Positions 1 to 64,000 of a stretch of DNA of 64,000 nt are shown here, piece after piece. Below the pieces are notes generated by a model. It had not been told where the DNA came from, did not search any database, and saw nothing but the letters and a program-made list of their open reading frames with translations. The stretch is from positions 82,679 to 146,678 of the forward strand of contig CAZQZN010000002.1 in assembly GCA_964597815.1 (NCBI GenBank), in the 5' to 3' direction. Position 1 is the first letter of the stretch; the number at the start of each line of letters is the position of its first letter. Source of the stretch: an uncultured bacterium (GTDB lineage Bacteria; Margulisbacteria; WOR-1; JAKLHX01). The translations under genes were made by a program, and so were the position numbers.

Positions 1-605
1 TAAATATTAAGTATATAGCCCTTGGAAATGGCAATTCAGTTGTGTCTGGAACAACCTCAAATACAAACGCAGTTTTGTACAGCGGAATGGGCTTTGATCT
101 TGGAGCAATTGGAAAACTTGACGCCATACCAAATATGCCGCTTTCTGTTGGAGTAGTGGTTAAAAACATTGGCGCAACATTAAAAGGAGACACAACAACA
201 ATAACAAAAACAGTTGATCCATTAACAGGAAATGTGCAAAGCGAAACCACCACAACCACTAGCGCTCCGGAGTACACTCTCCCAACAACATTTGTTGTCG
301 GCGCTTCTGGTAAACTGCCTGTTGTAGGAGCAACTATTGCTTTGGATGTTGAAAATATCGGGCAAGACAACACCTTTTCCACACCAGCATATTCAATAAC
401 TCACATAGGATTTGAATATCCAACGCTTGGCGGTCTTATTAAATTGCGATTTGGAAAAGTATCAGGCGGACCATCTGGCTCAACAATTGATTTGACAACT
501 TATGGCGCAGGATTTCTTGGCAACACAATCAACTTGGCATCAATAATCGACAACGCAAACACTAAAAATAACCAAATTATGTTTGATATCGGAATTGGGC
601 TCTAA
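1..605 (+). CDS. Partial CDS (3' portion) continuing from upstream of the window; hypothetical Thr/Asn/Gly-rich, possibly outer-membrane/secreted protein
   Basis: The reading frame is open from the window edge, in-frame with the GTG at 42. No stop before 603-605. A bidirectional terminator lies downstream. No recognisable catalytic motif. Confidence 0.45.
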   Translation, partial: NIKYIALGNGNSVVSGTTSNTNAVLYSGMGFDLGAIGKLDAIPNMPLSVGVVVKNIGATLKGDTTTITKTVDPLTGNVQSETTTTTSAPEYTLPTTFVVGASGKLPVVGATIALDVENIGQDNTFSTPAYSITHIGFEYPTLGGLIKLRFGKVSGGPSGSTIDLTTYGAGFLGNTINLASIIDNANTKNNQIMFDIGIGL

Positions 606-630
606 AAATAGCAAATTCCAGAAAACAAAA

Positions 631-658
631 AGGAGAGAAAATTTTTCTCTCCTTTTTT
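631..658. terminator. Bidirectional rho-independent terminator between convergent genes
   Basis: Stem AGGAGAGAAA (631-640) pairs with TTTCTCTCCT (644-653) around a 3-nt loop. A T-run follows on the + strand and an A-run precedes, giving a U-run for the minus-strand gene. Confidence 0.6.
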
Positions 659-675
659 GTATTAACAAAATATCT

Positions 676-1242
676 TTAGGCGTTGTTGTCAGTCCCAATT
701 AACAAAACAGCCGCTGCTAAAACAGTTGTCCAAACATTTTTTTGTCCAATCGCACTTTGTGTTATATGAGACGTTCTTACTATTTTGTCCGATAATTTCC
801 AAACCTCTTGCCTTTCATCCCAACTAGAATCCTCATCAAATGGGACCCCAAGCGTGGTTGCAAGCATTTGCGCTGCAAGATCTTCAGCATAATCACCGCA
901 TTCCTCATCAGTTAAACCGCAAGCGTGATGCTCACTGAGATATCCATAAGAATTCGGGTCAGCCGGGATTGCAAGCCCTACAGAAGCCGAAATCAATCTG
1001 TGTTGTTCATCGGTCTGATTTTTCGCCATTACAATAAATGTTATCTCCCCGGGCTTCATTAGTTTTAATCCAGCTTCTCGAGATATCAATTTGCAGTTTG
1101 GTGGAAAAATGCTTGACACATGCACATAATTTGCTGACTGAATTCCAGCATCTCTTAAAGCCATTTCAAAACTAACCAGCTTTTCTTTGTGCCTTCCAAC
1201 ACCTTTTGTGAAAAAAATTTTATCAGGAACTAAAATACTCAT
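676..1242 (-). CDS. pdaD: Pyruvoyl-dependent arginine decarboxylase (PdaD family)
   Basis: 188 aa. The N-terminal FFTKGVG...SFE.AL.DAGI and the VHVSSIFPP segment (Ser-Ser self-cleavage site region) are characteristic of the PdaD family. Confidence 0.8.
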
Positions 1243-1379
1243 TTTTTACCTCCAGTTTTTATTGTTTAATCTCAATAATACAAAAAAACTTATGTCATTT
1301 CAACTAAAAAATTTTGCACTACGAAAAATTGCTGTGTTAAAAAACAAAAAATTTGCTAAAATTATATTGATTGCAAAAA

Positions 1380-1451
1380 GGCCCCATCGTCTAGGGGTTA
1401 GGACACCAGCTTTTCAAGCTGGCAGCCGGGGTTCGAATCCCCGTGGGGCTA
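1380..1451 (+). tRNA. tRNA-Glu (anticodon UUC)
   Basis: Cloverleaf read by eye. Acceptor GGCCCCA/TGGGGCT, D-arm TCTAGGGGTTAGGA, anticodon stem CCAGC/GCTGG with loop TTTTCAA (UUC), T-arm CGGGGTTCGAATCCCCG. No encoded CCA. Confidence 0.85.
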
Positions 1452-1492
1452 TTTTAAACTTTTAACAATCAAATCCTTCCAAATACAATGAA

Positions 1493-1801
1493 ATGAGCAA
1501 AAGCAAATCAAAAGAAAAAATTTTCAAACTACTAACAAAAATTCCAAAGGGTAAAGTCTCAACTTACAGCATTTTGGCAAAAATTTCAAATATTAAATCT
1601 CCACGAGCTGTTGGTAAAATCCTACACAACAATCCAAACCACAAAAAATACCCATGCCACAGAATAGTCTATAAAGACGGGAAATTATCAAAAAACTTTG
1701 CATTCGGTGGGGAAACAAAACAAAAACAGCTACTTGAAAAAGAAGGCATTAGGTTTGTAGAAGAAAAAGTAGAGATTGAAAAACACTTATTTTTATTTTA
1801 A
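1493..1801 (+). CDS. MGMT-family protein (methylated-DNA-protein-cysteine methyltransferase DNA-binding-domain-like, short form)
   Basis: 102 aa with a PCHR(I/V)V active-site-like motif (YPCHRIVYKDGKL). Its size matches the short COG3695-type proteins. Confidence 0.65.
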   Translation: MSKSKSKEKIFKLLTKIPKGKVSTYSILAKISNIKSPRAVGKILHNNPNHKKYPCHRIVYKDGKLSKNFAFGGETKQKQLLEKEGIRFVEEKVEIEKHLFLF

Positions 1802-3337
1802 TCGTGTTTTTTCATTCATTGAGTAAATTATTGAATCGGTTTGGCTTTCATCAGCAATTATCATTTTTGATGGAAGAAAAACTTTCGAAGATGTCTCTTT
1901 TATGTTAAGATCTGTTATCCTGACTTCTAAATAAATGTCTGAAGGAATTACCCTAAAATTTTCATCAAAAGAGCTAATCAATGGTTTTGCCCATTCTTCT
2001 ATGACTGATGATACTATCACTCTTTTCCCACGAAATTCCTCTCCAAATTCCGTTAAAATCGCCAGAGTCGGTTTTGCCTCTTTAATTATATTTATGCTCC
2101 CAATCAAACCAAGATGCTGAGGCAAAAATTTTCCTTCTTCTTTTTCCAACGATCCAATATTTAACAATAGAATTTGGCATCCAAAATATTCTCTGCCAAG
2201 CCCATTTTCATATCTTGTATCTCCTGTAATGCCTACTTTTATATTTTGGCCGTTTTTATCTTTCTCAAAAGTTTCAATTACAACTCCGACCGCAGATTCC
2301 TGACGCGTCCAAAGCTCTTGATGAAAAGCTTGTTTTACATGAAGCACACAACCGTATTTTTCTTTAAGCGAGATATGATCAATGGTCTCTATAGTCGATC
2401 CCGGAGTTAAAAGTCGAAAATTTATTTCCTTATTACCAAGCGGATCTAATGCATTAAAAAGCCCTTGGTATTTAAGCATTACTCCCGCAGAACCAAAAAC
2501 ATCGATATGATGAATTTTTTGCGCTGGTACATTGTCATTGTATTTTGCCAAAAGAGAAAAAATCGCTTCCAATGATTCTGTGTGATCATCATGATCATGA
2601 GTTACAATTATTGCGTCAAGATCAATTATTGACAAATCTAAATCTCGAAAAATATCTATAAAATCATATCCCGGATCTATCGCAATCGATTTTGTATTTC
2701 CCAAATGATTTTTCAAAGTTAAAAGATATCCCCCTCCCTGACTTATGCCAGAGGAAAATAACGGGGAACTTGAATTCCATTTATGGATTGTTTTCAATAT
2801 GTTTGGACCAATTGATTTGTCTATAAACCTTGAAATGTTCAGATCCAGTTTTAGTTTTTGTTTTGTTTTTGAAATTCTGTCTATCATAGGAAAAATAGTT
2901 TCTTCCATATAAAGTATTGCTTTGTCTAAACTTTCAAATTTGTGGTTATAATTTGAAAAAAACTTTTTTGCATGCAAAAAATCTTCATAAGAACCTTTAA
3001 ATTTGCCTTGAAAAAATCTTGAAATTCCTCTAAAGTATAATATCTGGCCGGATATCAATTCCCTGCCATGAACCCGCCTAAAAATTTCATCATAGACATG
3101 TTCTGCTTCTTTGTAAAGCCCGCTGTCTAAACAAATAAAACCAATTATATTCCAAGGAGCATTTTTTTGATAATCAACGCCTGTATTTATAGCTCTTTCA
3201 AGTGTGCGCAAAATAATCGGCAATTTTGTTTGTATCCAATTCTTTCTGTCATTTATTGATAAATTAAGTAGGTTTTTCCAGCTTTCAACTTGTTCAGGAT
3301 CAATGTATATCATAGGATTTATATTATAACACTGCAA
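1793..3337 (-). CDS. MBL-fold metallo-hydrolase with N-terminal helical (TPR-like) extension
   Basis: 514 aa. HxHxDH motif (IIVTHDHDDHTESL). Downstream His/Asp residues are consistent with a metallo-beta-lactamase fold. Confidence 0.6.
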   Translation of the reverse strand: MQCYNINPMIYIDPEQVESWKNLLNLSINDRKNWIQTKLPIILRTLERAINTGVDYQKNAPWNIIGFICLDSGLYKEAEHVYDEIFRRVHGRELISGQILYFRGISRFFQGKFKGSYEDFLHAKKFFSNYNHKFESLDKAILYMEETIFPMIDRISKTKQKLKLDLNISRFIDKSIGPNILKTIHKWNSSSPLFSSGISQGGGYLLTLKNHLGNTKSIAIDPGYDFIDIFRDLDLSIIDLDAIIVTHDHDDHTESLEAIFSLLAKYNDNVPAQKIHHIDVFGSAGVMLKYQGLFNALDPLGNKEINFRLLTPGSTIETIDHISLKEKYGCVLHVKQAFHQELWTRQESAVGVVIETFEKDKNGQNIKVGITGDTRYENGLGREYFGCQILLLNIGSLEKEEGKFLPQHLGLIGSINIIKEAKPTLAILTEFGEEFRGKRVIVSSVIEEWAKPLISSFDENFRVIPSDIYLEVRITDLNIKETSSKVFLPSKMIIADESQTDSIIYSMNEKTRLK

Positions 3338-3342
3338 AAAAA

Positions 3343-4041
3343 CTAACCGTAATTTAACAATATTTCGTATTCTTTTGGCAAAACAGTTTTTATCTCTATT
3401 CTCTCATTTGTTTTTGGATGAAAAAAAGACAATAAATGAGCATGAAGCGTCATATCTTTTATTTGAAAATCAAAAGAATTTAACCTACTTGATATGTCCC
3501 TAATATTTATTGGACAACAACTTGAATATAATTTGTCTATTGCTAAAGGATGCCCAATGGCTTTTAGGTGCAACCTTATCTGATGTCTCTTCCCAGTTAA
3601 AGGCATCACTTCCAAAAGAGTAAAATTCTCAAAATATTTTTTTACTCTTATCTTTGTAATAGCTTTAAGCCCCTTTTTAGCCAATGCTGGCTTTTTTGAA
3701 CGCGCTTTTGATTTTGAAAGTGGGATATCAATAATTTTTTCTTCAAAATCACATTTGCCTGATACCAGAGCAAAATACAATCTATTTACCGAACCCTTTT
3801 CAAACTGAAGGCACAAGGATTTATGGCAATAAGCGTTTTTTGCAAAAACAACTGCACCAGAAGTATCTCTGTCCAACCTATGGACAACAAATATTTTTCT
3901 GTTTAACCTATCTTCAAGCATTCCAACCAAACTTTTGGCTCTTTCTTGGTTATTCCCCGGAATTGTCAAAATACCAGACGGTTTGTTTAGTGCAATAATT
4001 TCTTCGTCTTCGAAAATAATATTTATTAAATCTTCTGACAT
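3343..4041 (-). CDS. RluA-family pseudouridine synthase
   Basis: 232 aa. Catalytic HRLDRDTSG motif and KRHQIRLHL motif. Confidence 0.85.
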   Translation of the reverse strand: MSEDLINIIFEDEEIIALNKPSGILTIPGNNQERAKSLVGMLEDRLNRKIFVVHRLDRDTSGAVVFAKNAYCHKSLCLQFEKGSVNRLYFALVSGKCDFEEKIIDIPLSKSKARSKKPALAKKGLKAITKIRVKKYFENFTLLEVMPLTGKRHQIRLHLKAIGHPLAIDKLYSSCCPINIRDISSRLNSFDFQIKDMTLHAHLLSFFHPKTNERIEIKTVLPKEYEILLNYG

Positions 4042-4046
4042 AAATT

Positions 4047-4673
4047 TTGTCTCTTGAAAGGACTATACATTGTTTATATAATTATTGCATGGAATTGAAT
4101 GAGAAAAAAATTTGGAAGCCCGGAACAATGCTATATCCCTTACCGGCTGTGCTTGTTTCATGTGGAGAGCTAAAAAATGAAAAGGATACTTCAAATTGCA
4201 ACATAATCACTTTATCATGGGCTGGCACAATTTGTTCTGAACCTCCGATGCTTTCAATTTCAATAAGGCCGGAGAAATATTCTTACAAAATAATAAAAAA
4301 GACAGGATATTTCGTTGTGAATTTAACAACAAAGCGTCTTGCATATGCAACTGATTTTTGTGGTGTAAAATCAGGAAAAGACATCGATAAATTCAAAAAA
4401 TTAAATCTTTCAGCACAAAAAAGCAATTTTTCAAACTGCCCTTTGATAACAGAAAGCCCAATAAATATAGAGTGCAAAACACAAAATATAATTAAACTTG
4501 GAAGTCACGATATGTTCATTGCAAAAATTCTATGCGTGCATGTTGATAAAAAACTTATCTATAAAAACTCGCTAAAACTAGAAAAAGCAAATTTGATTGC
4601 TTATTCGCACGGCAATTATTATCTCCTAGGCAAATACTTAGGACATTTTGGATTTTCTGTAAGGAAAAAGTAA
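4047..4673 (+). CDS. Flavin reductase-like (FMN-binding split-barrel) domain protein
   Basis: 208 aa. The YPLPAVLVS...NIITLSW segment is typical of the flavin reductase-like domain. The true start may be the internal Met at 4089. Confidence 0.6.
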   Translation: MSLERTIHCLYNYCMELNEKKIWKPGTMLYPLPAVLVSCGELKNEKDTSNCNIITLSWAGTICSEPPMLSISIRPEKYSYKIIKKTGYFVVNLTTKRLAYATDFCGVKSGKDIDKFKKLNLSAQKSNFSNCPLITESPINIECKTQNIIKLGSHDMFIAKILCVHVDKKLIYKNSLKLEKANLIAYSHGNYYLLGKYLGHFGFSVRKK

Positions 4674-4681
4674 TTCTACTA

Positions 4682-4861
4682 TTATTTTTTTGTAGAAATT
4701 CCAAATAAAGAATAAAGCGCGCAATACCCTGCCAAACCAGTGAATAACGGCACAAGTCCTATCAAGCCCCACCAGTTAGAATATTTTATTCCCCAAGACA
4801 AGATTGCTAACCCTATAATCAATCTAATAATCCTATCCACCATACCAACATTTTCCTTCAT
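4682..4861 (-). CDS. DUF2892-family small membrane protein (YgaP-like transmembrane domain)
   Basis: 59-aa ORF below the ORF-track size cutoff. It translates to MKENVGMVDRIIRLIIGLAILSWGIKYSNWWGLIGLVPLFTGLAGYCALYSLFGISTKK, which matches the DUF2892 consensus (NVG.DRIIR..G, GL.PL.TG..G.C..Y.L.G). Confidence 0.6.
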   Translation of the reverse strand: MKENVGMVDRIIRLIIGLAILSWGIKYSNWWGLIGLVPLFTGLAGYCALYSLFGISTKK

Positions 4862-5049
4862 ATAAGCCCCCCTTAAATGGAGATTATATCAGGAATTTAA
4901 CGATGGTCAAGTCAAATTATTCAAAAAATTTACACTTTTCTTTCAAACTGGATAATCCACTAAAATCTCAATTTTTCTAAAGGATGAAATAACCTTTTTC
5001 CATTAACGATATATCACTGTAAATACTCATTAAGAAAATAATAAAAGAT

Positions 5050-7536
5050 ATGAACATCAATTGCGGAATGAGAGTATCGTATTTCCCTACCAAACCAATC
5101 TCACTGACAAAAGTGGAGAAAAGTCGTGTACGAAAAGAATTGCCGCCAAATTTCAAAATAGGAAGGATATTTGAACTCAGCGGTAAAACAGTAGTTATGC
5201 ATAAAGATCTACCAAATCTTATAACACATGCCGCTGAATCAGTTTTAAAAAACTGCCCTTTTCTCCTTTCGCGAATTCCCGAAAACAAACTTATTTTTGC
5301 TGTACACAATATTGACCAAAATATAGAGTCTAATTTGCGCAATGCAGGAAGATTAGTAAAGATTCCTCAGAATTACTCTGATCTTCAAACAAAAAAACAT
5401 GTTCTAAGTGAGCTAGCAGAATTTCTGCCGGATGAAACAGATGAATCTTTGCATTTAATCGCATCACCCCATTCAAATGACAAGCAAGGAACAAAAAAAA
5501 TGGATGAAGCCTTAAATATAAGAAAAAGGCTGGACCCTTTTGGTTATTGTTTTCACATTGTTTCCGATGCTTTACAAGGATCGTATAGCAAAAATGATAT
5601 AAATAGAGCTATTTCTTTGATTCCTCTTGAACTTATAAACACTCTCAGCCCTGATAGTATAGTTAAACTTTCCAAATTATTTTTAGAACCATCTAATTGG
5701 ATTAACATAAGTAAAAAGGAAGAACATGGAAATGGAAACGTGGTAGAAATTCAGATGCTGAAAGATGCTTATTTTGGAGTGGGTCACGATATTGTTTCGA
5801 TTTTTGCGTGCTTAGGTCTGGAACCGTTAGAAATAAAATTTTATCCAATCGGCAAAGATGAAAACAAGATTCTATGTTTAAGCAAATCACGTTTTATTTC
5901 AAAAGAATGTGGAGTAACAAAAATCTTATCAGAAGTGAAAAGATTGTTTGATGAGAACTCGGCTCAAAAAGCTTTGTTGTCAGGAGAAGGCGAACTTTTG
6001 TGGTTCAGCTTTGTCGGTCTTTATAATGCAATGTCCAGATTTTTAGCTTCTTCTGGCTACCAAAAAGCAAATTCTTCACAAATACTTTCAATAATGAAAA
6101 GAAATGGTGCGATTATGCGCACAATATTATCTCTCTTACGCAAAAAGTTTGATCCATCTTATCCGGCAGAAGTGAAATGTGACATTGCAAATAAAATAAA
6201 TGAGTCGGATTTGGAAAATGCTATAGCGAATTTGCCCGAAGACGAAGCTAAAATTATGAAATTTTGCTTTAATTTCGTTCTTTCAGTCAGAAAAACAGAT
6301 TACTTTGACGTGAATCGATTAAAAGAAATCTCCAGCTTTATTTTAAATGCAAACCAGTTAAAAGAATATATCGATGATAGTTTTTCAATTAGGCCAGAAG
6401 AGATATTGCTAATACATAGGAGAAGCAAAGGCATAGATTTGCATCCTGTTTATGCTGTTGAAAGGAAAACTAAAACAGAACGCTATGTAAATGCTGATGA
6501 ATTTTCGCTTTCATCTGACATTCCTATGGTAAATATCATAGGCCCCTATGTAAGAAATGTAAGACAAATTGTTGCAGCAAAAGCTTTGGAGATAATGCCA
6601 TTTATAGAAGAGTTGACGAACAGAGAACTTAATATATTTGAAGGAATGCATTTTATAGATGAAAACGGAAAAGAATATAATATTTGCGGTTTACATCCAA
6701 ATACTTATCTTTCTGTGACAGCTGGCGCTTTGTTCAGCAGGCCATCCAATGAAGAATCTCATTATGAAGAACCAACTTACATAGAGAATATATCAAAAGG
6801 TTTTGGAACCAATCCAAAGGACATAGACTATGTAAGCGTTAAATTTTTAGGCAGAGGGGGACAAAGAACAATCTCTACTGTCAAAGTACATTCCGCAAGA
6901 AACACCAATACTTTTCTTGCAGCAGTTAATAGAATGGATCTTATTGACGCCGAAAAAGGCCCTGCTGAAGAAGAATACAAAACTTTAAATTCATTTTCAG
7001 GACTAACCAAACTTTTGCCCATGCCTTTTGGTTTTGTTTCGGTGCCTATGGGAAAAATAAATATAGGAGTACTTTTCAAAGAATTTCTTATGGGTCTCGA
7101 TTGCGAACAATACTTTCAAGCTCTAAGAAAGGAAGAAAGCAAAAGGATACTTTTTAGAGCTGTTGGGAAAGCCATTGGGCAACTCTATAGCGATACCTTT
7201 ATGGGGTCATCTGATTTTAAGCTCTCAAATATGGTGTTTTACCGTAACAATGTAAAATTTTGCGATATATGTCCCTTTACTGAAGATATGGGATTAGTAA
7301 AAGATGGATTTATCCAATTGTTTGATCCATTAAAGACATCATTTAAATCTGATATTATTGAAGGAATAATTTCTTGTGGTGATCGAGGGAGAGAGTTCTT
7401 AGGAAGGATAAGAAACAATATGCTTTATGATCAAGAGGATTCTTGGCAAAGCATAGCAACATGGGAAGAACTAAATAAAATAGCTTTAGCGAAGGGCTTT
7501 CATCCTGAAGAATACTATAAGTGGGAACTTAAATAG
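5050..7536 (+). CDS. Large hypothetical protein (828 aa), no recognised domain
   Basis: Long uninterrupted ORF with coding-like composition. No Walker, HExxH or other motif I can identify. It precedes a tRNA gene. Confidence 0.55.
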   Translation: MNINCGMRVSYFPTKPISLTKVEKSRVRKELPPNFKIGRIFELSGKTVVMHKDLPNLITHAAESVLKNCPFLLSRIPENKLIFAVHNIDQNIESNLRNAGRLVKIPQNYSDLQTKKHVLSELAEFLPDETDESLHLIASPHSNDKQGTKKMDEALNIRKRLDPFGYCFHIVSDALQGSYSKNDINRAISLIPLELINTLSPDSIVKLSKLFLEPSNWINISKKEEHGNGNVVEIQMLKDAYFGVGHDIVSIFACLGLEPLEIKFYPIGKDENKILCLSKSRFISKECGVTKILSEVKRLFDENSAQKALLSGEGELLWFSFVGLYNAMSRFLASSGYQKANSSQILSIMKRNGAIMRTILSLLRKKFDPSYPAEVKCDIANKINESDLENAIANLPEDEAKIMKFCFNFVLSVRKTDYFDVNRLKEISSFILNANQLKEYIDDSFSIRPEEILLIHRRSKGIDLHPVYAVERKTKTERYVNADEFSLSSDIPMVNIIGPYVRNVRQIVAAKALEIMPFIEELTNRELNIFEGMHFIDENGKEYNICGLHPNTYLSVTAGALFSRPSNEESHYEEPTYIENISKGFGTNPKDIDYVSVKFLGRGGQRTISTVKVHSARNTNTFLAAVNRMDLIDAEKGPAEEEYKTLNSFSGLTKLLPMPFGFVSVPMGKINIGVLFKEFLMGLDCEQYFQALRKEESKRILFRAVGKAIGQLYSDTFMGSSDFKLSNMVFYRNNVKFCDICPFTEDMGLVKDGFIQLFDPLKTSFKSDIIEGIISCGDRGREFLGRIRNNMLYDQEDSWQSIATWEELNKIALAKGFHPEEYYKWELK

Positions 7537-7658
7537 CAATTTCTCCTTAAAAAAAGTATAAATTTTTACACATTGCTTTTAGTCATGAAAATCTCATTTG
7601 AAAAACGTCAAAATGTTTTTATGGTTGGAATATTTCTTGTAGTGAGATGCTAAAATAA

Positions 7659-7730
7659 TGGGCCCACTAGGATTCGAACCTAGAACCTGTCGGTTATGAG
7701 CCGATTGCTCCACCGTTGAGCTATGGGCCC
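7659..7730 (-). tRNA. tRNA with CAU anticodon (elongator tRNA-Met or tRNA-Ile2/lysidine)
   Basis: Minus-strand cloverleaf. Acceptor GGGCCCA/TGGGCCC, D-arm AGCTCAACGGTGGAGC, anticodon loop CTCATAA, T-arm CTAGGTTCGAATCCTAG. Met cannot be separated from Ile2 by eye. Confidence 0.8.
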
Positions 7731-7793
7731 CCTCTAACAAATAGTATAACTTGAAACAAATAAGTGTTCAAGAAGTTAAAAAATTTTTAGAAA

Positions 7794-9149
7794 TTAAATT
7801 ATTTTTTTGCCAACAGATTTGTTAAGTTTTGCTTTTGCTATTTCAAAATCGTATCTTGAGTTCCAATAATCTGTATAAGAGGAGTTGTAAGCGTTTTGAG
7901 ATTCCAGATAATATTGCCTGCTTGTAATATCTGCAGAATAAGAAATCTCCACTGATTTCATAGTTCTATAAGCCAAATCAGACGCGATTTTTCCTGCATT
8001 TACTTTTTCCACAGCAGAGAATAAAGACAAATATGAAGATTCAACATCAAGTTTGACAGCACTGATTAAAGCATTTTCTTGTGCTTTTGCTGCATTCAAA
8101 GAAGCAAACGCTTCTCTTACCTGATTTTCGGACTTAAACCCATCAAACAAAACCCAAGAAGCAACAAACATTGCTCTCCAATTTCCTAAGTCTGTGTTAT
8201 ATGTTGCATTTTTGTTATACAAGCTTTTTGTATTTCCAGCGGAATAAGTAAATGCAATGTTTGGCAGATAATTGCTATATGCAAGATTTACAGCACTCTT
8301 TGCCACATTTAATGCCTGCTTAAAAGATAAATAATCTGGTCTGTTTTCAAAAGCTGTTTCTAGAACAGTTTCTTGATCAGGAATATTTTTAGTTTCAATT
8401 TCAGGCAAAATATCGTTTAGCTGGGTATCCCTCGGCAAACTAACACCTATTGTTGATTCTAAAGCTAAAAAAGAAATGTCCATAGCATTTTTTAAGTTTA
8501 TTTTTGCAACTGAATAGTTCGCAATAGCTGTTTTAATCCTCAACAAATCTGTTTCAGTCGCAATGCCGGAATTGAACAATATCTGCGTTAATTGAAGATT
8601 TCTCTCAAGGTTTTTTATTGTTGATTCTGTTATTTCCAAACTTTTTTTCAGCTTTAAATATTCGTAATATGATTTGATAACATTGTATTCAACTTCTTGG
8701 CTTGCTTTTTTTAACTCTAAAAGAGCCATGTCATAACTGCTCTTAGCGATCGACATAGCCGTTAAAATTTTGCCTCCGGTAAAAAGTGATTGCTGAACAT
8801 TAAAACTGTAAGAGGTAACATCGCTTGGCTCATCAGGAGCAGTAGAAATTGTCCCACCCCCAAAAATTGGAGGCAAAGTAATCATTATTGGCTGAGAATA
8901 ATTTTTCCCTTTTGAAGCTGACAAACTTATTGTTGGAAGAACTGACGAAGCTGCCTGCCCCATCTTTGCAGAAGCAACTTCAACATTATGTTTTGCTGAT
9001 AAAAGAGACGGACTATTTTTATATGCAAGCTCAATGCAATCGTTAAGTGTTAAAGAAAAAGCTGTGTTTGAAAGTAATAACAAGGAGAAAATAAATAAGC
9101 CAGCAATACCATAGAATAACCGTTTCATAGTTCCTCCTCTATATTCCAA
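7794..9149 (-). CDS. Outer membrane efflux protein (TolC/OMF family)
   Basis: 451 aa. Signal peptide. Two tandem coiled-coil/beta repeats typical of outer membrane factors. Last gene of the RND operon. Confidence 0.8.
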   Translation of the reverse strand: MEYRGGTMKRLFYGIAGLFIFSLLLLSNTAFSLTLNDCIELAYKNSPSLLSAKHNVEVASAKMGQAASSVLPTISLSASKGKNYSQPIMITLPPIFGGGTISTAPDEPSDVTSYSFNVQQSLFTGGKILTAMSIAKSSYDMALLELKKASQEVEYNVIKSYYEYLKLKKSLEITESTIKNLERNLQLTQILFNSGIATETDLLRIKTAIANYSVAKINLKNAMDISFLALESTIGVSLPRDTQLNDILPEIETKNIPDQETVLETAFENRPDYLSFKQALNVAKSAVNLAYSNYLPNIAFTYSAGNTKSLYNKNATYNTDLGNWRAMFVASWVLFDGFKSENQVREAFASLNAAKAQENALISAVKLDVESSYLSLFSAVEKVNAGKIASDLAYRTMKSVEISYSADITSRQYYLESQNAYNSSYTDYWNSRYDFEIAKAKLNKSVGKKII

Positions 9150-9436
9150 ACAAAAGTTTTTACGCCTTGTCTGCCGTATTTGTCCTTAATTAATTTTAAC
9201 TCTTGCAACAAAATACCTTTTGTCCTTTCATCAGTAATTATTAACAAAGCGCTGTTGCTTCCCGGCCAGATATTCGTATCTAAATGTGGCTCACTTGACT
9301 TTCCAACACCAAGCAAATAAGGAATTTTAGAATATTTTTCTTGGCCGGCTTTTTTTAAAGCCGACATAATATTGCATTCAAGCGCCGGAGAATAAATTAT
9401 TAAAACTGCTTTCATTTTTTTGATACCTCCTGACAA
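9125..9436 (-). CDS. Small PII-like (DUF3240/DUF190-type) protein associated with RND efflux
   Basis: 103 aa, with a MKAVLIIY...L....G fold-like pattern. Sits between the RND pump and the outer membrane factor. Family assignment is tentative. Confidence 0.45.
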   Translation of the reverse strand: MSGGIKKMKAVLIIYSPALECNIMSALKKAGQEKYSKIPYLLGVGKSSEPHLDTNIWPGSNSALLIITDERTKGILLQELKLIKDKYGRQGVKTFVWNIEEEL

Positions 9437-12400
9437 GCGCTTTTATTCTTGGAAATGAAATAATTTTCTATAATGTAATATACAACCGGGACAAAAACCA
9501 AACTTATTGATGTAGAAGCAGTCAAACCTCCTAGAACAGACACAGCCATACTTTTCCAAAATTCACTTCCTTCACCATGTCCAAATATAATTGGAAACAA
9601 AGCCAATCCAGTTGTAAAACTTGTCATAAGTATCGGTCTTTTGCCAGATTCCATTATTGCTTCTTTTAATCCAAGCCCTCTCTCTCTTAATATATTTATG
9701 AAGTCTATCAAAACTATTGAATTCTTGACAGCAATTGCCATAACTAAAATCAAGCCCACAAAAGCCATGACTCCAAATGGATAACCAGAAATTATCAATG
9801 CCCAAACAACTCCTGCAATAGCCAGAGGAATTGAAAACATAATAATAAACGGCTCCAAAAGCGATTCAAACTGTGCAACAAGAACTAAATATATCAACGC
9901 AATTCCAAGAAATAAAGCAATAAATAATGATCTAAAACTTTCAGCTATCTGTTCGGAGCTTCCAGCAATTTTTACACTAACTCCCTGTGGAGGAGGCATT
10001 TTTCTCAAAATCTTGCTAATATCTGATGTGATGTCTCCCAATGATCTGCCGTAGTAATCTGCATCAACAATAACCAAACGCTGTTGATTTTTTCTTTGAA
10101 TAACTTGCGGTGCGTTTTCAAGAGAAATAGAAGCAATATTTCCAAGAGATACATTTGATCCAAGTCTGTTTGTAACATAAACATTTTTTATGTCATCTAA
10201 TCTGCTTCTGTTTTTCTCGTTAAGTCGCACAAAAATATCATACTCATCTCCTTTTTCTCTTAACTTAGTGGGAGTAGAACCATAAATAAAACTGCGCGCA
10301 GATAAAGCAATATCGTACATTGACAAACCAAGAGCAGAAGATTTATCTCTGTCAACTTTTAGCCTGTATTCTGGATTTGTTTTTTCTCTTGAAATTAATG
10401 GATCTAACACTCCGGGTATTTTTTCTATTTTTGACTTTAAGAGCAGAGCGTATTCGTCCATCTTGTCAAAATCCGAACCATAGATTTCCAATGTTATCGG
10501 CCTTCCACCGCCCATTATAGAATTAACTCCCATTGAACTTAAATCGATCGATTTTAATCCTGGAATTTTATAAGCCAAATCAGAAATTTGTTTTTGTATT
10601 TCTTTAATGCCTCTATTCCTCTTGCTAAGAGGAACCAACCTAACATATATTCTCCCGTAATTAGGGCCTGATTTTGTTGACAAGCCCATGCTTGTTCCAG
10701 TCCCTGCTGAAACCAAAACGAATTCTACCTCCGGAATTTGTTTTTTTATCATTTCTTGCAATTGTTCAACAACAGCTTTTGTCTCTTCAAGACGTGTTCC
10801 AGCAGGAAGAGATATGTTGCCCGATAAAATTCCATTATCAAATTCAGGGAAAAATTCTGTGCCTGTAAACATAAATAACGGCATGCTGAAAATAAATAAA
10901 ACAGCTGAGAATAAAATAACTTTAGCCCAATTATCAACGGCCCAGCCAAGCAGATTTTTATATTTTTCTTCAACAAACAAAAACCACTTTTCACTAACAT
11001 CATATAATCTTTGAAATACAGAATCCTTATTTTTCTTAATCTTGCCATCATCCAACAAAATTGACGACAACATAGGAATAAAGAATACAGAGGTAAAAAA
11101 TGACATTGTTATTATGACTATTGTTATAAGTGAGAGCTGATTAAAAAATACTCCGACAAATCCTTGAACTAGCAACAACGGAATAAAAATGACAACATTT
11201 GTTGTTGAAGTACCCAAAACCGCTCCAAAAACCTCTCCCGCACCATAAATTGCAGCTTCTTGTGGCGGTTCTCCTTTTGCTTGCATATGCCTGTGAATGT
11301 TTTCCAGCAAAACAATAGCATCATCAACCACAATACCAACGGATATTATTATTGACGCCAAAGATACAATGTTTATTGTAGAACCAGTTAAAAACATATA
11401 TTGAAATACAGAAATAACCGGCAAAGGTATGGCCATAGAAATTATGAATGAGCTTTTGAAATCCCTTAAAAAGAACAACACACAGAGTACTATAAAAATT
11501 ATCGCCCAATAAAGAGTTTTGGTAAGCTCGTTTATGCTTCTTACTATAGAATCCGAAATATCCTGAACATAATTTATTGTGATATCAGGTGGCAAATCTT
11601 TTTTTAACAAATTTAATTGCTTTTTTGCTTCTCTTGCCACTTGGACAGTATTTGCATTTGATTGTTTCTGAATAAGCAACATTATTCCGGGCTTGTTGTC
11701 AACAAGAATAAAATTTTCAGGATCTTTGTAAGAATCGCTTACATTTGCTACATCTTTCAAATAAACAGCGGCTCCGTTATAATAGCCAACAATTAAATTT
11801 GATATTTCATCTATAGAGTTAAACTCTCCAGGAACTCTAATGCCGTATTCAAGCCCGCCTGATTTTAGTGTTCCTGATGGAAGAGAGATATTTGCGCCTT
11901 GCAGAGCCAAATTTATCTGATTCATCGAAAGTTTATAAGCTTCCAATTCATATCTGTCAACATCAACATTTATCTGCCTTTGCAATCCACCGGAAATTAT
12001 TATGCTTCCCACTCCTTGAATTTTTTTTAACGCCGTTGAAATAGTTTTATCTGCTATCTGGTATAGATCTCCATAGGATTGATCCGCTGATAAACCAATA
12101 ACCAAAACAGGTATTTGCGAAGTATCAAATTTGTAAATGATAGGAGCATTTGCGTCTTTTGGCAGTTTTGCCTTTATCAAATCTAATTTGTCTCTAACAT
12201 CCGCAGCAGCGGCATCTATATTTGTGCCCCATTTAAATGAAATAGTTACTGTTGATAGATTTTCTATGCTGTCAGAAGTTATTTTGTCTATGTTTGGAAC
12301 AGTTGCAACTGCATCTTCTATAACTTTTGAAACTGTTATTTCTATATCATCAGGACTGGCTCCCGGATAAGAAGTAATAATGGTTATTGTTGGAACCGAA

Positions 12401-12513
12401 ATGTTAGGAAGCAAATCTATCGGCAAATTAAAAAGAGAATATATCCCAAGCAAAAGCAGGATAATAAATACGGAAATTGTAAATAATGGTTTTTTTACAA
12501 AGAATTTAATCAC
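9412..12513 (-). CDS. RND efflux transporter permease (AcrB/CzcA family)
   Basis: 1033 aa. Twelve TM segments with two large periplasmic loops. Conserved RND motifs (GIVVDDAIV, TTTNVVIFIPL). Confidence 0.9.
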   Translation of the reverse strand: MIKFFVKKPLFTISVFIILLLLGIYSLFNLPIDLLPNISVPTITIITSYPGASPDDIEITVSKVIEDAVATVPNIDKITSDSIENLSTVTISFKWGTNIDAAAADVRDKLDLIKAKLPKDANAPIIYKFDTSQIPVLVIGLSADQSYGDLYQIADKTISTALKKIQGVGSIIISGGLQRQINVDVDRYELEAYKLSMNQINLALQGANISLPSGTLKSGGLEYGIRVPGEFNSIDEISNLIVGYYNGAAVYLKDVANVSDSYKDPENFILVDNKPGIMLLIQKQSNANTVQVAREAKKQLNLLKKDLPPDITINYVQDISDSIVRSINELTKTLYWAIIFIVLCVLFFLRDFKSSFIISMAIPLPVISVFQYMFLTGSTINIVSLASIIISVGIVVDDAIVLLENIHRHMQAKGEPPQEAAIYGAGEVFGAVLGTSTTNVVIFIPLLLVQGFVGVFFNQLSLITIVIITMSFFTSVFFIPMLSSILLDDGKIKKNKDSVFQRLYDVSEKWFLFVEEKYKNLLGWAVDNWAKVILFSAVLFIFSMPLFMFTGTEFFPEFDNGILSGNISLPAGTRLEETKAVVEQLQEMIKKQIPEVEFVLVSAGTGTSMGLSTKSGPNYGRIYVRLVPLSKRNRGIKEIQKQISDLAYKIPGLKSIDLSSMGVNSIMGGGRPITLEIYGSDFDKMDEYALLLKSKIEKIPGVLDPLISREKTNPEYRLKVDRDKSSALGLSMYDIALSARSFIYGSTPTKLREKGDEYDIFVRLNEKNRSRLDDIKNVYVTNRLGSNVSLGNIASISLENAPQVIQRKNQQRLVIVDADYYGRSLGDITSDISKILRKMPPPQGVSVKIAGSSEQIAESFRSLFIALFLGIALIYLVLVAQFESLLEPFIIMFSIPLAIAGVVWALIISGYPFGVMAFVGLILVMAIAVKNSIVLIDFINILRERGLGLKEAIMESGKRPILMTSFTTGLALFPIIFGHGEGSEFWKSMAVSVLGGLTASTSISLVFVPVVYYIIENYFISKNKSACQEVSKK

Positions 12514-13418
12514 TTTTCCATCTCCTCCACTTTTGCTCCATCGCTTACCACTCTTTGCCCAATAACTATTACTTTGTGATCCTTTGTCAGCCCTTTTGTG
12601 ATTTGAACATCATTTCCTTCCTGAATACCAATCGAAACTGGAATTTTTTTTGCTATGCCATTTTCAACAACAAATACATATTTTTCTTGGTCTCCAAGTA
12701 TGCTGTCAAAGGGGATTAACAAAGCGTTTTTTGCCTGCCTTAACGATATTTGCGCTTTTGCAAACATCCCGGGTCTTAATTTGTTTTGATAGTTTGGCAA
12801 AACAATTTCAATTTGTGTGGTTCTGGTTGCAGGATCAATTACCGGTCTTATGTTGCTTATCCTACCAATAAATGTTTCATCCGGAAACGCGTCAAATACA
12901 AGCTTGACAGGCATTCCAATCTTTATATATGAATAATACTTTTCTGGTACAGCACTGTAAATTTTTAACTGGCTAATATCATATATCATAAAGACAGGAT
13001 TTACCAAACCACCTACTTGCGAAACAACTTGTTCTCCTTCTTTTACAAGCTTCATTCCAATAATTCCAGAAATTGGAGCAGTTACAACCATATCACTGTA
13101 GAGATCATCGTCATTTTTTATGCCTTGAACATATGACAACAAAGGATCTCCCTTTTCCACATATTGGCCTTCTTCGACATAAATCTCCTGAACTCTGCCT
13201 GCAATTCTTGGCCTTACTGCAACTTCTGTTTTTGCTTTTACATCAGCAAGCAATGTTACAGTTTCTTCAATGTTTCCAATAGCTGGATTCTTAACAACAA
13301 CAGGAATGATTTTTTCCGATACAAGCTCCTTTGTTTTAAAAACTCTGGAAGCAATTCTAAATGAAAGTATAAAAGCCAAAAACGCAATAATTATTATCAA
13401 TATCCTTCTTCCGTTCAT
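12510..13418 (-). CDS. RND efflux periplasmic adaptor (membrane fusion protein, HlyD family)
   Basis: 302 aa. N-terminal TM anchor, a lipoyl/beta-barrel-like segment, and stop-start coupling with the RND pump. Confidence 0.8.
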   Translation of the reverse strand: MNGRRILIIIIAFLAFILSFRIASRVFKTKELVSEKIIPVVVKNPAIGNIEETVTLLADVKAKTEVAVRPRIAGRVQEIYVEEGQYVEKGDPLLSYVQGIKNDDDLYSDMVVTAPISGIIGMKLVKEGEQVVSQVGGLVNPVFMIYDISQLKIYSAVPEKYYSYIKIGMPVKLVFDAFPDETFIGRISNIRPVIDPATRTTQIEIVLPNYQNKLRPGMFAKAQISLRQAKNALLIPFDSILGDQEKYVFVVENGIAKKIPVSIGIQEGNDVQITKGLTKDHKVIVIGQRVVSDGAKVEEMEK

Positions 13419-13867
13419 TATTTTTTCTCCTCTTCTTTATTTATTTCGTTTACTAATTTCTGCATTATTGAGATTAGATTTTCAACGTCTTTTTTAGAAA
13501 TTTTCGAAAATAATTTTTTTACGCATTTATTTGTTTCTTCTGATATTCTTTCACACACATTTTTACCCTTAGGTGTTAATGTTATTCTCATAACCCTTCT
13601 ATCTATTTGATCATTTATCCTTTTGACATAGCCGAGCAAAAAAAGTCTGTCAACCAAACCGCTTACATTGCTGAGAGTAACTCTGAGTTCTTTCGCAAGA
13701 TCCTTCATTTTTGGAGATTTCAGGTCTTTTATCTGCCTCAACAAAACTATCTGCGGGAATGAAATAAGTGGCTCATCTTTTTTTAAAAGATGCCCTCTGT
13801 GCAAATATCTTGATATCGAAAACAATAAACTTTCAAATTTTAGTGTTTTATCTTGCATTTGCTTCAC
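13418..13867 (-). CDS. MarR-family transcriptional regulator
   Basis: 149 aa. Winged-helix signature (LKSPKMKDLAKELRVTLSNVSGLVDRLFLLGYVKR...DRRVMRITLTPKG). First gene of the efflux operon. Confidence 0.8.
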   Translation of the reverse strand: MKQMQDKTLKFESLLFSISRYLHRGHLLKKDEPLISFPQIVLLRQIKDLKSPKMKDLAKELRVTLSNVSGLVDRLFLLGYVKRINDQIDRRVMRITLTPKGKNVCERISEETNKCVKKLFSKISKKDVENLISIMQKLVNEINKEEEKK

Positions 13868-13929
13868 CGAATAAATAATTTACTCACTTAACTATTTTAA
13901 ACAAGCATTTCGGTTTTGTCAATAAGGGC

Positions 13930-13958
13930 TTGGCTTTTTTTGCAGAAACATATATAAT
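13930..13958 (+). promoter_or_regulatory. Putative sigma70-type promoter for the pil operon
   Basis: TTGGCT (13930-13935), 17-bp spacer, TATAAT (13953-13958). RBS AGGGGAAAAG lies just upstream of the pilB ATG at 13994. Confidence 0.35.
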
Positions 13959-13993
13959 TCAATGTAAAACAGGTCCTTATTAGGGGAAAAGTT

Positions 13994-15697
13994 ATGGCTG
14001 AAAAAAAATCGCTTGAAGAAATATTGGTTGAAAAAAAACTTATTACAAAAGATCAGCTTGCACAAGCGCAGGCAGAGGCAAAAAAATTAAAAATCCCTCT
14101 TAGAAAAGCACTTTTGTCGCTTGGTATGGTTAAAGACAGCGATATGATTGCTGTTTATGAACAACAGATGAAGGTTCCATTTGTGAACCTGAACAGTTAC
14201 ATTATAGATTCAAAAATACTATCTTTAATCCCTGAGGAATATGCAAAAGAACATAATGTTATACCTCTATTCAAAGCCGGAGATATTATCACTGTGGCAA
14301 TGACGGATCCGTTTGATGTAATGGTATTAGATGAATTAAGAACCATGACAAAATGCATAATAGAACCTGTTTTAACAACAGAACACGACATAAAAAAGGC
14401 ATTTTCACAATATTACGGCAAAGATTCTTCTATTGATGATGTGATAAAGAAAATAGACGAAGAAGAAGAGATTGAGCAACAAAAAATAAGAGATGAGGAA
14501 GAAGAACTTTCTCCGGAAAAAATGAGACAGGCAGCTGAACAAGCTCCTATTATCAAACTGGTTAATTTAATAATTTCTGAAGGGATAAAAGAAGGCGCTT
14601 CTGATATACATATCAACCCGGAAGAAAAAATGGTAAGAATAAGATATAGAATTGATGGCGTTTTAAGAGAGGCCTCTACACTTCCAAAAAATCTTCAGGC
14701 AGCGGTTATTTCCAGAATAAAGATTATGTCTGATATGAATATTGCTATTAAAAGAAGCCCTCAGGATGGCCGTTTCAGAATAAAAATTGAAGGAAGCCAA
14801 ATAGATATGAGGGTATCGTCTTTTCCTTCAATACACGGCGAGAACATCGTTATGAGAATTTTGGATCCTTCAAGCATAATGATCAGTTTATCAGATATCG
14901 GATTTTATCCAGAGGATTTGGAAAAAATAAACGATCTGATTAGAAAACCACATGGAATTATTCTTGTTACAGGCCCAACCGGATCAGGGAAAACGACAAC
15001 TCTTTATGCTTCTTTAAGAACTATTAACTCTATTGATAAAAACATAATAACTCTTGAAGATCCGGTTGAATACCAGCTTGAAATTATCAGACAAGCACAA
15101 ATAAATCCAAAGGCTGGATTGACTTTTGCCAGCGGGCTCAGATCAATTTTGAGGCAGGATCCAGATGTTGTTATGGTTGGGGAAATAAGAGACAGAGAAA
15201 CAGCCGAAATAGCGATTCAAGCCGCGATGACAGGGCACCTTGTTTTCTCAACTCTGCATACAAACGACGCTCCCGGAGCTTTGACAAGATTAACTGATAT
15301 GGGAATAGAACCATTTTTGATATCTTCTTCTGTAATTGGAATACTCGCGCAAAGATTAGTTAGAAAAATTTGCCCTTCCTGCAAAGAGTCATATAAGCCA
15401 AGTGAAAAAGTTTTAAGAGATTTAGGCATTGAAGATATCAGCGGAAAAACAGTTTTTTATAAAGGAAAGGGTTGCAAAAATTGTAAAAATTCCGGTTATA
15501 AAGGGAGAGTCGGGATTTTTGAGCTTTTAATTACCAATGAAAAAATCAGAGAACTCGTGCTTGAAAAAGCTTCCGCCGATGTTATAAGAAAAGCTGCTCA
15601 GGAAGCAGGCATGAAAACTCTAAGACAGGACGGACTTAGAAAAGCTCTTGATGGAACTACATCTATAGAAGAAGTGATGCGCGTAACAATGGAATAA
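13994..15697 (+). CDS. pilB: Type IV pilus assembly ATPase PilB (GspE family)
   Basis: 567 aa. N-terminal T2SE_Nter-like domain. Walker A VTGPTGSGKTTTLYA. C-terminal tetracysteine motif CPSC...CKNCKNSG. Confidence 0.9.
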   Translation: MAEKKSLEEILVEKKLITKDQLAQAQAEAKKLKIPLRKALLSLGMVKDSDMIAVYEQQMKVPFVNLNSYIIDSKILSLIPEEYAKEHNVIPLFKAGDIITVAMTDPFDVMVLDELRTMTKCIIEPVLTTEHDIKKAFSQYYGKDSSIDDVIKKIDEEEEIEQQKIRDEEEELSPEKMRQAAEQAPIIKLVNLIISEGIKEGASDIHINPEEKMVRIRYRIDGVLREASTLPKNLQAAVISRIKIMSDMNIAIKRSPQDGRFRIKIEGSQIDMRVSSFPSIHGENIVMRILDPSSIMISLSDIGFYPEDLEKINDLIRKPHGIILVTGPTGSGKTTTLYASLRTINSIDKNIITLEDPVEYQLEIIRQAQINPKAGLTFASGLRSILRQDPDVVMVGEIRDRETAEIAIQAAMTGHLVFSTLHTNDAPGALTRLTDMGIEPFLISSSVIGILAQRLVRKICPSCKESYKPSEKVLRDLGIEDISGKTVFYKGKGCKNCKNSGYKGRVGIFELLITNEKIRELVLEKASADVIRKAAQEAGMKTLRQDGLRKALDGTTSIEEVMRVTME

Positions 15698-15698
15698 A

Positions 15699-16922
15699 AT
15701 GGCAAAGTTTAATTATAAAGGTTTCGATAAACAAGGCAAATCATTATCAGGGACAATTGAAGCGGCAAACCAAGAAGCCGCAAACGATATCCTCAGAAAC
15801 AACGGATACACAATTACCTTCCTAGAAGAAAGAACCGGAGATATAGAGATTAAATTCCTTGAAGATTTTCTAAAAAGTTTTAGTAAAGTAAAAACAAACG
15901 ATCTTGTTATGGCAATAATTCAACTTGCCAATATGCTTGACGCCGGAATACCGCTACCCACAGCCATTAGCACTTTGATTGAACAAACCGAAAACAAAAA
16001 ATTAAAAACTGCGCTAATAGATATCAACGAAGAAATAAAAGCTGGCAAAACATTTTCAGAATCATTGGCAAAACACAAGGAAATATTTTCAAATCTCTTT
16101 ATCAATATGGTTGCGGCTGGCGAAACATCCGGTAATTTGAATGATGTGCTAAAAAGATTATCCCAATTTACAGAACATGAACAGGAATTAAAACAAAAAA
16201 TTTCTTCCGCTATGACTTATCCAGTAATTCTTTTGATCGCTGGAGTTTTGGTCTTATCCTTTTTGATAACAAGCTTTGTTCCAAATTTTGTGAAAGTTTT
16301 TATGGATATCAATCTGCCACTCCCTCTCCCAACACTTTTGCTTTACAACTTGAACCTGCTTATCCGCGCATCTTGGTTATATATCGTTGGTGGTTTAACT
16401 GCTACAATAATTTTTGTTAAAAGATGGGCAAAAACTCCGCAAGGAAAAACAAAACTTGACGAATTAAAAACAAAAATACCCGTCTGGGGAGATCTTTCGG
16501 TTAAAGTTGAGATAGCACGTCTTACACGAACGCTTGCTGCTCTTTTATCAAGCGGTGTGCCTATGATACAGGCACTACAAGTTACAGAAAAAACTATTGA
16601 TCTTGCACCGGTTGCAAATGCAATAAAAAATGTTACAGTCGCGGTAAGCAAAGGCAGAACTATCAGCGAATCCTTGAAAGAAAGCAAAATTTTCCCTCCA
16701 ATGCCAATACATATGATAGCAATTGGAGAAGAAACAGGGACTTTGGAGATAATGCTAAACAAAATTGCAGATTTTTACGACTTGGCAACAGATTACGCAA
16801 TAAAAAAATTAACAGCTCTTTTAGAACCAATGTTTTTGGTTATAATCGGCGGAATGGTCGGTTTTATTTTTGCTTCAATACTACTGCCGATCTTTTCTAT
16901 GACTAAAATGTTAAATAAATAG
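15699..16922 (+). CDS. pilC: Type IV pilus inner-membrane platform protein PilC (GspF family)
   Basis: 407 aa with two T2SSF repeats (AAGETSGNL..., IGEETGTL...). Confidence 0.9.
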   Translation: MAKFNYKGFDKQGKSLSGTIEAANQEAANDILRNNGYTITFLEERTGDIEIKFLEDFLKSFSKVKTNDLVMAIIQLANMLDAGIPLPTAISTLIEQTENKKLKTALIDINEEIKAGKTFSESLAKHKEIFSNLFINMVAAGETSGNLNDVLKRLSQFTEHEQELKQKISSAMTYPVILLIAGVLVLSFLITSFVPNFVKVFMDINLPLPLPTLLLYNLNLLIRASWLYIVGGLTATIIFVKRWAKTPQGKTKLDELKTKIPVWGDLSVKVEIARLTRTLAALLSSGVPMIQALQVTEKTIDLAPVANAIKNVTVAVSKGRTISESLKESKIFPPMPIHMIAIGEETGTLEIMLNKIADFYDLATDYAIKKLTALLEPMFLVIIGGMVGFIFASILLPIFSMTKMLNK

Positions 16923-16935
16923 AAAGGAAAAAGAA

Positions 16936-17988
16936 ATGGACATAAGATCAATCTTGCAAGATGGGTTAGACAAAGGAGCATCTGACATTTTGATTGTAGC
17001 AGACAATATGCCGATAATGAGAATATCTGGCAAACTTCAATTTATCGGCAGTACCGCACTTTATTCTGAACAAGTTAAAGAAATGATCTCTTCAATCCTG
17101 ACAAAAGAGCAGATTGATACTTTTGAAAAAGAAAAAGAACTTGATTGTTCGTTTGCAATAAGCGGAGCAAGATTTAGGGTGAATGTTCATTATCAAAGAG
17201 GTTCAGTAGCAGCGGCTTTTAGGACAATTCCAAACGAAATCCCATCTATCGAAACATTGCGGCTTCCAAAAACAATTATAGATTTTGCCAAGGAGCCAAG
17301 GGGGCTTGTGCTTGTAACAGGTCCAACAGGCGCAGGAAAGAGTACAACTCAGGCGGCAATGATTGATTTTATAAACTCAACAAGAAGCGCTCATATTATC
17401 ACAGTTGAAGATCCCATAGAATTTATCCACAAAAACAAAAAGTCGGTTATTGAGCAAAGAGAAATTGGTTTTGACACAAAATCATTCCCAAATGCGCTAA
17501 GACATGTTTTAAGACAGGATCCAGACGTAATACTTATTGGAGAAATGAGAGAGCTTGAAACAATCTCCACAGCAATAACAGCGGCAGAAACCGGCCATTT
17601 GGTAATATCCACTCTTCATACAAATGACGCTGTCCAGACAATAGACAGAATTATTGACGTTTTCCCACCACATCAGCAAAACCAAATTAGAATGCAACTA
17701 TCTCTTTCATTGCAAGGCATTGTATCTCAGCAACTTTTGCCAACAGCCGACGGCATTGGACAAGTAGTAGCAGTAGAAGTATTAAAGGTTAATTCTGCTG
17801 TCAGAAACATTATAAGAAAAGGAACAACACAGGATTTATATTCAATTATGGAAATCGGGTCAAAACATGGTATGCAAACTATGGATAATGCCCTAAAGGA
17901 ACTTGTAAAAGAAGGAATTATTACAATGCAAACGGCTATTGAAAGAGCTGTTAACCCGGAAAATTTTGAAAAAATGCTTGCAAAATAA
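16936..17988 (+). CDS. pilT: Twitching-motility retraction ATPase PilT
   Basis: 350 aa. Walker A GLVLVTGPTGAGKSTT. AHIITVEDPIEF and ISTLHTNDA motifs. PilT-sized. Confidence 0.9.
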   Translation: MDIRSILQDGLDKGASDILIVADNMPIMRISGKLQFIGSTALYSEQVKEMISSILTKEQIDTFEKEKELDCSFAISGARFRVNVHYQRGSVAAAFRTIPNEIPSIETLRLPKTIIDFAKEPRGLVLVTGPTGAGKSTTQAAMIDFINSTRSAHIITVEDPIEFIHKNKKSVIEQREIGFDTKSFPNALRHVLRQDPDVILIGEMRELETISTAITAAETGHLVISTLHTNDAVQTIDRIIDVFPPHQQNQIRMQLSLSLQGIVSQQLLPTADGIGQVVAVEVLKVNSAVRNIIRKGTTQDLYSIMEIGSKHGMQTMDNALKELVKEGIITMQTAIERAVNPENFEKMLAK

Positions 17989-18052
17989 ATGGGTCTGTAT
18001 TATACTATCTTTTTAGATTACAAATGCTGAAAAGAAAGGTGGTGAAAAAAAG

Positions 18053-18478
18053 ATGAGAAAAGCATTTACACTTATAGAATTATTGATCGTCATGGCAGTT
18101 ATCGCAATCCTCATTGGTATAGCAATACCAAGCTTTAGAGGAATGCAAGAAGAAGCCAAAAAAGCAAAAGCGGGCGGTGATTTGAGACTATTAAAATTGG
18201 CAGTGGAGGCATACAACGCAAACAATGGAGTATATCCAGCTTTATTAGCATCAGTTGAAGGAAGTTCTGTTGTACAGACTCTGCCGAAAGATCCTTTTAC
18301 TGATAGCTCTAACTACCGCTACTCGCTTAGTTCAAACGGAAGATACTACATAATCTATTCAGTTGGTCCAAACAACACCACTACTGCCTCTATTAGTGAT
18401 TCAGGTGTGGTAACTGTTGGTGATTCCTCACAAATTGGAACAACAAACGGAACCCCACCAAACTCAAACTGGAAATAA
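18053..18478 (+). CDS. pilA: Type IV pilin (likely major pilin) with prepilin N-terminal methylation domain
   Basis: 141 aa. MRKA|FTLIELLIVMAVIAILIGIAIP. Strong terminator immediately downstream. Confidence 0.8.
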   Translation: MRKAFTLIELLIVMAVIAILIGIAIPSFRGMQEEAKKAKAGGDLRLLKLAVEAYNANNGVYPALLASVEGSSVVQTLPKDPFTDSSNYRYSLSSNGRYYIIYSVGPNNTTTASISDSGVVTVGDSSQIGTTNGTPPNSNWK

Positions 18479-18503
18479 GATTTTTGGTCCGGCTGAAGAA
18501 TTT

Positions 18504-18540
18504 AAGGGCCTTTTATATAAGGCCCTTTTTATTTTTTTTT
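18504..18540 (+). terminator. Rho-independent terminator after first pilin gene
   Basis: 9-bp stem AAGGGCCTT/AAGGCCCTT around a 6-nt loop, followed by TTTATTTTTTTTT. Confidence 0.7.
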
Positions 18541-18591
18541 ACAACTCTAAGTTATTTCACATTATTTGAATTATGTTATACTAAAATCGTG

Positions 18592-19032
18592 ATGAACACA
18601 AAAAAATCTTTTACAATAATTGAACTATTAGTCGTAGTTACAATAATGCTAATTCTACTTAGCATCATTAGCATAAACTCTGCAAAAATTAGAGAATATT
18701 CTTCCAGCACAAAGATAAAAAGCAATTTAAGGAGTTTAAAAGCCGCAATTGAAATATTTGCCGCAAAAAATGGTAAATATCCCGAAAGTTTGACTGAGGT
18801 TGCTTCAACCGAAAATCCAATAATAACTGAAATTCCAAACGATGATTTTTCCCAAAAAGAGCCTCTTAGTTATTCACTTTCACCAGATAAAAATTTCTTT
18901 GCAATTTGGTCAGCAGGCAAAAACAGAACAAAAGGAGCTTTAACCGGATGGGTTGGTAAAATGCCAATTCCATCAGACGACGATGATCTTGGGACAACAA
19001 ACGGCACTCCCCCAAACGAAAACTGGAATTAG
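18592..19032 (+). CDS. Second type IV pilin paralog
   Basis: 146 aa, taking the start from the internal ATG at 18592 (MNTKKS|FTIIELLVVV). The upstream extension in the ORF track is non-coding and overlaps the terminator. Confidence 0.75.
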   Translation: MNTKKSFTIIELLVVVTIMLILLSIISINSAKIREYSSSTKIKSNLRSLKAAIEIFAAKNGKYPESLTEVASTENPIITEIPNDDFSQKEPLSYSLSPDKNFFAIWSAGKNRTKGALTGWVGKMPIPSDDDDLGTTNGTPPNENWN

Positions 19033-19092
19033 TAACTCTACCAAATTTAAAATTCTTTACATCATATAATTGTTTTGATATAATTTACAAAA

Positions 19093-19455
19093 ATGAAAAG
19101 GGAAAGTTTTACACTTCTTGAGATGATATTGGTCTTGTTGTTAATAACCATAACACTTTTCCCTTTAATAGAAGCATTTTCCATAGCAGTTAAGACCAGC
19201 AAAAGCATAACCAATACTAATATCGCAATAGAACTTGCACAGCAAAAATTGGAACAGCTTCAATCGGTGCCTTACTCTTCTTTATCTTCAACACAAGAAT
19301 CTCAGGGTTCAATCTCCGGATATCCAATTTTTTCAAGAGAAGCAATTGTAATAGAAGAACAAACAAATTTGAAAAAAGTTGATGTTAATGTATATTGGCC
19401 TTTTGGCACAAAAATGGAACAATTCGGTTTAAGCACGTACTTTACAAATTATTGA
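19093..19455 (+). CDS. Minor pilin / pseudopilin (PilV/GspI-like)
   Basis: 120 aa. MKRES|FTLLEMILVLLLITITL prepilin-type N-terminus. Confidence 0.7.
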   Translation: MKRESFTLLEMILVLLLITITLFPLIEAFSIAVKTSKSITNTNIAIELAQQKLEQLQSVPYSSLSSTQESQGSISGYPIFSREAIVIEEQTNLKKVDVNVYWPFGTKMEQFGLSTYFTNY

Positions 19456-19459
19456 AAAA

Positions 19460-19951
19460 ATGAAAAATAAAAATGCTATAACGATTCTTGAACTCTTAAT
19501 CACTCTAATGATTACAACTCTTGTGATGGGGCTCCTTGTTGTTGTTTTTATTGCCGGTTCAAATGTATATAACGAAGAAATATCAGAATCTCTGGCATTG
19601 TCAGAAGCAAACAAAGCAATCAATTCTCTCAAAAATGATTTAAGAAGCTGTCTGGAAATAACTTCCGCAAGTTCAAAAAGCATAACTTTTTGGGCTGAGG
19701 ATTTTAATAACAACGGAACAAAAGAAGCAAGCGAATTGTTTTCATACAGTTGGAGTGGTGTTGCCAATGATCCGCTGATAAAAACCGAAAATGGCCAAAG
19801 CTATATGGTCGCAAAAAACTTGAAAAATTTCCAGCTAACATATAATAGTCCTATTTTATCTTCAATAACACAGGTAAATATTTTGGCTGTTGCTGGCAAC
19901 TCTGGACAGCTGGCAACATTTGAAACTTCTGTTAAATTGCGGAATATTTAA
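19460..19951 (+). CDS. Minor pilin / pseudopilin (PilW/GspJ-like)
   Basis: 163 aa. MKNKNA|ITILELLITLMITTLV prepilin-type N-terminus. Confidence 0.65.
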   Translation: MKNKNAITILELLITLMITTLVMGLLVVVFIAGSNVYNEEISESLALSEANKAINSLKNDLRSCLEITSASSKSITFWAEDFNNNGTKEASELFSYSWSGVANDPLIKTENGQSYMVAKNLKNFQLTYNSPILSSITQVNILAVAGNSGQLATFETSVKLRNI

Positions 19952-19964
19952 AAGGAGGAAAGCA

Positions 19965-21143
19965 ATGATTAATGGGAAAAAAGGAAATATACTCACAACT
20001 TTCATCATAATCGTTGCAATTGCATCAATCGTCGGAGCATTTATGTTTGTTTTAACTGCAAGAGTAAGGGAGCTCCCAACAAAAAAAGCACAAGCAAAGG
20101 CATTTTATATCGCGGAAGCAGGAATAAATAAAGCGATTTGGTATGTTTCTACTCCAATTGAAGACGGTGGAATGGGACAAGGATACAGAATTACTGCTTC
20201 AACCGAAACATTTGGCGATGGGCAATACATATATTCTGTATTAGATGGTCCAACTACCGGCTCAATCTTAATAATTGCAACAGGGGAAGCCTTTGGAGTT
20301 TCAAAAACAATAGAGCAACTATTAAATTCTTCCGCTTCTTCAACAGCTAGTTTTGAATTTGCCGTGTATTCATCAAGCAATTTGACTATGAGCGGAGCAG
20401 GCACAATAAACGGGCCGGTATTTTCAGCAGGTAATATAACGCTTAACGGAGCAACAAATATTAGCGGACCAGTTAAAATCTTAGAAGGCAATTATTACAA
20501 AAAAAATGGAGTTAACCAACCAGCAACAACAGTTTCAACTCCTCCTCCAATGCCAACAATAGACAGATCTCCTTATGACGAATTACTCAGCCAAGCGGCT
20601 AGTCAACCCGCTGGAAATATGAGTATTTCTGGCGCTGGCAATTATTATCTAAATGGCGGAACTTTGTATGTAAATGGGAACCTTAACATAAGTGGAGCAA
20701 GGTCAATAAGAGGAGGAGGAACTATTGTTGTTACAGGAAATGTAAATATGTCCGGTAGCGGGATAATCGATTCAAACACAAAGATAATTGCAGGAAACAA
20801 TTTATCTTTAAGTGGAAGTCATGTTGTTAACTCAAATAGTGTTCTATTTGCGGGCAATAATATAGATTTGTCTGGAGCAGGAGATATCACTGGCTCTGTT
20901 ATAGCGATGAATGCTGTAAACGCCTCAGGAGCAGGAAGAACAATTGGTCTTGTCTATTCCCAAGCAGGACTTTCTGGAGCTAGAACCATAGTTGGAGCAA
21001 TCGTTTGCAGAAGCAACGCTGCATTTACTGGTGCAGTTAATATTACCTACAATCCTTCTGTCATTTCCGTTTCAACAATTCCGGGTATAATTTCAACAAC
21101 TGGCATAACAAAATCAAAAGGAGGATGGAAAGAGAAGAAATGA
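19965..21143 (+). CDS. PilX-like N-terminal domain protein with C-terminal beta-helix repeat region (putative pilus tip/adhesin)
   Basis: 392 aa, starting at the ATG at 19965, which is preceded by AAAGGAGG. N-terminal TM segment plus FYIAEAGINKAIWY (PilX_N-like). The C-terminal half is tandem GN(I/L)N(I/M)SG(A/S)G repeats. Confidence 0.55.
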   Translation: MINGKKGNILTTFIIIVAIASIVGAFMFVLTARVRELPTKKAQAKAFYIAEAGINKAIWYVSTPIEDGGMGQGYRITASTETFGDGQYIYSVLDGPTTGSILIIATGEAFGVSKTIEQLLNSSASSTASFEFAVYSSSNLTMSGAGTINGPVFSAGNITLNGATNISGPVKILEGNYYKKNGVNQPATTVSTPPPMPTIDRSPYDELLSQAASQPAGNMSISGAGNYYLNGGTLYVNGNLNISGARSIRGGGTIVVTGNVNMSGSGIIDSNTKIIAGNNLSLSGSHVVNSNSVLFAGNNIDLSGAGDITGSVIAMNAVNASGAGRTIGLVYSQAGLSGARTIVGAIVCRSNAAFTGAVNITYNPSVISVSTIPGIISTTGITKSKGGWKEKK

Positions 21144-22291
21144 TATTCTTTAAAAAAAGAAAAGCCAACGCTCTAACGACTTTCATCATCCTGATTGCCA
21201 TAAGTGCGCTCGTCTTAGCATACATTTTTGTTGTAACATCAAGAACCCAAGATGCATATCAAGTAAAGAAAAAAGAACAAGCATTTTTTATTGCCGAAGC
21301 AGGAATAAAAAAAGCTATTTGGGCTTTGATGAGCCCATCTGGCATAGGTGGCATGGGTGCATCTTGGAGACCAACAAATTATTCAGAAAGTTTTGGGAAC
21401 GGAACATACACATTTTCAATACTGAACGGACCAACAAGTACAACATTAATAATCATTTCAACTGGTGAAGTAAACGGTCAAAAAAGAACAATAAAACAGG
21501 AGATGGTTTCATCTTCTCTTCCAGCCGCTTTCAGTTATGCAATGTATAATAACGGTCCATTGACTTTAAAAGGATCAAGTGTTTTAATAGGAGATATATT
21601 TGCAAACGGCAATGTGTCAATCCAAAAAAATGCCAATCATCCAAGCGGAGATGTCTATACTATGCCGGGATATACTGTAAACGGCGTTCCCGGACAAATT
21701 CCCGACACAATTCCAACAATGCCAGCGCTAAACACTACTTATTACGACAACCTTATAACAACCGCTCAAACATACCCAGCAGCCAACCAAACAATAAGCA
21801 ATGTAAATCTAAATGGGGGTACAATTTTCATAAATGGCAATGCAACCATAAGCGGAAACATAACCGGTGGCGGCAAAATAGTCGCAACAGGCAACATAAC
21901 AATTCAATCTGCAAATATATCTTCAAACACAACAATTATCAGCAATGGTTCTATGTCCATTCAAGGTCCATCAAATATCGACTCAGGCGGAGTTTTATAT
22001 TCTCCAGTTCTCATTACTATCCCGGGCAATCCTAGAATCATAGGATCTGTCTTATCAGCAAAAATTGTAGCAAATGGAAATCCAACTATTATGGGAATAT
22101 TATTTTCTTGGGACGTGTCAACAGAACTCAATGGCAATGTTACTGTTTATGGAAGCGTTGTTAATCCGTCATCTTCAACATATAGCGGTAATATCAATTT
22201 AGAATTTAGAACTGAATATATACCAACTTATGTTGAGGGCCTCTCTTCCGGCGGACTTAGTTTGTTAAAAGGATCTTGGAAAGAATTATAA
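21125..22291 (+). CDS. Paralog of the PilX-like beta-helix protein
   Basis: About 383-388 aa. Alternative start at ATG 21140, forming an ATGA overlap with the upstream stop. Same architecture (TM, FFIAEAGIKKAIW, GN.T.SG repeats). Confidence 0.55.
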   Translation: MEREEMIFFKKRKANALTTFIILIAISALVLAYIFVVTSRTQDAYQVKKKEQAFFIAEAGIKKAIWALMSPSGIGGMGASWRPTNYSESFGNGTYTFSILNGPTSTTLIIISTGEVNGQKRTIKQEMVSSSLPAAFSYAMYNNGPLTLKGSSVLIGDIFANGNVSIQKNANHPSGDVYTMPGYTVNGVPGQIPDTIPTMPALNTTYYDNLITTAQTYPAANQTISNVNLNGGTIFINGNATISGNITGGGKIVATGNITIQSANISSNTTIISNGSMSIQGPSNIDSGGVLYSPVLITIPGNPRIIGSVLSAKIVANGNPTIMGILFSWDVSTELNGNVTVYGSVVNPSSSTYSGNINLEFRTEYIPTYVEGLSSGGLSLLKGSWKEL

Positions 22292-22294
22292 AAA

Positions 22295-23929
22295 ATGTTT
22301 GGTTTTAGAGAAAAAACAGGCAAAAAAGAGAGCTTTATTGGTGTAAATATCACTTCAAATGTGATAAATATCACATCCATAAAACAAGATGGGCAAAAAG
22401 TAATCGTCCAAAGTTTTGATACAGTCGAATTGCCTTTTGGATTAGAAAAAGAGAAAATCGACAATTTTATTTTAGAAACGCTAAAAAAATACTTTTCAAA
22501 TGTAAAATCACCAAAACCAAAAGTTTTTTCATTAATTTCAGGTCCAGATGTAATCATAAGAAGATTATCGCTTCCAAAATTACATCCTAAAGAACTGTTG
22601 GAAGCAATAAAATGGGAGATAAAAACTCATATTCCATTTCCCATTGAAAACGCGGCAATAAACTACACAGTTTTGGGAGAAATTCAAACAAAAGAAGCAC
22701 CAAAATTAGATCTATTAGTTGCAATCATTCCAAAAGATTATATTAAAAAGACAAATGCAATTTTTGAAAAAGCGGGAGTAATTCTTAAAGGGCTCACAAT
22801 TGCTCCATTTGCCGTATGGAATCTTTTAAAAGCTACTTCACTGTTAAAAAAAGATACAAAAACTGCTTTTGTTGATTTTGGCTCTGAGAATACTAAGGTT
22901 GTTTTCTTTGACGGAGAAAATCTTGAATTCTATAGAGAAATACCACTTGGGGGAATGCATATCACAAAATCAATGACTGGTTTGTTTGTTGCTGACAAAT
23001 GGCAGATGAACTTAAATTATTCGCAAGCGGAAGAATTGAAAAGGAAATTCGGGATCCCAGACGAAAACACAGAAGAAGTCACTGATGAAGGCATACCACT
23101 AAAACAAATTTATCAAGTAATTCGCCCAACACTCAGAAGATATATAAACGAAATATGCAGATCTTTTAATTATTACAAAGAACAATTTTCAAAAACATCG
23201 ATTGATAGAGTCATAATATCTGGAGGTGGCTCAAAATTAAAAAACCTTGACGCCCATCTTGCAGCAGAACTTGGAGTAAAAATTGAAAAAATTGAAAATC
23301 TACTAAGTGTTGAGAAAGGACAACTTATAAAGGACTCAAATGAATTGTTTAACGCAATACCACACATAGCAATGGCAATTGGAGCAGCTCTTTCACAGGC
23401 AAAAGAAATGAATTTTATTGGAAAATCATTTGGGACAGGTGGTTTAACGAGCGCAGAATCATCTCAACAAAGAGTTTTGATGCCACAACAGATGGGCAGC
23501 GTGATTATTTTAATTTTGGCAATCGTTTATATTATCGCAATCTTTGCATTTATAGGAAACTTAAACAAAACAATTAATGAATACGAACTAAAACTTAAAA
23601 ACCAACGTATACTGCTTATGAATCTCAAAATGCTTAATGAAAAACGCGATATTCTTGCAAAAATCGAAGCCCAAAAAAACTATTTAAATCCTCCTATTGC
23701 TGAAATATCAAATCTTTTGCCAAAAAAAGCATATTTAAAAACTTTGTCTTTTAATAACACAACAAAACAATTTTCTATTTCAGGAGTTTCTGAAAACATG
23801 TATTCCATTGGGGAATTTTTGAAAAAAGTAGAATCGTCTGGATTTTTTTCTGAAAGCTCGTTATCAGAAGCAAAAAAAATTGATGACAAACATTATTCTT
23901 TTTCGATGACATTTAAGTTGAAGATATAA
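22295..23929 (+). CDS. pilMN: PilM-PilN fusion protein (actin-like ATPase-fold PilM fused to PilN)
   Basis: 544 aa. The N-terminal ~370 aa have the PilM/FtsA-like fold (IISGGGSKLKNL). This is followed by a TM helix (VIILILAIVYIIAIFAFI) and a PilN-like coiled-coil/periplasmic domain. Confidence 0.75.
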   Translation: MFGFREKTGKKESFIGVNITSNVINITSIKQDGQKVIVQSFDTVELPFGLEKEKIDNFILETLKKYFSNVKSPKPKVFSLISGPDVIIRRLSLPKLHPKELLEAIKWEIKTHIPFPIENAAINYTVLGEIQTKEAPKLDLLVAIIPKDYIKKTNAIFEKAGVILKGLTIAPFAVWNLLKATSLLKKDTKTAFVDFGSENTKVVFFDGENLEFYREIPLGGMHITKSMTGLFVADKWQMNLNYSQAEELKRKFGIPDENTEEVTDEGIPLKQIYQVIRPTLRRYINEICRSFNYYKEQFSKTSIDRVIISGGGSKLKNLDAHLAAELGVKIEKIENLLSVEKGQLIKDSNELFNAIPHIAMAIGAALSQAKEMNFIGKSFGTGGLTSAESSQQRVLMPQQMGSVIILILAIVYIIAIFAFIGNLNKTINEYELKLKNQRILLMNLKMLNEKRDILAKIEAQKNYLNPPIAEISNLLPKKAYLKTLSFNNTTKQFSISGVSENMYSIGEFLKKVESSGFFSESSLSEAKKIDDKHYSFSMTFKLKI

Positions 23930-23938
23930 GGAGATAAG

Positions 23939-24838
23939 ATGAACAGAGCCTCGTGGCAAAAAATTTTGTTAGTGATATTGTTTTTTGCGGCAATAAGCTG
24001 GATTTCATATAACTATCTGCTAAAGAGTAAATTTGAAGAGCTGTCCAAACTCAAAAAATCTTTCGAGGATTTAAACGCCGAAGTATCTTCTTTGGGGGAA
24101 AAGAATGTTCAACTTGACACTGAGTCAATAAATAAAGAAATTGCCAAAAGATTAAGCGAAATAAGTGAAAAAGCTCCAAGCGAAGTCGATCTTCCATATA
24201 TCATCGAAAAGTTTATATTTGAATCTTTAAAAGGGCTTGACATAGAATATACATTTGTTCAGCCGCAACAAGCAGTAAAAGAAGATTCTTTCAAAAGAGT
24301 ACCAATAAATATTGATATATCCGCAAAATTCGAACCGCTTACCCAATATATTCAGCGTTTAGAAAATATGCCTTTCACCATAAGAATCGACAATATGGAT
24401 ATTTCAAAATCGCCGGAAGTATTAGATAAAAACGGGCAGAAAATAGAGGATTCACAAACCTTAATCGTTAAGCTAACGATATCTCTTTTTGCTATGCCGG
24501 GAGGAACTTCTACTCTCGGATCAGTTGAATCAACACCAAATATTTCACAAATACCATTAAATAACCCATTTTTTGAGAATGAGTTTTCGTCCAAAGAAGT
24601 GAATATTAGTGCGCAAAAATATAAAACACCTGTAAAAACAAAAAGAACAAGGCCAAGAAAAATTTATCCAATTTTAAAAGGAATTTACAAAGGCGAAACG
24701 ACAAAAGCTTTCATAAATGATAGCATATATGGAGTGGGAGATATTATTAACGGTTACATTATTACGCAGATTGCTGATAATTTTGTTGTTCTAACAAAAG
24801 ATGGGAAAGCATACACACTAAAATTAGGAGGAAAATAA
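23939..24838 (+). CDS. PilO-like protein, possibly fused to a PilP-like C-terminal beta domain
   Basis: 299 aa. N-terminal TM plus coiled coil (PilO-like). The C-terminal IYKGETTKAFINDSIYGVGDIINGYIITQIADNFVVLTKDGKAYTLKL resembles the PilP beta-domain. Confidence 0.55.
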   Translation: MNRASWQKILLVILFFAAISWISYNYLLKSKFEELSKLKKSFEDLNAEVSSLGEKNVQLDTESINKEIAKRLSEISEKAPSEVDLPYIIEKFIFESLKGLDIEYTFVQPQQAVKEDSFKRVPINIDISAKFEPLTQYIQRLENMPFTIRIDNMDISKSPEVLDKNGQKIEDSQTLIVKLTISLFAMPGGTSTLGSVESTPNISQIPLNNPFFENEFSSKEVNISAQKYKTPVKTKRTRPRKIYPILKGIYKGETTKAFINDSIYGVGDIINGYIITQIADNFVVLTKDGKAYTLKLGGK

Positions 24839-24839
24839 T

Positions 24840-26144
24840 ATGAGATTGCGAATTTGCATTATTTTGCTTGTTTTAGCAATAATTCTCCAAAATGCTGGCA
24901 TTTCTCAAGAAAAAAAAATATCTCTCAATCTTTTGAACGCTCCTTTAAATACTGTCATCTATGCCCTTGGAAAAGAAGCTGGGTTAAATATTGTTGCTTC
25001 AGACAAGATAAAAGGAAAAGTGACAATAGCAGTTAACGATGTAAGCGCATACGATGCTTTGGTTGCAGTTTTAAACGCTTCTGGCTTTGGATATAAAAGA
25101 GACGGCAATATACTGCAAATTATCGTGCCTGAATCAAAAGCGCTTTCAAAAGGGGAACCGCTTTATACAAAAAAAGGTTTTGTCACAAAAGGATTTATGA
25201 TAAATAATCTTGCCCCAGCGGATGTCGAAGAAACTATCAAAAAAATGGAATTTGCTAACACAAGAATACTTTCTTCTAAAGGTTCAAACCTTTTGGTAAT
25301 AGAAGCTCCTGAAAACATTATCTCTGAAATTGAAACTGTAATAAAAAAACTTGACGACTCACCAAAGCAAGTTTTGGTTGAATCACAAATAATTGAAATC
25401 ACTGTCGGTAACAGCGCTGCGCCAGATGTTCTTGGAACACAGGCAAAATATGTTGGCTCAACTTATGATTTCCAAACAGAAGGACTGGCAAATCCGGCAA
25501 CAGCTGGAACTCCCGGTTTTTATGCTCATGTAATAAGGGGCAATGCAGAAGCTTATGTTGAAACACTGGAAAATAAAGAAGGATTTAATCTCTTGGCTCA
25601 TCCAAAAGTTGTTGCAATATCTGGAAAGCCGGCAAACATAATTAGCGGTTCAAAACTTGGATACAGGACAACAATTACTACACAAACTGGAACAATACAA
25701 AATGTAGATTTTTTGGAAGTAGGAACAAAACTCTCTTTTGTGCCATATGTAAATGATGACGGTACAATCAGAATGGATATACATCCCGAAGTCAGCGAAG
25801 GATCGATAACTACTGACGGGCTCCCTCAAAAACAAACAACAGAAGCTACAACAACAGTAATTGTAAGAGATGGAGAAACAATAGTTATCGGCGGGCTTAT
25901 TAAAGACAAAACAAGAGAAATTGAAAAAGGAGTCCCAATAATTATGAATATACCAATTATCGGCAACTTATTCAAAAGAAAAGAGTTAACTTGGGAGAAA
26001 AAAGAGATAATAGCGGTAATAACACCTCACATAATCACCAATGAAAAGATAAAAAGCATGCAATCTGAAGCAGAAGAACTAAAGAATAAACAAAAAGATT
26101 CAAACATAGGCAAAGAACCGGGGATATTTTGGTGGATTAAATAA
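24840..26144 (+). CDS. pilQ: Type IV pilus secretin PilQ (short form)
   Basis: 434 aa. Signal peptide. C-terminal secretin domain (VIVRDGETIVIGGLIKDK...GVPIIMNIPIIGNLFKRKE...IIAVITPHII). Confidence 0.85.
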   Translation: MRLRICIILLVLAIILQNAGISQEKKISLNLLNAPLNTVIYALGKEAGLNIVASDKIKGKVTIAVNDVSAYDALVAVLNASGFGYKRDGNILQIIVPESKALSKGEPLYTKKGFVTKGFMINNLAPADVEETIKKMEFANTRILSSKGSNLLVIEAPENIISEIETVIKKLDDSPKQVLVESQIIEITVGNSAAPDVLGTQAKYVGSTYDFQTEGLANPATAGTPGFYAHVIRGNAEAYVETLENKEGFNLLAHPKVVAISGKPANIISGSKLGYRTTITTQTGTIQNVDFLEVGTKLSFVPYVNDDGTIRMDIHPEVSEGSITTDGLPQKQTTEATTTVIVRDGETIVIGGLIKDKTREIEKGVPIIMNIPIIGNLFKRKELTWEKKEIIAVITPHIITNEKIKSMQSEAEELKNKQKDSNIGKEPGIFWWIK

Positions 26145-26880
26145 TATCATCTAACAATTGTTTTGTGTAATCTTCCTTCGGGAAATTAAATATTCTTTCT
26201 GTTTCACCAAATTCTAAAATTTTGCCATTTCTCATAACAGAAATTTTATTGCAAATTTTTTTTGCTAGATGAAGATCATGAGTTATAAAAACATAAGTCA
26301 ATGATTTCCGGTTTTTTAATTGCATAAGCAAATCGATTATATCTTCCTGCAGATCAAAATCAAGAGAAGAAAGAGGTTCATCAAGTATCAAAAGTTTTGG
26401 ATCAGCCGCTAAACTTCGGGCAATGCAAATTCGCTGTGCTTGACCTCCTGAAAGCTCAGAAGGATATCTAAACAAAAAATCTTTTTCTAAACCTACATCT
26501 TTAAGTGATGAAACCGCCTTTGCATAAAGATCTATCTTTTTTACACCGTTAAAAACTAGAACTTCCCTCAATGTTGAATAAACTGTTATTTTGGGGTTTA
26601 ACGATGCAAAAGGATCTTGAAAAACTATTTGAATTTCCCTTAAAATGCGGCTGTTTTTAACTTTTATTTCCGAAACATCATTTTTTTTATAAAATATTTT
26701 CCCACTATCTTGTTTTATTAATCCAACTATAATTTTTGCAAGAGTTGTTTTGCCGCATCCTGATTCGCCCACAATCCCTAGAATATCATCATATTCAACA
26801 TCCAAATTGATATTATCCAAAATCAATCTTTTTGAAAAATATTTTTTTAAGCCTACAACTTGCAAAATATTGTTCATCAT
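26137..26880 (-). CDS. Peptide ABC transporter ATP-binding protein (OppF/DppF-like)
   Basis: Walker A GESGCGKTT, signature LSGGQAQRICIARSL. Start taken at the ATG forming an ATGA overlap with the upstream gene. Its 3' end overlaps the pilQ 3' end by 8 nt on the opposite strand. Confidence 0.8.
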   Translation of the reverse strand: MMNNILQVVGLKKYFSKRLILDNINLDVEYDDILGIVGESGCGKTTLAKIIVGLIKQDSGKIFYKKNDVSEIKVKNSRILREIQIVFQDPFASLNPKITVYSTLREVLVFNGVKKIDLYAKAVSSLKDVGLEKDFLFRYPSELSGGQAQRICIARSLAADPKLLILDEPLSSLDFDLQEDIIDLLMQLKNRKSLTYVFITHDLHLAKKICNKISVMRNGKILEFGETERIFNFPKEDYTKQLLDDII

Positions 26881-27596
26881 TTTAACCTTTGCACAATTTT
26901 TCCATTGCTCATCAAAGCGATTTTGTCGCACAATTTTTCAGCCAAGCGGAGATTGTGGCTTATAAAAAGCAGAGATATTTTATCTGTTCTTTTAAGATCC
27001 AAAAGCAATTCTACAATTTGTTTCTGCGTTGAAACATCTAATGCGGTAGTTGGCTCATCTGCAATGATAAATTTTGCACCGCAGGATAAAGCCATCGCGA
27101 TCATAATTCTTTGCCTTTGGCCACCGCTTAATTGATGGGGATATTGTCGTAAAACAACATCCACATCTGAAATTTTTACTTTTTTAAGGGCTTTTTTCAC
27201 AATAGTTAATGCTTCCGCCTCATCCAATCCAAAATGATATATTGGACCTTCAATGAGTTGTTCATAAATACTCATAACAGGATTTAAACTAGTAAATGGA
27301 TCCTGAAAAACCATAGAAATTGCCGAGCCTCTGATTTTTTGAAGTTCCTTGTCGCTAACACTTAATAAATCAATACCATTAAACTCTATTTTCCCGGAAA
27401 TTATTTTGGCAGGCGGCTGAATAAGTTTTAATATTGAAAGACCCAATGTGGTTTTGCCGCAACCGGATGGACCAGTTAATGCAAAAAACTCTCCTTCTTT
27501 TATCTTAAAACTTACACCATCAACTGCTTTGACAACATTATTTTTTTGCAGATAATAAGTTTTTAAATTTTCTACACTCAAAAAACTTTCATTCAT
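26877..27596 (-). CDS. Peptide ABC transporter ATP-binding protein (OppD/DppD-like)
   Basis: Walker A GPSGCGKTT, signature LSGGQRQRIMIAMAL. Confidence 0.85.
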   Translation of the reverse strand: MNESFLSVENLKTYYLQKNNVVKAVDGVSFKIKEGEFFALTGPSGCGKTTLGLSILKLIQPPAKIISGKIEFNGIDLLSVSDKELQKIRGSAISMVFQDPFTSLNPVMSIYEQLIEGPIYHFGLDEAEALTIVKKALKKVKISDVDVVLRQYPHQLSGGQRQRIMIAMALSCGAKFIIADEPTTALDVSTQKQIVELLLDLKRTDKISLLFISHNLRLAEKLCDKIALMSNGKIVQRLK

Positions 27597-28420
27597 TTTT
27601 GTATCTTTTCTTTAATCCCTTCACCAATCAAGTAAATACACAAAACCGTAATAAAAATAAAAAAACCGGGTATGATCGCCATCCAAGGAGCATCTCTTAA
27701 GTATGCTTGGGAATCTTGAAGCATATTTCCCCAAGATGACAAAGGCGGTTGAACACCAAGCCCTAAAAAACTAAGCGCGGATTCAGTTAAAATTGCGCCT
27801 GCCATTCCAATTGTTGCCGCAACCAAAACTGGTTCAATCACATTTGGCAGGATATGTCTGAACAAAATATTTTTTGTTGGTAAGCCTAAAACTTTTGCAG
27901 CTTCCACAAAAGGTCTTTCTTTTACTGACAAAACTTCTGCTCTGACTAATCTAGCAACTCCCATCCAAGAAGTCAGCCCAATAACAAAAACTACATTGTA
28001 GATATTTGGAGTAAACATCGCCTGTATAGAAAGAATTAAGAAGATAGAAGGGAAAGAAAGCATGACATCAACAAATCTCATTATCAAAAAATCAATCCAT
28101 CCACCAAAAAATCCCGATATAATCCCGAATAAAAAACCAACAATAACTGAAATAGCAACTGCAATAAATCCAACAGATAGAGATATTCTCGCTCCATACA
28201 AAATCCTAGAAAAAATATCCCTGCCAAAATCATCAGTGCCAAAAAAATGGTTAAAAGATGGAGGCAAAAGTGATTCCGTACCAAGTTCAGCTGGATTATA
28301 CCTGCACAAAAGCGGCGCAAACAGAGCCGCAAAAATCAGCAATATAATAAAAATTAAAGCGAACTGCGACGCTTTGTTTTCAAAAGCTAAAAAATCTTTT
28401 AATTTTTTAATCATTTTCAT
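27593..28420 (-). CDS. Peptide ABC transporter permease (OppC/DppC-like)
   Basis: 275 aa, six TM segments, ABC permease EAA-like loop (ESALSFLGLG). Confidence 0.8.
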   Translation of the reverse strand: MKMIKKLKDFLAFENKASQFALIFIILLIFAALFAPLLCRYNPAELGTESLLPPSFNHFFGTDDFGRDIFSRILYGARISLSVGFIAVAISVIVGFLFGIISGFFGGWIDFLIMRFVDVMLSFPSIFLILSIQAMFTPNIYNVVFVIGLTSWMGVARLVRAEVLSVKERPFVEAAKVLGLPTKNILFRHILPNVIEPVLVAATIGMAGAILTESALSFLGLGVQPPLSSWGNMLQDSQAYLRDAPWMAIIPGFFIFITVLCIYLIGEGIKEKIQK

Positions 28421-29387
28421 CTATTCTTATTCTCGGATCAGCAATTAAATACAACAAATCAGCAAAAGCATTTCCAAGCAAAATAAGCACTGATGAAATA
28501 AATACTATACCCATTATCAAAGGATAATTTCTAGAAAAAACCGCACTAACACCAAGACGACCCATCCCCGGCCAACCAAAGATTGTTTCAATTATAAACG
28601 CCCCGGCAAAAAGATCCGGCAAGGACATTCCAACTATCGTGATTAGAGGAAGAAGAGAATTCCTTAAAGCATGTTTGAACAAAACTATGTTTTCAGGCAA
28701 ACCTTTAGCGCGTGCAGTTCTTATGTAATTTTGCTTCAAAACCTCAATAGTTGTTGATCTTATATATCTTGTTAATCCGGCAAAGCCGACAATAACCATA
28801 GTGGAAACAGGCAAAATTAAATGCAAAAAAATATCATATATTCTTAAATAGATTGGTGAGGTGGAAAGCAATGGGTTTGAAAATCCAGATGAAGGCAGGA
28901 TATTTAATTCAACAGAAAAAATCAACATCAACATCAAACCAACCCAAAAAGATGGCAAACTCATTCCAATAAAAGATAAAATAGAAACAATTTTATCCAG
29001 AAAGGAATCCTTTTTATAAGCTGAATAAACACCGAAAAAAATTGAAATCAGTAAAATAATAATAAATGCTGTTCCCATAAGAAGTAATGTGGCGGGAATT
29101 CTTTCCAAAATAAGTTCAAGCACAGGGCGATTGTACAAATATGCAATTCCAAAATCTCCTCTAATAACATTTTTTAGCCAGTAAAAAAATTGGATAATTA
29201 TTGGTTTGTCCAATCCCCAATTTGCTTTAATCCTTAAAAGTTCCTTTGAATCGATATTTGGATCAACAAATAACGCTGTTGGATCTCCCGGTGCAAGATG
29301 AATAATAAAAAATGAAATCAATGAAATTCCAAACACCATCGGAATTAAAACAGCTAGTTTTTTGAGAAACTTAACTAACAATTTCAA
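28407..29387 (-). CDS. Peptide ABC transporter permease (OppB/DppB-like)
   Basis: 326 aa. Typical OppB N-terminus (LKKLAVLIPMVFGISLISFFIIHLAPGDP). Confidence 0.8.
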   Translation of the reverse strand: MKLLVKFLKKLAVLIPMVFGISLISFFIIHLAPGDPTALFVDPNIDSKELLRIKANWGLDKPIIIQFFYWLKNVIRGDFGIAYLYNRPVLELILERIPATLLLMGTAFIIILLISIFFGVYSAYKKDSFLDKIVSILSFIGMSLPSFWVGLMLMLIFSVELNILPSSGFSNPLLSTSPIYLRIYDIFLHLILPVSTMVIVGFAGLTRYIRSTTIEVLKQNYIRTARAKGLPENIVLFKHALRNSLLPLITIVGMSLPDLFAGAFIIETIFGWPGMGRLGVSAVFSRNYPLIMGIVFISSVLILLGNAFADLLYLIADPRIRIDEND

Positions 29388-30991
29388 TCTCCTTGTTTGT
29401 CTTTGCTAATATAAACATTTTCTATATTAACAAACAAGCCTGCCGGACCGGGCTTTGACAAACCATGTATTTTCTTTGAGACAGCAACTAAACTTTTTGG
29501 ATACCAAAGAAAAATATACGGCTGTTGATAGGCAATAATTTTTTGAATTTGCGAATAGATTCGCTTTCTTTGATTAAAATCAATTGTCGTCCTACCCTCT
29601 TCTAATAATCTGTCAACAGTTGGATCTGAAAACCCAATAAAATTTAAACCATAAGGATATTGAGATGAATGCCAAATGCTGTAAGAATCTGGATCTATTC
29701 CAAGCGACCAACCAATTATTACAGAATCAAAATCTTTTCTGGCTGAATTTAACTTTTTTACCAAGGAGCTCCATTCCATAAGACGGATATTTACTTTTGC
29801 GCCAATTTTTTTATATTGCCATTGTAAGATTACTGCCGCTTTTTCTCTCTCTTTATTGCCTTGATTTACCAAAATAGTAAATTCTAATTTTTTCCCATTT
29901 TTCTCTCTAATTCCATCGCTGCCTAAAATCCATCCAGCTTCATCCAAAATAGCATTTGCTTTTTTTAGATCAAAATTATATTTTTCTGTATCACTTTCAA
30001 ACATAGAACTTACAGGAGACATCGGACCAAAGGCCGGTTTTGCCAATCCTCTGAAAATCAGATTTAAAAGCTGCGTTTTGTCTGTCGCATAAGCAAGAGC
30101 CTGTCTTACTCTTATATCTGAAAAAATTTCGTTTTTTAAATTGAAGCCAAGATAAACATATACCAAAGAATCATATTCAAAAACATTGCAATTCTTTAAT
30201 TTTTTAGCCCTATTAAAATCTTTTGGTGGAATATCGCTTACATCAACTTGTCCAGACTCCAAAGCAACAAAACGTGCATTTTCATCAGGAATTATTTTAT
30301 AAATAATCCCGCTGATTTTGGGGGGCCCATCAAAATATTTTGGATTTTTTTCAAGCACTACTCTTTCCGATTTTATCCACTCTTTGAACATAAAAGGCCC
30401 ACACCCAATAGGTTTTGTGTTAAACTCAGCAGTATTTAAATCTTTATCAAAAAGAAGATGTTTTGGCAATATGCCTATACCCATTCGGCTCAAAATCGGG
30501 GCAAAAGGTTTTGGCAAAATTACTTTAAAAATGTAAGGCCCATCGGTTTCAAATTTAATTGGAACTCCATCAATAATGTAATCACCTCTCCTGACAGAAT
30601 TAACTTTTGGATTGAGAATCGAATCAAATGTAAATTTCACATCGTAAGAAGTTAATTTTTCGCCATCATGCCAATAGACATCATCTCTTAAATAAAAGAT
30701 ATATTCTTTGCCACCATTTTTTATCTCCCAGCTCTTTGCAATATCAGGAACAATCTCTAGATTTTCGTTTATCTTTGTAAGGCCAGAAAAAATAAAACCT
30801 TCAACAGCAGACGAAGCTGAATCACTTGACAATATAGGGTTTAATATAGAAATATCACCGCTTAAAGCAAATATTATTGTGTTTTCTTTAGTCAATCTTT
30901 CTGTCTTTGTTTGACAACCTTCAAAAGCAATTACAATGAATAAAAAGACAACGGTAAATAAAAAAAAGACAACTGTTGTTTTATTCATCAT
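29384..30991 (-). CDS. ABC transporter substrate-binding protein, family 5 (OppA/DppA-like)
   Basis: 535 aa, signal peptide, size and motifs of SBP family 5. First gene of the minus-strand opp operon. Confidence 0.75.
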   Translation of the reverse strand: MMNKTTVVFFLFTVVFLFIVIAFEGCQTKTERLTKENTIIFALSGDISILNPILSSDSASSAVEGFIFSGLTKINENLEIVPDIAKSWEIKNGGKEYIFYLRDDVYWHDGEKLTSYDVKFTFDSILNPKVNSVRRGDYIIDGVPIKFETDGPYIFKVILPKPFAPILSRMGIGILPKHLLFDKDLNTAEFNTKPIGCGPFMFKEWIKSERVVLEKNPKYFDGPPKISGIIYKIIPDENARFVALESGQVDVSDIPPKDFNRAKKLKNCNVFEYDSLVYVYLGFNLKNEIFSDIRVRQALAYATDKTQLLNLIFRGLAKPAFGPMSPVSSMFESDTEKYNFDLKKANAILDEAGWILGSDGIREKNGKKLEFTILVNQGNKEREKAAVILQWQYKKIGAKVNIRLMEWSSLVKKLNSARKDFDSVIIGWSLGIDPDSYSIWHSSQYPYGLNFIGFSDPTVDRLLEEGRTTIDFNQRKRIYSQIQKIIAYQQPYIFLWYPKSLVAVSKKIHGLSKPGPAGLFVNIENVYISKDKQGD

Positions 30992-31412
30992 TTGTCAACT
31001 TCAAAATAACTTTTTCTCCGGTCTTGTTATAAGCTATTATCTCATATTTGTTTGAAGCCATATCATAGTTATAAACAATTTTGCCGCTAACATCAGAATC
31101 CTGATATTCTTTCCCAGTAAATGGATTCTTAGGAATGCTATTTGCAACATCCGCAACAATAAGATAATTTTCATAAAGATTTCTTAAAGAAATATTCGAC
31201 GCTATGGGATAAGTTTCATTTACCATATTGTATGATTCTACTGCAACTTTAACATTATGCGCTATAGATTTTACAGCCATCTCTTTTGAACGTTCCTGCA
31301 CTTTTGAAAATGTCGGAAGCAAAAAAGCTATCAAAATACTTATAACAGACATTACAATCAAAAGTTCAATTATTGTAAATCCCCTCCTAAAAAAATGCCT
31401 CATTATTTTCAC
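30981..31412 (-). CDS. Pilin/pseudopilin with canonical prepilin leader (GspG/PilA-like)
   Basis: 143 aa. MKIMRHFFRRG|FTIIELLIVMSVISILIA, with canonical Gly at -1. Confidence 0.75.
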   Translation of the reverse strand: MKIMRHFFRRGFTIIELLIVMSVISILIAFLLPTFSKVQERSKEMAVKSIAHNVKVAVESYNMVNETYPIASNISLRNLYENYLIVADVANSIPKNPFTGKEYQDSDVSGKIVYNYDMASNKYEIIAYNKTGEKVILKLTNDE

Positions 31413-31418
31413 CTCCCT

Positions 31419-32402
31419 TTATTGTATTTTATCAATCAAAATCGTTATTGGAGTCAACATTGAAAACACTATAACTGCCGCAAAAAAACCAACAAACAAA
31501 GTTGCTAACGGTTCAACCATAAGAGAAAAGCTCTTAATGAAATCTTTTATATCATCGAATATAATTTCATAAGCAGTTTTAAAACTATGCGGCAAATCCC
31601 CTGTCTCTTCACCAAGCAAAGCCATTTTTACGCAAATGTCTTCAAAAATACTGCTAGTTTTAAACGCCTCAGATATTTTTTGTCCTTTTTCAATTTCGTT
31701 TTTTATTTCAGAAATATCATCAGAAAAATTTGAAGATAAAAATGGAATTTTAGCTTTTTCAAGTGCAATGTTTATTGGAACACCATATTGCAAAAGCATC
31801 GACAGATCAGCCATAAATCTGAGCAACAAGACTTTTTTATATATTTTGCCAAAAACAGGCAACAAAAAAATAACTTTTTCAAGAAATTTTCTAACAACAA
31901 TGTTTTTTGAAAAATTTTTTATAAAAATCCAGAAAAGCGCACACAAAAAAACAAATCCAATCAAAACTTTTGCAAAAAGCGCAATGTAAAAAAAAGCAGG
32001 AATATCTTTTACGCCCATTGTATAAAAAACAGATTCAATTTGAGGAATGATATAAAAAGAGAAAAATATCACAGAAAAAATAGAAAAGAGAAAAATAATT
32101 GAAGGATAAGCAAATGCGTTTATTAACATATGCTTTTGTTCAATCTCAAAAGAAATTGATTTGCAAGCCATTGATGCCGCTTTGGATATATCTCCACTAA
32201 ATTCTCCTAATTCAAAATATGAAAGGATTTTTTCTGAAAAAATACTCTTGCAGGATTTTGAAAAGGGAAGCCCCTGTTTTACCATTTCGATCGATTTGTT
32301 TGGAAATTTTGATAATATCATGGATTTTTCGATAGGTATGCCTTCTGATAAAAGCTTTGAGAATTTTTTTAACAAAATCAGCTGTTCTTTTTCTTTTAAC
32401 AT
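31419..32402 (-). CDS. Type II secretion system F-family (GspF/PilC-like) platform protein, short form
   Basis: 327 aa. T2SSF-like segments (GEETGDL near the C-terminus) and three TM helices. Shorter than canonical PilC. Confidence 0.55.
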   Translation of the reverse strand: MLKEKEQLILLKKFSKLLSEGIPIEKSMILSKFPNKSIEMVKQGLPFSKSCKSIFSEKILSYFELGEFSGDISKAASMACKSISFEIEQKHMLINAFAYPSIIFLFSIFSVIFFSFYIIPQIESVFYTMGVKDIPAFFYIALFAKVLIGFVFLCALFWIFIKNFSKNIVVRKFLEKVIFLLPVFGKIYKKVLLLRFMADLSMLLQYGVPINIALEKAKIPFLSSNFSDDISEIKNEIEKGQKISEAFKTSSIFEDICVKMALLGEETGDLPHSFKTAYEIIFDDIKDFIKSFSLMVEPLATLFVGFFAAVIVFSMLTPITILIDKIQ

Positions 32403-32407
32403 AAAAG

Positions 32408-33178
32408 TTAAGTATTTTTTAAAGAGAAAAACTTTATAGCATTTTTTGTCGTTATTTCGGCAACAGCTTCCATCGGCGTTTTTTTTATTTCAGCAATTTT
32501 ATTGGCAGTATGAATTAAATAGGACGGTTCATTTCTTTTGCCTCTATAAATTTGGGGGGCCAAATATGGACAATCAGTTTCAAGCATAATAAAGTCCAAA
32601 GGAACAAACCTTACAACTTCTCTCAATTCTTCAGCATTTTTGAAAGTAATAATAGCCGTAAATGAAATAAAAAAGCCCATATCCAATACTTTTTTCGCAT
32701 AGTTTTTGTCACTCGAAAAACAATGAAATACTCCCCTAACATTTTCATCTTTCAAAATTTCAAGCATATCTTCTTCCGCAGACCTTCCATGGAGTATTAT
32801 TGGCAAATCATTTTTTTTTGCAAGATCTAAATGAAATAGGAATGACTCTTTTTGAACATCTTTTCTTATTGGATTTTGAAAATAATCAAGCCCGGTTTCA
32901 CCAATAGCAACAACCTCAACATCATTGCAAAGTTTGTTTAAAACTTTTTTTGCATCTTCATTCAGAGCATTTGCATGATGAGGATGAATCCCTATAGCAG
33001 CGAAAATATTTTTGTGTTTTTTTGCAAGATCAACAGATTTTATTGAGGAATCCATATCAAAAGACGCATTTATAATATATTTGATATCAGATGACTTTGC
33101 TCTTGATAATACTTCTTCCAAATCATTAAAATCCGGCATAGTTAAATGAGCATGAGTATCAATTAGCATCTTATTCAT
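32408..33178 (-). CDS. tatD: TatD-family metal-dependent hydrolase (DNase)
   Basis: 256 aa. MLIDTHAHL and GETGLDY motifs. Confidence 0.85.
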   Translation of the reverse strand: MNKMLIDTHAHLTMPDFNDLEEVLSRAKSSDIKYIINASFDMDSSIKSVDLAKKHKNIFAAIGIHPHHANALNEDAKKVLNKLCNDVEVVAIGETGLDYFQNPIRKDVQKESFLFHLDLAKKNDLPIILHGRSAEEDMLEILKDENVRGVFHCFSSDKNYAKKVLDMGFFISFTAIITFKNAEELREVVRFVPLDFIMLETDCPYLAPQIYRGKRNEPSYLIHTANKIAEIKKTPMEAVAEITTKNAIKFFSLKNT

Positions 33179-34679
33179 TTTGGATTTTTGGGAAAAGGGG
33201 CTGAATTTTTTTTACTTTCATTTCCCTGTCATCTGCAACGCAAAAATTTTCAAAGCTTATACCAAGCTGTTCCTGCATTTTTTTGGAGGTTTCAGGCATG
33301 ACAGGGCTAATCAAAAAAGAAATTACCCTTAAAGATTCATATAACAAAGACAAAACCGTAGCCAGTGAGTCATTCATATTGTTTTTTGCCAGAACCCATG
33401 GAGCCTTTTTTTCAATGTAAGAATTTGCAAAACTTATCAATTCCCAAACTACAGAAATCGCTTCCGTTATTTGAACTTCTTCCATATTTTTATTAAAAGT
33501 AGAAGGAGTTTTAATAATCAACGCTTCAAATGTTTTATCTAAACTATCTTTTGCTGATGTAAGCTTTGGAACAGTTCCATTAAAATATTTTTCGATCATT
33601 GCAATCGTTCTGCTTAAAAGATTGCCTAAATCATTTGCTAAATCAGCGTTATATCTATTTATAAGCGACTTTTTTGAAAAATCTCCATCAGTGCCAAAAG
33701 GAACTTCTCTTATCAAGAAATATCTTACAGCATCAACGCCAAACTCTTCTGTAAGTTTTATTGGATCTACAACATTGCCTTTTGATTTGCTCATTTTATC
33801 TCCCTCAACTGTCCACCAGCCATGTCCGAAAACTTTCTTTGGTAGCGGCAGATCAAGGGCCATAAGCATTATTGGCCAAATTACGGCATGAAATCTAACA
33901 ATTTCTTTTCCCATCAGATGAATATCTGCAGGCCACCATTTGTTAAACTTATCTTTATCAAACGGATATCCAATTGCTGAAATGTAATTTATGAGAGCGT
34001 CAAACCAAACATAAACAACATGTTTTTTGTCAAACGGCACCGGCACTCCCCAAGAAAAATTTGAACGGCTGACATTTTGATCCTTTAAGCCACTTTCGAC
34101 AAATTTAATGATCTCATTTCTGCGAGATTGTGGCTGGATAAAATCAGGGTTATCAATAATATATTTAAGGAGTTTATCCTGATATTTGGAGAGCGCAAAA
34201 AAATATGATTCTTCTTTGACCAAAGCGACTTCTCTGCCGCAATCAGGACATGTGTTTTTGCCGGAAAGTTGGAATTGCGTCCAATATGATTCACAAGAAG
34301 TGCAATAATATCCTTCATAAATTCCTTTGTAAATATCACCTTTTTGATATAATGCATCAAAAACATATTGAACTGTTTTAACATGGTTTTCATCAGTTGT
34401 TCTAATAAAATAGTCGTATTGTATATTTAATTTTTCCCAAGCTGACTTGAAACGTACAACAATTGAATCCACAAAATCTTTCTCTTTCATATTCTTTGCA
34501 TTAGCTTGTATAGCAATTTTCATGCCATGTTCATCAGTGCCAGTCAAAAAGAAAACATCGTATCCTTGTGATCTTTTCCAGCGAGCAATAATATCAGTGG
34601 CTATTTGAGTGTATGCATGGCCAATATGCGGCACATCATTTATGTAATAAATAGGGGTAGTAATATAAAATTTAGCCAT
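33171..34679 (-). CDS. metG: Methionine--tRNA ligase
   Basis: 502 aa. HIGH motif (PHIGHAY), KMSKS motif, zinc knuckle CTSC...CPDC. Confidence 0.9.
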   Translation of the reverse strand: MAKFYITTPIYYINDVPHIGHAYTQIATDIIARWKRSQGYDVFFLTGTDEHGMKIAIQANAKNMKEKDFVDSIVVRFKSAWEKLNIQYDYFIRTTDENHVKTVQYVFDALYQKGDIYKGIYEGYYCTSCESYWTQFQLSGKNTCPDCGREVALVKEESYFFALSKYQDKLLKYIIDNPDFIQPQSRRNEIIKFVESGLKDQNVSRSNFSWGVPVPFDKKHVVYVWFDALINYISAIGYPFDKDKFNKWWPADIHLMGKEIVRFHAVIWPIMLMALDLPLPKKVFGHGWWTVEGDKMSKSKGNVVDPIKLTEEFGVDAVRYFLIREVPFGTDGDFSKKSLINRYNADLANDLGNLLSRTIAMIEKYFNGTVPKLTSAKDSLDKTFEALIIKTPSTFNKNMEEVQITEAISVVWELISFANSYIEKKAPWVLAKNNMNDSLATVLSLLYESLRVISFLISPVMPETSKKMQEQLGISFENFCVADDREMKVKKIQPLFPKIQNE

Positions 34680-34736
34680 CTTTAAGAGAAATTATATCAC
34701 AGTAGTTTTAAGCAAAACTGTTGAAAAAAACCACGA

Positions 34737-35663
34737 TTAAGTTATTTCTTTTGTTAAATCAACAAATTCAATTTTGTCATCTTTAACAAAAACATATCCA
34801 AACCTGTCTTTAGAAGCATCTATTAAATAATGATTCTCAAAAAGTTTATCGTACCAGTTGCCTTGTGGATGAGTATGACCAACAAAAAAATTTGTATTAG
34901 GAATATTTAACCTTGACAAGAAATTATTGACTGAATTCTGGTCATAATCACCATAAAAATATCTGCTCCAAATCAATTGATAAACAAAATGATGTGTGAG
35001 ATTAGAATATAATAAAAACTGCTCAAAATCTTCCCTCTTAAAACGAGTATCAATCGGCCCAGCGTGAGCTGCAACAAAATTTCTGCCAATCGCAATCAAA
35101 GGCAGATTTTCCAAAAATGACAAAAAATTCTGCAGATATTCTATCCCATACAATTCATTTATTCTTTTTGCTGTAAACTCGCACTGATAAATTTTTTCGC
35201 CTGTCGTTTTTTCTATCCTGTAAAATGGCAGCCAATAATTATCATGGTTCCCCATTAAATAAACAAAATTGCTGTGCTTTTTTGCCGATAAGATTAGCTC
35301 CATTATATGCTGCATTATTTGTATTGTGCTGTCAACTTCTTTCAAATCTTTTTCGTTGTGCTGTGCATCTCCTAACAAGATCACCGAACTTTCCCCTGAT
35401 ATCATCTTCCCCAAGTTATTGTTATGAACCATTATCGCTGATAAATTATCTACTCTGGCATGAAGATCCCCAACAAGAATTGCACTGTTGAATCCAGCAG
35501 AAGAAATATCGTAAATTATTCCTTTCTTGAATTTATTGGATGAAAGAATATTATTGCACATCTTTAGCTGATCAATCGCTTGTCTTGGCGGTAAAATACC
35601 CTTAAATCCCGCAATAGGGGATCTTTGCAATGACCCTAACACCGAATAATTGATATTTACCAA
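34737..35663 (-). CDS. Calcineurin-like metallophosphoesterase
   Basis: 308 aa. GDLHA, LLGD and GNHD motifs. Confidence 0.7.
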   Translation of the reverse strand: MVNINYSVLGSLQRSPIAGFKGILPPRQAIDQLKMCNNILSSNKFKKGIIYDISSAGFNSAILVGDLHARVDNLSAIMVHNNNLGKMISGESSVILLGDAQHNEKDLKEVDSTIQIMQHIMELILSAKKHSNFVYLMGNHDNYWLPFYRIEKTTGEKIYQCEFTAKRINELYGIEYLQNFLSFLENLPLIAIGRNFVAAHAGPIDTRFKREDFEQFLLYSNLTHHFVYQLIWSRYFYGDYDQNSVNNFLSRLNIPNTNFFVGHTHPQGNWYDKLFENHYLIDASKDRFGYVFVKDDKIEFVDLTKEIT

Positions 35664-35734
35664 AGAAAGAATTCCTTATTAATATAACATTCAAATTATT
35701 TTCGAAAAAAAGAGTTTAAAATTGCATGAAACAA

Positions 35735-36889
35735 CTACATTAATTCAAACGGAAAAATTATTCTTATATGAGTGACATTTGACAGCGCATTGAACGACCA
35801 ATCCGGCAACGGTTTTGATGTGTCAGGATCAAGCTCTAACAAAGGCATTGGCCACCAGAAATCACTTCCTTCAATTTTTACATCAACAAGATATCTTTCA
35901 AGAGCTTTGTTTATCCAATCGTTTTCTTCAAGAGTTGACTCGATATATAAAGGCCTGAGATAACCGGAGAATAACGGCGGCATTCCTTCCAAAAATTCTT
36001 CCTTTCCTTCAATTGGCGCGACTATCATCCATTGTGTTAGCAAAAGCGCGTTTGCCATTTCCGAACTTTGTGAATGCTTAAAAGGTATTATCTGAAAACC
36101 GCCAACGTTGTCAATTCTAGAAGTTGAAATATCTATAACACCTGAATGATTAGCTCTTATTCTTCCTATAGAAGAATATCTTGTACCAACGAATCTGCCA
36201 ACTCCCTTTACAGGTTTTGTTACCTGACCAATTATTTCCTCTTGATCTCCAAAATAAACAGCTTTAACAAGACCGCCTTCCTTATTTTCAAAAACAATCG
36301 ACTTTGGTAGAATTTCCGGACACAAAACCTGAATTATTATTACATCACCTATTTCGGGTACATAATCTTCTTCCAAGAGTTCTGCATCAGAGATACCCCT
36401 TTTGTAATAAACAGGATTCCCAACAAAAGGAGATTGTAATCCGCCAAAAATTTTGGTGCCGGCGTTTATATCAACATATATTGAAGAATCGGGACTAAAA
36501 AATGAATTATAATTTGCTGGAGGATTTAACATTTGAATCGGAATAATGGAAAACACTACTCCTTTTGCTTCAAGAGTATTGTCCCCCGTTTTTATATGAA
36601 TTGCATTAACTGATGTTGCGGCAACTGCTGAAGGTTTCGCCCATTTGCTTGCAGTATATCCCCTTTCATTAACTTTTTGGCTGGGATAAATCACTCTTCC
36701 TAAAACTTCTATAGTCTGATTTTGATTATCAAAACAGAAAACTAACCCTTGCGGTTTGTTTTCAATATAAATTGTGTAAAGCAACTTATAAAATTGTTTC
36801 CCATGTATCCCAAGGGCGAATGCCCCTCTTGAAAAAATCAAGAAAAATAAAAGAAAAACGCAAAAATTTTTCAGGTTAAATTTTTTCAT
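35735..36889 (-). CDS. Hypothetical secreted protein
   Basis: Start taken at the internal ATG (MKKFNLKNFCVFLLFFLIFSRGAFALG signal peptide), forming an ATGA overlap with the upstream transporter gene. No recognised domain. Confidence 0.5.
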   Translation of the reverse strand: MKKFNLKNFCVFLLFFLIFSRGAFALGIHGKQFYKLLYTIYIENKPQGLVFCFDNQNQTIEVLGRVIYPSQKVNERGYTASKWAKPSAVAATSVNAIHIKTGDNTLEAKGVVFSIIPIQMLNPPANYNSFFSPDSSIYVDINAGTKIFGGLQSPFVGNPVYYKRGISDAELLEEDYVPEIGDVIIIQVLCPEILPKSIVFENKEGGLVKAVYFGDQEEIIGQVTKPVKGVGRFVGTRYSSIGRIRANHSGVIDISTSRIDNVGGFQIIPFKHSQSSEMANALLLTQWMIVAPIEGKEEFLEGMPPLFSGYLRPLYIESTLEENDWINKALERYLVDVKIEGSDFWWPMPLLELDPDTSKPLPDWSFNALSNVTHIRIIFPFELM

Positions 36890-38184
36890 TGAAATGCTAT
36901 TACCGCGCCAATTATCAACCCTAAAGCTGCAACTATCCACATATAGGGAATCGTCTTTTTCAAAATATCTTGCGTGTTTAAATCAAGATAGTTTGCTATC
37001 CAAACATTGTGTGTATTTGTCGGATCACATACACCCTGTATCTGGCCCACAGACATAAGTGCAACCATAATAGCAAATGGCGTAAGCATTTTTGAAGAAA
37101 GTATTATGCCAACCAAACCAGCTCCCATTCCCCAAATATTTAGCGGGCCCCTATATAGAGTTAGAGGCGACAAAACACTAAACGCCAAAACAAATTTTAT
37201 TGGATTGTCTGGTATTATTCGCGAGATTAATGGCAATAATTTTTCAAAAACAGCGGGATGGGAAACAGAATTTAACAACATTCCTATGCCCATAATTATC
37301 GCAACTGCCGGCCCAACCGATCCGATCCCCTCAACAACCGATTTGACCAAAATATTCAAACTTTTGTCCTTGTCAAAAGTAAAAACATATCCCCAAGCCA
37401 AACCTACAAGCATAGCGGCAATAATTGGAAATTCAAAAGGATTAGACGGCTTAAATAAAATGTTATAAGCAGTAAATCCAAAAACGATCACAATCGGAAT
37501 AATGGGGGTGAGCATCGCAAAAAAAGAAATGTTCTTTGGATTAGTATCTTCGCTTTTAATATCCCAACCTTTTGAAAGCCCTTTCAGTCTCATTTCTACA
37601 AGCAAGAAAACGACAATTGTGACTGCAAAAACAACTGACAAAGGAACAGCAAATTTAATCATATCTTTTTGAGAAAGACCTAAAACGGTGATATATAATT
37701 GCCAATTAGTTAAGTTAAAAATTCCACCAAGCCCAAGCGCCATTAAAAAAATCGAAGCAGCTGTAATTCTGGAAAGCCCTATTGACAACATTATTGGCAG
37801 TGCTATTGAAGCAACCATTATGACAGATCCAAGCCCCCCTAAAACAGAAAATAATACTGAAACAGCAGCAACAGAAACTAAAGTTGCTACAATAGGATTA
37901 TCTCCAGAATATTCAGCAATTTTTTTTATCATTGATTCCGCTATTTTCGAGTTGCTAACAAATTGGGAAAGCATTGAGCCAATCATCACTGTTACTATTG
38001 GGACACTCAGCCTGACAGCACCATCAGAAATAACATTAGATGCAATTTCTCTAAGCGGCATGCCAGAGATCAACGCTATCAAAAAAGCCATTAATGGAAG
38101 AGCAACAAGTGCAGGAAGTTTGTTCAAATACATCAAAACAGCAAAACAAAGAAAAATCAAAATTATTATTAAGCCGATTAACAT
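36886..38184 (-). CDS. Polytopic membrane transporter (ion-transporter superfamily, GntP/DcuC/NhaC-like)
   Basis: 432 aa with about 12 hydrophobic helices. Family assignment is tentative. Confidence 0.5.
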   Translation of the reverse strand: MLIGLIIILIFLCFAVLMYLNKLPALVALPLMAFLIALISGMPLREIASNVISDGAVRLSVPIVTVMIGSMLSQFVSNSKIAESMIKKIAEYSGDNPIVATLVSVAAVSVLFSVLGGLGSVIMVASIALPIMLSIGLSRITAASIFLMALGLGGIFNLTNWQLYITVLGLSQKDMIKFAVPLSVVFAVTIVVFLLVEMRLKGLSKGWDIKSEDTNPKNISFFAMLTPIIPIVIVFGFTAYNILFKPSNPFEFPIIAAMLVGLAWGYVFTFDKDKSLNILVKSVVEGIGSVGPAVAIIMGIGMLLNSVSHPAVFEKLLPLISRIIPDNPIKFVLAFSVLSPLTLYRGPLNIWGMGAGLVGIILSSKMLTPFAIMVALMSVGQIQGVCDPTNTHNVWIANYLDLNTQDILKKTIPYMWIVAALGLIIGAVIAFQ

Positions 38185-38212
38185 TTCAAAGAAATTATAT
38201 CACGGCACAGCT

Positions 38213-39727
38213 TCAAGAATTGAGTATATAATTTAGCGTGGTAAAAACTCCAGAACCGGTAGGCCCTTTGGGAAGGTGTCTTATTTCTCTGTCAATAACT
38301 GCAGTGCCGGCAATATCAACATGAGCCCAAGTCGTATCGCCAACAAATTCTTTCAAGAAAATTGCTCCAGTGCTTGTACCGGCTTTGCCCAAATCCGAAC
38401 AATTTTTTATATCAGCGATTTCACTCTTTAGATATTCTCTATACTCTTCATAAAGAGGAAGCTGCCACAATCTTTCGCCAGATTTTTCAGCATTAAAAAT
38501 TATCTTTTCTATAAATTCTTTGTTGTTGCCAATAATTGCCGAAGCGATATCTCCAAGAGCAACTATACATGCACCAGTTAGTGTGGCAAAATCCAATATT
38601 TTTTCTGCTCCAAGTTTTTTTGCATAAGTTATTGCATCAGCAAGTATAAGTCGGCCTTCTGCATCAGTTGAAATTATTTCAACTGTTTTCCCAGACATTG
38701 TTTCAACAATATCTCCGGGTTTTAGTGCACCACCAGAAGGCATATTCTCAACAAGTGGAATAACTGCAAAAACATTTTTTTTAAGTTTCATTTTTGATAT
38801 CGCTTCCATAGCAAAAAGTACAGCAGCAGCACCTGCCATATCTTCCTTCATTTCATCCATCTTTTTAGAGGGCTTTAAAGAAATTCCTCCAGAATCAAAG
38901 GTTACTCCTTTGCCAATTAAAGCCATCGGCTTAGAATTTGTTTTTGCACCATTCCACTCAATCAATAAAACTACTGGAAGATTGTTGCTACCTTTGCCCA
39001 CACCCCATATAGCCCCCATTTTGAGCCGTTTTATTTCATTGAAGTTAATAATTTTGAGTTTTAACTTTGAAGCCGAGCATATTTTCTTTGCTTCTTCCGA
39101 AAAAACCTTTGGTGTTAAAAAATTAGATGGCATATTCACAAAATCGCGAGTTTTATTTGCTGCATTTGCGAAAATTCTCGCAACAGACAAGGCATTGTTA
39201 AAAACTTTCATATCCGTTTCATCAGAAAAAAGGACAAATGAATCAACTTGAATTTCTTTTTCGAAATCATCTTTTTTTGCTGACTTATAGTTTTTCAATA
39301 TATGGTTTCTTAAAAAAAGTGTTTCAAAAAATGTTTTTAGTGCATCAAATGGCGAATTGCCAATTACTGAATTTAATGGAAAAGATAAAAATGCAACACT
39401 TTTTTCTTTTATTTTTTTTGTCTGTTTTACAATTTCTGCGGAAACAATTCTTATCGCTTCAAGATCAAATTTTATTCTTTTGCCAAAACCAAGCAGAACA
39501 ATATATTTTTGAGGAAGCAAACCATTTGTTGTTATAATAACGCTTTGGCCGGCTTTTGGAATAAAAATTTTTTTTGAGAGCAAAAAAGATATTTGTTTGT
39601 TTATTTTCGAATCTATTTTTTCAACAAAAGAAGGCAATTTGGCTTCGTCTTCAAACAGACCAAATGCCAAAACTTCCGATCTTATATTTTTGATATCAAT
39701 ATTGCTTTTTAGCGATACTTCCATCAA
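38213..39727 (-). CDS. pepA: Leucyl aminopeptidase (M17 family)
   Basis: 504 aa. GKGVTFDSGG and NTDAEGRL motifs. Confidence 0.85.
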   Translation of the reverse strand: MMEVSLKSNIDIKNIRSEVLAFGLFEDEAKLPSFVEKIDSKINKQISFLLSKKIFIPKAGQSVIITTNGLLPQKYIVLLGFGKRIKFDLEAIRIVSAEIVKQTKKIKEKSVAFLSFPLNSVIGNSPFDALKTFFETLFLRNHILKNYKSAKKDDFEKEIQVDSFVLFSDETDMKVFNNALSVARIFANAANKTRDFVNMPSNFLTPKVFSEEAKKICSASKLKLKIINFNEIKRLKMGAIWGVGKGSNNLPVVLLIEWNGAKTNSKPMALIGKGVTFDSGGISLKPSKKMDEMKEDMAGAAAVLFAMEAISKMKLKKNVFAVIPLVENMPSGGALKPGDIVETMSGKTVEIISTDAEGRLILADAITYAKKLGAEKILDFATLTGACIVALGDIASAIIGNNKEFIEKIIFNAEKSGERLWQLPLYEEYREYLKSEIADIKNCSDLGKAGTSTGAIFLKEFVGDTTWAHVDIAGTAVIDREIRHLPKGPTGSGVFTTLNYILNS

Positions 39728-40311
39728 AATTCTACTTTAGGAGCGTTTTCCGCGCCTTTTACTGCTTGAAACAATGGTTTTTCTTTATCAAAACCAAACA
39801 TTCGGGCAATAATATTTGTCGGGAATGTTCTAACAGCAATATTGTAATTTTGAACTGACTCATTATATCTCATTCTTGCAACAGCAATCCTATTTTCTGT
39901 CCCCTCTAAATTGTCCATTAATTGCCTGAAATTGGCATCCGCTTTCAAGTTTGGATAATTTTCTGCAATAGCCAAAAGACGCGATAGAGCTCCTTCAAAA
40001 CCAGTTGCAGCATCAATTTTGTCTTTTACAGTTTTGGCACCTGCAAGTTTCGCTCTTGCTTCAGCAACTTGAATGAAAATATCTTTTTCGTGTTTTGCAT
40101 ATCCTTTGACAGTATTTACCAAATTTGGAATAAGATCCATTCTTCTTTGGTATTGGTTTTCAACTTGAGACCACGATGTTGAAACAGCAACATCTTTCGA
40201 AACCAAACTATTATAGCCACCAACAATCCATCCCAAAATTGCCAGTATTACTAATACAATCCCAATAACCCAAATCCATGTTTTTGACATAACTTTTTCC
40301 TCCTTAAACAA
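39724..40311 (-). CDS. lemA: LemA-family protein
   Basis: 195 aa. N-terminal TM plus the conserved LemA core (GYNSL...Q..RR.DLIPNLV..VKGYA.HE). Confidence 0.85.
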   Translation of the reverse strand: MFKEEKVMSKTWIWVIGIVLVILAILGWIVGGYNSLVSKDVAVSTSWSQVENQYQRRMDLIPNLVNTVKGYAKHEKDIFIQVAEARAKLAGAKTVKDKIDAATGFEGALSRLLAIAENYPNLKADANFRQLMDNLEGTENRIAVARMRYNESVQNYNIAVRTFPTNIIARMFGFDKEKPLFQAVKGAENAPKVEF

Positions 40312-40323
40312 TTATATTACATT

Positions 40324-41190
40324 TTACCAAGACCTTCCAGCACCACCACCACCAGAGGCGCCCCCGCTGAATCCACCAAAACCACCTCCGCTAAAACTAC
40401 CTCCACCAAATCCTCCTCCATACATACCACCGCCATAGTAATAATAACCGTTATTTGCAATTATTGCGCCAAAAACCGCCCCAAAAAACAACCCAAAAAT
40501 CCCAGCAAAAACAAATCCTAATATAGCGCCTAAAAATGAGCCAAATATCACATTATTTTTTTTGCCTCCTGTACGGAAGGAAATAATAAATGCTATTACG
40601 TAAAAAAGAATTAAAGCCCAAAGAATTATTGACTCAAACATTTTATTATGTCTTGTAACAGGAGCTTTTGGATCATATTCTTTCTCAATTTTTTCGGCAA
40701 TTACTAGGGCCGTTTCATACAAGCCCTGTCCATATTCACCTTTTTTGAAATAGGGCACTAATTTTTCATCTAAAACTCTTCCTGAAAATCCATCTGTGAT
40801 TATCCCTTCAAGCCCATAACCAACCTCAATCTCAACTCTTCTGTCATCAATTGCCGCCAAAATTAATATGCCGTTATCTTTTCCCTTTTCGCCAATGCCC
40901 CATTCTTTAAAAAGTTCAACAGCATAAGTTTTTGAGTCAAGGGGTGATGAAGATTTGATTGTAACAACAGCTAGTTCAGCTCCTGTTTTTTGCTTTAAGG
41001 ATTTTGCAAGTGAACCAATTCTGCCTTTGTTTATCGGGCCAATAACATTTGCAAAATCATTGACGTATCCTACATAAGAAGGAAATTTATATCCAGCATA
41101 GGCAATAAATCCAAATAAAAAAGCAAAAATTATTGCTATACACAACTTAATCTTTAGGTTCATTTTTTTACCCCCGCATATTTTATTCAA
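40324..41190 (-). CDS. TPM-domain protein with Gly-rich C-terminal tail
   Basis: 288 aa. YVNDFANVI...ELAVVTI TPM (DUF477) motif, TM helix, GGGFGGG tail. Canonical partner of LemA. Confidence 0.75.
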   Translation of the reverse strand: MNKICGGKKMNLKIKLCIAIIFAFLFGFIAYAGYKFPSYVGYVNDFANVIGPINKGRIGSLAKSLKQKTGAELAVVTIKSSSPLDSKTYAVELFKEWGIGEKGKDNGILILAAIDDRRVEIEVGYGLEGIITDGFSGRVLDEKLVPYFKKGEYGQGLYETALVIAEKIEKEYDPKAPVTRHNKMFESIILWALILFYVIAFIISFRTGGKKNNVIFGSFLGAILGFVFAGIFGLFFGAVFGAIIANNGYYYYGGGMYGGGFGGGSFSGGGFGGFSGGASGGGGAGRSW

Positions 41191-41602
41191 AAAATATTAA
41201 TAGCTCTCTTTTTGCACTTTCAACAGAATCTGAACCGTGAATTGTGTTTTTTATAACTTTACCGTTTTGGCTTTTTAATTTATAATCGCCTCTGATAGTC
41301 CCAGCTGGAGCCTCCTCTGGATTGGTCGGCCCAATTAAACTTCGAATAATGTTTATTGCATTTTCCCCTTCAATCTGCATAACTTTAACCTTACCTGACA
41401 TAATGTACTCGACTAATGGTTCAAAATATTTGTTATTTCTGTGAGCAGCATACAAACGTTCCGCTTGTTCTCTTGTAACAAAAATTTCTTTTTCTTTTAC
41501 AATTGACAACCCCGTATCTTTTATCCTCTTAAAAATTTCTTCGACTATTCCCCTTTCAAAAGCATCGGGTTTTATCATCACAAAAGTTTTTTCATAGGCC
41601 AC
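41183..41602 (-). CDS. ndk: Nucleoside-diphosphate kinase
   Basis: 139 aa. FVMIKPDAFERG and NTIHGSDS (active-site His) motifs. Confidence 0.9.
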   Translation of the reverse strand: MAYEKTFVMIKPDAFERGIVEEIFKRIKDTGLSIVKEKEIFVTREQAERLYAAHRNNKYFEPLVEYIMSGKVKVMQIEGENAINIIRSLIGPTNPEEAPAGTIRGDYKLKSQNGKVIKNTIHGSDSVESAKRELLIFFE

Positions 41603-43013
41603 GTTTTAATTCCTCTTTTGCTTCTTTAATTGAAAATACAACCCTGTTTAAAGCAGTGCCACCAACAATATCTTTGTGAGAAATGCTTGACTCAACTGTC
41701 AAATTGTCATGTATATCTTCGGTGATTTTATCACAGAACTTTTTATAATCTTTGCTTGACAACTGGAATAAATCTTTGCCGTTTTCAATGCAATGTTTTA
41801 CAATTTTGCCTGTTATCTCATGCGCTGTTCTAAACGGAATCCCTTTTCTGACAAGATAATCGGCAAGATCAGTTGCTGTTAAATTACCCTTTTCAGTAGC
41901 AGCTAACATATTATTTCTGTTTATTGTTGCGGTTCTCAACAATTTTTCCATGATTTGTAGTGATGGCTTTATTGTATCAATCGCATCAAACAACCTTTCT
42001 TTGTCCTCCTGCATATCACGATTATATGAAAGAGGGAGCCCTTTCATTATTGTCAAAAGCGCTATTAAATCTCCATAAACCCTTCCTGTTTTTCCTCTGA
42101 CAAGCTCAGCAGCGTCTGGATTTTTCTTCTGCGGCATAATGCTGGAGCCAGTGGTAAGCTCATCTGATAATTCAATAAACTTAAATTCGTTCGTGGACCA
42201 AATGATTATTTCTTCAGCCATTCTTGACAAATGCATCATGCATATTGCGCAAGCTGACAAAAACTCAATCACAAAATCTCTGTCGGAAACAGCATCAATG
42301 CTGTTTTTTGAAACAGAATCAAATCCCAGTTCTTTTGCAAGAAGATTCCTGTCTATGTTATAAGAAGTGCCAGCCAGAGCCGCTGAACCTAACGGCAAAA
42401 CATTTATTCTCCTTAAACAATCAGAAAATCTTTCCCTATCCCTCTTAAACATTTGATAATACGCCAAAAGATAATGTGAAAACAAAATCGGCTGAGCTTT
42501 TTGCATGTGAGTATAACCCGGCATAGCATAATCAATGTATTCTTCAGCCATCTTGACAAGTGTTTTTTGAAATTGCCTGATGAGCTCGTTTATTTCCAAC
42601 GTTTCTTCTCTTAAATACATTCTCAAATCTGTTACAACCTGATCGTTTCTGCTCCTGCCAGTGTGAATCTTTTTCCCTGCTTCACCAGTTAAATCTACAA
42701 GGAGTTTTTCTATGTTCATATGAACATCTTCATGCTCTTTTGAAAAAGTTATTTTGCCTTCTTGAATTTCTTTTTCTATTTTTGAAAGGGCTGAAACAAT
42801 CTTTTTATACTCATCATTATTTATAAGTTTTGCCTTTAATAAGGCCTTTGCATATGCTTTTGATCCCTCAATATCCTGTTTAAAGATTCGCTTGTCAAAA
42901 TGAATTGAAGATCCAAATTCTTCCAAAGATTTGTCAGTTGGAGAAGAAAACCTTCCTGACCACGCTTTTTTTGTCATAAAAATCTCCTTCCAGCGGGTTT
43001 TAGTCTTTGCCAA
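41592..43013 (-). CDS. argH: Argininosuccinate lyase
   Basis: 473 aa. WSGRFS N-terminus and [12 protein letters not shown] fumarate-lyase signature. Confidence 0.9.
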
Positions 43014-44190
43014 TACCTTTCATCTGCAATCCAAACAATTTTATAAATCCTTCAGCGTCTTTTTGGTCATAAACTTTATCTTCTTCAAAGGTGGCAAGTG
43101 ATGGATTATAGAGAGAATTTTGAGATTTTCGGCCAACAACCAAGCAAGAACCTTTGAAAAGCTTAACTCTTACAATGCCATTCACCTTTTCTTGAGTTGA
43201 ATCGACAAATGCATCAAGCGCCTTTCTAAGAGGGCTAAACCACTGGCCATTATAAATAATTTCAGCGTATTTTATGGATAATTTCTGCTTGAAATGAAAA
43301 ACCTCTTTTTCCAAAGTTATAGTTTCAAGTGCTCTATGAGCCGCCATTAAAACCGTTCCAGCCGGAGTTTCATAAACCCCTCTTGATTTAATCCCAACCA
43401 ACCTGTTTTCAACTATATCAACTCTGCCAACGCCGTTTTCACCGGCAATTTTATTTAATTTCGTGAGAAGATCAACAGGAGAATATTTCTTGCCATTTAA
43501 TCCAACCGGACATCCTTTTTTAAATTCTATCTCGACAAATGTTGGTTTGTTTGGCGCTTTTTCAGGAGATTTAGTCAAAACAAACATTTTTTCATCCGGC
43601 GCAACAAAAGGATCTTCAAGTATTCCACCTTCATAGCTTATGTGCCAAAGATTTCTATCCATAGAATATGGTTTTGATTTCGTTACATTAACCGGTATTT
43701 TATGTTTTTTTGCATATTCAATTTCTTCAGTTCGGGATTTGATTTCCCACTCGCGCCATGGAGCAATTATTTTTAACTCAGGCGCCAAAGACATAAAAGT
43801 AAGTTCAAATCTGACTTGATCATTGCCTTTCCCAGTTGCCCCGTGAGCAACTGCATCCGCTTTTTCTTTCTTTGCAATTTCTACCTGCCTTTTTGCAATC
43901 AACGGTCTGGCAATTGAGGTTCCAAGCAGATATTGTTCTTCATAAATCGCTCCGGCTTTTATCATTTTGAAAAGATATTCTTTTGCAAACTCTTCTTTCA
44001 AATCTTCAATGTAAATCTTGGAAGCACCGGTTTTTAGCGCTTTTTGCTTTAATCCGGAAAGTTCCTCAGCCTGCCCAACATCAGCGGCATAAGCAACAAC
44101 TTCGCAGTCGTACTTTTCTTTGATCCATTTGATCATTATTGATGTGTCTAACCCGCCTGAATATGCCAAAACAACTTTTTTTATACTCAT
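43000..44190 (-). CDS. argG: Argininosuccinate synthase
   Basis: 396 aa. [11 protein letters not shown]-loop. Confidence 0.9.
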
Positions 44191-44212
44191 AAAAGCTCTA
44201 TGCCTTTCTAAT

Positions 44213-45085
44213 TTAATTCAATAGTTTCAAAAGAAGCGCTTTCTGCACATGCAAGCGATTTTCTGCCTGATCAAAAACAATAGAATTTTTACTGTCAATT
44301 ACATCATCTGTTATTTCTTCTCCGCGGTGTGCAGGCAAGCAATGCATGATTAACACATCCTTTTTGCTAAATGATAAAAGTTTTGAGTTTACCTGATAAT
44401 TCTTAAAAATCTTCTTCCTCTTTTTTGCTTCTTTTTCCTGCCCCATAGATGTCCAAACATCGGTATAAATAACATCTGCATCTTTGACAGCTTCAAAGGG
44501 ATCATAAACTATTTTCGAATTCTCAAGTTCATAACCAATCGGACAACTTAAAACAAACTCAATTCCTAAAATCAGGCACAATTCATTAAGAGAACGCGCA
44601 ACATTATTTCCATCACCAACAAAAACAATCTTCAGATTTTTCAAGTTTTTTTTCTTTTCTTTTATTGTAAAGATGTCAGCAAGTGCTTGACATGGATGGC
44701 TGTAATCGCTTAAAGCATTAATAACAGGAACTGACGAATTGTCTTTAATCTCAATTAAATTTTGGTGTTCAAAAGTTCTCACAATTATGCAGTCAACATA
44801 TCTTGACAAAGTTTTTGAAAAATCAGATAAAGATTCTCTGCTTCCAATTCTAACTGATTCGTTGTTTAATACTACAATATGCCCGCCAAGCTGATAAACG
44901 CCTGTTTCAAAAGAAACTCTTGTCCTTGTTGAGGGTTTTTCGAAAACCAAGGCAATTGTTTTGTTAGCCAAATTCCGTCCAAAAGGGCGCTTTTTCAGTT
45001 TTGTTGAAAGTGAAAAAATTTCCTCAACTTCTTTTTTTGAAAGATCATTTATAGACAATAAATGCTTCACTGCTTGTTTAGTCAT
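44213..45085 (-). CDS. argF: Ornithine carbamoyltransferase
   Basis: 290 aa. STRTRVSFE carbamoyl-phosphate binding. The HCLP motif points to OTC and away from ATCase. Confidence 0.8.
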
Positions 45086-45159
45086 TTTGAGTATATTATG
45101 ATAACATATTTTTAATTAACTTGGCAAAAAGTTTTGAGGGGTTAAAACCTAGTAATCAT

Positions 45160-45777
45160 TTAAGTTTGTTCAATCTTCCGAACAATTCCAAAAATATTTG
45201 AAATGTGCAATGGCCCAAAATGCCTGCTATCATACATACTGTTTCTATTATCTGCCAAAACAAAAAGATGGTATTTTGGTATTCTTAATGGGCTCATATC
45301 TTTTAGAGTTCCCAAAGTGTTATATGGTTCTTCTAATATTGAATCGTTTATAAATATACGGCCATTGCTAAATGATATCTTTTCTTTAGGAAAACCTATA
45401 ACCCTTTTTATATACCCGAGATCGTCAATAGGATTCCAAAAGCATATTATTTCAAACCTTTTAGGCAATTTTGGATCAAAAAAACCGCCTAAATACTTAA
45501 CAAAATCATAATAAACTCTATCACCCTCCTTTACATTTGGAAGCATACAAGTTCTTTCAATTAAAGCGTGGCTGCCTTGATTAGGAACATTACAGTATGC
45601 TCTCTGAATGAATTTATACACCAGCCCTTTGATTTCAACATTGGGTCTTAAAATTATCCCATCATCGCTAGTTTTTCTTGCCTTATCAACCATCTTTAGC
45701 GCTAATGGATATCTTCTTTGAACAAAAGAAATAGGAACAATTTTTCTAACCAATGAATTAACAATATTTGAAAACAT
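45160..45777 (-). CDS. S26-family signal peptidase I homolog (atypical, no N-terminal TM anchor evident)
   Basis: 205 aa. Box D IKRVIGFP (Lys) and box E LADNRNSMYDSRHFGPL are present. Box B is interrupted (GSHALIERTCMLP). The N-terminal 40 aa are not hydrophobic. Confidence 0.65.
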   Translation of the reverse strand: MFSNIVNSLVRKIVPISFVQRRYPLALKMVDKARKTSDDGIILRPNVEIKGLVYKFIQRAYCNVPNQGSHALIERTCMLPNVKEGDRVYYDFVKYLGGFFDPKLPKRFEIICFWNPIDDLGYIKRVIGFPKEKISFSNGRIFINDSILEEPYNTLGTLKDMSPLRIPKYHLFVLADNRNSMYDSRHFGPLHISNIFGIVRKIEQT

Positions 45778-45902
45778 TTCAATTTGATATCGATTGGTTT
45801 TTAAATAAATTTCAGATTAACTTGGATTGGAAGGATTTTAACAGTGCAGGCAATTGACTTGACATCAAATAGAAATGCTGATTTTTATTTTCAAAAGCTT
45901 TA

Positions 45903-47015
45903 CTAGTGAGTCCCGTTATTTTTATCTATTTCAAGTTCAAGCATCTTTTTAGCCATTTTTGGCGTAAAGTTAATCAATTGACTTTCATTGTTCCACCATC
46001 TACGGGGCCACCAGTGAATGTAATTAAGATTGTTGCCGTCAACTTCAATTCCATTATTTGCAAGTAGAGTTCCTAACACTTCTGAAAATTTTTGTTTCTT
46101 TTTATAAATTTCAAGTCCCTCATAATCATTGCCAAGCAACTTTTTCTGTTTTAAAATTTGTTCTAATTCAGATCGTAAATAACCATATTCTTTTAAATTA
46201 AAAATATCATCTAATTTCACATATTTTCTAAGATTTGAAAAATACTTAAGCGAAATTATTTTATTTCCATCAATATCTTTTGTTTCATCACTTAGAAACC
46301 GGTCAATTATCGGCTTATTTAGTTTGGAAGTATCAAGATTCCAATTGTTTTCTTTTGATAAAAGCTCTATGACCCCCTTTATTACAAGAGGTTTATTTTC
46401 GTCCGAAATATCAGCAAAACCAGATTCTGGATATTCTTCCCCCATTACTCTTGTTAAGGCATTTTGATATTTCGACGTTATAAGTGATTGAATTTCTTTA
46501 AAAACTCCTCGGTTTTCATCTTTATTTAAATCATCAAATGAAATTTCAAAACTGTCTTGCAAAGTAGATAGAATACTATAATCATTTGAAGAACCTTTAT
46601 TATCAACGGTTTCCGTACTCGTAGCAGCAGAATTTTTAGAAAATTGTTCAGGATTAGCGTTGCATTGATCTTCAATAGAAGTTTCTTTTTTCACTTCACT
46701 TGATTCAGTATCAGAAGCGGTTTGTTTAACTTGGACAGAAGCCTTTTTGCATTCTTTTAATGATTCAACATCAATTCTTAATTCCATTCCCACTTTCAAT
46801 TTTTTGGGATCTATCCCACCGTTGTCGGATTGAATTTTTTTCCACATCATCTCAACATTCAACGATTTGTCTCTTAAAATGAAATCCTTCACAGCCCTTG
46901 AAATTTCATAAAGAGTATCCCCTCTCTCAACTTTTATCCTATATTGCCCATTATCCTGAACAATTCTTGGCCCTATTTTATCTGATGTATTTGCAACCCA
47001 GCTCATAATTATCAT
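45903..47015 (-). CDS. LysM-domain protein (N-terminal LysM, C-terminal region unknown)
   Basis: 370 aa. YRIKVERGDTLYEISRAV...LNVEMMWKKIQSDNGGIDPKKLKVGMELRI fits the LysM consensus. No signal peptide. Last gene of the giant-protein operon. Confidence 0.55.
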   Translation of the reverse strand: MIIMSWVANTSDKIGPRIVQDNGQYRIKVERGDTLYEISRAVKDFILRDKSLNVEMMWKKIQSDNGGIDPKKLKVGMELRIDVESLKECKKASVQVKQTASDTESSEVKKETSIEDQCNANPEQFSKNSAATSTETVDNKGSSNDYSILSTLQDSFEISFDDLNKDENRGVFKEIQSLITSKYQNALTRVMGEEYPESGFADISDENKPLVIKGVIELLSKENNWNLDTSKLNKPIIDRFLSDETKDIDGNKIISLKYFSNLRKYVKLDDIFNLKEYGYLRSELEQILKQKKLLGNDYEGLEIYKKKQKFSEVLGTLLANNGIEVDGNNLNYIHWWPRRWWNNESQLINFTPKMAKKMLELEIDKNNGTH

Positions 47016-47027
47016 CCTCCTTTGTTT

Positions 47028-50000
47028 TTACACTCCTAAAGCAGGATTGTAATGATAATAACTTTGATCAATTCTGTGATACGCCAAAATTTTATCGTCA
47101 GATAACAACTGTGCCATCTGTGGAGTAATATATTTTACATCATATTTTGTCGTTGTGAAAAACCCGGACAACCCCTTGTTTTTGGTTTTAACTTCTTTAT
47201 TGTTTGCAGACAGCAATAATCCAATCGCCTGAGATATTACAGCAGTAAATACATCATCTGACAAAGAGTCAATGTCAATATTAGAATCTAACCCCATATC
47301 TTTTAATGCCCACACCAAAGCCCCTTTTCTTTTAAGGATCTCAATAAGTTCTGAAGAAATATTTTGGTAGTTTCTTATCTGATTTACTGCTATCGTTGCA
47401 TCTTTAATGCCTGCTAATTCTTTAAGCGAAATGTTTGGCTTTATCAACTGTTGGCTTTCAAAGATATCATACAGAAATTTTACAACTACGAAGTTAAAGG
47501 AAATTAGATCTTGATCTGAAATTTGCCAATCTTTCTCTTCAGCTAATTCCTTTATAGCAAAACCTACAACAGTTGCAAATTTTTGTGGGTCAGAATTTTC
47601 AAGTTCCTCAATTGTTTTTAAGCCAAATTTTTCAAGGGCTTTTTCTAATGCACAAGAATTAGTTAATGCTTGTTTAGTTTCATCCCAAAGTTTTTTATAA
47701 CTTTTCAGTGTATAAATGTTTACATCATCTAAATTTATACCAATTCTTCTTAGAAAAGCAATTTCAGCTGGACTTTTCTTTTTGGATAAATTTGAAAGAC
47801 TAAAATAATTATTATAGAAAGCCTCCATAATAACGTTCGTATCACTTGCATTTAAATTTACCAGCATTTCCCTTGTTTCTTCAGGCAGATGTTCAAATAT
47901 AAATTTATTTGCTTCTTCTAAAAATTTTTTGTTTTCGGCAATCATATCTTCTTTTGTTATAACAGGAGAGATCCCCGTTCGTTTCCAAAATTCATCGGGA
48001 GAATATTTGTTTGCCAGAGATGGATCTTTAAAGTATTCATCCATCATATTTCTTACAATCAAATTTTCATTGGAATCTATCATTTTCACAAACTTTTGAA
48101 CAGTGCCAGAATTATAAACCAACGGCAAACGGTTTTGAAAAGTTTCTCTTTCTCCGCTTTGTTTTGATACAAGCCATCTCCAATTAGGACAAATTTTGTC
48201 AATATATTCTTCCTCAGTATAATCCTTTCTCCAAGCGCCTTTTCCAAATAATAAATTTAAATTTTGCATCTCTTGCCCAACAACTTTTTCTGTTGTGCCC
48301 TGAACCAATGTGACGCCTAAATATGTTGTGTCCTTATTTTTGTCGAGTGTATTTATAGTTGTACCCAGAATATTTTTATACCCAAGCCGTGAAAGAAGAA
48401 TTATATCTTCAGCATTAAAATTGAATGCCTTAACTTCTAATTTGCTTGAAATTTTTTGTAAAATATCTATTGCTTCCCTTTGATCTGTTATAGCTGTTCC
48501 ACCAGTATTAATTGTTCCAGATATCCATCCTCTAAGAGAATTTTTGACTCCAATTAACTTATTGCTATTTTGTTCATTTTTTGATATATCATCTAAGATT
48601 TCAAGAATCTTGTTTTGCTGATCAATAGTCTGATAAAAAACTCCTCCTAAAAACCCTATTCCGCCAGCAGTAATAGCAATCGGAGCAATTGATAATGCGG
48701 CGGCAGAAAAGCCATAAGTTAAAACCCCGGTTCCAAGACCAATTCCACCACCTCCAGCAACAGAGGAAACAAATGAAAGTGTATAATCTTTCACATTATC
48801 ATCAGTTGTACGGCCATTATTAAAACCATTCCTCGCAGCAAAGCCAGCAGAAGCTACTGTAGCAAAAACAGCTCTGGGTGAAATTGCCTTTGAAAAAGCT
48901 TGTGGCAATAGTTTTTCAACAGTAGAAGAAGCTATTGCTGATGAAAATTTGGATTGAATTATATTAGAAATATATCCAGACAATGATGAAATATGTTCAA
49001 TTGCCTGTGGATTTGAAAACAAATATTGAGACAACATATTTAAATTAGATAACCCATCAATATATTCAATCTTGCCTTCTGAAAATTGTTTTACTTTGCC
49101 GTTTTCTCCTAAATACTCCTCATTTAGCCAATTTATCAATGTTGCCTCAAAAGCTTTTCTGGAAGCCATATTTATACCTACGCCGGCAGATGTCCTTGTA
49201 ATAAATTGAGCAACCTCATTATTAAACGGAATCTTCAAAGTAGCTAATAAAATTTGTGGTGCTTCAAACAACATATTTGATACAGAGCCTTGAAGCATTT
49301 TAACAGTCATCATTTTGTAATAATATTCCCTCAAATATGGATTATTACTTGCCATTAAATCTTTATTCTTTTTGACATTTTGATCATAATATTGAGTAAT
49401 CAGCGGATCAACATCACTCTCAGCCCAAGTTATTGCATCATCCAACAATCCAGAAACAGCCATTGCCGCCAAATTAGTTCCTGTAAAATTAATTTTTTTG
49501 ATAACAGACGCTTTTTGCCATAGCTCCAAATTAGAATAATTTGTTCCCCAAATTGAGGCGCTAATATAATCTTGAATTAAATTGTCCCTTGCCGCAAAAA
49601 ATGCTCCTCTGATTGCAGATTCCCATGCCCTTTCAAATGATTGAATCCAATAATCCTTCGTTTTTATATTGCTAAAACCATTATTATATAGTTCCGGTAT
49701 TAAATTAAAAACCAGTAAATCCATTGCAAATCCCATCATGCCACCTGTATCAATTGATCTGGAAGCATCTTTTGCAATTGAATCACATAGGCCTCGTATT
49801 TTTGTGCTCATATTTTTTACTCTTTGACGAAAAGTCAACTTTCCATCGCCTTCAACTTGTTCAGTAGGAAATAAAAAACTAGTAGCAAATTCAGCTAACA
49901 CATGTGAATTTTTTCTTCTATCTTCTTCAGTCATATCGGAGAATTTTTCTCTGTAATAAATCTCAAAGATTTCATGCACAACAGCGCTGGCCAATCGTCT

Positions 50001-53000
50001 TTGGCCTTTAATTGTTAACTCCCCATTATTTATGTCAACTGCAGATTCTCTTAAATAGATTGTATAAATATTTCCTTCTTTAATATAAAAAGCATCGCCT
50101 TCAATACCCAATTTTTTGAAATCCTCATCAGTAAGCAATTTTACTGAACCTATTTTTTCATCAATATCTTTTGGTAAAAATTTGGCATCAGCAGCTTTTA
50201 ACCCATCCAAAAGCATTTTCACCATTTCAAATTTTTGAGGATCGTTAACTGGCGTAAGAGACTCTATCTTTTCTATAGGAACTTTTTCCCCAGATTGCGC
50301 TCCATCTGATTTTCGCTCTCCTTCTGGATTTTTCCCGGCAGCAATTTTTTCTACATCAGTTTCTGTTGCACCTGATCTTTTTTGCTCATCTAAATTAGGT
50401 TTATTCTTAAATTGTTCAACATCTTCCTTGCTAACAACCAACTTAATTCGATTAAAAACTCTGCCCAGATTTGACGTTCTATATAAATATTTAAAAAGTT
50501 CCTTCTGTATATTTTGCATCATTTTTTGTTTTGCAGTATTAATTGTTTCCTCAAAGATCCTTAATGCTTCCGCTTCACTTTTTTCGCCAACAAATTTTGA
50601 GTTTTGAAAATCTTTAAGTGCTTTATCAATATCCTCCATGTAAATTGCATAATGTTTTCTTAAAATTTCCTGAACTTTGTACTGCCAATAATCAACATTA
50701 GGATTTAGAGAAGGAGTGTTTGCATTTTTATGAAAAGACGGGTCGTTGCCAAAATAATTGCTATAAATTTCGAACAGCTTTTTTGAAATAACCTCTTTAG
50801 CAGTTTCCACATCTATACCTTGAAGTTCTTTTAAATCAACTGTCCGGCCGCCGAGCAATTTCGAAAATATAGTCTCAAGCTGTTGTCGCTGCTCCAAATT
50901 TATTATTTGAGAATTTTCTGTTAAGTTACACTCTTTTAATATTTGTTCCGTGCTGACTTCTGAAAACGTTTTAACAAATTCTAAACCTTTCATAGATGCG
51001 TCATACAGCTTTTTATAATCTGCCAAATATTTTTTGTTTATATCATATAATCTATTTAAAATTACTATCGCTTTTAATGCTTTTTCCCTGTGCCTTGCTA
51101 GCGCAATATTAACAAGATTATCTATAGCTTCTCTTGCTTCTTTTGTTTTTCCTTCTCGCGAAAGATTATCTATAGCTTCTCTTAGTATTCTCCTTTCGTC
51201 CTCTGTTAATATTGAATATATATAATCTTCTGGTGAAGAGTAAACAATTGAAGAGCCCCTATCTCCTTGTCTTCCACTTCTTTTAACTTTTTGTGTAGTC
51301 CATCTTTGAGAAGAATCCAACTCGGTTGTTATTACGTGCAAACCGCCATTACTTTTTGAATTGTCGTAAAGTTTTATATTATCCAACAGTGTTTCTATTT
51401 CTCCTAACTTTATATCAGTACCTCTGCCAGCAGTTGTTGCAACCGTAATAACATAAGGTTCACCTGCATTTTCAATTATTTTTTGTCCCTCCTGTTCAAC
51501 ATTTTCAGCCGTTAATACCTGGATTTTTATTTTTCCTTTCTCACCTTTATTTAATCTTTCTTCGATGAGTTGTGCTATTTTTTTAGCCTCATCAATTGTA
51601 GACGCTGCTACTAGAATCGGTCTCCCTTTTTTAGCTGTTGAAATCGCGTCATCAACAATAGCGTTCATCTTACTTTCGCTATCCGAAAAAAACTTTGTTG
51701 GATTTCTATCAACAGAAACAAACAAACTTTTCAATCTTTTCAATCTTTCAGATATGTCCCCATTTTTAGGGCTAATTTCTCCTTCAATTTCTTTTACAAT
51801 TTCATCTATTAAACTCTTAGTGAGATTAGGATCCCCAGTACAATTGATTATCTTTATATTTTCTAAAGGATCATCAATTAATTTTTCTACACTATTTTCT
51901 TTGCTTTGTATGCGTTGCTTTATATATTCTTTTATTTCTTTTTTCACAACGTCAATTTTTGATTTGTCAGTTAATTCGAATTCCTTCAAATAGTTTGGTA
52001 ATTTTGCTAATTGTGCATCAGAAAGATAGCTTCTAATTATTTCCCAATCTTCAATTAATGTGCCTGAGAAGCCCCCAATTCTCTCGTATTGCTCTAAAAA
52101 ACCTTTAATTACTATTGATGCAAGAATCTTTTGAGGAGGGACAATTTTCAATCCCTCAACAAGTCTAATTGCTTCATCCATTCCATCTTCCCACCTCATA
52201 CCGTGCATAGGGTGCCCTTCATCGTTGATAATTATTATGTTACCCCCCTCAACTTTATATTGATATTGTTTAGAAAGAGGACTATTTGGGTCGTTTTTTA
52301 TTATATAAGCTACTGCAATATTTTCGATTCTATTAATTTCTTCAACCAAACTTCCCGATTTGGAAATTCTTTCCTTTAAAAATTCTTTCCCTTTATCAGT
52401 CAATTTCCCCTCTTTATCAATATACTCCTTACTAATTTCACCATTCTTAAGAAAAAGTTTCTTAAAATTTTTATAAGAATTTTTCCAAAGTTTTTCGTAT
52501 TGGCCTTCAAGTATCTTTTGAGTAACGGGATTTAATTCCAATTGTCCCCCTGAAACTATAAAAGGTGTTGTTGCTTTATCAATCAACAAACTATCTGCTT
52601 CATCAACGAGAATTGCCTTGTTTTTTGCATCAATTATCTCTGGTGGTATTTCCCCCGAAATTGCATCAAAAATCAATGTTTCTGCTCCAACAACAATTGG
52701 ACATTTATAAGCTTCAATTTTCTCTTCAAGAGACATGTTGCTTGTAATAATGGCAAAATCTTTACCTTTTACCAACCCCATCCTTTCAGCTTCACCTGCC
52801 CAATCCCTTACTAATGCATCATTTGAAGTCATAACATGAATGCCTTTTCCTTGTTTTCTAAGATGTTTGGCAAACAAAACTCCAATTATAGTTTTCCCTT
52901 GACCACAATCAATATTCAGAAAAGAATTTTTCCCATTTTCTAATGCTTTAAGTGCTTGAATCTGATTATCATGTAATTCAACAATAGGTTTCCCATTTTT

Positions 53001-56000
53001 ATCTTTTGGCACTAATGACTGCCAGACTTTTCTATCTTCATCATCAATATGAGGAGGATCTATAACAGATTTTCGGATTTCATTTTCATCAGGAGTGGTT
53101 TTAAAATCTACACTTTTTAAAGTTGATTTTTTTAATTGTCCTAATTGGTCTTTTATTTTTTCATTTGAATCATAATCTATAGGCAAATACAAAACTGCTG
53201 GCTGTTCCGAATGAATATTTGATGCTTCACTCGTTCTTAACTGAACAGCTGGATCTTTTATGCCTTCTAAAAGCCTTATTTCAACTATTTTCACAACAAC
53301 ATCATTACCAAATTCATCCCTAACAACTAATTTAAGAGAATTGTCATTTGAATCATAAAACTGGCTCAATATTGATTTCCCATTCTTTGTATCATATAGT
53401 AAATTTAGAAGTTTAAAATTAGCGCTTAAAGATCCCTCACCAGTAGAAGCAACTTTTGAAATGTCGCCATCAATCAATATAATAACGCCATTGTTGCTGT
53501 TTTTGTCAACATCTCCCTTATTTTCAACAAAACTTTTCGTAAAGATTTCTTGTTCAAATGTAAAAGATGAAGCAGATACACGCAATGATGCTGCGGCTTT
53601 TTTTGTTGTTTCATTGGCTTCTCTCCTCAAGTTTATTCGCTTTTTAAAATCACTTATATGATGCCGAGACCTGTTTGCTGCCCAATCTAAAGAATAATCT
53701 AATTTGGCAACAACTTTAGAAGCAATTCCATTAGATTCATACGCCTTATTATATAGAAATCCAATAGGATTAATAAAAGTATAATAGGGTACCTTGACCA
53801 AGCTACCAACTCTTGTTTTTGCAATTTTATTATAAATTTTTTGTTCAAATCCAATCCCCGGCAATCCTTTAACATAGTTTTCTATGAATGGTATTTTGCT
53901 GAGTAAACGAACTACTTCAGTATAGGGTTGAATTGTTCTGCCCCAAATCGAGTTGTAACCACCCATCATCGTGAAAAAATTAGCAGCCCAAAACATTCCT
54001 AAAAATGTAGATATATTTCCTTCTTTTAATTCCTGAATTGACTGCATATACCAAAGCGGCGGATATCTATACAAAAAGAAAGCTATTGGAACTTTTACAA
54101 GTGAGCTGGAAATTTCAGACAAAGATTTACGCCCCAATAAAGCTTTTGTAATATCCGAAGCAGCAGAAATTGGTAAACCAAGAAATATATAATATGGTAT
54201 AAGTATTCTCATTTGAACTTGCATAGCAAATATTTGTTTCGGCACCTCACCCCAATTTTTTTGTAAATCATCATAAATAGCTTTCATCGCAGAAATTATT
54301 GGATGGTTCCGATCTTTTTCTGATAATTTATCCCAAATTTGCTTAAAAGTTACTGGATCAAACATTTGAAAATAATGGCCAAAAAAACCGGAACGGTTCA
54401 ATCCGTTTTTTATATTAGAGGAAAATGTATCGCCGAAACTAATACTCTCGCTTTGTAATAGTTCTTTTCTGTATTCTAAAAGAACCTTATAGATATCATC
54501 TTTTGGCTTAATATCCAATGGTTTAGAATAAGAATTTTCATCTAGGTTTTTCCCTATAATTGAAATACAATTACCCAGTTTATCCATTAATTCATTTGGA
54601 AAGCCAATTTTTTCAGCAAGGTCTTTCAATAACAATAAATCTTCATAAGTCAACTTATTTAATGAATCTGATTTTTTATTAGGAGACAAATTTAAACAAA
54701 GAGTTTTTAAGTCCGCCACAACAGAATTTGGATCATATTCTTTGAATATACTTAAAAAATTGTTTAGCCCTATTATTTCAAACAGACTATGGCCTGTCAT
54801 TTTGATATTTGGCATATCAAAATTAAAAGATCCATCTTCCAACTTATAAGTGAACATTATTACACTTGAAATAGCTTGTTTAATATCATTTATTGTTTTT
54901 ATTTGACTCTCATTTAAACCAAGCCCTTCAAACTCCGATGTCGTCAGGTTTAGAGTGGCAAATCCTCTCAACTTCCATAATTCATTCAATTTATCATTGC
55001 CCATATCAGAAATGATTTTATCTGCATTCTTAAAAACACAAATCATGTCTTGAAAGCTTCGTTTGAATCCAAAATTATCAGTAATGTTTATGCCAAAAAG
55101 ATTTTTGTTCAGTTCAGAAGCAATCTTTTCAATGTAGTTTACAAAATTACCGCTGGATATTTTTCCGCTTAACCAGTTGTAAAGATCAGGAGTAATTGTA
55201 TAATTTTGCAAAAAGTCATTTATCGCATCCCTTTGAGCAATTAACGATTGTTTCTTTTTTTCGCCTAAATTATTCTTTTGTAATTGCTGATTGATGTCTT
55301 CCAGTGTTCCTAAAAGTCCTGTTTCTTTAGCATAAAGGTTTTTCAATGCTATTACTTGATTTTTCTCCGCTACTAAAGTTGGGGCATTTGAAATGGGCGG
55401 ATCAACACGCCACCACTCGTTTCCAAATTCAACTGGTATATGATTAGTAATTTTTATGTAGTTTAACAAAGGAGCAAACACGTCGGGATGAGCTGTTAGT
55501 TTGTCAATATTAAATTCAGTTCCATCTTCAAATTTATTAATAAACTCTAATATACTCTTCGATTCTTCTTCCGATAATCCAACTTCAACATCAGGTCTTA
55601 TTGTCCAATAAACCAAATTCATCTTATCTTTATATGGAGATTCTGATAAAGAACTAATGTGTTGTTTAAAAGCAATAAGTTCATCGTTATTGAAAACAAT
55701 TTTCTCTTTTTCTCCTTTATTCATTCCGACTTGCAAAAGTTTGTTTAAAACGTTCTTGATTTTTTCTTCTCTACAATTTTTTATGTCTTCAGAAATTTGT
55801 TCTAACAATAATTCATCTGCGCTTAAATCATAATGAACATAAGGTTTATTAACTTTTAATTTTTCTGCCAAATACGCTATATCTTCTTTTGTTAAGTAAT
55901 TTGGGAAAATATTTGCTGTATTAGGAGAACTAGGAATATTTATTCCTTGATCTTTGAGAATTTTCCTAAATAAAGATAATGGAGCTATCAAACTTGTCTG

Positions 56001-57677
56001 CTGTTGTGTATGAGTGCTGATTGTTGACTCACTCTTTATTTCTGGATCAGGAACAACCTTTACATTTTCCGGATCTATATCCGAAGGTCTAATAGGATTG
56101 AGTGTTTCTAGATCTATTATTATCGTAGCATTACTTGACTTCTTTAGCTGTTCAATAGGCCCTACTTTTTTAGGATCAAACGCAAGGTATATTTGAGGTG
56201 AGTTAATCATGCTAATTAAAAAGTTATAATCCTCAGGTGATATAGTTCTTGGGTTGGCATCATTATCACCCACATCAATTGTCAATATTTTTTCCAATCT
56301 ATCGTATCTTGTCTTGTTTTGTGGATCAATATTTCTTAAATAGTTTATTATTGCGGAATTAATATTTTCATAGTTTAGCCCACTTATTTTCTTCTTCATT
56401 TCTACTGCCAAATCCGAAGCAAAAAATCTTGAATAAACAGTATATCTATATCCTTGGACATTCTCTTTGGAGTATTTTTGAAGTTCTTGGACTAATTTAT
56501 CATTCACTTCTAACAATAAAATCGTTTCATTCTGTGAATTGCCTCTTGAAGAAGTTAAAAAATCTCTCTTATTTTCAGAAATAAAACCCAACAAAGCAAA
56601 GGCAGTTTCATTATCAAATTTGCCATCAATTTCATGTGAAGGATGCAAATAAACAAATTTAGTATATGGGGATTTAATGCTTTTAAGAATTTTCTGAATG
56701 TTTTTAACCCACTCCTGACTTTGAGATAAATTAAAACCAGCATATTTTATATCAACTTTTTCATTTTTTTCATTATCCTTCTCAACGATTGACACACTTA
56801 AAATTAAGGCCCTATCGCTTTTAAAAAAACCAAGCAACTTATTAAAATCTTCTTCAGGATTTCCTTCAGAGTTTGTCTTTTTATATAATTCAATCATTCT
56901 TGGTTTCGCTGATTGTAGATAGTTGACACAAGCGTCCTTCCCTTGTTGAAATAATTTCTCAAAAGCTCTCTTTTTTATTTCTTCCAATTCTATTCCAGCA
57001 CTAATTTTGCTTCGAATTTCATCAGGTATATTTGTATCGTTTAATAACTTTTTAACTTCATCTATTTTCCCCAACTCATGAAGTTGAGCAATCAATATCA
57101 TCATCATTTTATTGAATGATTCTTGAGTAATCTTCTTTCCATTTGAATATTCCTTCAATTTTTCTATCGCTTCGTTTATCCCTTTATCATCAGCTAACTT
57201 CATAATCTCTTTTTGAGTCTCCAAATCATTAATGCGATTATTGATAAGTTCCTTACCATACTTTAACAGCTTGTTTATTTTTTCGTCTGAAAGCAATTTT
57301 TTCAGTTCTGCAATGAAACTATCAATACTTTGATCATCAAATTTTTGAGATTTTATTTTTGAATCAACATAAAGCAACTCATATTGTTTTCTACCATCTT
57401 CAGTCAAATAATAATCTGGATAATTTTTAAATATTTCCTCTAATAAATTTACTACCTCATTATATTTGTGGGAATTATATAATTCACCTACAAATCTTAG
57501 TTTGCTTGTAATTTGTTCCTCGAGAAACTCAAATGGCCTTTCTATAGAGCTTATTCCACCAGATTTGATCGGTCTTTCGTTAGAGGATGGAGGGGTAGAT
57601 ATTTCTCTTCGATCACCTGGCTTTGGGACAGCAGGGGGTAAATCAAAACTTTTATTTACTTGTGATATCCCTGTCAT
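47028..57677 (-). CDS. Giant (3549 aa) multidomain protein with an internal complete SecA-like ATPase core (NBD1-PPXD-NBD2-HSD)
   Basis: Single uninterrupted ORF. Residues about 1560-2250 carry SecA-like motifs. These are Walker A NIDCGQGKT, GKGIHVMTSNDALVRDW, Walker B/DEAD-box region AILVDEADSLLIDKATTPFIVSG, a PPXD-like segment (GHPMHGMRWEDGMDEAIRLVEGLKIVPPQKILASIVIKGF), GFSGTL, NBD2 ATTAGRGTDIKLG and GGLHVITTELDSSQRWTTQKVKRSGRQGDRGSS. The flanking regions of about 1550 aa and about 1300 aa have no recognised domains. No N-terminal signal peptide. Confidence 0.85.
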   Translation of the reverse strand: MTGISQVNKSFDLPPAVPKPGDRREISTPPSSNERPIKSGGISSIERPFEFLEEQITSKLRFVGELYNSHKYNEVVNLLEEIFKNYPDYYLTEDGRKQYELLYVDSKIKSQKFDDQSIDSFIAELKKLLSDEKINKLLKYGKELINNRINDLETQKEIMKLADDKGINEAIEKLKEYSNGKKITQESFNKMMMILIAQLHELGKIDEVKKLLNDTNIPDEIRSKISAGIELEEIKKRAFEKLFQQGKDACVNYLQSAKPRMIELYKKTNSEGNPEEDFNKLLGFFKSDRALILSVSIVEKDNEKNEKVDIKYAGFNLSQSQEWVKNIQKILKSIKSPYTKFVYLHPSHEIDGKFDNETAFALLGFISENKRDFLTSSRGNSQNETILLLEVNDKLVQELQKYSKENVQGYRYTVYSRFFASDLAVEMKKKISGLNYENINSAIINYLRNIDPQNKTRYDRLEKILTIDVGDNDANPRTISPEDYNFLISMINSPQIYLAFDPKKVGPIEQLKKSSNATIIIDLETLNPIRPSDIDPENVKVVPDPEIKSESTISTHTQQQTSLIAPLSLFRKILKDQGINIPSSPNTANIFPNYLTKEDIAYLAEKLKVNKPYVHYDLSADELLLEQISEDIKNCREEKIKNVLNKLLQVGMNKGEKEKIVFNNDELIAFKQHISSLSESPYKDKMNLVYWTIRPDVEVGLSEEESKSILEFINKFEDGTEFNIDKLTAHPDVFAPLLNYIKITNHIPVEFGNEWWRVDPPISNAPTLVAEKNQVIALKNLYAKETGLLGTLEDINQQLQKNNLGEKKKQSLIAQRDAINDFLQNYTITPDLYNWLSGKISSGNFVNYIEKIASELNKNLFGINITDNFGFKRSFQDMICVFKNADKIISDMGNDKLNELWKLRGFATLNLTTSEFEGLGLNESQIKTINDIKQAISSVIMFTYKLEDGSFNFDMPNIKMTGHSLFEIIGLNNFLSIFKEYDPNSVVADLKTLCLNLSPNKKSDSLNKLTYEDLLLLKDLAEKIGFPNELMDKLGNCISIIGKNLDENSYSKPLDIKPKDDIYKVLLEYRKELLQSESISFGDTFSSNIKNGLNRSGFFGHYFQMFDPVTFKQIWDKLSEKDRNHPIISAMKAIYDDLQKNWGEVPKQIFAMQVQMRILIPYYIFLGLPISAASDITKALLGRKSLSEISSSLVKVPIAFFLYRYPPLWYMQSIQELKEGNISTFLGMFWAANFFTMMGGYNSIWGRTIQPYTEVVRLLSKIPFIENYVKGLPGIGFEQKIYNKIAKTRVGSLVKVPYYTFINPIGFLYNKAYESNGIASKVVAKLDYSLDWAANRSRHHISDFKKRINLRREANETTKKAAASLRVSASSFTFEQEIFTKSFVENKGDVDKNSNNGVIILIDGDISKVASTGEGSLSANFKLLNLLYDTKNGKSILSQFYDSNDNSLKLVVRDEFGNDVVVKIVEIRLLEGIKDPAVQLRTSEASNIHSEQPAVLYLPIDYDSNEKIKDQLGQLKKSTLKSVDFKTTPDENEIRKSVIDPPHIDDEDRKVWQSLVPKDKNGKPIVELHDNQIQALKALENGKNSFLNIDCGQGKTIIGVLFAKHLRKQGKGIHVMTSNDALVRDWAGEAERMGLVKGKDFAIITSNMSLEEKIEAYKCPIVVGAETLIFDAISGEIPPEIIDAKNKAILVDEADSLLIDKATTPFIVSGGQLELNPVTQKILEGQYEKLWKNSYKNFKKLFLKNGEISKEYIDKEGKLTDKGKEFLKERISKSGSLVEEINRIENIAVAYIIKNDPNSPLSKQYQYKVEGGNIIIINDEGHPMHGMRWEDGMDEAIRLVEGLKIVPPQKILASIVIKGFLEQYERIGGFSGTLIEDWEIIRSYLSDAQLAKLPNYLKEFELTDKSKIDVVKKEIKEYIKQRIQSKENSVEKLIDDPLENIKIINCTGDPNLTKSLIDEIVKEIEGEISPKNGDISERLKRLKSLFVSVDRNPTKFFSDSESKMNAIVDDAISTAKKGRPILVAASTIDEAKKIAQLIEERLNKGEKGKIKIQVLTAENVEQEGQKIIENAGEPYVITVATTAGRGTDIKLGEIETLLDNIKLYDNSKSNGGLHVITTELDSSQRWTTQKVKRSGRQGDRGSSIVYSSPEDYIYSILTEDERRILREAIDNLSREGKTKEAREAIDNLVNIALARHREKALKAIVILNRLYDINKKYLADYKKLYDASMKGLEFVKTFSEVSTEQILKECNLTENSQIINLEQRQQLETIFSKLLGGRTVDLKELQGIDVETAKEVISKKLFEIYSNYFGNDPSFHKNANTPSLNPNVDYWQYKVQEILRKHYAIYMEDIDKALKDFQNSKFVGEKSEAEALRIFEETINTAKQKMMQNIQKELFKYLYRTSNLGRVFNRIKLVVSKEDVEQFKNKPNLDEQKRSGATETDVEKIAAGKNPEGERKSDGAQSGEKVPIEKIESLTPVNDPQKFEMVKMLLDGLKAADAKFLPKDIDEKIGSVKLLTDEDFKKLGIEGDAFYIKEGNIYTIYLRESAVDINNGELTIKGQRRLASAVVHEIFEIYYREKFSDMTEEDRRKNSHVLAEFATSFLFPTEQVEGDGKLTFRQRVKNMSTKIRGLCDSIAKDASRSIDTGGMMGFAMDLLVFNLIPELYNNGFSNIKTKDYWIQSFERAWESAIRGAFFAARDNLIQDYISASIWGTNYSNLELWQKASVIKKINFTGTNLAAMAVSGLLDDAITWAESDVDPLITQYYDQNVKKNKDLMASNNPYLREYYYKMMTVKMLQGSVSNMLFEAPQILLATLKIPFNNEVAQFITRTSAGVGINMASRKAFEATLINWLNEEYLGENGKVKQFSEGKIEYIDGLSNLNMLSQYLFSNPQAIEHISSLSGYISNIIQSKFSSAIASSTVEKLLPQAFSKAISPRAVFATVASAGFAARNGFNNGRTTDDNVKDYTLSFVSSVAGGGGIGLGTGVLTYGFSAAALSIAPIAITAGGIGFLGGVFYQTIDQQNKILEILDDISKNEQNSNKLIGVKNSLRGWISGTINTGGTAITDQREAIDILQKISSKLEVKAFNFNAEDIILLSRLGYKNILGTTINTLDKNKDTTYLGVTLVQGTTEKVVGQEMQNLNLLFGKGAWRKDYTEEEYIDKICPNWRWLVSKQSGERETFQNRLPLVYNSGTVQKFVKMIDSNENLIVRNMMDEYFKDPSLANKYSPDEFWKRTGISPVITKEDMIAENKKFLEEANKFIFEHLPEETREMLVNLNASDTNVIMEAFYNNYFSLSNLSKKKSPAEIAFLRRIGINLDDVNIYTLKSYKKLWDETKQALTNSCALEKALEKFGLKTIEELENSDPQKFATVVGFAIKELAEEKDWQISDQDLISFNFVVVKFLYDIFESQQLIKPNISLKELAGIKDATIAVNQIRNYQNISSELIEILKRKGALVWALKDMGLDSNIDIDSLSDDVFTAVISQAIGLLLSANNKEVKTKNKGLSGFFTTTKYDVKYITPQMAQLLSDDKILAYHRIDQSYYHYNPALGV

Positions 57678-57690
57678 AAAAATACCTCAG

Positions 57691-59307
57691 CTAACTATTT
57701 AAAAATTTCATCGCTTTCTCGTAATCATCTAATTGGCCTTTAAATGGGTTGTCAAAACTGTTAAAATAAGCGCTTAACTTTTTGAAAAACTCAGAATTGT
57801 CTTTATTTAATTCAACTAAAGATTTCATACTTTCAGTAATTTCACTATTTTTACTTTTTGCATTTTCTCTATCGGCTTCAGGTTTATTAGAATCATTCAA
57901 AATTTTTAAGTTTTCATTAAATTGGCGAATCAAACTTACGAAATTTTGCACACTTGCATCAACAGATGTAGTTTTTGTCACTTCAGTTTTTAACTGCTCA
58001 TACATTTTTTGTAGTTCTTTGGCATATGGATTATCAGCAAACCTTATCAAATTATAAGCTGCTTCAAATTTCAAGTTAATTTTGTTTTCATCTAATAAAC
58101 CTTCTTTTTCTAAAATCTCAAAGAACCTTTTAACTTTTTCTTCTGGATTTGTCAACTTGTCAAACTCATCCTTGTGTTTTTCTCTAATTTCATCAAGTTT
58201 GCTCTCTCCAATTTCATTAATTAAAGAGTCCATTACATAACTAGAAACTGTACTATTCATCAACGATGCCAAAACAATTTTTGTTTGTTCATCTTTTGAA
58301 AGTTCTGAAATTTTTCTACCATCAATGAGCGGCGCATTACTTCCAATATTTACTATTAAATTGAAGTACTTTTCAAATATATTTTTCGTGATCTTATAAT
58401 CACCAAGAGTAAAAACGATAGGAGAATTATCAATATAAGGATTATTTTCAATTGGGTTGGTTGGATCAATGGCCTGTGGTCTAATTCTTGATGTTGTCAA
58501 ATTATCTTTCGCAGCATTAGCAACAGATGAATCATTAGCAGTTGATCCAACTAGCAAACTTCTATTATCAGTTGTTACTTCTATCCCATATAACTCAAAA
58601 ATATTCACATTTATTTTGTTTGATAAAATTAGTGCCGTTAGAATTGTCTTTTGATCGCTTTCTTCAATATCTTTGAAATCTTTGGCTTTTAATCTCTGGC
58701 TTATTTTATCTAAAATCAGCGAAATGTTTGTATTATTGCTGCCCAAAATCTGAATGGCTTTTTGATAAGGATCACCGCTTAGTTTAATCCATTGCTGGTC
58801 AATGGCCGACTTTATACCTTCATATTCAGAGATGCTTATTTTTACATAATTTCCTCCACTTTTGTTATAAAGTTGTGCGGTTCTTACCAAATCTTGTGTA
58901 TTGCTTTGGTCTAATCCGATTAATTGCATAAAACCAACAACATTGCTGAAAAACAGCTCTATCTCTTGTTGTGTCAGCTTTCCATCTGATTGAGAATCCC
59001 TTTCAGATGGAACTTTCATTCCGCTGTCTATTAAATCAAAAAGTTCTTTTGAAACATTTGCGCCAGCATTTCTTAAAGATTCAAGAGTAATGTTATTTTG
59101 ATCTATTTTTTCGGCATTTCCGCCAAAAATTGTTATGAAAGAGCCAATAATCGAAGTTTCATTCCCTTGTTTGCTTTGAGCAATAGCTTCTGGCCTACTA
59201 ACATCTTGTGGTACTATAACTGTTGTATCGCGTTCAAAAGATGGTGTTTGGGAAACATACGTACCACTATTAACTGTTGGTGCTGATTGTATAGCTTCTG
59301 CTACCAT
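57691..59307 (-). CDS. Hypothetical protein (538 aa) with an EF-hand-like Ca-binding loop
   Basis: No signal peptide. The loop DSQSDGKLTQQE (aa 104-115) fits the EF-hand D-x-[DNSQ]-x-D-G-x-[ILV]-x-x-x-E pattern. 13-nt gap to the giant gene. Confidence 0.55.
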   Translation of the reverse strand: MVAEAIQSAPTVNSGTYVSQTPSFERDTTVIVPQDVSRPEAIAQSKQGNETSIIGSFITIFGGNAEKIDQNNITLESLRNAGANVSKELFDLIDSGMKVPSERDSQSDGKLTQQEIELFFSNVVGFMQLIGLDQSNTQDLVRTAQLYNKSGGNYVKISISEYEGIKSAIDQQWIKLSGDPYQKAIQILGSNNTNISLILDKISQRLKAKDFKDIEESDQKTILTALILSNKINVNIFELYGIEVTTDNRSLLVGSTANDSSVANAAKDNLTTSRIRPQAIDPTNPIENNPYIDNSPIVFTLGDYKITKNIFEKYFNLIVNIGSNAPLIDGRKISELSKDEQTKIVLASLMNSTVSSYVMDSLINEIGESKLDEIREKHKDEFDKLTNPEEKVKRFFEILEKEGLLDENKINLKFEAAYNLIRFADNPYAKELQKMYEQLKTEVTKTTSVDASVQNFVSLIRQFNENLKILNDSNKPEADRENAKSKNSEITESMKSLVELNKDNSEFFKKLSAYFNSFDNPFKGQLDDYEKAMKFLNS

Positions 59308-59324
59308 ATTTTACTCCTCCTGTA

Positions 59325-59504
59325 TCAATTTTCTCCAATAAAGACTACAGCTACGTATTGGTTTTGAGAATCACTATCAAAACCACTTTCAACTAAATCG
59401 TTATTCCCATACAAACTAACATTTTTATAGTTAAAGTCTTCATTATCGTCTGCATCTGATATGAGTTGCTCCAAAAAATTTACATCGTATTTTTGTTCAC
59501 ACAT
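59325..59504 (-). CDS. Small acidic protein (59 aa), first gene of the giant-protein operon
   Basis: Start taken at the internal ATG, preceded by GGAAGGGGA. The upstream GTG extension in the ORF track lacks an RBS. Sequence MCEQKYDVNFLEQLISDADDNEDF... Confidence 0.4.
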   Translation of the reverse strand: MCEQKYDVNFLEQLISDADDNEDFNYKNVSLYGNNDLVESGFDSDSQNQYVAVVFIGEN

Positions 59505-59825
59505 ATAATTTCCCCTTCCATTGTTAATAGCCCAGTTTAGCAGGGGTGACATGCCTGTTGAAAATGCCACCCCTAGTAAACTTTATGTAATTTCTCTTTT
59601 TCATTTTCAAACTCCTCATAAACAAAAAATCGAATCCAACAGGCAAGTCTTCGATTATTTATTTTGTTGTTTCTTCAGTTTCAAGTAATAATCGTTACAA
59701 GAGGCATAAAACTTGCATAAAAAATAAGGTAAAAAATTATGAATGTAAGTTGCGTGTAAAAACAAACAATTTTTAGTTAATAAGTGGCTTCAAAAAAGAT
59801 CCAGTTATGCGATTACTAATGTTTT

Positions 59826-60719
59826 CTATTTCTTAAAAATGTTATATTTGCGAATCAATTTTGCCGGATGATAGCTCATCTTTGCCTTTCTAAGCCCTAA
59901 ATGGCCCATATCTTGTTCTCGATTTACATATTCGCAATCAGGAAAAGAATTTTTTAAAAATTCTCGATTAATGATTTGGGCAGCTCCCCTAATTAAAGGA
60001 TCTGACTTTTCAATATGCACTACAGCTGTGTTACTTGTCAATTTTTCGCCAAGGCTAAACCCTACAATTTTACTATTGGAAATGATTACTCCCCCTTTCA
60101 ATCCAAGGATATCTTTGTTCTTTAAGGCAATTTCCACAGCATTGGCTTCACACTCTATTAAAGGATATTCATCTGTAATGGTTGTTTTTTTCGTTTTGCA
60201 CCAAATTTCGTTCAGTTTTAGACATTCATAAATGTGAGATTTATCCATTTTTTCGTACTTAAAATCGTTGTTTTTTACAAAGTAATTTATGTGGTTCCTT
60301 TTTGCATCATATTTTCTTCCTTTTAATTCAATCAAATCACGGCTTGAATAAAGATAATCGAATTGATCCCGATCTTCTTTAATAACAAAATTTTCTGGCT
60401 CTTTCAAAAAAGATATAAACTGCTCATCTGCTCTTATTACTGCTTTGGAATGACTCAAACATATATTTAAAACTTCATCAGAATTTTCCCCAATTCCAAG
60501 CGGCATCATAAAGTATTCGTTCTTGTCCGGCCCTATAACTAATGGGCATAAAAAATCACCAATAATGGTTAATTGTGTTTTATCAATATTTTTCCAAATG
60601 TAGTAGTTTGCAAAAGTATGGTCAGAAATAAAAATGGGTCGGGCAAAATAATACTTTTCAAAGTCGTTTTTATGCTCAATTTTTAAAGGCACAAAATCAG
60701 GATAATAAGGAATACTCAC
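59826..60719 (-). CDS. DUF2156-family protein (standalone MprF/LPG-synthase C-terminal-like domain)
   Basis: 297 aa. Overall pattern and the C-terminal GHLGLRKAKMSYHP segment resemble the lysyl-phosphatidylglycerol synthase C-terminal domain family. Tentative. Confidence 0.45.
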   Translation of the reverse strand: MSIPYYPDFVPLKIEHKNDFEKYYFARPIFISDHTFANYYIWKNIDKTQLTIIGDFLCPLVIGPDKNEYFMMPLGIGENSDEVLNICLSHSKAVIRADEQFISFLKEPENFVIKEDRDQFDYLYSSRDLIELKGRKYDAKRNHINYFVKNNDFKYEKMDKSHIYECLKLNEIWCKTKKTTITDEYPLIECEANAVEIALKNKDILGLKGGVIISNSKIVGFSLGEKLTSNTAVVHIEKSDPLIRGAAQIINREFLKNSFPDCEYVNREQDMGHLGLRKAKMSYHPAKLIRKYNIFKK

Positions 60720-60811
60720 AATAAACTGATTTTAACATAATCATCGACTTCACCAAAACATTTTAGAAAGTTCTTTGACTTATAAATACAGCTTTGTTAA
60801 TATATTGACAA

Positions 60812-62368
60812 ATGGAAAAGAAGACCACAGATAATTGGAGCTCAAAAATCGGAGTAATACTTGCAGTTGCCGGAAGTGCAATTGGACTTGGCAATTTTTT
60901 AAGATTCCCTGTCCAAGCAGTTAATAATGGAGGGGGCGCATTTTTAATCCCTTATTTTATTTCTCTCGTGCTTTTAGGAATACCTCTTATGTGGATTGAA
61001 TGGTCAATTGGAAGATATGGAGGTATTTTTGGACACTCAACAGCACCGGGAATGTTCCAAAAACTATGGAAAACTAGATTATCGAAATATTTTGGTGTTA
61101 TTGGAATTTTTGGCCCTTTGGTCATATTTATGTATTACTTATATATAGAATCTTGGCTTTTGGGATATTGTTTTTATTCAATTAATGGCTCTTTGACAAG
61201 CATTTCAAAACCGGCTGAAATGGCATCATTCTTGGCTGGATATCAGGGTCTAGAAGTCAATAAATTTTTTAACGGCATTCAAATAGCATATATTTTTTTC
61301 TTAGTAACCTTTGCTTTGAATTTTGCAATTCTCTTTAGAGGTGTTAAAAATGGAATTGAGCAGTTTTGCAAAATTGCAATGCCTCTTCTATTTGTTTTTG
61401 CAACAATAATAATGTTCAGAGTACTTACCTTAGGAACTCCGGATCAAAATCAGCCAACATGGAATATAATTAACGGCTTGGGATTTTTGTGGAATCCTGA
61501 TTTTTCCGCATTGCTTAGCGCCAAAACTTGGCTTGCCGCCGCAGGACAGATATTTTTCACGCTAAGTGTAGGAATAGGAGTTATTTTGACTTACGCAAGC
61601 TATCTAAAAAAAGGCGACGACATTGCGCTTTCAGGATTGTCCGCTGCTTCAACAAATGAATTTGCTGAAGTCATTTTGGGAGGAACAATTGTTATCCCGC
61701 TGGCTTTTGCATTTTTTGGACCAAATGGGATACAACAAATTGCTCAAAGCGGCGCCTTCAATTTGGGATTTGTTACAATGCCTTTAATTTTTTCTAAAAT
61801 ATCTCTTGGATCAATTTTTTCATTCTTGTGGTTTGCTCTTCTCTTTTTGGCAGGCATCACTTCATCAATATCTTTGATAGAGCCAACAATTGCTTTTATC
61901 AAAGATGATTTTAATATTGAAAGAAAAAAAGCAGTTTTAATTGTTATGATCGCGGCTTTTTTGCTTTGCCAACCAGCGGTATTTTTTCTGAAAAACGGTG
62001 TTTTAGATGAGCTTGATTTTTGGGGTGGGACATTTTCCCTTGTGCTGTTTGCAACAATTGAAGTGTTCCTTTTTACATGGGCGTTTGGAATTGAAAAAGC
62101 ATGGGAAGAAATGCATAGAGGTGCGCAGTTAGAAATACCAAAGTTTTACAAATGGGTAATAAAATATATCACTCCCTTGTTTCTCATCATAATTTTGGTT
62201 GCATGGCTCATACAAGAGGGATTTTCAACTATAATGATGAAATCTGTTCCAAGAGAAAATATCTATTATGTTTTAACTACTAGAATCGGGTTGCTGATCA
62301 TCTTTTTCTCACTCGCTTTGCTTGTTAGATACGCTTTAAAGAAAAAATCTTCTGGAGAAAATCAATGA
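60812..62368 (+). CDS. Sodium-dependent transporter, NSS (SNF/LeuT) family
   Basis: 518 aa. N-terminal AVAGSAIGLGNFLRFP...GGGAFLIPY signature. About 12 TM segments. Confidence 0.85.
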   Translation: MEKKTTDNWSSKIGVILAVAGSAIGLGNFLRFPVQAVNNGGGAFLIPYFISLVLLGIPLMWIEWSIGRYGGIFGHSTAPGMFQKLWKTRLSKYFGVIGIFGPLVIFMYYLYIESWLLGYCFYSINGSLTSISKPAEMASFLAGYQGLEVNKFFNGIQIAYIFFLVTFALNFAILFRGVKNGIEQFCKIAMPLLFVFATIIMFRVLTLGTPDQNQPTWNIINGLGFLWNPDFSALLSAKTWLAAAGQIFFTLSVGIGVILTYASYLKKGDDIALSGLSAASTNEFAEVILGGTIVIPLAFAFFGPNGIQQIAQSGAFNLGFVTMPLIFSKISLGSIFSFLWFALLFLAGITSSISLIEPTIAFIKDDFNIERKKAVLIVMIAAFLLCQPAVFFLKNGVLDELDFWGGTFSLVLFATIEVFLFTWAFGIEKAWEEMHRGAQLEIPKFYKWVIKYITPLFLIIILVAWLIQEGFSTIMMKSVPRENIYYVLTTRIGLLIIFFSLALLVRYALKKKSSGENQ

Positions 62369-62472
62369 CAATATTTGGATGGATATTTATGAGTACCTCT
62401 TGGACACTTATTATTCTTTTGGTCTGTTTTTGTTTCTACAAAGTCCTCACTGAAAAAGAAGAAGAAATCTGA
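62365..62472 (+). CDS. Small hydrophobic peptide (35 aa) translationally coupled to the NSS transporter (MetS-like small subunit candidate)
   Basis: The ATG overlaps the transporter stop (ATGA). MTIFGWIFMSTSWTLIILLVCFCFYKVLTEKEEEI has one TM helix and an acidic tail. Not in the ORF track because of its size. Confidence 0.45.
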   Translation: MTIFGWIFMSTSWTLIILLVCFCFYKVLTEKEEEI

Positions 62473-62524
62473 AATTTTAACAAAAACTTAACGAAAACAT
62501 TTAAGACGAATTTAATCTCAAAAA

Positions 62525-63298
62525 ATGCCAATAACAATAAACAGAATTATACATAGAGGAATACCAAGTGGCTTGGCCATAAAAGCGGCCATAATATACA
62601 ACGACTATTGCAAAAGAAAAGCTTATAATCTTGACAAAAGTGTGGGAATGATAAAAGCAAGAACAGCACTTTTTGGCAAATTTGCGCCAGAGGGCAAAAA
62701 TATTTTGGATTTGGCAACAGGTAGAGGTTTCCTCTTAGCTGAAGCAGCAAAAAGAAACGCAAAGCTTGTAATCGGCATCGAGGCTTCCGATAAAATGCTT
62801 GACGAAGCCGAACAAACATTTGCAAAATTTGAATCTCAAACAAAGGTTGAATTGGTTGAAGGAGATATCTTTTCTCTGAAAGATATCGTCAGAGAAATAA
62901 CTAATGAAAATTTAGATCTTATAACAGCAGCAAATATATTCTGCTTTTTGTCAAAAACGCAAAGAGAAGATATTATAAAACAATCTCTTGAAGTCTTAAA
63001 GCCAAAAGGCATTCTTGCTGTATTAAGCAGAAGCATTGATAATGGAACGCTTCCCACTTCATGGAATGAAAAAGAAAAAGAGCTATATTCAAAAACTCTG
63101 CTTGGAACAGGAAATTTTTTGGAGTGCGTTGGGTGGCAAACTAATGATTGGAAAAAACTTTTTTTAAACAATGGATTCAAAAATTTTGGATTTTTTATCG
63201 GTTCTAAAGAGACAGATGAAGAGTTAATTGGAAAAGAATTAAATCCTGATCAAGAAGTTGTTTTAAACGAAAATGTAATATTCTGGGGTGAAAAATAA
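62525..63298 (+). CDS. Class I SAM-dependent methyltransferase
   Basis: 257 aa. Motif I ILDLATGRGFL and an acidic residue at the end of beta-2 (IGIEASDKM). Confidence 0.7.
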   Translation: MPITINRIIHRGIPSGLAIKAAIIYNDYCKRKAYNLDKSVGMIKARTALFGKFAPEGKNILDLATGRGFLLAEAAKRNAKLVIGIEASDKMLDEAEQTFAKFESQTKVELVEGDIFSLKDIVREITNENLDLITAANIFCFLSKTQREDIIKQSLEVLKPKGILAVLSRSIDNGTLPTSWNEKEKELYSKTLLGTGNFLECVGWQTNDWKKLFLNNGFKNFGFFIGSKETDEELIGKELNPDQEVVLNENVIFWGEK

Positions 63299-63399
63299 AC
63301 TCGTGCAAAGGCAAAATTCTGCCTTTCAAAAATTGAGTGAAATTTCAAAATAATTTTGTCGATAGAATAATTGGAACGAATTTTAAAAAGGAGAAAAAA

Positions 63400-64000
63400 A
63401 TGGGTTTGATAGCAACTTGGACAAGAAGTCAATTCAACTTAAACAAAACAACTTTACAAAGCTACTCAAGGACCTCATATGGTCCGCAAATCAGTAGGTT
63501 TTACGGAGTGGTTCATGCAGGAGGGCCAGCCCCGGGAAGTAATGCTGCAATTGCGGGAATAGTTTCAGCAGCATATAACAGAAATGTTGGAATAGTTGGT
63601 TTCATAAACGGTTTTAAGGGAGCAATGAAAGGAGATGCCATAAAACTTGAACCTTGTCTGGTCTCAGAAATCGGTTCTTTAGGCGGTGTCGCAATCGGCA
63701 CATCAAGATTTAATCCGAAAGAAGAGGATAGGAAAAAGCTGATAGAGAGCTTTGATAAGTGGGGCATAAAAGGTCTTATCGCTATCGGTGGAGATGATAC
63801 AAACACAACAGCTTCACGGCTTTCAAAAATGGGATTCCCTGTAATAGGAATACCAAAAACAATTGATAATGACATTCCCGGCACATCCGAAACACACGGT
63901 TTTCAAACTGTTGTTCAAAAAACAGCCGAAGCATTAAAAGCATTAAAAAGAGACGCTCAATGCCAAGACAGCCCTTGTATATTTTTAGCAGAGATAATGG
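63400..64000 (+). CDS. pfk: 6-phosphofructokinase (5' portion; continues beyond window end)
   Basis: ATG at 63400 preceded by AAAAGGAG. GGPAPGSNAAI, IGGDDT and GIPKTIDND motifs. No stop before the window end. Confidence 0.8.
   Translation, partial: MGLIATWTRSQFNLNKTTLQSYSRTSYGPQISRFYGVVHAGGPAPGSNAAIAGIVSAAYNRNVGIVGFINGFKGAMKGDAIKLEPCLVSEIGSLGGVAIGTSRFNPKEEDRKKLIESFDKWGIKGLIAIGGDDTNTTASRLSKMGFPVIGIPKTIDNDIPGTSETHGFQTVVQKTAEALKALKRDAQCQDSPCIFLAEIM

Follow-up and report, generated by a model that had tools for sequence, protein, structure and literature searches.

In the present study, we analysed a window of 64,000 nucleotides in which four open reading frames of 59, 538, 3549 and 367-370 amino acids (aa) follow one another on the minus strand, separated by 13-21 nt. 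The first (59325..59504) encodes a small acidic protein of 59 aa from an ATG, the second (57691..59307) a medium protein of 538 aa with no known domain, the third (47028..57677) a giant protein of 3549 aa without a signal peptide, and the fourth (45903..47006) a lineage-specific accessory of 367 aa with a LysM domain at 46773-46934. The original prediction had described a four-gene operon here; its coordinates were reproduced exactly and the tight spacing was borne out, the gaps being 17, 13 and 21 nt in order. The maximal form of the LysM frame (45903-47015, 370 aa) would reduce the last gap to 12 nt, but the start at ATG 47006 is likelier; it lies 9 nt after an AGGAGG and is the one used in the NCBI record. 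Each of the four genes is preceded by a Shine-Dalgarno sequence (RBS), and no intrinsic terminator was predicted between them; across the region, terminator-like sites occurred at chance level (6 found, 7.5 expected).

In a Kyte-Doolittle scan, used as a crude stand-in for SignalP or DeepTMHMM, no hydrophobic N-terminal stretch was found in any of the four proteins, as had been predicted. In the giant, segments of at least 1.4 occur no earlier than residue 1158, and the remaining three proteins contain no such segment. Since the reading frames open at the first start codon past the upstream stop, a hidden signal peptide cannot be added. In addition, the locus has no linked gene for SecY, SecE or SecG.

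Upstream of the small gene lies a strongly conserved non-coding leader (59505..59730, minus strand), which is located solely before this gene; its motif has a single occurrence in the window, where 0 would be expected. A promoter-like block (ATGCAAGTTT...ACGAtTATtAC) is present in it, together with two hairpins resembling terminators; the loop of one (TGCCTGTTG) is the exact reverse complement of the loop of the other (CAACAGGCA). In an alignment of the window with five other loci (A9), the mean column identity of the leader was 75%, whereas the downstream proteins are only 30-45% identical. Both hairpins were predicted by RNAalifold, and the second shows a compensatory change from C-G to U-A in the window copy. 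The leader was also found in L101 and partly in L007; no match to it was obtained in Rfam. In the 81-aa version of the small open reading frame, which starts at GTG 59570, the additional upstream part is simply the leader hairpin in translation.

Conserved core of the cluster

The giant family is very rare, with 18 matches among 1.84 billion representative proteins, and the giant of the window, whose NCBI contig is 181,104 bp long, forms a singleton cluster in a collection of 15 billion proteins. The family's hosts are Saganbacteria-like metagenome genomes only, and the locus always has the same place in the chromosome, flanked by LPG_synthase_C/SNF and argF-argG-argH. The conserved core consists of the structured leader, the small acidic protein, a medium protein of ~436-780 aa and a giant of 2.8-4.6 kAA. 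The order small, medium, giant was kept in all eight loci with a visible upstream side, among them L003, L004/L005, L006, L009, L010, L101 and, in a divergent form, L007; in L003 and L006 the giant overlaps its upstream gene by 4 nt. The arrangement goes beyond chance, as this order is found again in independent metagenome contigs with protein identities of only 28-45%. All loci share one chromosomal neighbourhood, and the conservation of gene order may partly reflect common descent. Between loci, the flanking genes are 57-74% identical and the giant only 28-34%, a much faster divergence of the kind that a protein exposed to the outside or engaged in interactions should show. Judged from these searches, the locus is rare, fast-evolving and confined to Saganbacteria-like bacteria.

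Co-transcription of the module, which had been predicted for all four genes, is supported indirectly by the order of the three core genes in eight of eight loci, the short gaps, the ribosome-binding sites, the overlaps in relatives and the leader. The membership of the LysM gene did not hold, since giant homologues exist without it and it stands next to the giant in only three of ten loci. By gene order, the cluster is therefore best described as a conserved three-gene core with a lineage-specific LysM accessory.

The small protein was rightly predicted to be acidic (pI 4.05, net charge -11.5). Homologues with both of its conserved ends, MCE[QND]... at the N-terminus and ...AVVF[IL]G[ET]N at the C-terminus, were found in L003, L004, L006, L009 and L010, and the L101 protein retains the MCEQ start; it had been likened to chaperones or immunity-like partners, and its conservation fits a dedicated partner. 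The medium protein had no match in Pfam or NCBIfam. Its N-terminal ~240 aa form a domain common to the family, and its C-terminal half is variable. By BLAST, residues 9-243 are 29-45% identical to L3_707, L4_594, L6_700, L9_781 and L10_750, and L101_436 matches the medium proteins of L003, L004, L009 and L010 more weakly. An EF-hand-like loop noted earlier in the 538-aa protein is present, but five homologues do not retain its ligand positions (alignment A5), and the EF-hand reading found no support.

The giant protein and its SecA-like motor

The SecA homology attributed to the giant proved to be real and the module nearly complete. The embedded SecA-like ATPase (50418..53030, minus strand; giant residues ~1550-2420) is composed of NBD1, the preprotein cross-linking domain (PPXD), an insert of ~110 aa, NBD2 and a long scaffold-like helix, and it was aligned to E. 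coli SecA residues 72-393 and 416-590. Pfam detected PF07517 (82.8 bits), PF21090 (94.8 bits) and also PF00270, with PF01043 just under the cut-off, and SecA chains of the PDB matched the giant at E-values of 5e-41 to 5e-43. The NCBIfam SecA models gave 120-179 bits, which is 4-8 times under their equivalog cut-offs (179 vs 800). The motifs GQGKT, ILVDEADSLLIDKATTPFIVSG and AGRGTD were found, with Walker A, Walker B (DEAD) and the arginine finger intact. When the AF2 model of the motor was searched with Foldseek, the top 36 PDB matches were all SecA, over ~900 aligned columns, the best being crystal structures of SecA and SecA2; the model contains a 62-residue scaffold-like helix and matches full-length SecA structures. 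The motor resembles canonical SecA and SecA2 in its domain order and in the Walker A, Walker B and AGRGTD motifs. It differs from them in being embedded in a protein of 3549 aa, in its identity of only 22-38% to any SecA and in the insert between NBD1 and NBD2; the Pfam SecA_SW domain and the C-terminal zinc-binding tail were not detected in the giant.

A single GxGK[ST] P-loop was kept in all seven full-length giants examined, even in giants whose motor has otherwise diverged past Pfam detection, and an acidic D-E pair near it was kept wherever that stretch was read. Several relatives carry degenerate motor motifs (DESH, DEPH), so the function conserved in the family may be something other than ATP-driven translocation.

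Just before the motor lies a conserved aromatic, mildly hydrophobic block (53808..54260, minus strand; residues ~1140-1290) with the sequences FLYRYPPLWY and NFFTMMGGYNSIWGR; across residues 1201-1300 it shares 56% identity with P0116, vs ~30% overall. Membrane spanning by this block is uncertain, its Kyte-Doolittle peak being only 1.3-1.5. An alpha/beta domain (49878..50180, minus strand; residues ~2500-2600) contains an invariant H-E-x-x-E ... H motif (AVVHEIFEIYY ... SH), from which we read it as zincin-like. Furthermore, an uncharged Gly/Ala-rich helical hairpin (48612..48800, minus strand; residues ~2960-3022; GGGGIGLGTGVLTYGFSAAALSIAPIAITAGGIGFLGGV) gives the top hydropathy peaks of the giant (1.4-1.8), and by its sequence it likely serves to anchor the protein in the membrane or to insert into it. 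The hairpin is conserved in all giants: the corresponding peak is found 430-650 residues ahead of the C-terminus in six of seven giants and ~250 residues ahead of it in P0116, whose product ends early; as a profile module, the hairpin is common to most family matches. The all-alpha C-terminal domain (47031..48230, minus strand; residues ~3150-3549), with invariant PNWR...F columns (alignment A6) and an AF2 pLDDT of 80-94, had no significant PDB match by Foldseek. It is the most widely shared module of the family, and in L101 it forms a separate gene of 518 aa.

Possible function of the module

The most likely mechanism, which we put forward tentatively on the basis of the sequences, is a self-contained accessory translocation/insertion machine built on the giant, and it is plausible that the embedded SecA motor lets the cluster export itself. 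We infer membrane anchoring, ATPase activity, translocation, the identity of the substrate and a role for the peptidase as follows. The Gly/Ala hairpin would tether the giant to the cytoplasmic membrane, and the cytoplasmic SecA-like motor would hydrolyse ATP and thread polypeptide that has no signal peptide into or through this membrane, presumably via SecYEG. The threaded polypeptide could be portions of the giant itself or co-encoded partners; in the lineage of the window, such partners would include the LysM protein, which may bind periplasmic peptidoglycan once exported. The variable downstream genes (LysM, ankyrin and others) would then encode interchangeable cargo or adaptors, and the products might be processed by the S26 paralogue of Cys type or by the HExxE...H domain. 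Points in favour of this reading are the conserved gene order and leader, the SecA domains with their intact ATPase motifs, the hairpin kept in all giants, the lack of a signal peptide in all three LysM partners together with the Pro-rich repeats of those in L004 and L091, the fast divergence of the giant and the Omnitrophota precedent described below. The low scores against the SecA models, the degenerate motifs of relatives, the single hydrophobic element, the lack of linked SecYEG genes and the rarity of LysM beside the giant weigh against it. As in SecA2 systems, this would be an extra motor for a few special substrates; by analogy only, SecA2 of Listeria exports the LysM-bearing autolysin p60 (PMC4010754).

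The idea of self-export is not new. Omnitrophota giants with embedded SecA domains were proposed to export the giant or accessory proteins (West-Roberts et al., bioRxiv 10.1101/2023.11.21.568195), and a PF07517 architecture group exists among them (bioRxiv 10.64898/2026.06.07.730766). As described there, they share with the giant of the window a very long protein with an internal divergent SecA DEAD domain and preprotein-binding domain, the lack of linked SecYEG with a normal SecA presumed elsewhere, membrane association (predicted for the window giant) and very fast sequence evolution. What is new relative to these accounts is the smaller size (3.5 kAA vs 10-147 kAA), another phylum (a Saganbacteria-like host rather than Omnitrophota) and the dedicated partners. 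In addition, the scaffold-like helix is apparently retained here, whereas the Omnitrophota giants were reported without scaffold and wing; one hydrophobic hairpin stands against their numerous transmembrane helices, and the adhesion, dockerin, glycosyl-hydrolase and C39 domains described for them are absent from the window giant. The small and medium partner genes, the HExxE...H domain and the leader, in turn, do not appear in the passages retrieved from both papers.

Somewhat unlikely, in our estimate, is that the giant is membrane-associated yet fully cytoplasmic, its motor being re-purposed as an unfoldase/remodeller or as a scaffold of envelope biogenesis or regulation, with no export; the LysM protein would in that case have an intracellular ligand, either a precursor or something other than peptidoglycan. 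Cytoplasmic LysM proteins exist, e.g. Kbp/YgaU of E. coli. The lone convincing hydrophobic element is a two-helix hairpin, which would put both flanks on the same side, so the giant could be wholly cytoplasmic, and its N-terminal 1,100 residues could be exported only if the N-tail were translocated, which would be unusual. The absence of signal peptides throughout the cluster and the degenerate motor motifs of relatives agree with this, and the 2026 Omnitrophota survey takes giants with transmembrane helices only as anchored at the cytoplasmic face (bioRxiv 10.64898/2026.06.07.730766). However, the giant has kept the PPXD, a domain specific to the way SecA handles polypeptides, and internal housekeeping machines do not usually diverge so fast. 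The LysM partners of L004 and L091 bear Pro-rich repeats, which are typical of envelope proteins and common in envelope-spanning ones.

It is unlikely that the cluster is a secreted effector or toxin-like system directed against other cells (host, prey or competitor), in which the giant would be sent out of the cell and enter the target membrane by its glycine-zipper hairpin, with the small acidic protein as its chaperone or immunity partner and the swappable LysM and ankyrin genes encoding co-effectors. A hypervariable locus at a fixed site with rapid divergence, the small acidic partner, the ankyrin-repeat gene in the LysM position of L008 (with related genes in L009 and L006) and the likeness of the Gly-rich uncharged hairpin to membrane-inserting elements of toxins and effectors would suit such a system. 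Domain searches, however, found no toxin, adhesin or secretion-system domains; there are no adjacent T3SS, T4SS or T6SS genes, and those for type IV pili are over 20 kb distant. Polymorphic toxins vary at the C-terminal tip, whereas the C-terminal 1,100 aa of the giant are its most conserved part, and a metabolic study of Saganbacteria reportedly does not describe host association for them.

The LysM and S26 genes downstream

The LysM domain (residues 28-81) scored 27.2 bits against a Pfam gathering threshold of 20.9, in line with the original assignment. Like peptidoglycan-binding LysM proteins, the 367-aa protein has one LysM domain above the Pfam threshold; unlike them, it has no signal peptide or anchor, its domain holds an insert of ~11 residues, and no known relatives were found for its C-terminal ~230 aa. 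The three loci with LysM directly after the giant are the window, L004/L005 and L091, and the signal peptide is absent in all three. The giant is followed straight by an S26 gene in L002 and L006, by an ankyrin-type gene in L008 and L009, and by other genes in L007, L101 and L103. Since LysM is missing from most loci, it is not the essential cargo.

The atypical soluble S26 signal-peptidase-I paralogue predicted downstream on the same strand (45160..45777, minus strand; 205 aa) was confirmed by Pfam (82 bits) and begins 125 nt after the LysM gene. It shares the fold, the catalytic Lys and the GDNR..DSR box with type I signal peptidases (S26, LepB/SipS), and comparison with PDB 4nv4 placed C77 at the position of the catalytic Ser, with K124 and the box kept. 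The replacement of the nucleophile Ser by Cys and the missing N-terminal membrane anchor indicate that it is probably not the housekeeping signal peptidase; from its sequence, it might serve the module as a processing enzyme.

Quite improbably, LysM and possibly S26 are unrelated neighbours in the variable slot that separates the giant from argF, brought close by compact-genome packing: the low frequency of LysM beside the giant, a slot elsewhere filled by unrelated genes or empty, the 125 nt before S26 and LysM proteins with nothing in common outside the LysM domain fit this, but LysM is immediately 3' of the giant on the same strand in all three cases (window, 21 nt; L004, 74 nt; L091, ~10 nt), its unusual insert-bearing domain is 41-44% identical to the L004 and L091 counterparts and thus better conserved than the giants, and the S26 gene of L006 overlaps the end of the giant, including its stop codon, by 29 nt. 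The S26 proteins of L002 and L006 have the CMLP motif as in the window and likewise lack the membrane anchor.

Gene layout and the SecA-like giant protein

In the present study, the four minus-strand ORFs that the original prediction had joined in one operon were recovered at exactly the same coordinates. These are a small gene (59325-59504; 59 aa counted from ATG), a medium gene (57691-59307; 538 aa), the giant gene (47028-57677; 3549 aa) and a LysM gene (45903-47015; 370 aa as an ORF). For the LysM gene, the ATG at 47006 (367 aa) is the more probable start, as AGGAGG lies 9 nt before it and the same form is found in the NCBI record. With this start, the intergenic gaps are 17, 13 and 21 nt, and each gene is preceded by a Shine-Dalgarno sequence. 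The terminator scan of the region gave no terminator-like hairpin between the cluster genes; the sole minus-strand site falls within the giant gene, and the total of 6 sites in the region against 7.5 expected is at chance level. The products had also been described as lacking signal peptides, and this held in a hydropathy scan (not SignalP), in which an N-terminal hydrophobic stretch was absent from each protein. Furthermore, none of the ORFs offers an earlier start codon between its present start and the preceding stop, which rules out a hidden signal peptide.

The Pfam matches in the cluster were LysM (PF01476; 27.2 bits against a gathering threshold of 20.9, residues 28-81), SecA_DEAD and P-loop_SecA, followed by Peptidase_S26 in the gene downstream. 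A Pfam search of nine sub-segments at E up to 1 added nothing credible beyond SecA and LysM. The 59-aa and 538-aa proteins had zero matches in Pfam or NCBIfam, and the giant beyond its motor had none in Pfam, NCBIfam, PADLOC or PDB. In addition, PADLOC gave no match for any of the five proteins, and PHROGs matches to the cluster proteins were limited to the SecA-like and S26 parts.

The SecA module occupies residues ~1550-2420 of the giant. The first nucleotide-binding domain, NBD1, is present (PF07517; 82.8 bits against a cut-off of 24.6), with Walker A GQGKT at residue 1592 and a SecA/DEAD-type Walker B, ILVDEADSLLIDKATTPFIVSG, at 1689. The preprotein cross-linking domain (PF01043) scored 20.9 bits, slightly below its cut-off of 23.5. 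NBD2 with an arginine finger is also present (PF21090; 94.8 bits against 27); the motif AGRGTD is found, and TTAGRGTDIKLG and RSGRQGDRGSS align to E. coli SecA. The alignment to E. coli SecA (E 5e-43) runs without break over residues 72-393 of the latter (NBD1 and PPXD) and takes in NBD2 at 416-590; an insert of ~110 aa lies between the two lobes of the motor. An AlphaFold2 model of the motor (35 SecA sequences as input, pLDDT 63) predicted a 62-residue helix after NBD2, and the alignment envelope of NCBIfam PRK09200 extends to model position 776 of 789. On this model a scaffold-like element seems to be retained, though no Pfam match to the scaffold/wing family SecA_SW (PF07516) was detected in the giant. 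When the same model was compared with PDB by Foldseek, the top 36 matches were all SecA or SecA2, with ~900 aligned columns to 775-residue structures and a high rmsd.

The motor is not a SecA orthologue, because the NCBIfam SecA models gave only 120-179 bits against cut-offs of 725-1493 and the nearest stand-alone SecAs are just 22-38% identical to the module. TIGR00963, at 179 bits against 800, did not reach its equivalog threshold, and the module lies inside a protein of 3549 aa, which does not match the 750-1100 aa of stand-alone SecA. In the examined part of the 64-kb window, secY, secE and secG were not seen.

The proteins of the window are singletons in the public protein collection, on an NCBI contig of 181,104 bp. 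A near-identical 1.8-kb fragment was found in JGI metagenome 3300009503, an identifier also given in PMC9599585, where the data availability of a MAG study on hydrothermal sediment is corrected. An exhaustive HMMER search with the C-terminal profile of the giant recovered only 18 proteins among 1.84 billion representatives. One full-length homologue is P0116 (3369 aa), with 32.6% identity over residues 188-2420, motor included, and P0111, P0112, P0114, P0115 and P0125 (3668-4613 aa) have C-terminal modules in common with the giant. All six of these proteins carry one GxGK[ST] P-loop at an equivalent central position, with a D-E pair wherever the adjoining stretch was read. Of the six, P0115 has a Pfam match to SecA_DEAD, and its homology to P0111 (E 1e-159) and to P0112 (E 4e-128) is strong. 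Hence, from these P-loops and from P0115, a SecA-derived motor, variably degenerate, is a feature of the family, and the window copy is its most SecA-like representative, with ATPase motifs intact. A motor-less type B, represented by P0111 and P0112, was considered and rejected in view of their P-loop and D-E motif in the equivalent place and their strong homology to P0115. Residues 1-1200 of the giant gave no match in a word-indexed database, though P0116 exists, which marks the sensitivity limit of that index. The C-terminal alignment was also used for degenerate-pattern scans of the genome and metagenome contig collections, and these gave no match.

The remaining parts of the giant were defined by family comparison and a second AlphaFold2 model (pLDDT 68). 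Residues 1140-1290 form a conserved aromatic block with 56% identity to P0116. Directly behind the motor there is an alpha/beta domain (49878-50180, minus strand; residues ~2500-2600) whose H-E-x-x-E ... H motif is invariant in 9 of 9 aligned family members. A beta-sheet and helix are confidently predicted for it by AlphaFold2, its profile had no match in PDB or Pfam, and it may be a zincin-like protease variant. The giant also includes an amphipathic helical region and, at residues 2960-3022, an uncharged Gly/Ala-rich helical hairpin, which is its top hydropathy peak and is found in every family member. The C-terminal domain is confidently predicted as all-alpha, and its PNWR motif is invariant. 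The hairpin and the PNWR module also occur in P0118 (2584 aa; 6296-14050 of the related contig L102), so the C-terminal module is more widely spread, still being very rare. No P-loop was detected in P0118, and its neighbours in L102 (NurA, a KaiC-like ATPase and DUF835) are archaeal in appearance.

Conserved partners, leader and the downstream slot

The giant was compared with related loci in other contigs (L002-L010, L091 and L101-L103, with L004 and L005 counted as one). A small acidic protein with the ends MCE[QND]... and ...AVVF[IL]G[ET]N is found in the window, L003, L004, L006, L009 and L010, and the small protein of L101 keeps the MCEQ start. The medium protein comes next after it, and its N-terminal ~240 residues are homologous in the same six loci, with weaker homology in L101 and L007. 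Three loci have an extra gene of 865-898 aa, which overlaps the start of the giant by 4 nt. By the criterion given with the original prediction, the small and medium genes are obligatory members of the cluster. The EF-hand-like loop ascribed to the 538-aa protein was not upheld, as its positions 1, 3, 5 and 6 vary among six homologues (K..E.NP in L004), and Pfam EF-hand had no match in this protein.

Upstream of the small gene, a non-coding leader of 225 nt (59505-59730, minus strand) is conserved with 75% mean column identity over six loci, which is far above the proteins. Its copies lie at 1800-1993 in L003, 7745-7938 in L004, 4861-5054 in L006, 4500-4693 in L009, 1932-2125 in L010 and about 4120-4290 in L101. 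Its presence indicates that a regulated unit begins with the small gene. The elements of the leader are a promoter-like block and two terminator-like hairpins, AAAGAATCGAA[GACTTGCCTGTTGGA]TTCGATTTTTT (hairpin 1) and GGGGCGGCAT[TAACAACAGGC]ATGCCGCTCCCC (hairpin 2), and a U-tract comes after the second in five loci but not in the window. Both hairpins were predicted by RNAalifold, and in the window a C-G pair of hairpin 2 is replaced by U-A, a compensatory change; this predicted structure, which rests on only four distinct sequences, is a lead and not a demonstration. The two hairpins have invariant loop sequences, TGCCTGTTG in hairpin 1 and CAACAGGCA in hairpin 2, and these are exact reverse complements of each other; an attenuator that works by kissing loops or alternative pairing is thus suggested. 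Rfam gave no match for the leader. A longer small protein of 81 aa was rejected, since its MPLLLFK/MSPLLNW extension falls on the 3' arm and U-tract of hairpin 2, and the conservation of that ORF is therefore at the nucleotide level.

The gene after the giant differs between loci. A LysM protein is found there in the window, L004/L005 and L091, and a Cys-type S26 gene follows directly in L002 and L006 (with a 29-nt overlap in L006). The slot holds an ankyrin-repeat protein or a relative of its N-domain in L008 and L009, a 179-aa gene on the opposite strand in L007, the split-off C-terminal domain of the giant in L101 and an unrelated 330-aa ORF in L103. The original prediction had closed the operon with LysM, and this part fell: homologues of the giant occur without LysM downstream, so LysM is not an obligatory member and its link is lineage-specific. 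[quoted passage not shown] The three LysM proteins, all without signal peptide, share only the LysM domain (41-44% identity, an unusual insert included), and the L004 and L091 versions have Pro-rich repeats. Another LysM match, L095, was discarded as an unrelated phage tail module. The ankyrin-repeat protein of L008 (13969-15318; 449 aa) stands in the slot held by LysM in the window; relatives of its N-terminal ~250 aa are a 229-aa gene of L009 (22388-23077), in the corresponding slot, and a 206-aa gene of L006 (2304-2924), at another place in that locus.

Downstream of LysM, the window carries an S26 paralogue of 205 aa (45160-45777, minus strand), which had been described as atypical and soluble, and both points were confirmed. 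It aligns to signal peptidase I structures, with Cys77 at the catalytic Ser position of 4nv4 and Lys124 kept, so that the Ser-Lys dyad is not present as such, and with the GDNR..DSR box kept. No hydrophobic segment that could be a membrane anchor was found; the N-terminus is amphipathic and charged. The S26 homologues of L002 (4295-4915) and L006 (21201-21911) likewise have Cys for Ser, keep Lys and are without anchor. As S26 accompanies the giant in 3 of 10 loci, it is accessory, like LysM; that it might process the cluster products is a conjecture.

Candidate mechanism and relation to known giant proteins

The best-supported reading, which we favour only tentatively, is that the cluster encodes an accessory machine, complete in itself, for translocation or insertion. 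From the anatomy and conservation observed here, we infer that the Gly/Ala hairpin would tether the giant to the cytoplasmic membrane and that the SecA-derived motor, acting as an ATPase, would then drive a signal-less polypeptide across or into the membrane. Candidates for the polypeptide moved are segments of the giant, its co-encoded partners and, in the window lineage, the LysM protein. A more elaborate form, of low probability, would be a new export or insertion system of Saganbacteria-like bacteria, in which the giant, anchored in the membrane, would both contain the SecA motor by fusion and serve it as substrate or platform. Its signal-less cargo would be encoded next door (LysM here, ankyrin elsewhere), processing would be by the Cys-type signal-peptidase paralogue or the HExxE...H domain, and control by a dedicated structured leader RNA through kissing or alternative hairpins.

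A purely cytoplasmic machine with a re-purposed motor is rather unlikely; the lack of signal peptides in the cluster is consistent with it. In a cytoplasmic module, the SecA motor would have been taken over for a new task. Somewhat less probable still is a secreted system of effector or toxin type whose co-effectors can be exchanged, a view that the changing gene after the giant would suit. That LysM and S26 are mere neighbours without functional link is the least probable alternative.

The translocation reading has a precedent in the literature. According to one preprint (bioRxiv 10.1101/2023.11.21.568195), Omnitrophota and some Actinobacteria have divergent SecA DEAD and preprotein-binding domains embedded in giant membrane proteins, and export of the giant itself or of accessory proteins by the embedded SecA was already proposed there. 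A PF07517 architecture group is also listed in a 2026 survey (bioRxiv 10.64898/2026.06.07.730766). The central self-export hypothesis is thus already in the literature, and the present family is rare and unannotated; our literature search on Saganbacteria together with SecA gave a single paper, on an unrelated matter. The window giant resembles the Omnitrophota type of the first preprint in its internal divergent SecA_DEAD and preprotein-binding domains, its great length and its lack of a signal peptide. The Omnitrophota proteins are reported to lack the scaffold/wing, whereas a scaffold-like helix undetected by Pfam SecA_SW is predicted here; they have numerous TM helices, whereas the window giant has one clear hydrophobic hairpin; and they reach 10 kAA or more, against 3549 aa in the window, 3.4-4.6 kAA in the full-length family and a split 2.8-kAA form in L101. 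The host phylum also differs (Saganbacteria-like here), adhesion and carbohydrate-active domains are absent from the present family, and the HExxE...H domain, the small and medium partners and the leader are further differences.

The work on the Omnitrophota giant genes raised the question of how signal-less proteins of several thousand residues reach or cross the membrane. The present family is a far smaller version from a different phylum, in which a giant of 3.5 kAA has a single motor and a single hairpin, besides two conserved partners. Given this small size and the intact motor, ordinary constructs would suffice to test the self-export hypothesis. In addition, three unannotated elements merit their own study, namely the invariant HExxE...H domain, the Cys-for-Ser anchor-less S26 peptidase and the conserved leader RNA.

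Chromosomal site and host

All retrieved loci have the same chromosomal neighbourhood as the window, with LPG_synthase_C and an SNF transporter on one side and argF, argG, argH, ndk, TPM phosphatase, LemA and M17 peptidase on the other. When 43000-62368 of the window was compared with L004, L006, L007, L008, L009 and L101, the flanking proteins were 57-74% identical, against 28-34% for the giant, 29-45% for the medium protein (N-domain only) and 44-45% for S26. With its genes at 28-45%, the island is therefore fast-evolving and hypervariable at a fixed site. A scan of the GTDB species representatives found a close copy of LPG_synthase_C on only two contigs, L010, which carries the giant-gene module, and the more distant L011, in which, by ORF lengths only, no long ORF lies within 10 kb of it. 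Directly after the SNF transporter gene, four loci have a 35-aa ORF (L004 7597-7704; L006 308-415; L009 669-776; L101 1183-1290); the L004 copy, the sole one read, is hydrophobic (MNLYGWFFLIVSWAFIITLAGFCFYKVF...).

Type IV pilus and efflux genes are found in the window at 13994-26144 (plus strand) and 7794-13418 (minus strand). The pilus cluster comprises a PilB-like ATPase, PilC, a PilT-like ATPase, a PilM-PilN fusion and a secretin, and the efflux genes are of AcrB and TolC type; together these genes show a diderm organism. The MAG that contains the syntenic locus L007 (GCA_026387835.1) carries the label Candidatus Saganbacteria, and the window therefore comes from a diderm that is Saganbacteria-like. 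Three further ORFs of the window have no Pfam match, at 35735-36940 and 36886-38184 on the minus strand (401 and 432 aa) and at 5050-7536 on the plus strand (828 aa); the 828-aa ORF has a 90%-identity cluster mate from a JGI metagenome.

Follow-up and report, generated by a model that had tools for sequence, protein, structure and literature searches.

Within the window, the whole 64,000-nucleotide stretch of uncultured-bacterium DNA analysed here, the minus strand carries a giant gene (47028..57677) that reads without interruption from an ATG start codon, with a GAGG Shine-Dalgarno sequence 8 nt upstream and no internal stop codons, and codes for a protein of 3549 aa. The GC content is even along its length (0.30 to 0.34). 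Bacteria universally use SecA as their export motor, nearly always as a separate protein of ∼800 to 950 aa; the giant, judged from its sequence, has a near-complete and apparently active SecA-type motor in its middle, with 1568 residues before it and ∼1150 after it.

The neighbouring genes are transcribed in the same direction. Directly upstream is a partner gene (57691..59307, minus strand) coding for a 538-aa protein with no Pfam match and no signal peptide, which stops 13 nt short of the giant's start codon; direct reading of the sequences shows a Pro/Ser-rich hydrophilic N terminus common to both proteins, and the partner was tested as a paralogue of part of the giant and is not one. On the other side, beginning 12 nt past the giant's stop codon and with an AGGAGG Shine-Dalgarno sequence, is a gene (45903..47015, minus strand) for a 370-aa protein with a LysM domain (Pfam LysM, E 3.8e-6), a domain that binds peptidoglycan, and again no signal peptide. 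Next is the gene for a 205-aa S26-like peptidase (45160..45777, minus strand; Pfam Peptidase_S26, E 5e-23), in which the alignment places a Cys in lieu of the catalytic Ser and which lacks an N-terminal membrane anchor. The order partner-giant-LysM, usually with the S26-like peptidase, recurs in independent metagenomes: partner homologues lie directly upstream of the two full-length homologues of the giant, P0003 (partner of 594 aa) and P0004 (partner of 716 aa), a homologous LysM protein follows P0003, and the S26-like gene follows the giant at locus L001 and is present as a remnant at L004. The same gene also occurs at locus L006, in a related genome without the giant family, and its connection with the giant is a possibility, not a certainty. 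The partner at L004 has weak Ig/fn3-like matches, below threshold, of a type typical of surface proteins; L004 also adjoins defence and Fic genes. Other neighbours of the giant include argF/G/H, and RND efflux genes are found at 7.8 to 13.4 kb, ∼34 kb away. There is no secY, secY2, or other channel gene nearby, no asp gene in the window, and no SecY-like gene among window ORFs of at least 400 aa, and promoter and terminator scans perform no better than on shuffled sequence.

Homology to SecA extends over giant residues ∼1569 to 2400, from the Q motif through the end of the two-helix finger, and the segments follow one another on the minus strand in the canonical order. The first part of NBD1 (residues 1569 to 1716; 52530..52973) contains the Q motif, the Walker A sequence CGQGKT (1591 to 1596, within NIDCGQGKT at 1588 to 1596), GKGIHVMTSNDALVRDW (1610 to 1626), and the VDEAD Walker B/DEAD box within AILVDEADSLLIDKATTPFIVSG (1688 to 1710). 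It is followed by a PPXD-like insert (residues 1717 to 1856; 52110..52529) that includes GHPMHGMRWEDGMDEAIRLVEGLKI (1821 to 1845), and by the second part of NBD1 (residues 1857 to 1904; 51966..52109), with motif III GFSGT (1869 to 1873, extended as GFSGTL to 1874). An insertion of ∼80 residues (1905 to 1985; 51723..51965), seen in the alignment and as residues 346 to 426 of the AlphaFold2 (AF2) model, then separates NBD1 from NBD2; it is specific to the giant family, is not in canonical SecA, and is poorly conserved. NBD2 (residues 1986 to 2157; 51207..51722) includes ATTAGRGTDIKLG (2080 to 2092) and GGLHVITTELDSSQRW...RGSS (2111 to 2143), with motif V as AGRGTDI and motif VI as RSGRQGD, and its motif arginines are conserved in all members. 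The module closes with a helical scaffold, a wing-like region, and a two-helix-finger-like hairpin (residues 2159 to 2399; 50481..51203), recognised by hhalign and in the AF2 model. Across 26 sequences (the giants and 23 canonical SecAs), the alignment positions G, K, T, D, E, D, G, T, R, G, and D never vary, and none of the three full-length members, at an overall identity of 29 to 34%, has lost the catalytic residues of Walker A, Walker B, and motifs III, V, and VI with their two arginines.

Profile searches agree on the identity of this core and on its distance from housekeeping SecA. Pfam SecA_DEAD matches residues 1569 to 1874 (E 3.2e-23) and P-loop_SecA, the NBD2 family, matches residues 1995 to 2161 (E 7.3e-27), and the NCBIfam secA model TIGR00963 matches with an E value of 1.2e-52, scoring 179.2 bits against a cut-off of 800; NF009538 gives 170.7 bits (cut-off 814), so that the giant is below the cut-offs of both SecA equivalogs. 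In the PDB, phmmer matches E. coli SecA 6gox (E 5.2e-43), and the sole PHROGs match is phrog_32805, a SecA-like family of unannotated function, on core residues 1569 to 1885. Alignment by hhalign to a profile of 19 canonical SecAs has a probability of 100% and an E value of 2.7e-45 over 660 aligned columns, pairing profile columns 104 to 810 of 901 with giant residues ∼1570 to 2400. An AF2 model of residues 1560 to 2470 has a pLDDT of 73.4, with the qualification that its alignment includes canonical SecA rows (returns of a word-index search with the SecA core, a search that missed P0003 and P0004) that could pull the scaffold and finger region towards SecA. In a Foldseek search of the PDB with this model, the first 36 matches are all SecA, with ∼870 aligned columns and a target-normalised TM score of 0.55 to 0.63. 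The earlier note, which had described a SecA core within one continuous ORF, is thus borne out by the single ORF, the profile matches, the predicted fold, and the presence of all of its quoted motifs.

Its account of the extent and completeness of the module needs amendment. The motor is internal as described but ends near residue 2400 rather than 2250, and although the ATPase motifs and a PPXD-like insert are present, the module is not a complete SecA: homology runs from profile column 104 (approximately SecA residue 85) to column 810 out of 901, SecA's initial ∼85 residues have no counterpart, and neither the C-terminal linker nor the SEC-C zinc motif is present by Pfam or hhalign. The PPXD is probably present. 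Pfam SecA_PP_bind matches residues 1754 to 1837 below its gathering score (E 5.6e-4; 20.9 bits against 23.5 bits), the MBP-PPXD chimera 5k94 is matched by the single sequence (E 2.3e-4) and by the family profile (E 1.1e-5), the region is colinear in hhalign, and its position, size, and topology in the AF2 model are fitting; identity to P0003 across residues 1751 to 1850 (42 to 58%) is on par with that of the ATPase domains. The helical-scaffold-like stretch noticed earlier is seen when the scaffold/wing/finger region alone is aligned to the SecA profile by hhalign (91.8%, E 7e-7, 240 colinear columns) and in the AF2 model, where a 40-residue helix precedes a hairpin of 30 and 32 residues at a pLDDT of 65 to 87, but it escapes Pfam SecA_SW and an hmmsearch of the PDB with residues 2140 to 2420 alone. 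The two-helix-finger tip is the contact with SecY, and the tip motif GLRGYAQKDPL is not conserved in the alignment with the giant; together with the undetected SecA_SW, this makes coupling to SecYEG doubtful.

The regions flanking the module match no known domain, in keeping with what was first noticed: Pfam, NCBIfam, PADLOC, and PDB sequence searches of the giant return SecA matches only (with PADLOC there is no match), and a crude hydropathy test finds no signal peptide at the hydrophilic N terminus. The N-terminal region (residues 1 to 1130; 54288..57677, minus strand) has neither a signal peptide nor a domain recognisable by Pfam, NCBIfam, or PDB searches, has no internal repeats by self-BLAST, and is colinear with P0003 and P0004 at ∼6 to 48% identity per 50-residue block, lowest against P0004. 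It leads into a first hydrophobic block (residues 1149 to 1245; 53943..54233, minus strand) in which two or three helices of moderate hydrophobicity carry the motifs LYRYPPLWY and FFTMMGGYNSIWGR. This block holds the best conserved stretch of the protein (residues 1201 to 1250 are 60 to 66% identical to P0003 and P0004), its hydropathy peaks are kept in all three full-length members, and it is a candidate membrane anchor that may insert into the membrane. Between this block and the core is a family-specific region (residues 1246 to 1568; 52974..53942, minus strand) that replaces SecA residues 1 to 84; it is unalignable to canonical SecA and conserved inside the giant family.

Beyond the module is a small conserved domain (residues ∼2505 to 2600; 49878..50165, minus strand) of three strands followed by a long helix, with an A-V-x-H-E-x-x-E motif (2565 to 2572) in which A, V, H, and both E positions are the same in four of four sequences; it has no Pfam or PDB match, and nowhere else does the C-terminal AF2 model reach a pLDDT of 60 to 80. 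A hydrophobic region (residues 2642 to 3018; 48624..49754, minus strand), delimited by hydropathy, comprises a helix (2642 to 2663), a conserved helical stretch, and a Gly/Ala-rich hydrophobic hairpin (2969 to 3018), and residues 2651 to 2900 are 52 to 68% identical to P0001. Its hydropathy peaks are conserved in four of four members and the hairpin, at 1.84 to 2.02, keeps its position, making this region the strongest candidate for transmembrane segments on a crude Kyte-Doolittle scan in which most segments score only 1.1 to 1.5. The remaining C-terminal region (residues 3019 to 3549; 47031..48623, minus strand) is helical, with no recognisable domain and a conserved PNWR.LVS..SGER motif (3165 to 3180). 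AF2 prediction of the C-terminal 1079 residues from a four-sequence alignment gives a pLDDT of 41.8 (∼30 within the hydrophobic region), and Foldseek with this low-confidence model returns nothing below E 0.4; a zincin-like fold for the HExxE domain, and a pore-forming role for the Gly-rich hairpin, are therefore speculation.

The giant family has four known members, namely the window protein, P0003 (3369 aa), P0004 (4207 aa), and one fragment. The two full-length homologues are homologous to the giant end to end and have the same architecture, with the SecA core in the same internal position (residues 1626 to 2549 of P0003 and from residue 1877 of P0004) that the earlier note had suggested looking for, and their Pfam matches are to SecA/DEAD-type families only, with no SecA_SW. 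The family is very rare and lineage-restricted: an exhaustive search of 1.84 billion representative proteins gives only three family clusters, followed by canonical-type SecAs among the best 150 representatives; a genome-contig scan with the single giant protein gives no match; two metagenome-contig scans with family-specific blocks give no further relatives; and tblastn of plasmids and phages finds canonical secA only. These homologues also answer the concern, raised with the first description, that the ORF is an assembly or annotation artefact in which secA is chimerically joined to unrelated sequence. Although the source is a metagenome-assembled contig of 181 kb (NCBI), the three further members come from other samples with an identical order of all blocks, the assembly of P0003 is identical from JGI and Logan, the flanks are colinear between the giant and its homologues, and base composition is uniform across the gene. 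Against any canonical SecA, the motor part of the giant reaches only ∼30% identity and hence is not a pasted housekeeping gene. The artefact explanation is effectively refuted, and the giant is not a chimeric join.

The suggestion that a SecA core internal to a giant protein is without precedent is not supported, because internal SecA modules are already described by West-Roberts et al. (2023, bioRxiv 10.1101/2023.11.21.568195), and other fusions by Kamneva et al. (2015, PMC4452313). In giants of Omnitrophota (Archaeovorin and Dockerin types) and Actinobacteria, the former reported SecA_DEAD together with SecA preprotein-binding domains; there, SecA_DEAD forms a separate, long-branched clade, and the motors are proposed to export the very protein that carries them (West-Roberts et al. 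2023, bioRxiv 10.1101/2023.11.21.568195). The family described here resembles these in having SecA_DEAD and PPXD-like domains inside a very long ORF, no Pfam SecA_SW, an N-terminal region without identifiable domains, and an organism that presumably has a normal SecA too. Predicted membrane segments adjoin the motor in those proteins, and the conserved hydropathy peaks seen here on a Kyte-Doolittle scan are candidate counterparts. The family differs in size, with members of 3549, 3369, and 4207 aa and the window protein roughly 10-fold or more smaller than those proteins (>30,000 aa, genes >90 kb), in its phylum (Margulisiibacteriota/Saganbacteria-like by MetRS), in the lack of any glycosyl hydrolase, peptidase, dockerin, or adhesin domain, and in having its own conserved operon partners. 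Compared by published description, its motor is less divergent, with the scaffold and two-helix finger kept by profile-profile comparison and AF2, and no Omnitrophota or Actinobacteria giant protein is among the best 150 representatives.

Relative to canonical SecA (TIGR00963 / PRK12904), the giant has the domain order NBD1-PPXD-NBD1-NBD2-HSD-HWD-2HF (the PPXD as probable, HSD-HWD-2HF by hhalign and AF2), all ATPase motifs, ∼30% identity in the motor, and an AF2 model that superposes on B. subtilis and E. coli SecA; it departs in that the module is internal (1569 to 2400 of 3549), lacks SecA residues 1 to 84 and the linker/SEC-C, has the extra ∼80-residue insertion before NBD2, and does not conserve the finger-tip motif. 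It is like SecA2 in concept only, as a second divergent motor that probably has few dedicated substrates, encoded nearby and some without classical signal peptides. The SecA2 models TIGR04221, TIGR03714, and TIGR04397 give 169, 121, and 133 bits against cut-offs of 725, 930, and 1085, and a fourth model gives 112 against 1100; moreover, SecA2 is a stand-alone protein of ∼780 to 800 aa in monoderms and mycobacteria, whereas the giant's host is diderm, with no secY2 or asp in the window. Secondary SecA_DEAD proteins with type I secretion-like neighbours are described in Planctomycetes, Verrucomicrobia, and Proteobacteria, as is a SecA-NACHT-TPR fusion in Treponema azotonutricium (Kamneva et al. 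2015, PMC4452313). The giant shares with these the theme of an additional SecA-derived ATPase in Gram-negatives, fused or co-opted and with SecA_SW absent or reduced, but the secondary proteins are stand-alone and ∼600 aa (for example P0192, 605 aa, named 'translocase'), none of the HlyD, Peptidase_M50, or GAF neighbours of their loci flank the giant, and unlike the identifiable NACHT and TPR parts of the Treponema fusion, the giant's flanks match nothing.

The giant family is a compact case of a SecA motor locked in a larger, probably membrane-bound protein, and the original suggestion of a self-contained translocation or unfolding ATPase fused to its cargo or scaffold is plausible from the sequence. 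The preferred reading, held tentatively with a probability of about 0.45, is that a catalytically competent SecA motor within a lineage-restricted, membrane-tethered giant serves as a dedicated accessory exporter of the giant itself or its operon partners. Canonical SecA is tied to the membrane and to SecB/ribosomes by its N-terminal ∼85 residues and its C-terminal zinc tail. These tethering elements appear to have been lost, and the conserved hydrophobic blocks (1149 to 1245, 2642 to 2663, and 2969 to 3018) flanking the motor in their place would hold it permanently at the cytoplasmic membrane, where an ATP-driven clamp and finger could push polypeptide through SecYEG or through the giant's own membrane segments. 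The likely cargo would be parts of the giant and/or the co-transcribed partner and LysM proteins that lack signal peptides. Pointing to export are hydrophobic blocks conserved to either side of the motor, SecA homology along the entire motor with its catalytic residues kept, a PPXD-like insert conserved as well as the ATPase domains, the tight and recurrent partner-giant-LysM gene order, the weak, below-threshold Ig/fn3-like matches of the L004 partner, the absence of a signal peptide from a LysM protein whose domain binds peptidoglycan, and the like role proposed for the Omnitrophota giants (West-Roberts et al. 2023). Weighing against it are the low hydropathy of most segments, the unconserved finger tip, and the lack of a channel gene nearby; the S26-like neighbour argues only weakly for it because of its Cys for Ser, its lack of an anchor, and its occurrence in a related genome without the giant. 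A more radical version, in which the hydrophobic blocks form a conduit fused to the motor and the giant carries across the inner membrane, without SecYEG, either the partner and LysM proteins or its own end domains (1100 residues at the N terminus or 500 at the C terminus), is decidedly unlikely; were motor and channel to lie in one polypeptide, they would constitute a new type of protein-export system.

The features that bear on export can also be read without any membrane translocation, with the giant remodelling or unfolding proteins in the cytoplasm, or serving as a scaffold, while its motor threads or clamps polypeptides there, for example in large-complex assembly or quality control. The missing signal peptide, the weakness of the hydrophobic segments, the unconserved SecY-contacting finger tip, the missing lipid-binding N terminus of SecA, the lack of a channel gene nearby, and the cytoplasmic appearance of the S26-like neighbour (Cys nucleophile, no anchor) are consistent with such a role. 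It is nonetheless unlikely, as the Gly/Ala-rich hairpin (2969 to 3018) reaches a hydropathy of 1.84 to 2.02 and keeps its position in all members, the LysM neighbour has no known cytoplasmic ligand, and no relative of SecA is known as a soluble unfoldase. That same hairpin, with the long amphipathic helices, resembles membrane-inserting toxin domains (a resemblance only), raising the idea of a secreted or injected effector or toxin whose C-terminal Gly-rich region inserts in a target membrane and whose SecA module acts in or on the target or aids its own delivery. SecA-like, helicase-related domains are mentioned among the effector domains of Amoebophilus (Zhang et al. 2012, PMC3482391), the giant and partner have hydrophilic Pro/Ser-rich N termini, defence and Fic genes adjoin L004, and the flanks diverge fast. 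An effector is nevertheless quite unlikely: neither the protein nor its operon shows a recognisable marker of toxins, immunity, Rhs, PAAR, or secretion systems, a motor that runs on ATP would find none outside cells, Foldseek (with a poor model) gives no toxin fold, and the locus is chromosomal and syntenic between relatives and so is not a variable toxin cassette.

It is very improbable that the module derives its likeness to SecA from no more than shared DEAD-box ancestry, as a superfamily 2 helicase or nucleic-acid translocase turned to a new use. Weak Pfam DEAD (E 1.3e-8) and ResIII (E 3e-5) matches do overlap NBD1, and MDA5, Chd1, and Hef come below SecA in the Foldseek ranking, but these helicase matches are confined to the RecA folds at a TM score of at most 0.27, and the SecA matches are at least 20 orders of magnitude better. 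The SecA-specific parts, namely the PPXD inside NBD1, P-loop_SecA, and the scaffold, are colinear with SecA, and the PPXD handles polypeptide rather than nucleic acid; predicted PPXD and scaffold homology thus already disfavours a helicase.

The giant family bears on a question left by the giant-gene work, namely what SecA modules in giant proteins are for and whether they need SecYEG. A motor working without SecYEG would represent a new export mechanism, and one working with it another accessory SecA variant. At ∼3.5 kaa, the giant should be easier to clone and to study structurally than the 30- to 85-kaa Omnitrophota proteins, and its tractable size, less degenerate-looking motor, and simple operon with candidate substrates make it a possible practical model.

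These proteins extend internal SecA modules to a Margulisiibacteriota/Saganbacteria lineage. An Omnitrophota host was considered, as matches of a neighbouring SNF transporter are mostly to Omnitrophota, and was dropped because MetRS places the host as Saganbacteria/Margulisiibacteriota-like and the closest syntenic loci, L005 and L006, agree. A 2469-aa ORF at the syntenic position in L006 was rejected as a divergent family member (no Pfam match; hhalign 0.3%). Diderm markers in the window are AcrB, an outer-membrane efflux protein (Pfam OEP, TolC-like), and a secretin. The longer SecA representatives P0041, P0045, P0051, P0065, P0084, and P0085 are SecA-type proteins expanded internally, carry no other domain, and are not fusions; all except P0085 have a SecA_SW match.

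The giant gene is a single unbroken ORF of 3549 codons (47028..57677, minus strand) that starts with ATG and has a GAGG Shine-Dalgarno motif 8 nt 5' of it. The SecA motif strings quoted in the earlier note are all present, at residues 1588-2143 of the giant, and the similarity is borne out by profile searches. Residues 1569-1874 match Pfam SecA_DEAD (E 3.2e-23), residues 1995-2161 match P-loop_SecA, equivalent to nucleotide-binding domain 2 (NBD2; E 7.3e-27), and residues 1754-1837 fall slightly below the gathering score of SecA_PP_bind (E 5.6e-4; 20.9 versus 23.5 bits). NCBIfam secA models match at E 1e-52 with 179 bits, well short of the 800-bit equivalog cut-off, and phmmer returns E. coli SecA as the PDB match (E 5e-43), with NBD1 and the preprotein cross-linking domain (PPXD) aligned, followed by NBD2. 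Comparison by hhalign of the family profile with a canonical SecA profile (19 sequences, 901 columns) gives 100% probability (E 2.7e-45) over 660 columns, with SecA columns 104-810 of 901 corresponding to giant residues ~1570-2400. An AlphaFold2 model of residues 1560-2470, made from an alignment of three giants and 23 SecAs, has a mean pLDDT of 73.4; SecA or SecA2 structures account for all of its best 36 Foldseek matches in the PDB (~870 aligned columns, target-normalised TM 0.55-0.63), and helicases rank next with TM values of 0.27 or less.

From the model and the alignments, the module is organized as a first part of NBD1 (1569-1716) with a Q motif, Walker A (CGQGKT), and a DEAD box (VDEAD); a PPXD-like insert (1717-1856); the second part of NBD1 (1857-1904) with motif III (GFSGT); a family-specific insertion not found in canonical SecA (1905-1985); and NBD2 (1986-2157), with AGRGTDI and RSGRQGD motifs in which the arginines are retained. 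These are followed by a long scaffold helix of ~40 residues (about 2178-2217), a wing-like helical region extending to about 2324, and a helical hairpin (2330-2399) in the position of the two-helix finger. This end of the module, comprising scaffold, wing, and finger, is less well supported than the remainder: the giant has no match to Pfam SecA_SW, an hmmsearch of the PDB with residues 2140-2420 alone returned no SecA, and the AlphaFold2 model may be biased here since SecA rows stood in its input alignment. By hhalign, this region aligns with the SecA profile in 240 colinear columns at 91.8% probability (E 7e-7). At the finger tip, the giant reads NSKFVGEKSEAE and does not conserve the SecA motif GL(R)GYAQKDPL. 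There is also no equivalent of SecA residues 1-84, which include the lipid-binding N-terminal helix, or of the C-terminal linker and SEC-C zinc motif.

The giant family is rare, with only three clusters among 1.84 billion representatives. An exhaustive HMMER search of these with residues 1530-2470 recovered the giant itself, P0003 (3369 aa, 39% identity, SecA core at 1626-2549), and P0004 (4207 aa, 35% identity, SecA core starting at 1877), after which scores fall abruptly to canonical-type SecAs (E 1e-42); longer proteins lower in the list were rejected as fusions, being SecA-type proteins with internal expansions. A fourth member, P0001, found with the C-terminal 1080 residues of the giant, is a contig-truncated fragment with 34% identity. 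No additional members came to light in scans of metagenomes (two) and genomes (one), and plasmid and phage collections contained canonical secA only. Source samples of the family include JGI 3300022663 and 3300077525, SRR6476075, and SRR29054613. An assembly artefact is hardly credible as an explanation of the giant ORF, as the four sequences are colinear end to end, the JGI and Logan assemblies of P0003 are identical, and base composition is even along the giant gene; as judged from these comparisons, the giant is a member of a small, real family.

The flanks of the motor (residues 1-1568 and 2400-3549) contain no assignable domain; Pfam, NCBIfam, PADLOC, and a PDB search with the family profile match the SecA part only, the sole PHROGs match is likewise on the SecA core, and the giant has no internal repeats. 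The motor is bracketed by conserved peaks of hydropathy, one before it at 1149-1245 and two after it, at 2642-2663 and in a Gly/Ala-rich hairpin (2969-3018). Among the best-kept parts of the family is a hydrophobic block at 1201-1250 containing LYRYPPLWY and FFTMMGGYNSIWGR (60-66% identity). The C-terminal 1079 residues are poorly modeled by AlphaFold2 (pLDDT 41.8), and Foldseek finds no match to this model, whose only better part (pLDDT 60-80) is a small domain at residues 2505-2600 (window 49878-50165, minus strand). This is composed of a three-stranded sheet and a long helix bearing an A-V-x-H-E-x-x-E motif (2565-2572) that is invariant in the family. As modeled, the domain recalls minimal zincin-like proteases in shape, with Glu replacing the second His, and it has no database match.

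The giant is closely spaced with its neighbors. The stop codon of the upstream 538-aa partner gene is 13 nt before the giant start, and a gene for a LysM-domain protein, preceded by an AGGAGG motif, begins 12 nt past the giant stop. LysM domains bind peptidoglycan. Partner homologues lie upstream of P0003 (594 aa) and P0004 (716 aa, with weak Ig/fn3-like matches), and P0003 is also followed by a LysM protein. Downstream of the LysM gene is an S26-like peptidase (45160-45777, minus strand) with homologues at L001:4295-4915, directly after the giant of that locus, and at L006:19912-20496, and with a remnant in L004. The peptidase-argF pair is also present in the related contig L006, where an unrelated 2469-aa ORF fills the syntenic site, so the link of the peptidase to the giant is uncertain. 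None of these four proteins (giant, partner, LysM protein, and peptidase) has a hydrophobic segment at its N-terminus. The peptidase has Cys at the usual catalytic Ser position (CM.P rather than SM.P), invariant in three homologues. Its IKR Lys box and DNR..D..R box are retained, but no membrane anchor precedes them at the N-terminus, and the protein may be a soluble S26-fold variant of Cys/Lys type and not a true signal peptidase.

The ATPase residues are kept across family members at only 29-34% overall identity, and the polypeptide-clamping PPXD is conserved to the same degree as the ATPase domains (40-58% identity within the family). Together these indicate that the module is probably a working SecA-type motor acting on polypeptide, neither a decayed relic nor a nucleic-acid helicase. 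With a PPXD as well conserved as the ATPase domains pointing to a polypeptide substrate, a helicase is very improbable, and helicases appear only behind SecA in the structural search.

The reading favored here, with a probability of a little under one half (about 0.45), is that the giant is a membrane-tethered accessory export motor. It would act without the membrane- and partner-binding ends of SecA, the conserved hydrophobic blocks bracketing the motor would tether it to the membrane, and its cargo would be the giant itself and/or its operon partners, two proteins without signal peptides. It is the loss of the SecA ends, the bracketing hydrophobic blocks, and the lack of signal peptides in the partners, one of them with a LysM domain, that favor an export motor; a cytoplasmic remodeling or scaffold machine is unlikely, and a secreted, membrane-inserting effector quite unlikely. 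Simple coupling to SecYEG is weighed against by the nonconserved finger tip and by the absence of a channel gene nearby, there being no SecY-like protein among window ORFs of at least 400 aa; the window also contains no canonical secA.

The earlier note knew of no described family of this sort, a claim that does not hold, as SecA modules in giant proteins have been reported. Divergent SecA_DEAD and SecA preprotein-binding domains occur in most Omnitrophota and some Actinobacteria giants (>30,000 aa), lacking SecA_SW, adjoining membrane segments, and alongside a normal SecA, with a proposed role in export of the giant protein itself; Margulisbacteria are listed with the phyla in which very large genes abound (West-Roberts et al. 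2023, bioRxiv 10.1101/2023.11.21.568195). One such giant is the 39,678-aa protein of Velamenicoccus archaeovorus (NZ_CP019384.1). Secondary SecA_DEAD proteins are also found beside type I secretion-like genes, together with a SecA-NACHT-TPR fusion (Kamneva et al. 2015, PMC4452313), and SecA-like domains occur in Amoebophilus effectors (Zhang et al. 2012, PMC3482391). Compared by description, the present family shares the core architecture of the Omnitrophota and Actinobacteria giants, but it is in a different phylum, is only ~3.4-4.2 kaa long, wholly lacks enzymatic or adhesin domains, has an apparently more complete motor, and has a conserved three-gene operon. It should be easier to handle experimentally than giants of >30,000 aa.

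In L006 (contig CAZHHM010000011.1) the 2469-aa ORF (12461-19870, plus strand) lies between an SNF transporter gene and the S26-like/argF pair and has hydrophobic stretches by direct reading; it was rejected as a giant relative (no Pfam match; hhalign probability 0.3%), and large orphan genes of more than one kind seem to occupy this site. Downstream of P0004 (L004:16261-19750), AbiEii/AbiEi and a DUF4062/HATPase/Fic-like gene are on the opposite strand, and 47 residues of the S26-like gene survive at 17914-18054, which suggests insertion of defense genes into an ancestral giant-peptidase arrangement.

The host is a diderm, and the window encodes AcrB, an outer membrane efflux protein (Pfam OEP, TolC-like), and a secretin. 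Its MetRS is 67% identical to P0205, with Candidatus Saganbacteria (65%) and Margulisiibacteriota (58-60%) as the nearest named proteins; in agreement, the nearest syntenic loci include L005, labeled Margulisiibacteriota, and L006 (SNF transporter 71% and ArgF 66% identical). Unlike MetRS, the transporter of the SNF family has counterparts at 60-71% identity in many Omnitrophota and 'Planctomycetia' MAGs, and is either unusually conserved or exchanged between those phyla. At the Pfam thresholds used, four window ORFs have no match: 5050-7536 (plus strand, 828 aa), 19890-21143 (plus, 417 aa), 35735-36940 (minus, 401 aa), and 36886-38184 (minus, 432 aa). The pairing of SNF and LPG_synthase_C genes (60812-62368, plus strand, and 59826-60719, minus strand) is retained in L002 and L005. 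About 21 kb from the giant gene, a type IV pilus/type II secretion-like cluster (13994-26144, plus strand) is present in full and codes for a PilB/GspE ATPase, PilC/GspF, a PilT-like ATPase, two pseudopilins, PilO, a secretin, and a 544-aa PilM-PilN fusion protein. Such clusters have been remarked near giant genes (West-Roberts et al. 2023, bioRxiv 10.1101/2023.11.21.568195); here housekeeping genes separate the cluster from the giant.

Follow-up and report, generated by a model that had tools for sequence, protein, structure and literature searches.

A conserved aromatic-rich hydrophobic module upstream of an apparently complete SecA-like core in a giant margulisbacterial protein

In its usual form SecA is a motor that is soluble and peripheral; it reaches the membrane by lipid binding through its N-terminal amphipathic helix and by association with SecYEG. 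Canonical SecAs are stand-alone proteins of ~800–1000 aa, and the accessory SecA2 proteins of mycobacteria, Listeria and Clostridioides are soluble proteins of ~750–800 aa; Listeria SecA2 exports LysM autolysins. A second setting for SecA-like domains is found in very large proteins of Omnitrophota and Actinobacteriota (the Archaeovorin and Dockerin types), which combine a divergent SecA_DEAD domain with TM anchors (West-Roberts et al., bioRxiv 10.1101/2023.11.21.568195). In these giants the TM anchors lie just before the SecA domain and were proposed as a membrane anchor, the SecA scaffold and wing domains were reported to be missing, and the role of the SecA-like domains was left open (bioRxiv 10.1101/2023.11.21.568195). 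The same work names Margulisbacteria among the phyla in which very large genes abound (bioRxiv 10.1101/2023.11.21.568195).

We analyzed a 64,000-nucleotide stretch of DNA from an uncultured member of Margulisbacteria (hereafter the window), in which one ORF on the minus strand (47028–57677) encodes a 3,549-aa protein, P0001, identified by translation and Pfam assignment; all features located below lie on the minus strand as well. From the N- to the C-terminus, P0001 is composed of an N-terminal extension, a hydrophobic module, a complete SecA-like core and a C-terminal extension with more hydrophobic blocks, with ~1,530 residues before the core and ~1,140 after it. The genome is AT-rich (33% GC), and a promoter and terminator scan gave the same counts as shuffled background. 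Apart from its apolar regions the protein is hydrophilic and Lys/Glu/Asn-rich (K 9.8%, E 7.9%, N 7.1%; 27% charged overall), as described in the first-pass annotation of this DNA. The Pfam scan returned only SecA-related domains, five sub-regions searched at E ≤ 10 added nothing significant, and no N-terminal signal peptide was seen. In a collection of 15 billion proteins, P0001 forms a singleton cluster.

The SecA-like core (aa ~1531–2412; 50442–53087) contains NBD1, a PPXD-like insert, NBD2, a long scaffold helix, and wing- and IRA1-like helices. NBD1 matches PF07517 (SecA_DEAD; E 3e-23, aa 1569–1874), with the Walker A motif CGQGKT at 1591 and VDEADS at 1691, and NBD2 matches PF21090 (P-loop_SecA; E 7e-27), with TAGRGTDI at 2082 and the arginine finger GRQGDRG at 2135. 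The preprotein cross-linking domain, PF01043, is matched at 20.9 bits (E 5.6e-4), below the gathering score of 23.5; the PPXD-like region is modeled with confidence and superposes in full-length SecA matches. After NBD2, the AF2 model places a 50-residue helix followed by five further helices. Canonical SecA columns are occupied over 94–95% of the core and 94% of the C-domain, and the core model aligns with full-length SecA at a Foldseek TMt of 0.75. The core appears to be structurally complete and to represent the whole architecture of canonical SecA (B. subtilis 6itc/3dl8; E. coli 2fsf); its catalytic motifs, namely Walker A/B, motif III and the arginine finger, are intact.

The core nevertheless differs from canonical SecA beyond being embedded in 3,549 aa. 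The score against the NCBIfam SecA equivalog TIGR00963 is far lower (179 bits vs a cut-off of 800), Pfam SecA_SW and SEC-C were not detected, and a phmmer search of aa 2150–2480 against the PDB found no SecA. In the tip of the two-helix finger, NSKFVGEKS replaces the canonical LRGYAQKDP, and a non-conserved insertion of ~80 aa separates NBD1 from NBD2. P0001 points to a second, specialised paralogue of SecA, which recalls the accessory SecA2 proteins; it is distinguished from these by SecA2 equivalog scores of 112–169 bits, far under the cut-offs of 725–1100, by hydrophobic modules that SecA2 proteins lack, and by neighbors that, among those scanned, include no SecY2 or Asp genes. SecY, SecE and SecG were likewise not found among the ORFs scanned in the window.

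P0001 adds to the already described theme of a giant protein with a SecA domain plus membrane anchors. By description it resembles the Omnitrophota and Actinobacteriota giants in being oversized, in its lack of a classical export signal, in its internal divergent SecA DEAD and preprotein-binding domains, and in the hydrophobic segments that shortly precede the SecA part, which are here of marginal hydrophobicity. Those giants, however, are 10–30 times larger (≥10,000–30,000 aa), with numerous TM helices and many enzymatic and adhesion domains, whereas P0001 has just two to three marginal segments, one Gly/Ala block and no other Pfam domain. P0001 also retains scaffold- and IRA1-like regions, and apparently the wing, as judged from AF2, Foldseek and alignment coverage. 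The module itself was matched by phmmer, among 1.84 billion representatives, in only two other proteins, P0011 and P0012, which are also giants (3,369 aa and 4,207 aa).

A three-way alignment of these proteins delimits the module to ~135 residues (aa 1140–1275; 53853–54260), bordered on both sides by variable, indel-rich linkers. The first-pass annotation had called a Trp/Tyr-rich, apolar region at 53950–54250, about 350 residues upstream of the SecA-like core. The three apolar peptides that it quoted are all present in the minus-strand translation, the span is right to within ~10 nt at its low end, and the Pfam core begins at aa 1566–1569, that is 320–410 residues downstream. Aromatic residues (F/W/Y) make up 17% of the module, with W and Y together at 9.2% against 4.6% for the whole protein, and charged residues only 11%. 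Many Pro, Gly, Asn, Ser, Thr and Arg positions are invariant in the alignment.

Segment 1 is the apolar stretch ILIPYY...ALLG (aa 1158–1182; 54132–54206), with a core at aa 1158–1176 (54150–54206; ILIPYYIFLGLPISAASDI) and a conserved motif, LRILMPYYIYLGLP, that contains two prolines invariant in the alignment of the three homologues. It scores 1.53 for KD19, −8.9 for Wimley-White octanol and 0.53 for Eisenberg <H>21, and its charge-free length varies from 16 to 25 residues across homologues. Segment 2, VKVPIAFF...SIQ (aa 1194–1215; 54033–54098; VKVPIAFFLYRYPPLWYMQSIQ), carries the conserved motif LYRYPPLWYxQ, with internal R/K and a conserved YPP break, and reaches no 20-residue uncharged run. 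Its octanol value of −9.55 is the lowest in the giant protein, with KD ≤ 1.15 and Eisenberg 0.36, and it looks more like an interfacial or helix-break element than a membrane span. Segment 3 (aa 1220–1246; 53940–54020) is a charge-free run of 27 residues that includes the quoted peptide FLGMFW...SIWG (aa 1225–1246; 53940–54005) and the near-invariant GMxWAxNFFTMMGGYNSIWGR. The run is uncharged over 26–27 residues in all three homologues, in each of which it is the second-longest charge-free run, with Eisenberg 0.57 and muH 0.08 in P0001. Along segment 3 the variation follows a helical period (variability moment 0.38 at 100 degrees, p = 0.045): there is an invariant polar/small face (G, N, T, G, N, S, W) and a variable face that is wholly apolar, every variable position keeping an apolar residue.

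Conservation in the module family was scored on n = 3 sequences throughout, and its statistics are correspondingly thin. On this basis the most invariant 50-residue bin of the whole giant protein is aa 1201–1250 (46%), above the Walker A bins at 36–40%; the homologues thus keep the hydrophobic segments better than any other part. A simple anchor would not usually be conserved so strongly. Searches with the module gave no Pfam match at E ≤ 10, no match by profile in the PDB, and none by tblastn in plasmids and phages; a profile of the module alignment found nothing in genome, metagenome or viral contigs, nor did a family-specific motor alignment in metagenome contigs. The module family is extremely rare and patchy in distribution.

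The apolar stretches had been read earlier as two to three membrane-inserting or re-entrant helices. What stands of this is a conserved, non-amphipathic hydrophobic module, but all three segments fall under the classical TM cut-offs that we applied (KD ≥ 1.6 in a 19-residue window; Eisenberg ≥ 0.68, 'certain', in a 21-residue window), with KD19 of 1.53, 1.15 and <1.15 and Eisenberg <H>21 of 0.36–0.57. The 70-odd real TM helices of membrane proteins in the window have KD values of 2.0–3.2, all above the three segments, and the soluble MetRS, OTCase and M17 peptidase encoded there reach 1.7–1.8, a range that includes the segments. The module is insufficiently hydrophobic to be labeled a classical membrane-spanning segment. 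Its position on these two scales, among soluble proteins and under all real TM helices of the window, favors a non-membrane role, in which the module would be buried as the aromatic core within a soluble helical domain or would serve as a hydrophobic interface with the rest of the giant protein (e.g. the SecA clamp), with co-encoded partners or with other copies in an oligomer. We regard such a role as rather unlikely, though it deserves serious weight. Conservation higher than anywhere else in the protein, together with the many invariant Pro, Gly, Asn, Ser, Thr and Arg residues, is what a functional core or interface typically shows, and not a lipid-facing anchor, and a multidomain protein of 3,549 aa offers ample surface for burying helices. 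AF2 modeling of aa 1060–1350 from the three-sequence alignment gave a pLDDT of 36.9, and we used its secondary structure alone, at low confidence; in it the apolar stretches are interrupted at the conserved GLP, YPP and MGG, and the pieces left are ≤17 residues long, short helices that suit a soluble fold and do not reach the length of a classical span. Finally, the 48-residue putative outside loop of the module holds six K/R, so a membrane topology is without support from the positive-inside rule.

The Wimley-White octanol scale points away from a soluble domain. On this scale the segments rank first to third among the 19-mers of the giant protein (−9.55, −8.86, −7.35), values beyond every soluble enzyme of the window (≥ −5.9) and beyond 95% of 147 canonical SecAs (5th percentile −6.2), and aa 1150–1249 are the most apolar 100 residues of the protein. 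The hydrophobic moments of the segments are low (0.02–0.23), and they are therefore not the amphipathic helices expected of a small soluble bundle; with moments near zero, 11% charge over ~100 aa and variable linkers on either side, a free-standing domain of 135 aa would expose large apolar surfaces. The entirely apolar variable face of segment 3 argues in the same direction, as does a second, more clearly TM-like block elsewhere in the family (see below). Should the module prove to be a soluble interface, it would still define a new, very rare conserved domain joined to SecA.

The apolar run might also be a compositional accident of an AT-rich genome with enriched F/I/L/Y codons, and of no specific function. 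Composition shuffles agree with this for single segments, at least one equally apolar 19-mer arising in 87% of them, but three such 19-mers within 100 residues arose in 0 of 2,000. The module is moreover kept in homologues on contigs of 45.6% and 42.4% GC, and an accident would not be expected to coincide with the family's most invariant bin. Since hosts spanning 33–46% GC all keep the module, we rejected a compositional artefact and assign the idea a negligible probability.

More hydrophobic elements follow the motor. A conserved island (aa 2510–2585; 49923–50150) bears the invariant motif AV(V/L)HExxE at aa 2565–2572 and is followed by a weakly hydrophobic segment (aa 2642–2660; 49698–49754; KD 1.33), with counterparts at aa 2787–2805 of P0011 (KD 1.54) and aa 3196–3214 of P0012 (KD 1.83). 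Further on lies a Gly/Ala-rich block of 54 charge-free residues (aa 2965–3018; 48624–48785; KD 1.84, Eisenberg 0.76), which the first-pass annotation had not listed. No other region of the giant protein, the module included, is as TM-like, and the block probably forms a helical hairpin. A post-motor Gly/Ala block occurs in every family member and is in each the longest stretch free of charge (54, 74 and 35 aa); those of P0001 and P0011 pass the classical TM cut-offs.

From these sequence features we infer membrane insertion, a topology and a tethering role for the module, insertion itself being plausible. Our favored reading, held tentatively and at a little under even chances, is that the ~135-residue, all-helical module lies in or on the lipid bilayer and tethers the giant SecA-derived ATPase to the membrane. 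The module would adopt a hairpin or re-entrant fold, with segments 1 (aa 1158–1176) and 3 (aa 1220–1246) dipping into or crossing the bilayer and the Trp/Tyr-rich segment 2 (LYRYPPLWY) positioned at the membrane interface. The N-terminal 1,150 residues would stay in the cytoplasm together with the ATP-dependent motor, and a signal peptide would therefore be unnecessary; its absence from every one of the three family members fits hairpin anchoring. The Gly/Ala hairpin (aa 2965–3018) would provide a second attachment point, and the module may stand in for the N-terminal amphipathic helix of canonical SecA. The first-pass annotation further held that SecA itself has no such segments, which is true of 142 of the 147 canonical SecA matches, and that the giant protein carries its own channel-like element, for which we found no direct support.

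If true, this arrangement would be a complete SecA hard-wired between two conserved hydrophobic modules, with the module and not the ATPase site as its best-conserved part, and thus a compact, tractable model. The family could reveal how a permanently tethered SecA motor works, and at 3.5 kaa, compared with 30–150 kaa, it offers a handle on the role of SecA-like domains inside giant bacterial proteins.

The giant gene is closely flanked by two smaller genes. A hydrophilic orphan of 538 aa (57691–59307) lies upstream, 13 nt from the giant-gene start codon, and a LysM protein of 370 aa without a signal peptide (45903–47015) begins 12 nt past the stop; an S26-like peptidase and arg genes are also among the neighbors. 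Both flanking proteins are conserved partners in locus L001, the orphan matching a 594-aa protein upstream of P0011 (BLASTP E 4e-22), and a homologue search with the orphan returned only itself. The LysM protein, which recalls the LysM autolysins of the Listeria SecA2 system, is a candidate substrate. An ambitious extension, to which we give a very low probability, is that the three-member family is a self-contained, single-polypeptide export machine that moves the LysM protein and the orphan across the membrane without SecYEG. The complete SecA motor would then be joined permanently to an intramembrane element of its own, made up of the invariant polar/small face of segment 3 and the C-terminal Gly/Ala hairpin and possibly oligomeric.

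From the sequence, the phylum of the host was inferred by ArgG similarity and arg-cluster synteny. In a related Margulisiibacteriota MAG the adjacent arg-gene synteny is kept and the giant-gene block is missing; the block is accessory. Together with the extreme rarity and patchiness of the family, the lack of a signal peptide, and the AbiE and Fic-like genes that adjoin the family gene in locus L003, this would suit an exported effector or toxin, in which the module and the C-terminal Gly/Ala block form a latent membrane-insertion element. Hydrophobicity would be held just under the threshold for targeting to the producer's inner membrane, and insertion would follow delivery, in the membrane of the target cell. 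Secreted membrane effectors carry bilobed hydrophobic domains, which the 54-residue block resembles. All of the few hydrophobic segments of P0001 (KD 1.15–1.84) lie just below the organism's own inner-membrane helices (2.0–3.2), a just-below-threshold pattern reported for TM segments of T3SS and T4SS effectors (Krampen et al. 2018, PMC6110835), and Amoebophilus effectors were noted to contain SecA-like helicase-related domains (PMC3482391). We consider an effector unlikely: no T3SS, T4SS or T6SS genes were seen in the window, its only related locus being a T2SS/T4P-like cluster ~21 kb away, and export would be hard for a 3,549-aa substrate that includes a fully folded ATPase. Domain scans of the giant protein recognized no toxin or eukaryote-interaction domain, and we likewise found no chaperone-binding or eukaryotic-like domain and no cognate secretion system. 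P0001 is also far larger than known effectors, and it carries an ATPase motor.

Two apparent repeats within P0001 were considered and rejected. A second copy of the module, as from internal duplication, had a best match of only E 1.5, and a four-fold [ILVK][ILV]P-aromatic motif is not a true repeat, copies 2 and 4 not being kept in the homologues. In line with an anchored motor, a few canonical SecAs among the matches have hydrophobic C-terminal tails, and the fusion of SecA to an anchor thus recurs.

The largest ORF of the window runs from 57677 to 47028 on the minus strand and encodes a protein of 3,549 aa (P0001), in which Pfam detects SecA_DEAD (aa 1569–1874), P-loop_SecA (aa 1995–2161) and, weakly, SecA_PP_bind (aa 1754–1837). 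The first-pass annotation had proposed membrane-like helices in this protein, and the three apolar peptides that it quoted were all found in the translation of the ORF, on the minus strand: segment 1 at aa 1158–1182 (54132–54206), segment 2 at aa 1194–1215 (54033–54098) and segment 3 at aa 1225–1246 (53940–54005). These stretches lie 320–410 residues ahead of the SecA-like core, in agreement with the proposed distance of ∼350, and belong to an aromatic-rich hydrophobic module (aa ∼1140–1275). The protein is otherwise hydrophilic and Lys/Glu/Asn-rich, as had been described, with 27% charged residues overall compared with 11% at aa 1149–1246, where Phe, Trp and Tyr make up 17%. No other 19-mers of the whole protein score as favorably on the Wimley-White octanol scale as the three segments; single windows this apolar arise in 87% of composition shuffles, and three such windows inside 100 residues in none of 2,000.

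A phmmer search of 1.84 billion representative proteins with aa 1000–2199 as the query yielded 5,269 matches, among which only P0011 (3,369 aa) and P0012 (4,207 aa) match past the SecA motor; the remainder are ordinary SecAs of ∼800–900 aa with 30–35% identity. By BLASTP, aa 188–2420 align with P0011 at 33% identity and aa 412–2405 with P0012 at 28%. The three-way alignment contains the conserved module motifs LRILMPYYIYLGLP, LYRYPPLWYxQ and GMxWAxNFFTMMGGYNSIWGRTxQP, and all segments are kept in both homologues, which answers the conservation check suggested in the first-pass annotation. Over the three sequences, aa 1201–1250 has the highest invariant share of any 50-residue bin in the protein (0.46), compared with 0.36–0.40 for the Walker A region bins and a family mean of about 0.12–0.16. 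The module behaves as an autonomous unit because it is bounded on both sides by variable, indel-rich linkers. The homologue contigs have 45.6% and 42.4% GC versus 33% in the window, so the retention of the module at differing GC rules out a compositional effect as the cause of its conservation. No second copy was found elsewhere in the giant protein or in 147 SecAs, and the module had no match in Pfam (E ≤10), in the PDB by profile search, in plasmids and phages, in three contig collections or, outside the family, by sequence in the 1.84 billion representatives. The motif [ILVK][ILV]P[YIFLA][YIFLA] has exactly four copies in the 3,549 aa, all within or just past the module (aa 1159–1299; ∼53781–54203), and is probably not a true repeat, since copies 2 and 4 are unconserved in P0011 and P0012.

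The 47 remaining ORFs of the window served to calibrate simple hydropathy scales, with AcrB, the SNF symporter, T2SS-F, pilins and ABC permeases as the membrane reference set. Bona fide membrane-protein helices gave KD19 values of 2.0–3.2 and Wimley-White sums between −10 and −18, and soluble enzymes KD values up to 1.7–1.8 and sums never below −5.9. Segments 1, 2 and 3 have KD values of 1.53, 1.15 and <1.15 and Wimley-White sums of −8.9, −9.55 and −7.35, and thus look soluble-like where the scale penalizes Trp/Tyr and membrane-like where the scale rewards them. Their Eisenberg <H>21 values (0.53, 0.36 and 0.57) make all three "candidate" only, the "certain" level being 0.68. The hydrophobic moments are very low (0.02–0.23), and the helices are not amphipathic. 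Segment 3 forms a charge-free run of 26–27 residues in all three proteins, the second longest in each; its variable positions, every one of them apolar, recur with the period of a helix (moment 0.38 at 100 degrees, permutation p = 0.045, three sequences), and its invariant face consists of G/N/T/G/N/S/W. A comparable apolar window is present in only 5 of 147 canonical SecAs, so that the earlier statement that SecA itself has no such segments holds for 142 of them and fails for five.

The single most likely reading, which we favor tentatively, is that of a membrane-embedded or interfacial hairpin or re-entrant module. Placement in a bilayer, or in surroundings that are at least wholly apolar, is argued by the helices, which are non-amphipathic although the module is small and flanked by flexible linkers, by the charge-free run and apolar variable face of segment 3, and by the rarity of such windows in canonical SecAs. 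Features that count against a classical span are the conserved GLP, YPP and MGG breaks, the R/K within segment 2, apolar helices that never exceed 17 residues in a low-confidence AF2 secondary structure, a putative loop with six K/R, and a conservation so extreme that it is not anchor-like. A serious rival, though a less probable one, is that the module is a buried soluble core or interface; the AF2 model of aa 1060–1350, built from three sequences only, was unusable (pLDDT 36.9). The proposal of membrane-inserting helices is partly supported: membrane association is plausible and remains the leading model, and classical TM helices are not demonstrated (KD ≤1.53, Eisenberg ≤0.57). That the giant protein is an effector is improbable, and this reading is kept alive because the sub-threshold hydrophobicity of the segments matches the pattern reported for secreted membrane effectors by Krampen et al. 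(PMC6110835). A giant protein with its own channel is speculative and very unlikely.

The SecA-like part of the giant protein is not a fragment. An AF2 model of aa 1500–2480 from a 62-sequence alignment reached pLDDT 81.7 and pTM 0.80, and its best Foldseek matches are full-length SecAs, with top target-normalized TM-scores to SecY-bound SecA (6itc_A, 0.75; 3dl8_A, 0.74). The catalytic motifs are intact, canonical SecA core columns are 94–95% occupied on either side of the GRQGD motif, and the last residue aligned to canonical SecA is about 2412. The core differs from canonical SecA in NCBIfam equivalog scores far below the cut-off, in the lack of detectable Pfam SecA_SW and SEC-C, in a divergent finger-tip sequence, and in a non-conserved insertion of ∼80–100 residues between the NBD1/PPXD part and NBD2 (aa 1893–1990; approximately 51708–52001, minus strand), which is 0.02–0.04 invariant among the three homologues and modeled with lower confidence.

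After the core, a conserved island (49923–50150, minus strand) includes AV(V/L)HExxE, invariant in all three homologues (aa 2565–2572; 49962–49985) and without a Pfam match, which could be a candidate catalytic or metal-binding site. Beyond a weak hydrophobic segment at aa 2642–2660, the best TM candidate of the whole protein is a Gly/Ala-rich charge-free block of 54 residues (YTLSFVSSVAGGGGIGLGTGVLTYGFSAAALSIAPIAITAGGIGFLGGVFYQTI; aa 2965–3018; 48624–48785, minus strand), with KD 1.84 and Eisenberg 0.76 and equivalents of 74 residues in P0011 and 35 in P0012. This block was absent from the first-pass finding. Because no signal peptide was found in P0001, P0011 or P0012, the most economical topology would comprise two hairpins, with all else of the protein predicted to be cytoplasmic.

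The giant gene is preceded by a hydrophilic orphan of 538 aa (57691–59307, minus strand, 13-nt gap) and followed by a 370-aa LysM protein (45903–47015, minus strand, 12-nt gap) and an S26 signal-peptidase-like protein (45160–45777, minus strand, Pfam E 5e-23), beyond which lie the arginine genes OTCase, ArgG and ArgH. The S26-like peptidase lacks a hydrophobic anchor at its N-terminus (maximum KD 1.17) and carries Cys at the expected nucleophile Ser box (TCMLPN), with the KRVIG and DNRxxSxDSR boxes retained. On the JGI metagenome contig L001, the P0011 gene has the same neighbors as in the window, LPG_synthase_C, SNF symporter, orphan and LysM protein, the last directly after the giant gene (20185–21090); the orphans are homologous over the N-terminal ∼250 aa (E 4e-22), and the LysM proteins are 41% identical over the LysM region. 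No signal peptide is present in either LysM protein, unexpectedly for a module that binds peptidoglycan, and the LysM protein is for this reason a possible client of the SecA-like motor. A hydrophilic orphan precedes the giant gene in all three loci (594 aa at 8165–9949 in L001; 716 aa at 1238–3388 in L003, the P0012 locus), though the L003 copy has only a weak FDLIAHTM...EIEKF resemblance and weak fn3-like and Por_Secre_tail-like matches. Unlike the housekeeping context of the window, the L003 neighborhood is defense- or mobile-looking, with an AbiEii/AbiEi toxin-antitoxin pair and a DUF4062/HATPase_c_4/Fic-like gene after the P0012 gene (16261–19750). ArgG of the window is 70–72% identical to those of Saganbacteria, WOR-1 and Margulisiibacteriota MAGs; one Margulisiibacteriota MAG keeps the OTCase-ArgG-ArgH order without the upstream S26/LysM/giant block. 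These comparisons indicate that the host is probably related to Margulisiibacteriota and that the block is accessory. A T2SS/type IV pilus-like cluster at 13994–26144 (plus strand), ∼21 kb from the giant gene, encodes a T2SSE ATPase with an MshEN domain, T2SSF, a PilM-PilN fusion and several pilin-like single-TM ORFs. Giant SecA-domain genes have been described near T2SS-like genes (West-Roberts et al., bioRxiv 10.1101/2023.11.21.568195).

The general idea of a SecA-domain giant with membrane anchors is already in the literature. The same authors (bioRxiv 10.1101/2023.11.21.568195), who count Margulisbacteria as one of the phyla in which very large genes abound, describe Omnitrophota giants of >30 kaa that combine many TM helices with divergent SecA DEAD and preprotein-binding domains; TM segments just ahead of the SecA part are proposed there as a membrane anchor, and an export role is proposed for the SecA part itself. 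A 2026 preprint reports a SecA_DEAD architecture cluster of 20 proteins among long Omnitrophota proteins. The present family shares the theme of a giant SecA protein with anchors but is ten-fold smaller, keeps a scaffold/IRA1-like (and apparently wing) region, said to be missing from theirs, has no other recognizable domains, and carries only marginally hydrophobic segments. The family does not fit the definitions of the canonical SecA, SecA2 and Omnitrophota classes, and is therefore assigned to none of them. The family, a very rare complete-SecA fusion in which no element is better conserved than the module, offers a useful, testable case, to which its compact size and candidate substrate add. 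Among otherwise normal SecAs, P0082, P0113, P0055 and P0108 have a hydrophobic C-terminal tail replacing the SEC-C zinc motif, with a strong TM helix (KD 2.42) in the C-terminal extension of P0108 (1,416 aa); SecA-anchor fusion therefore recurs sporadically.
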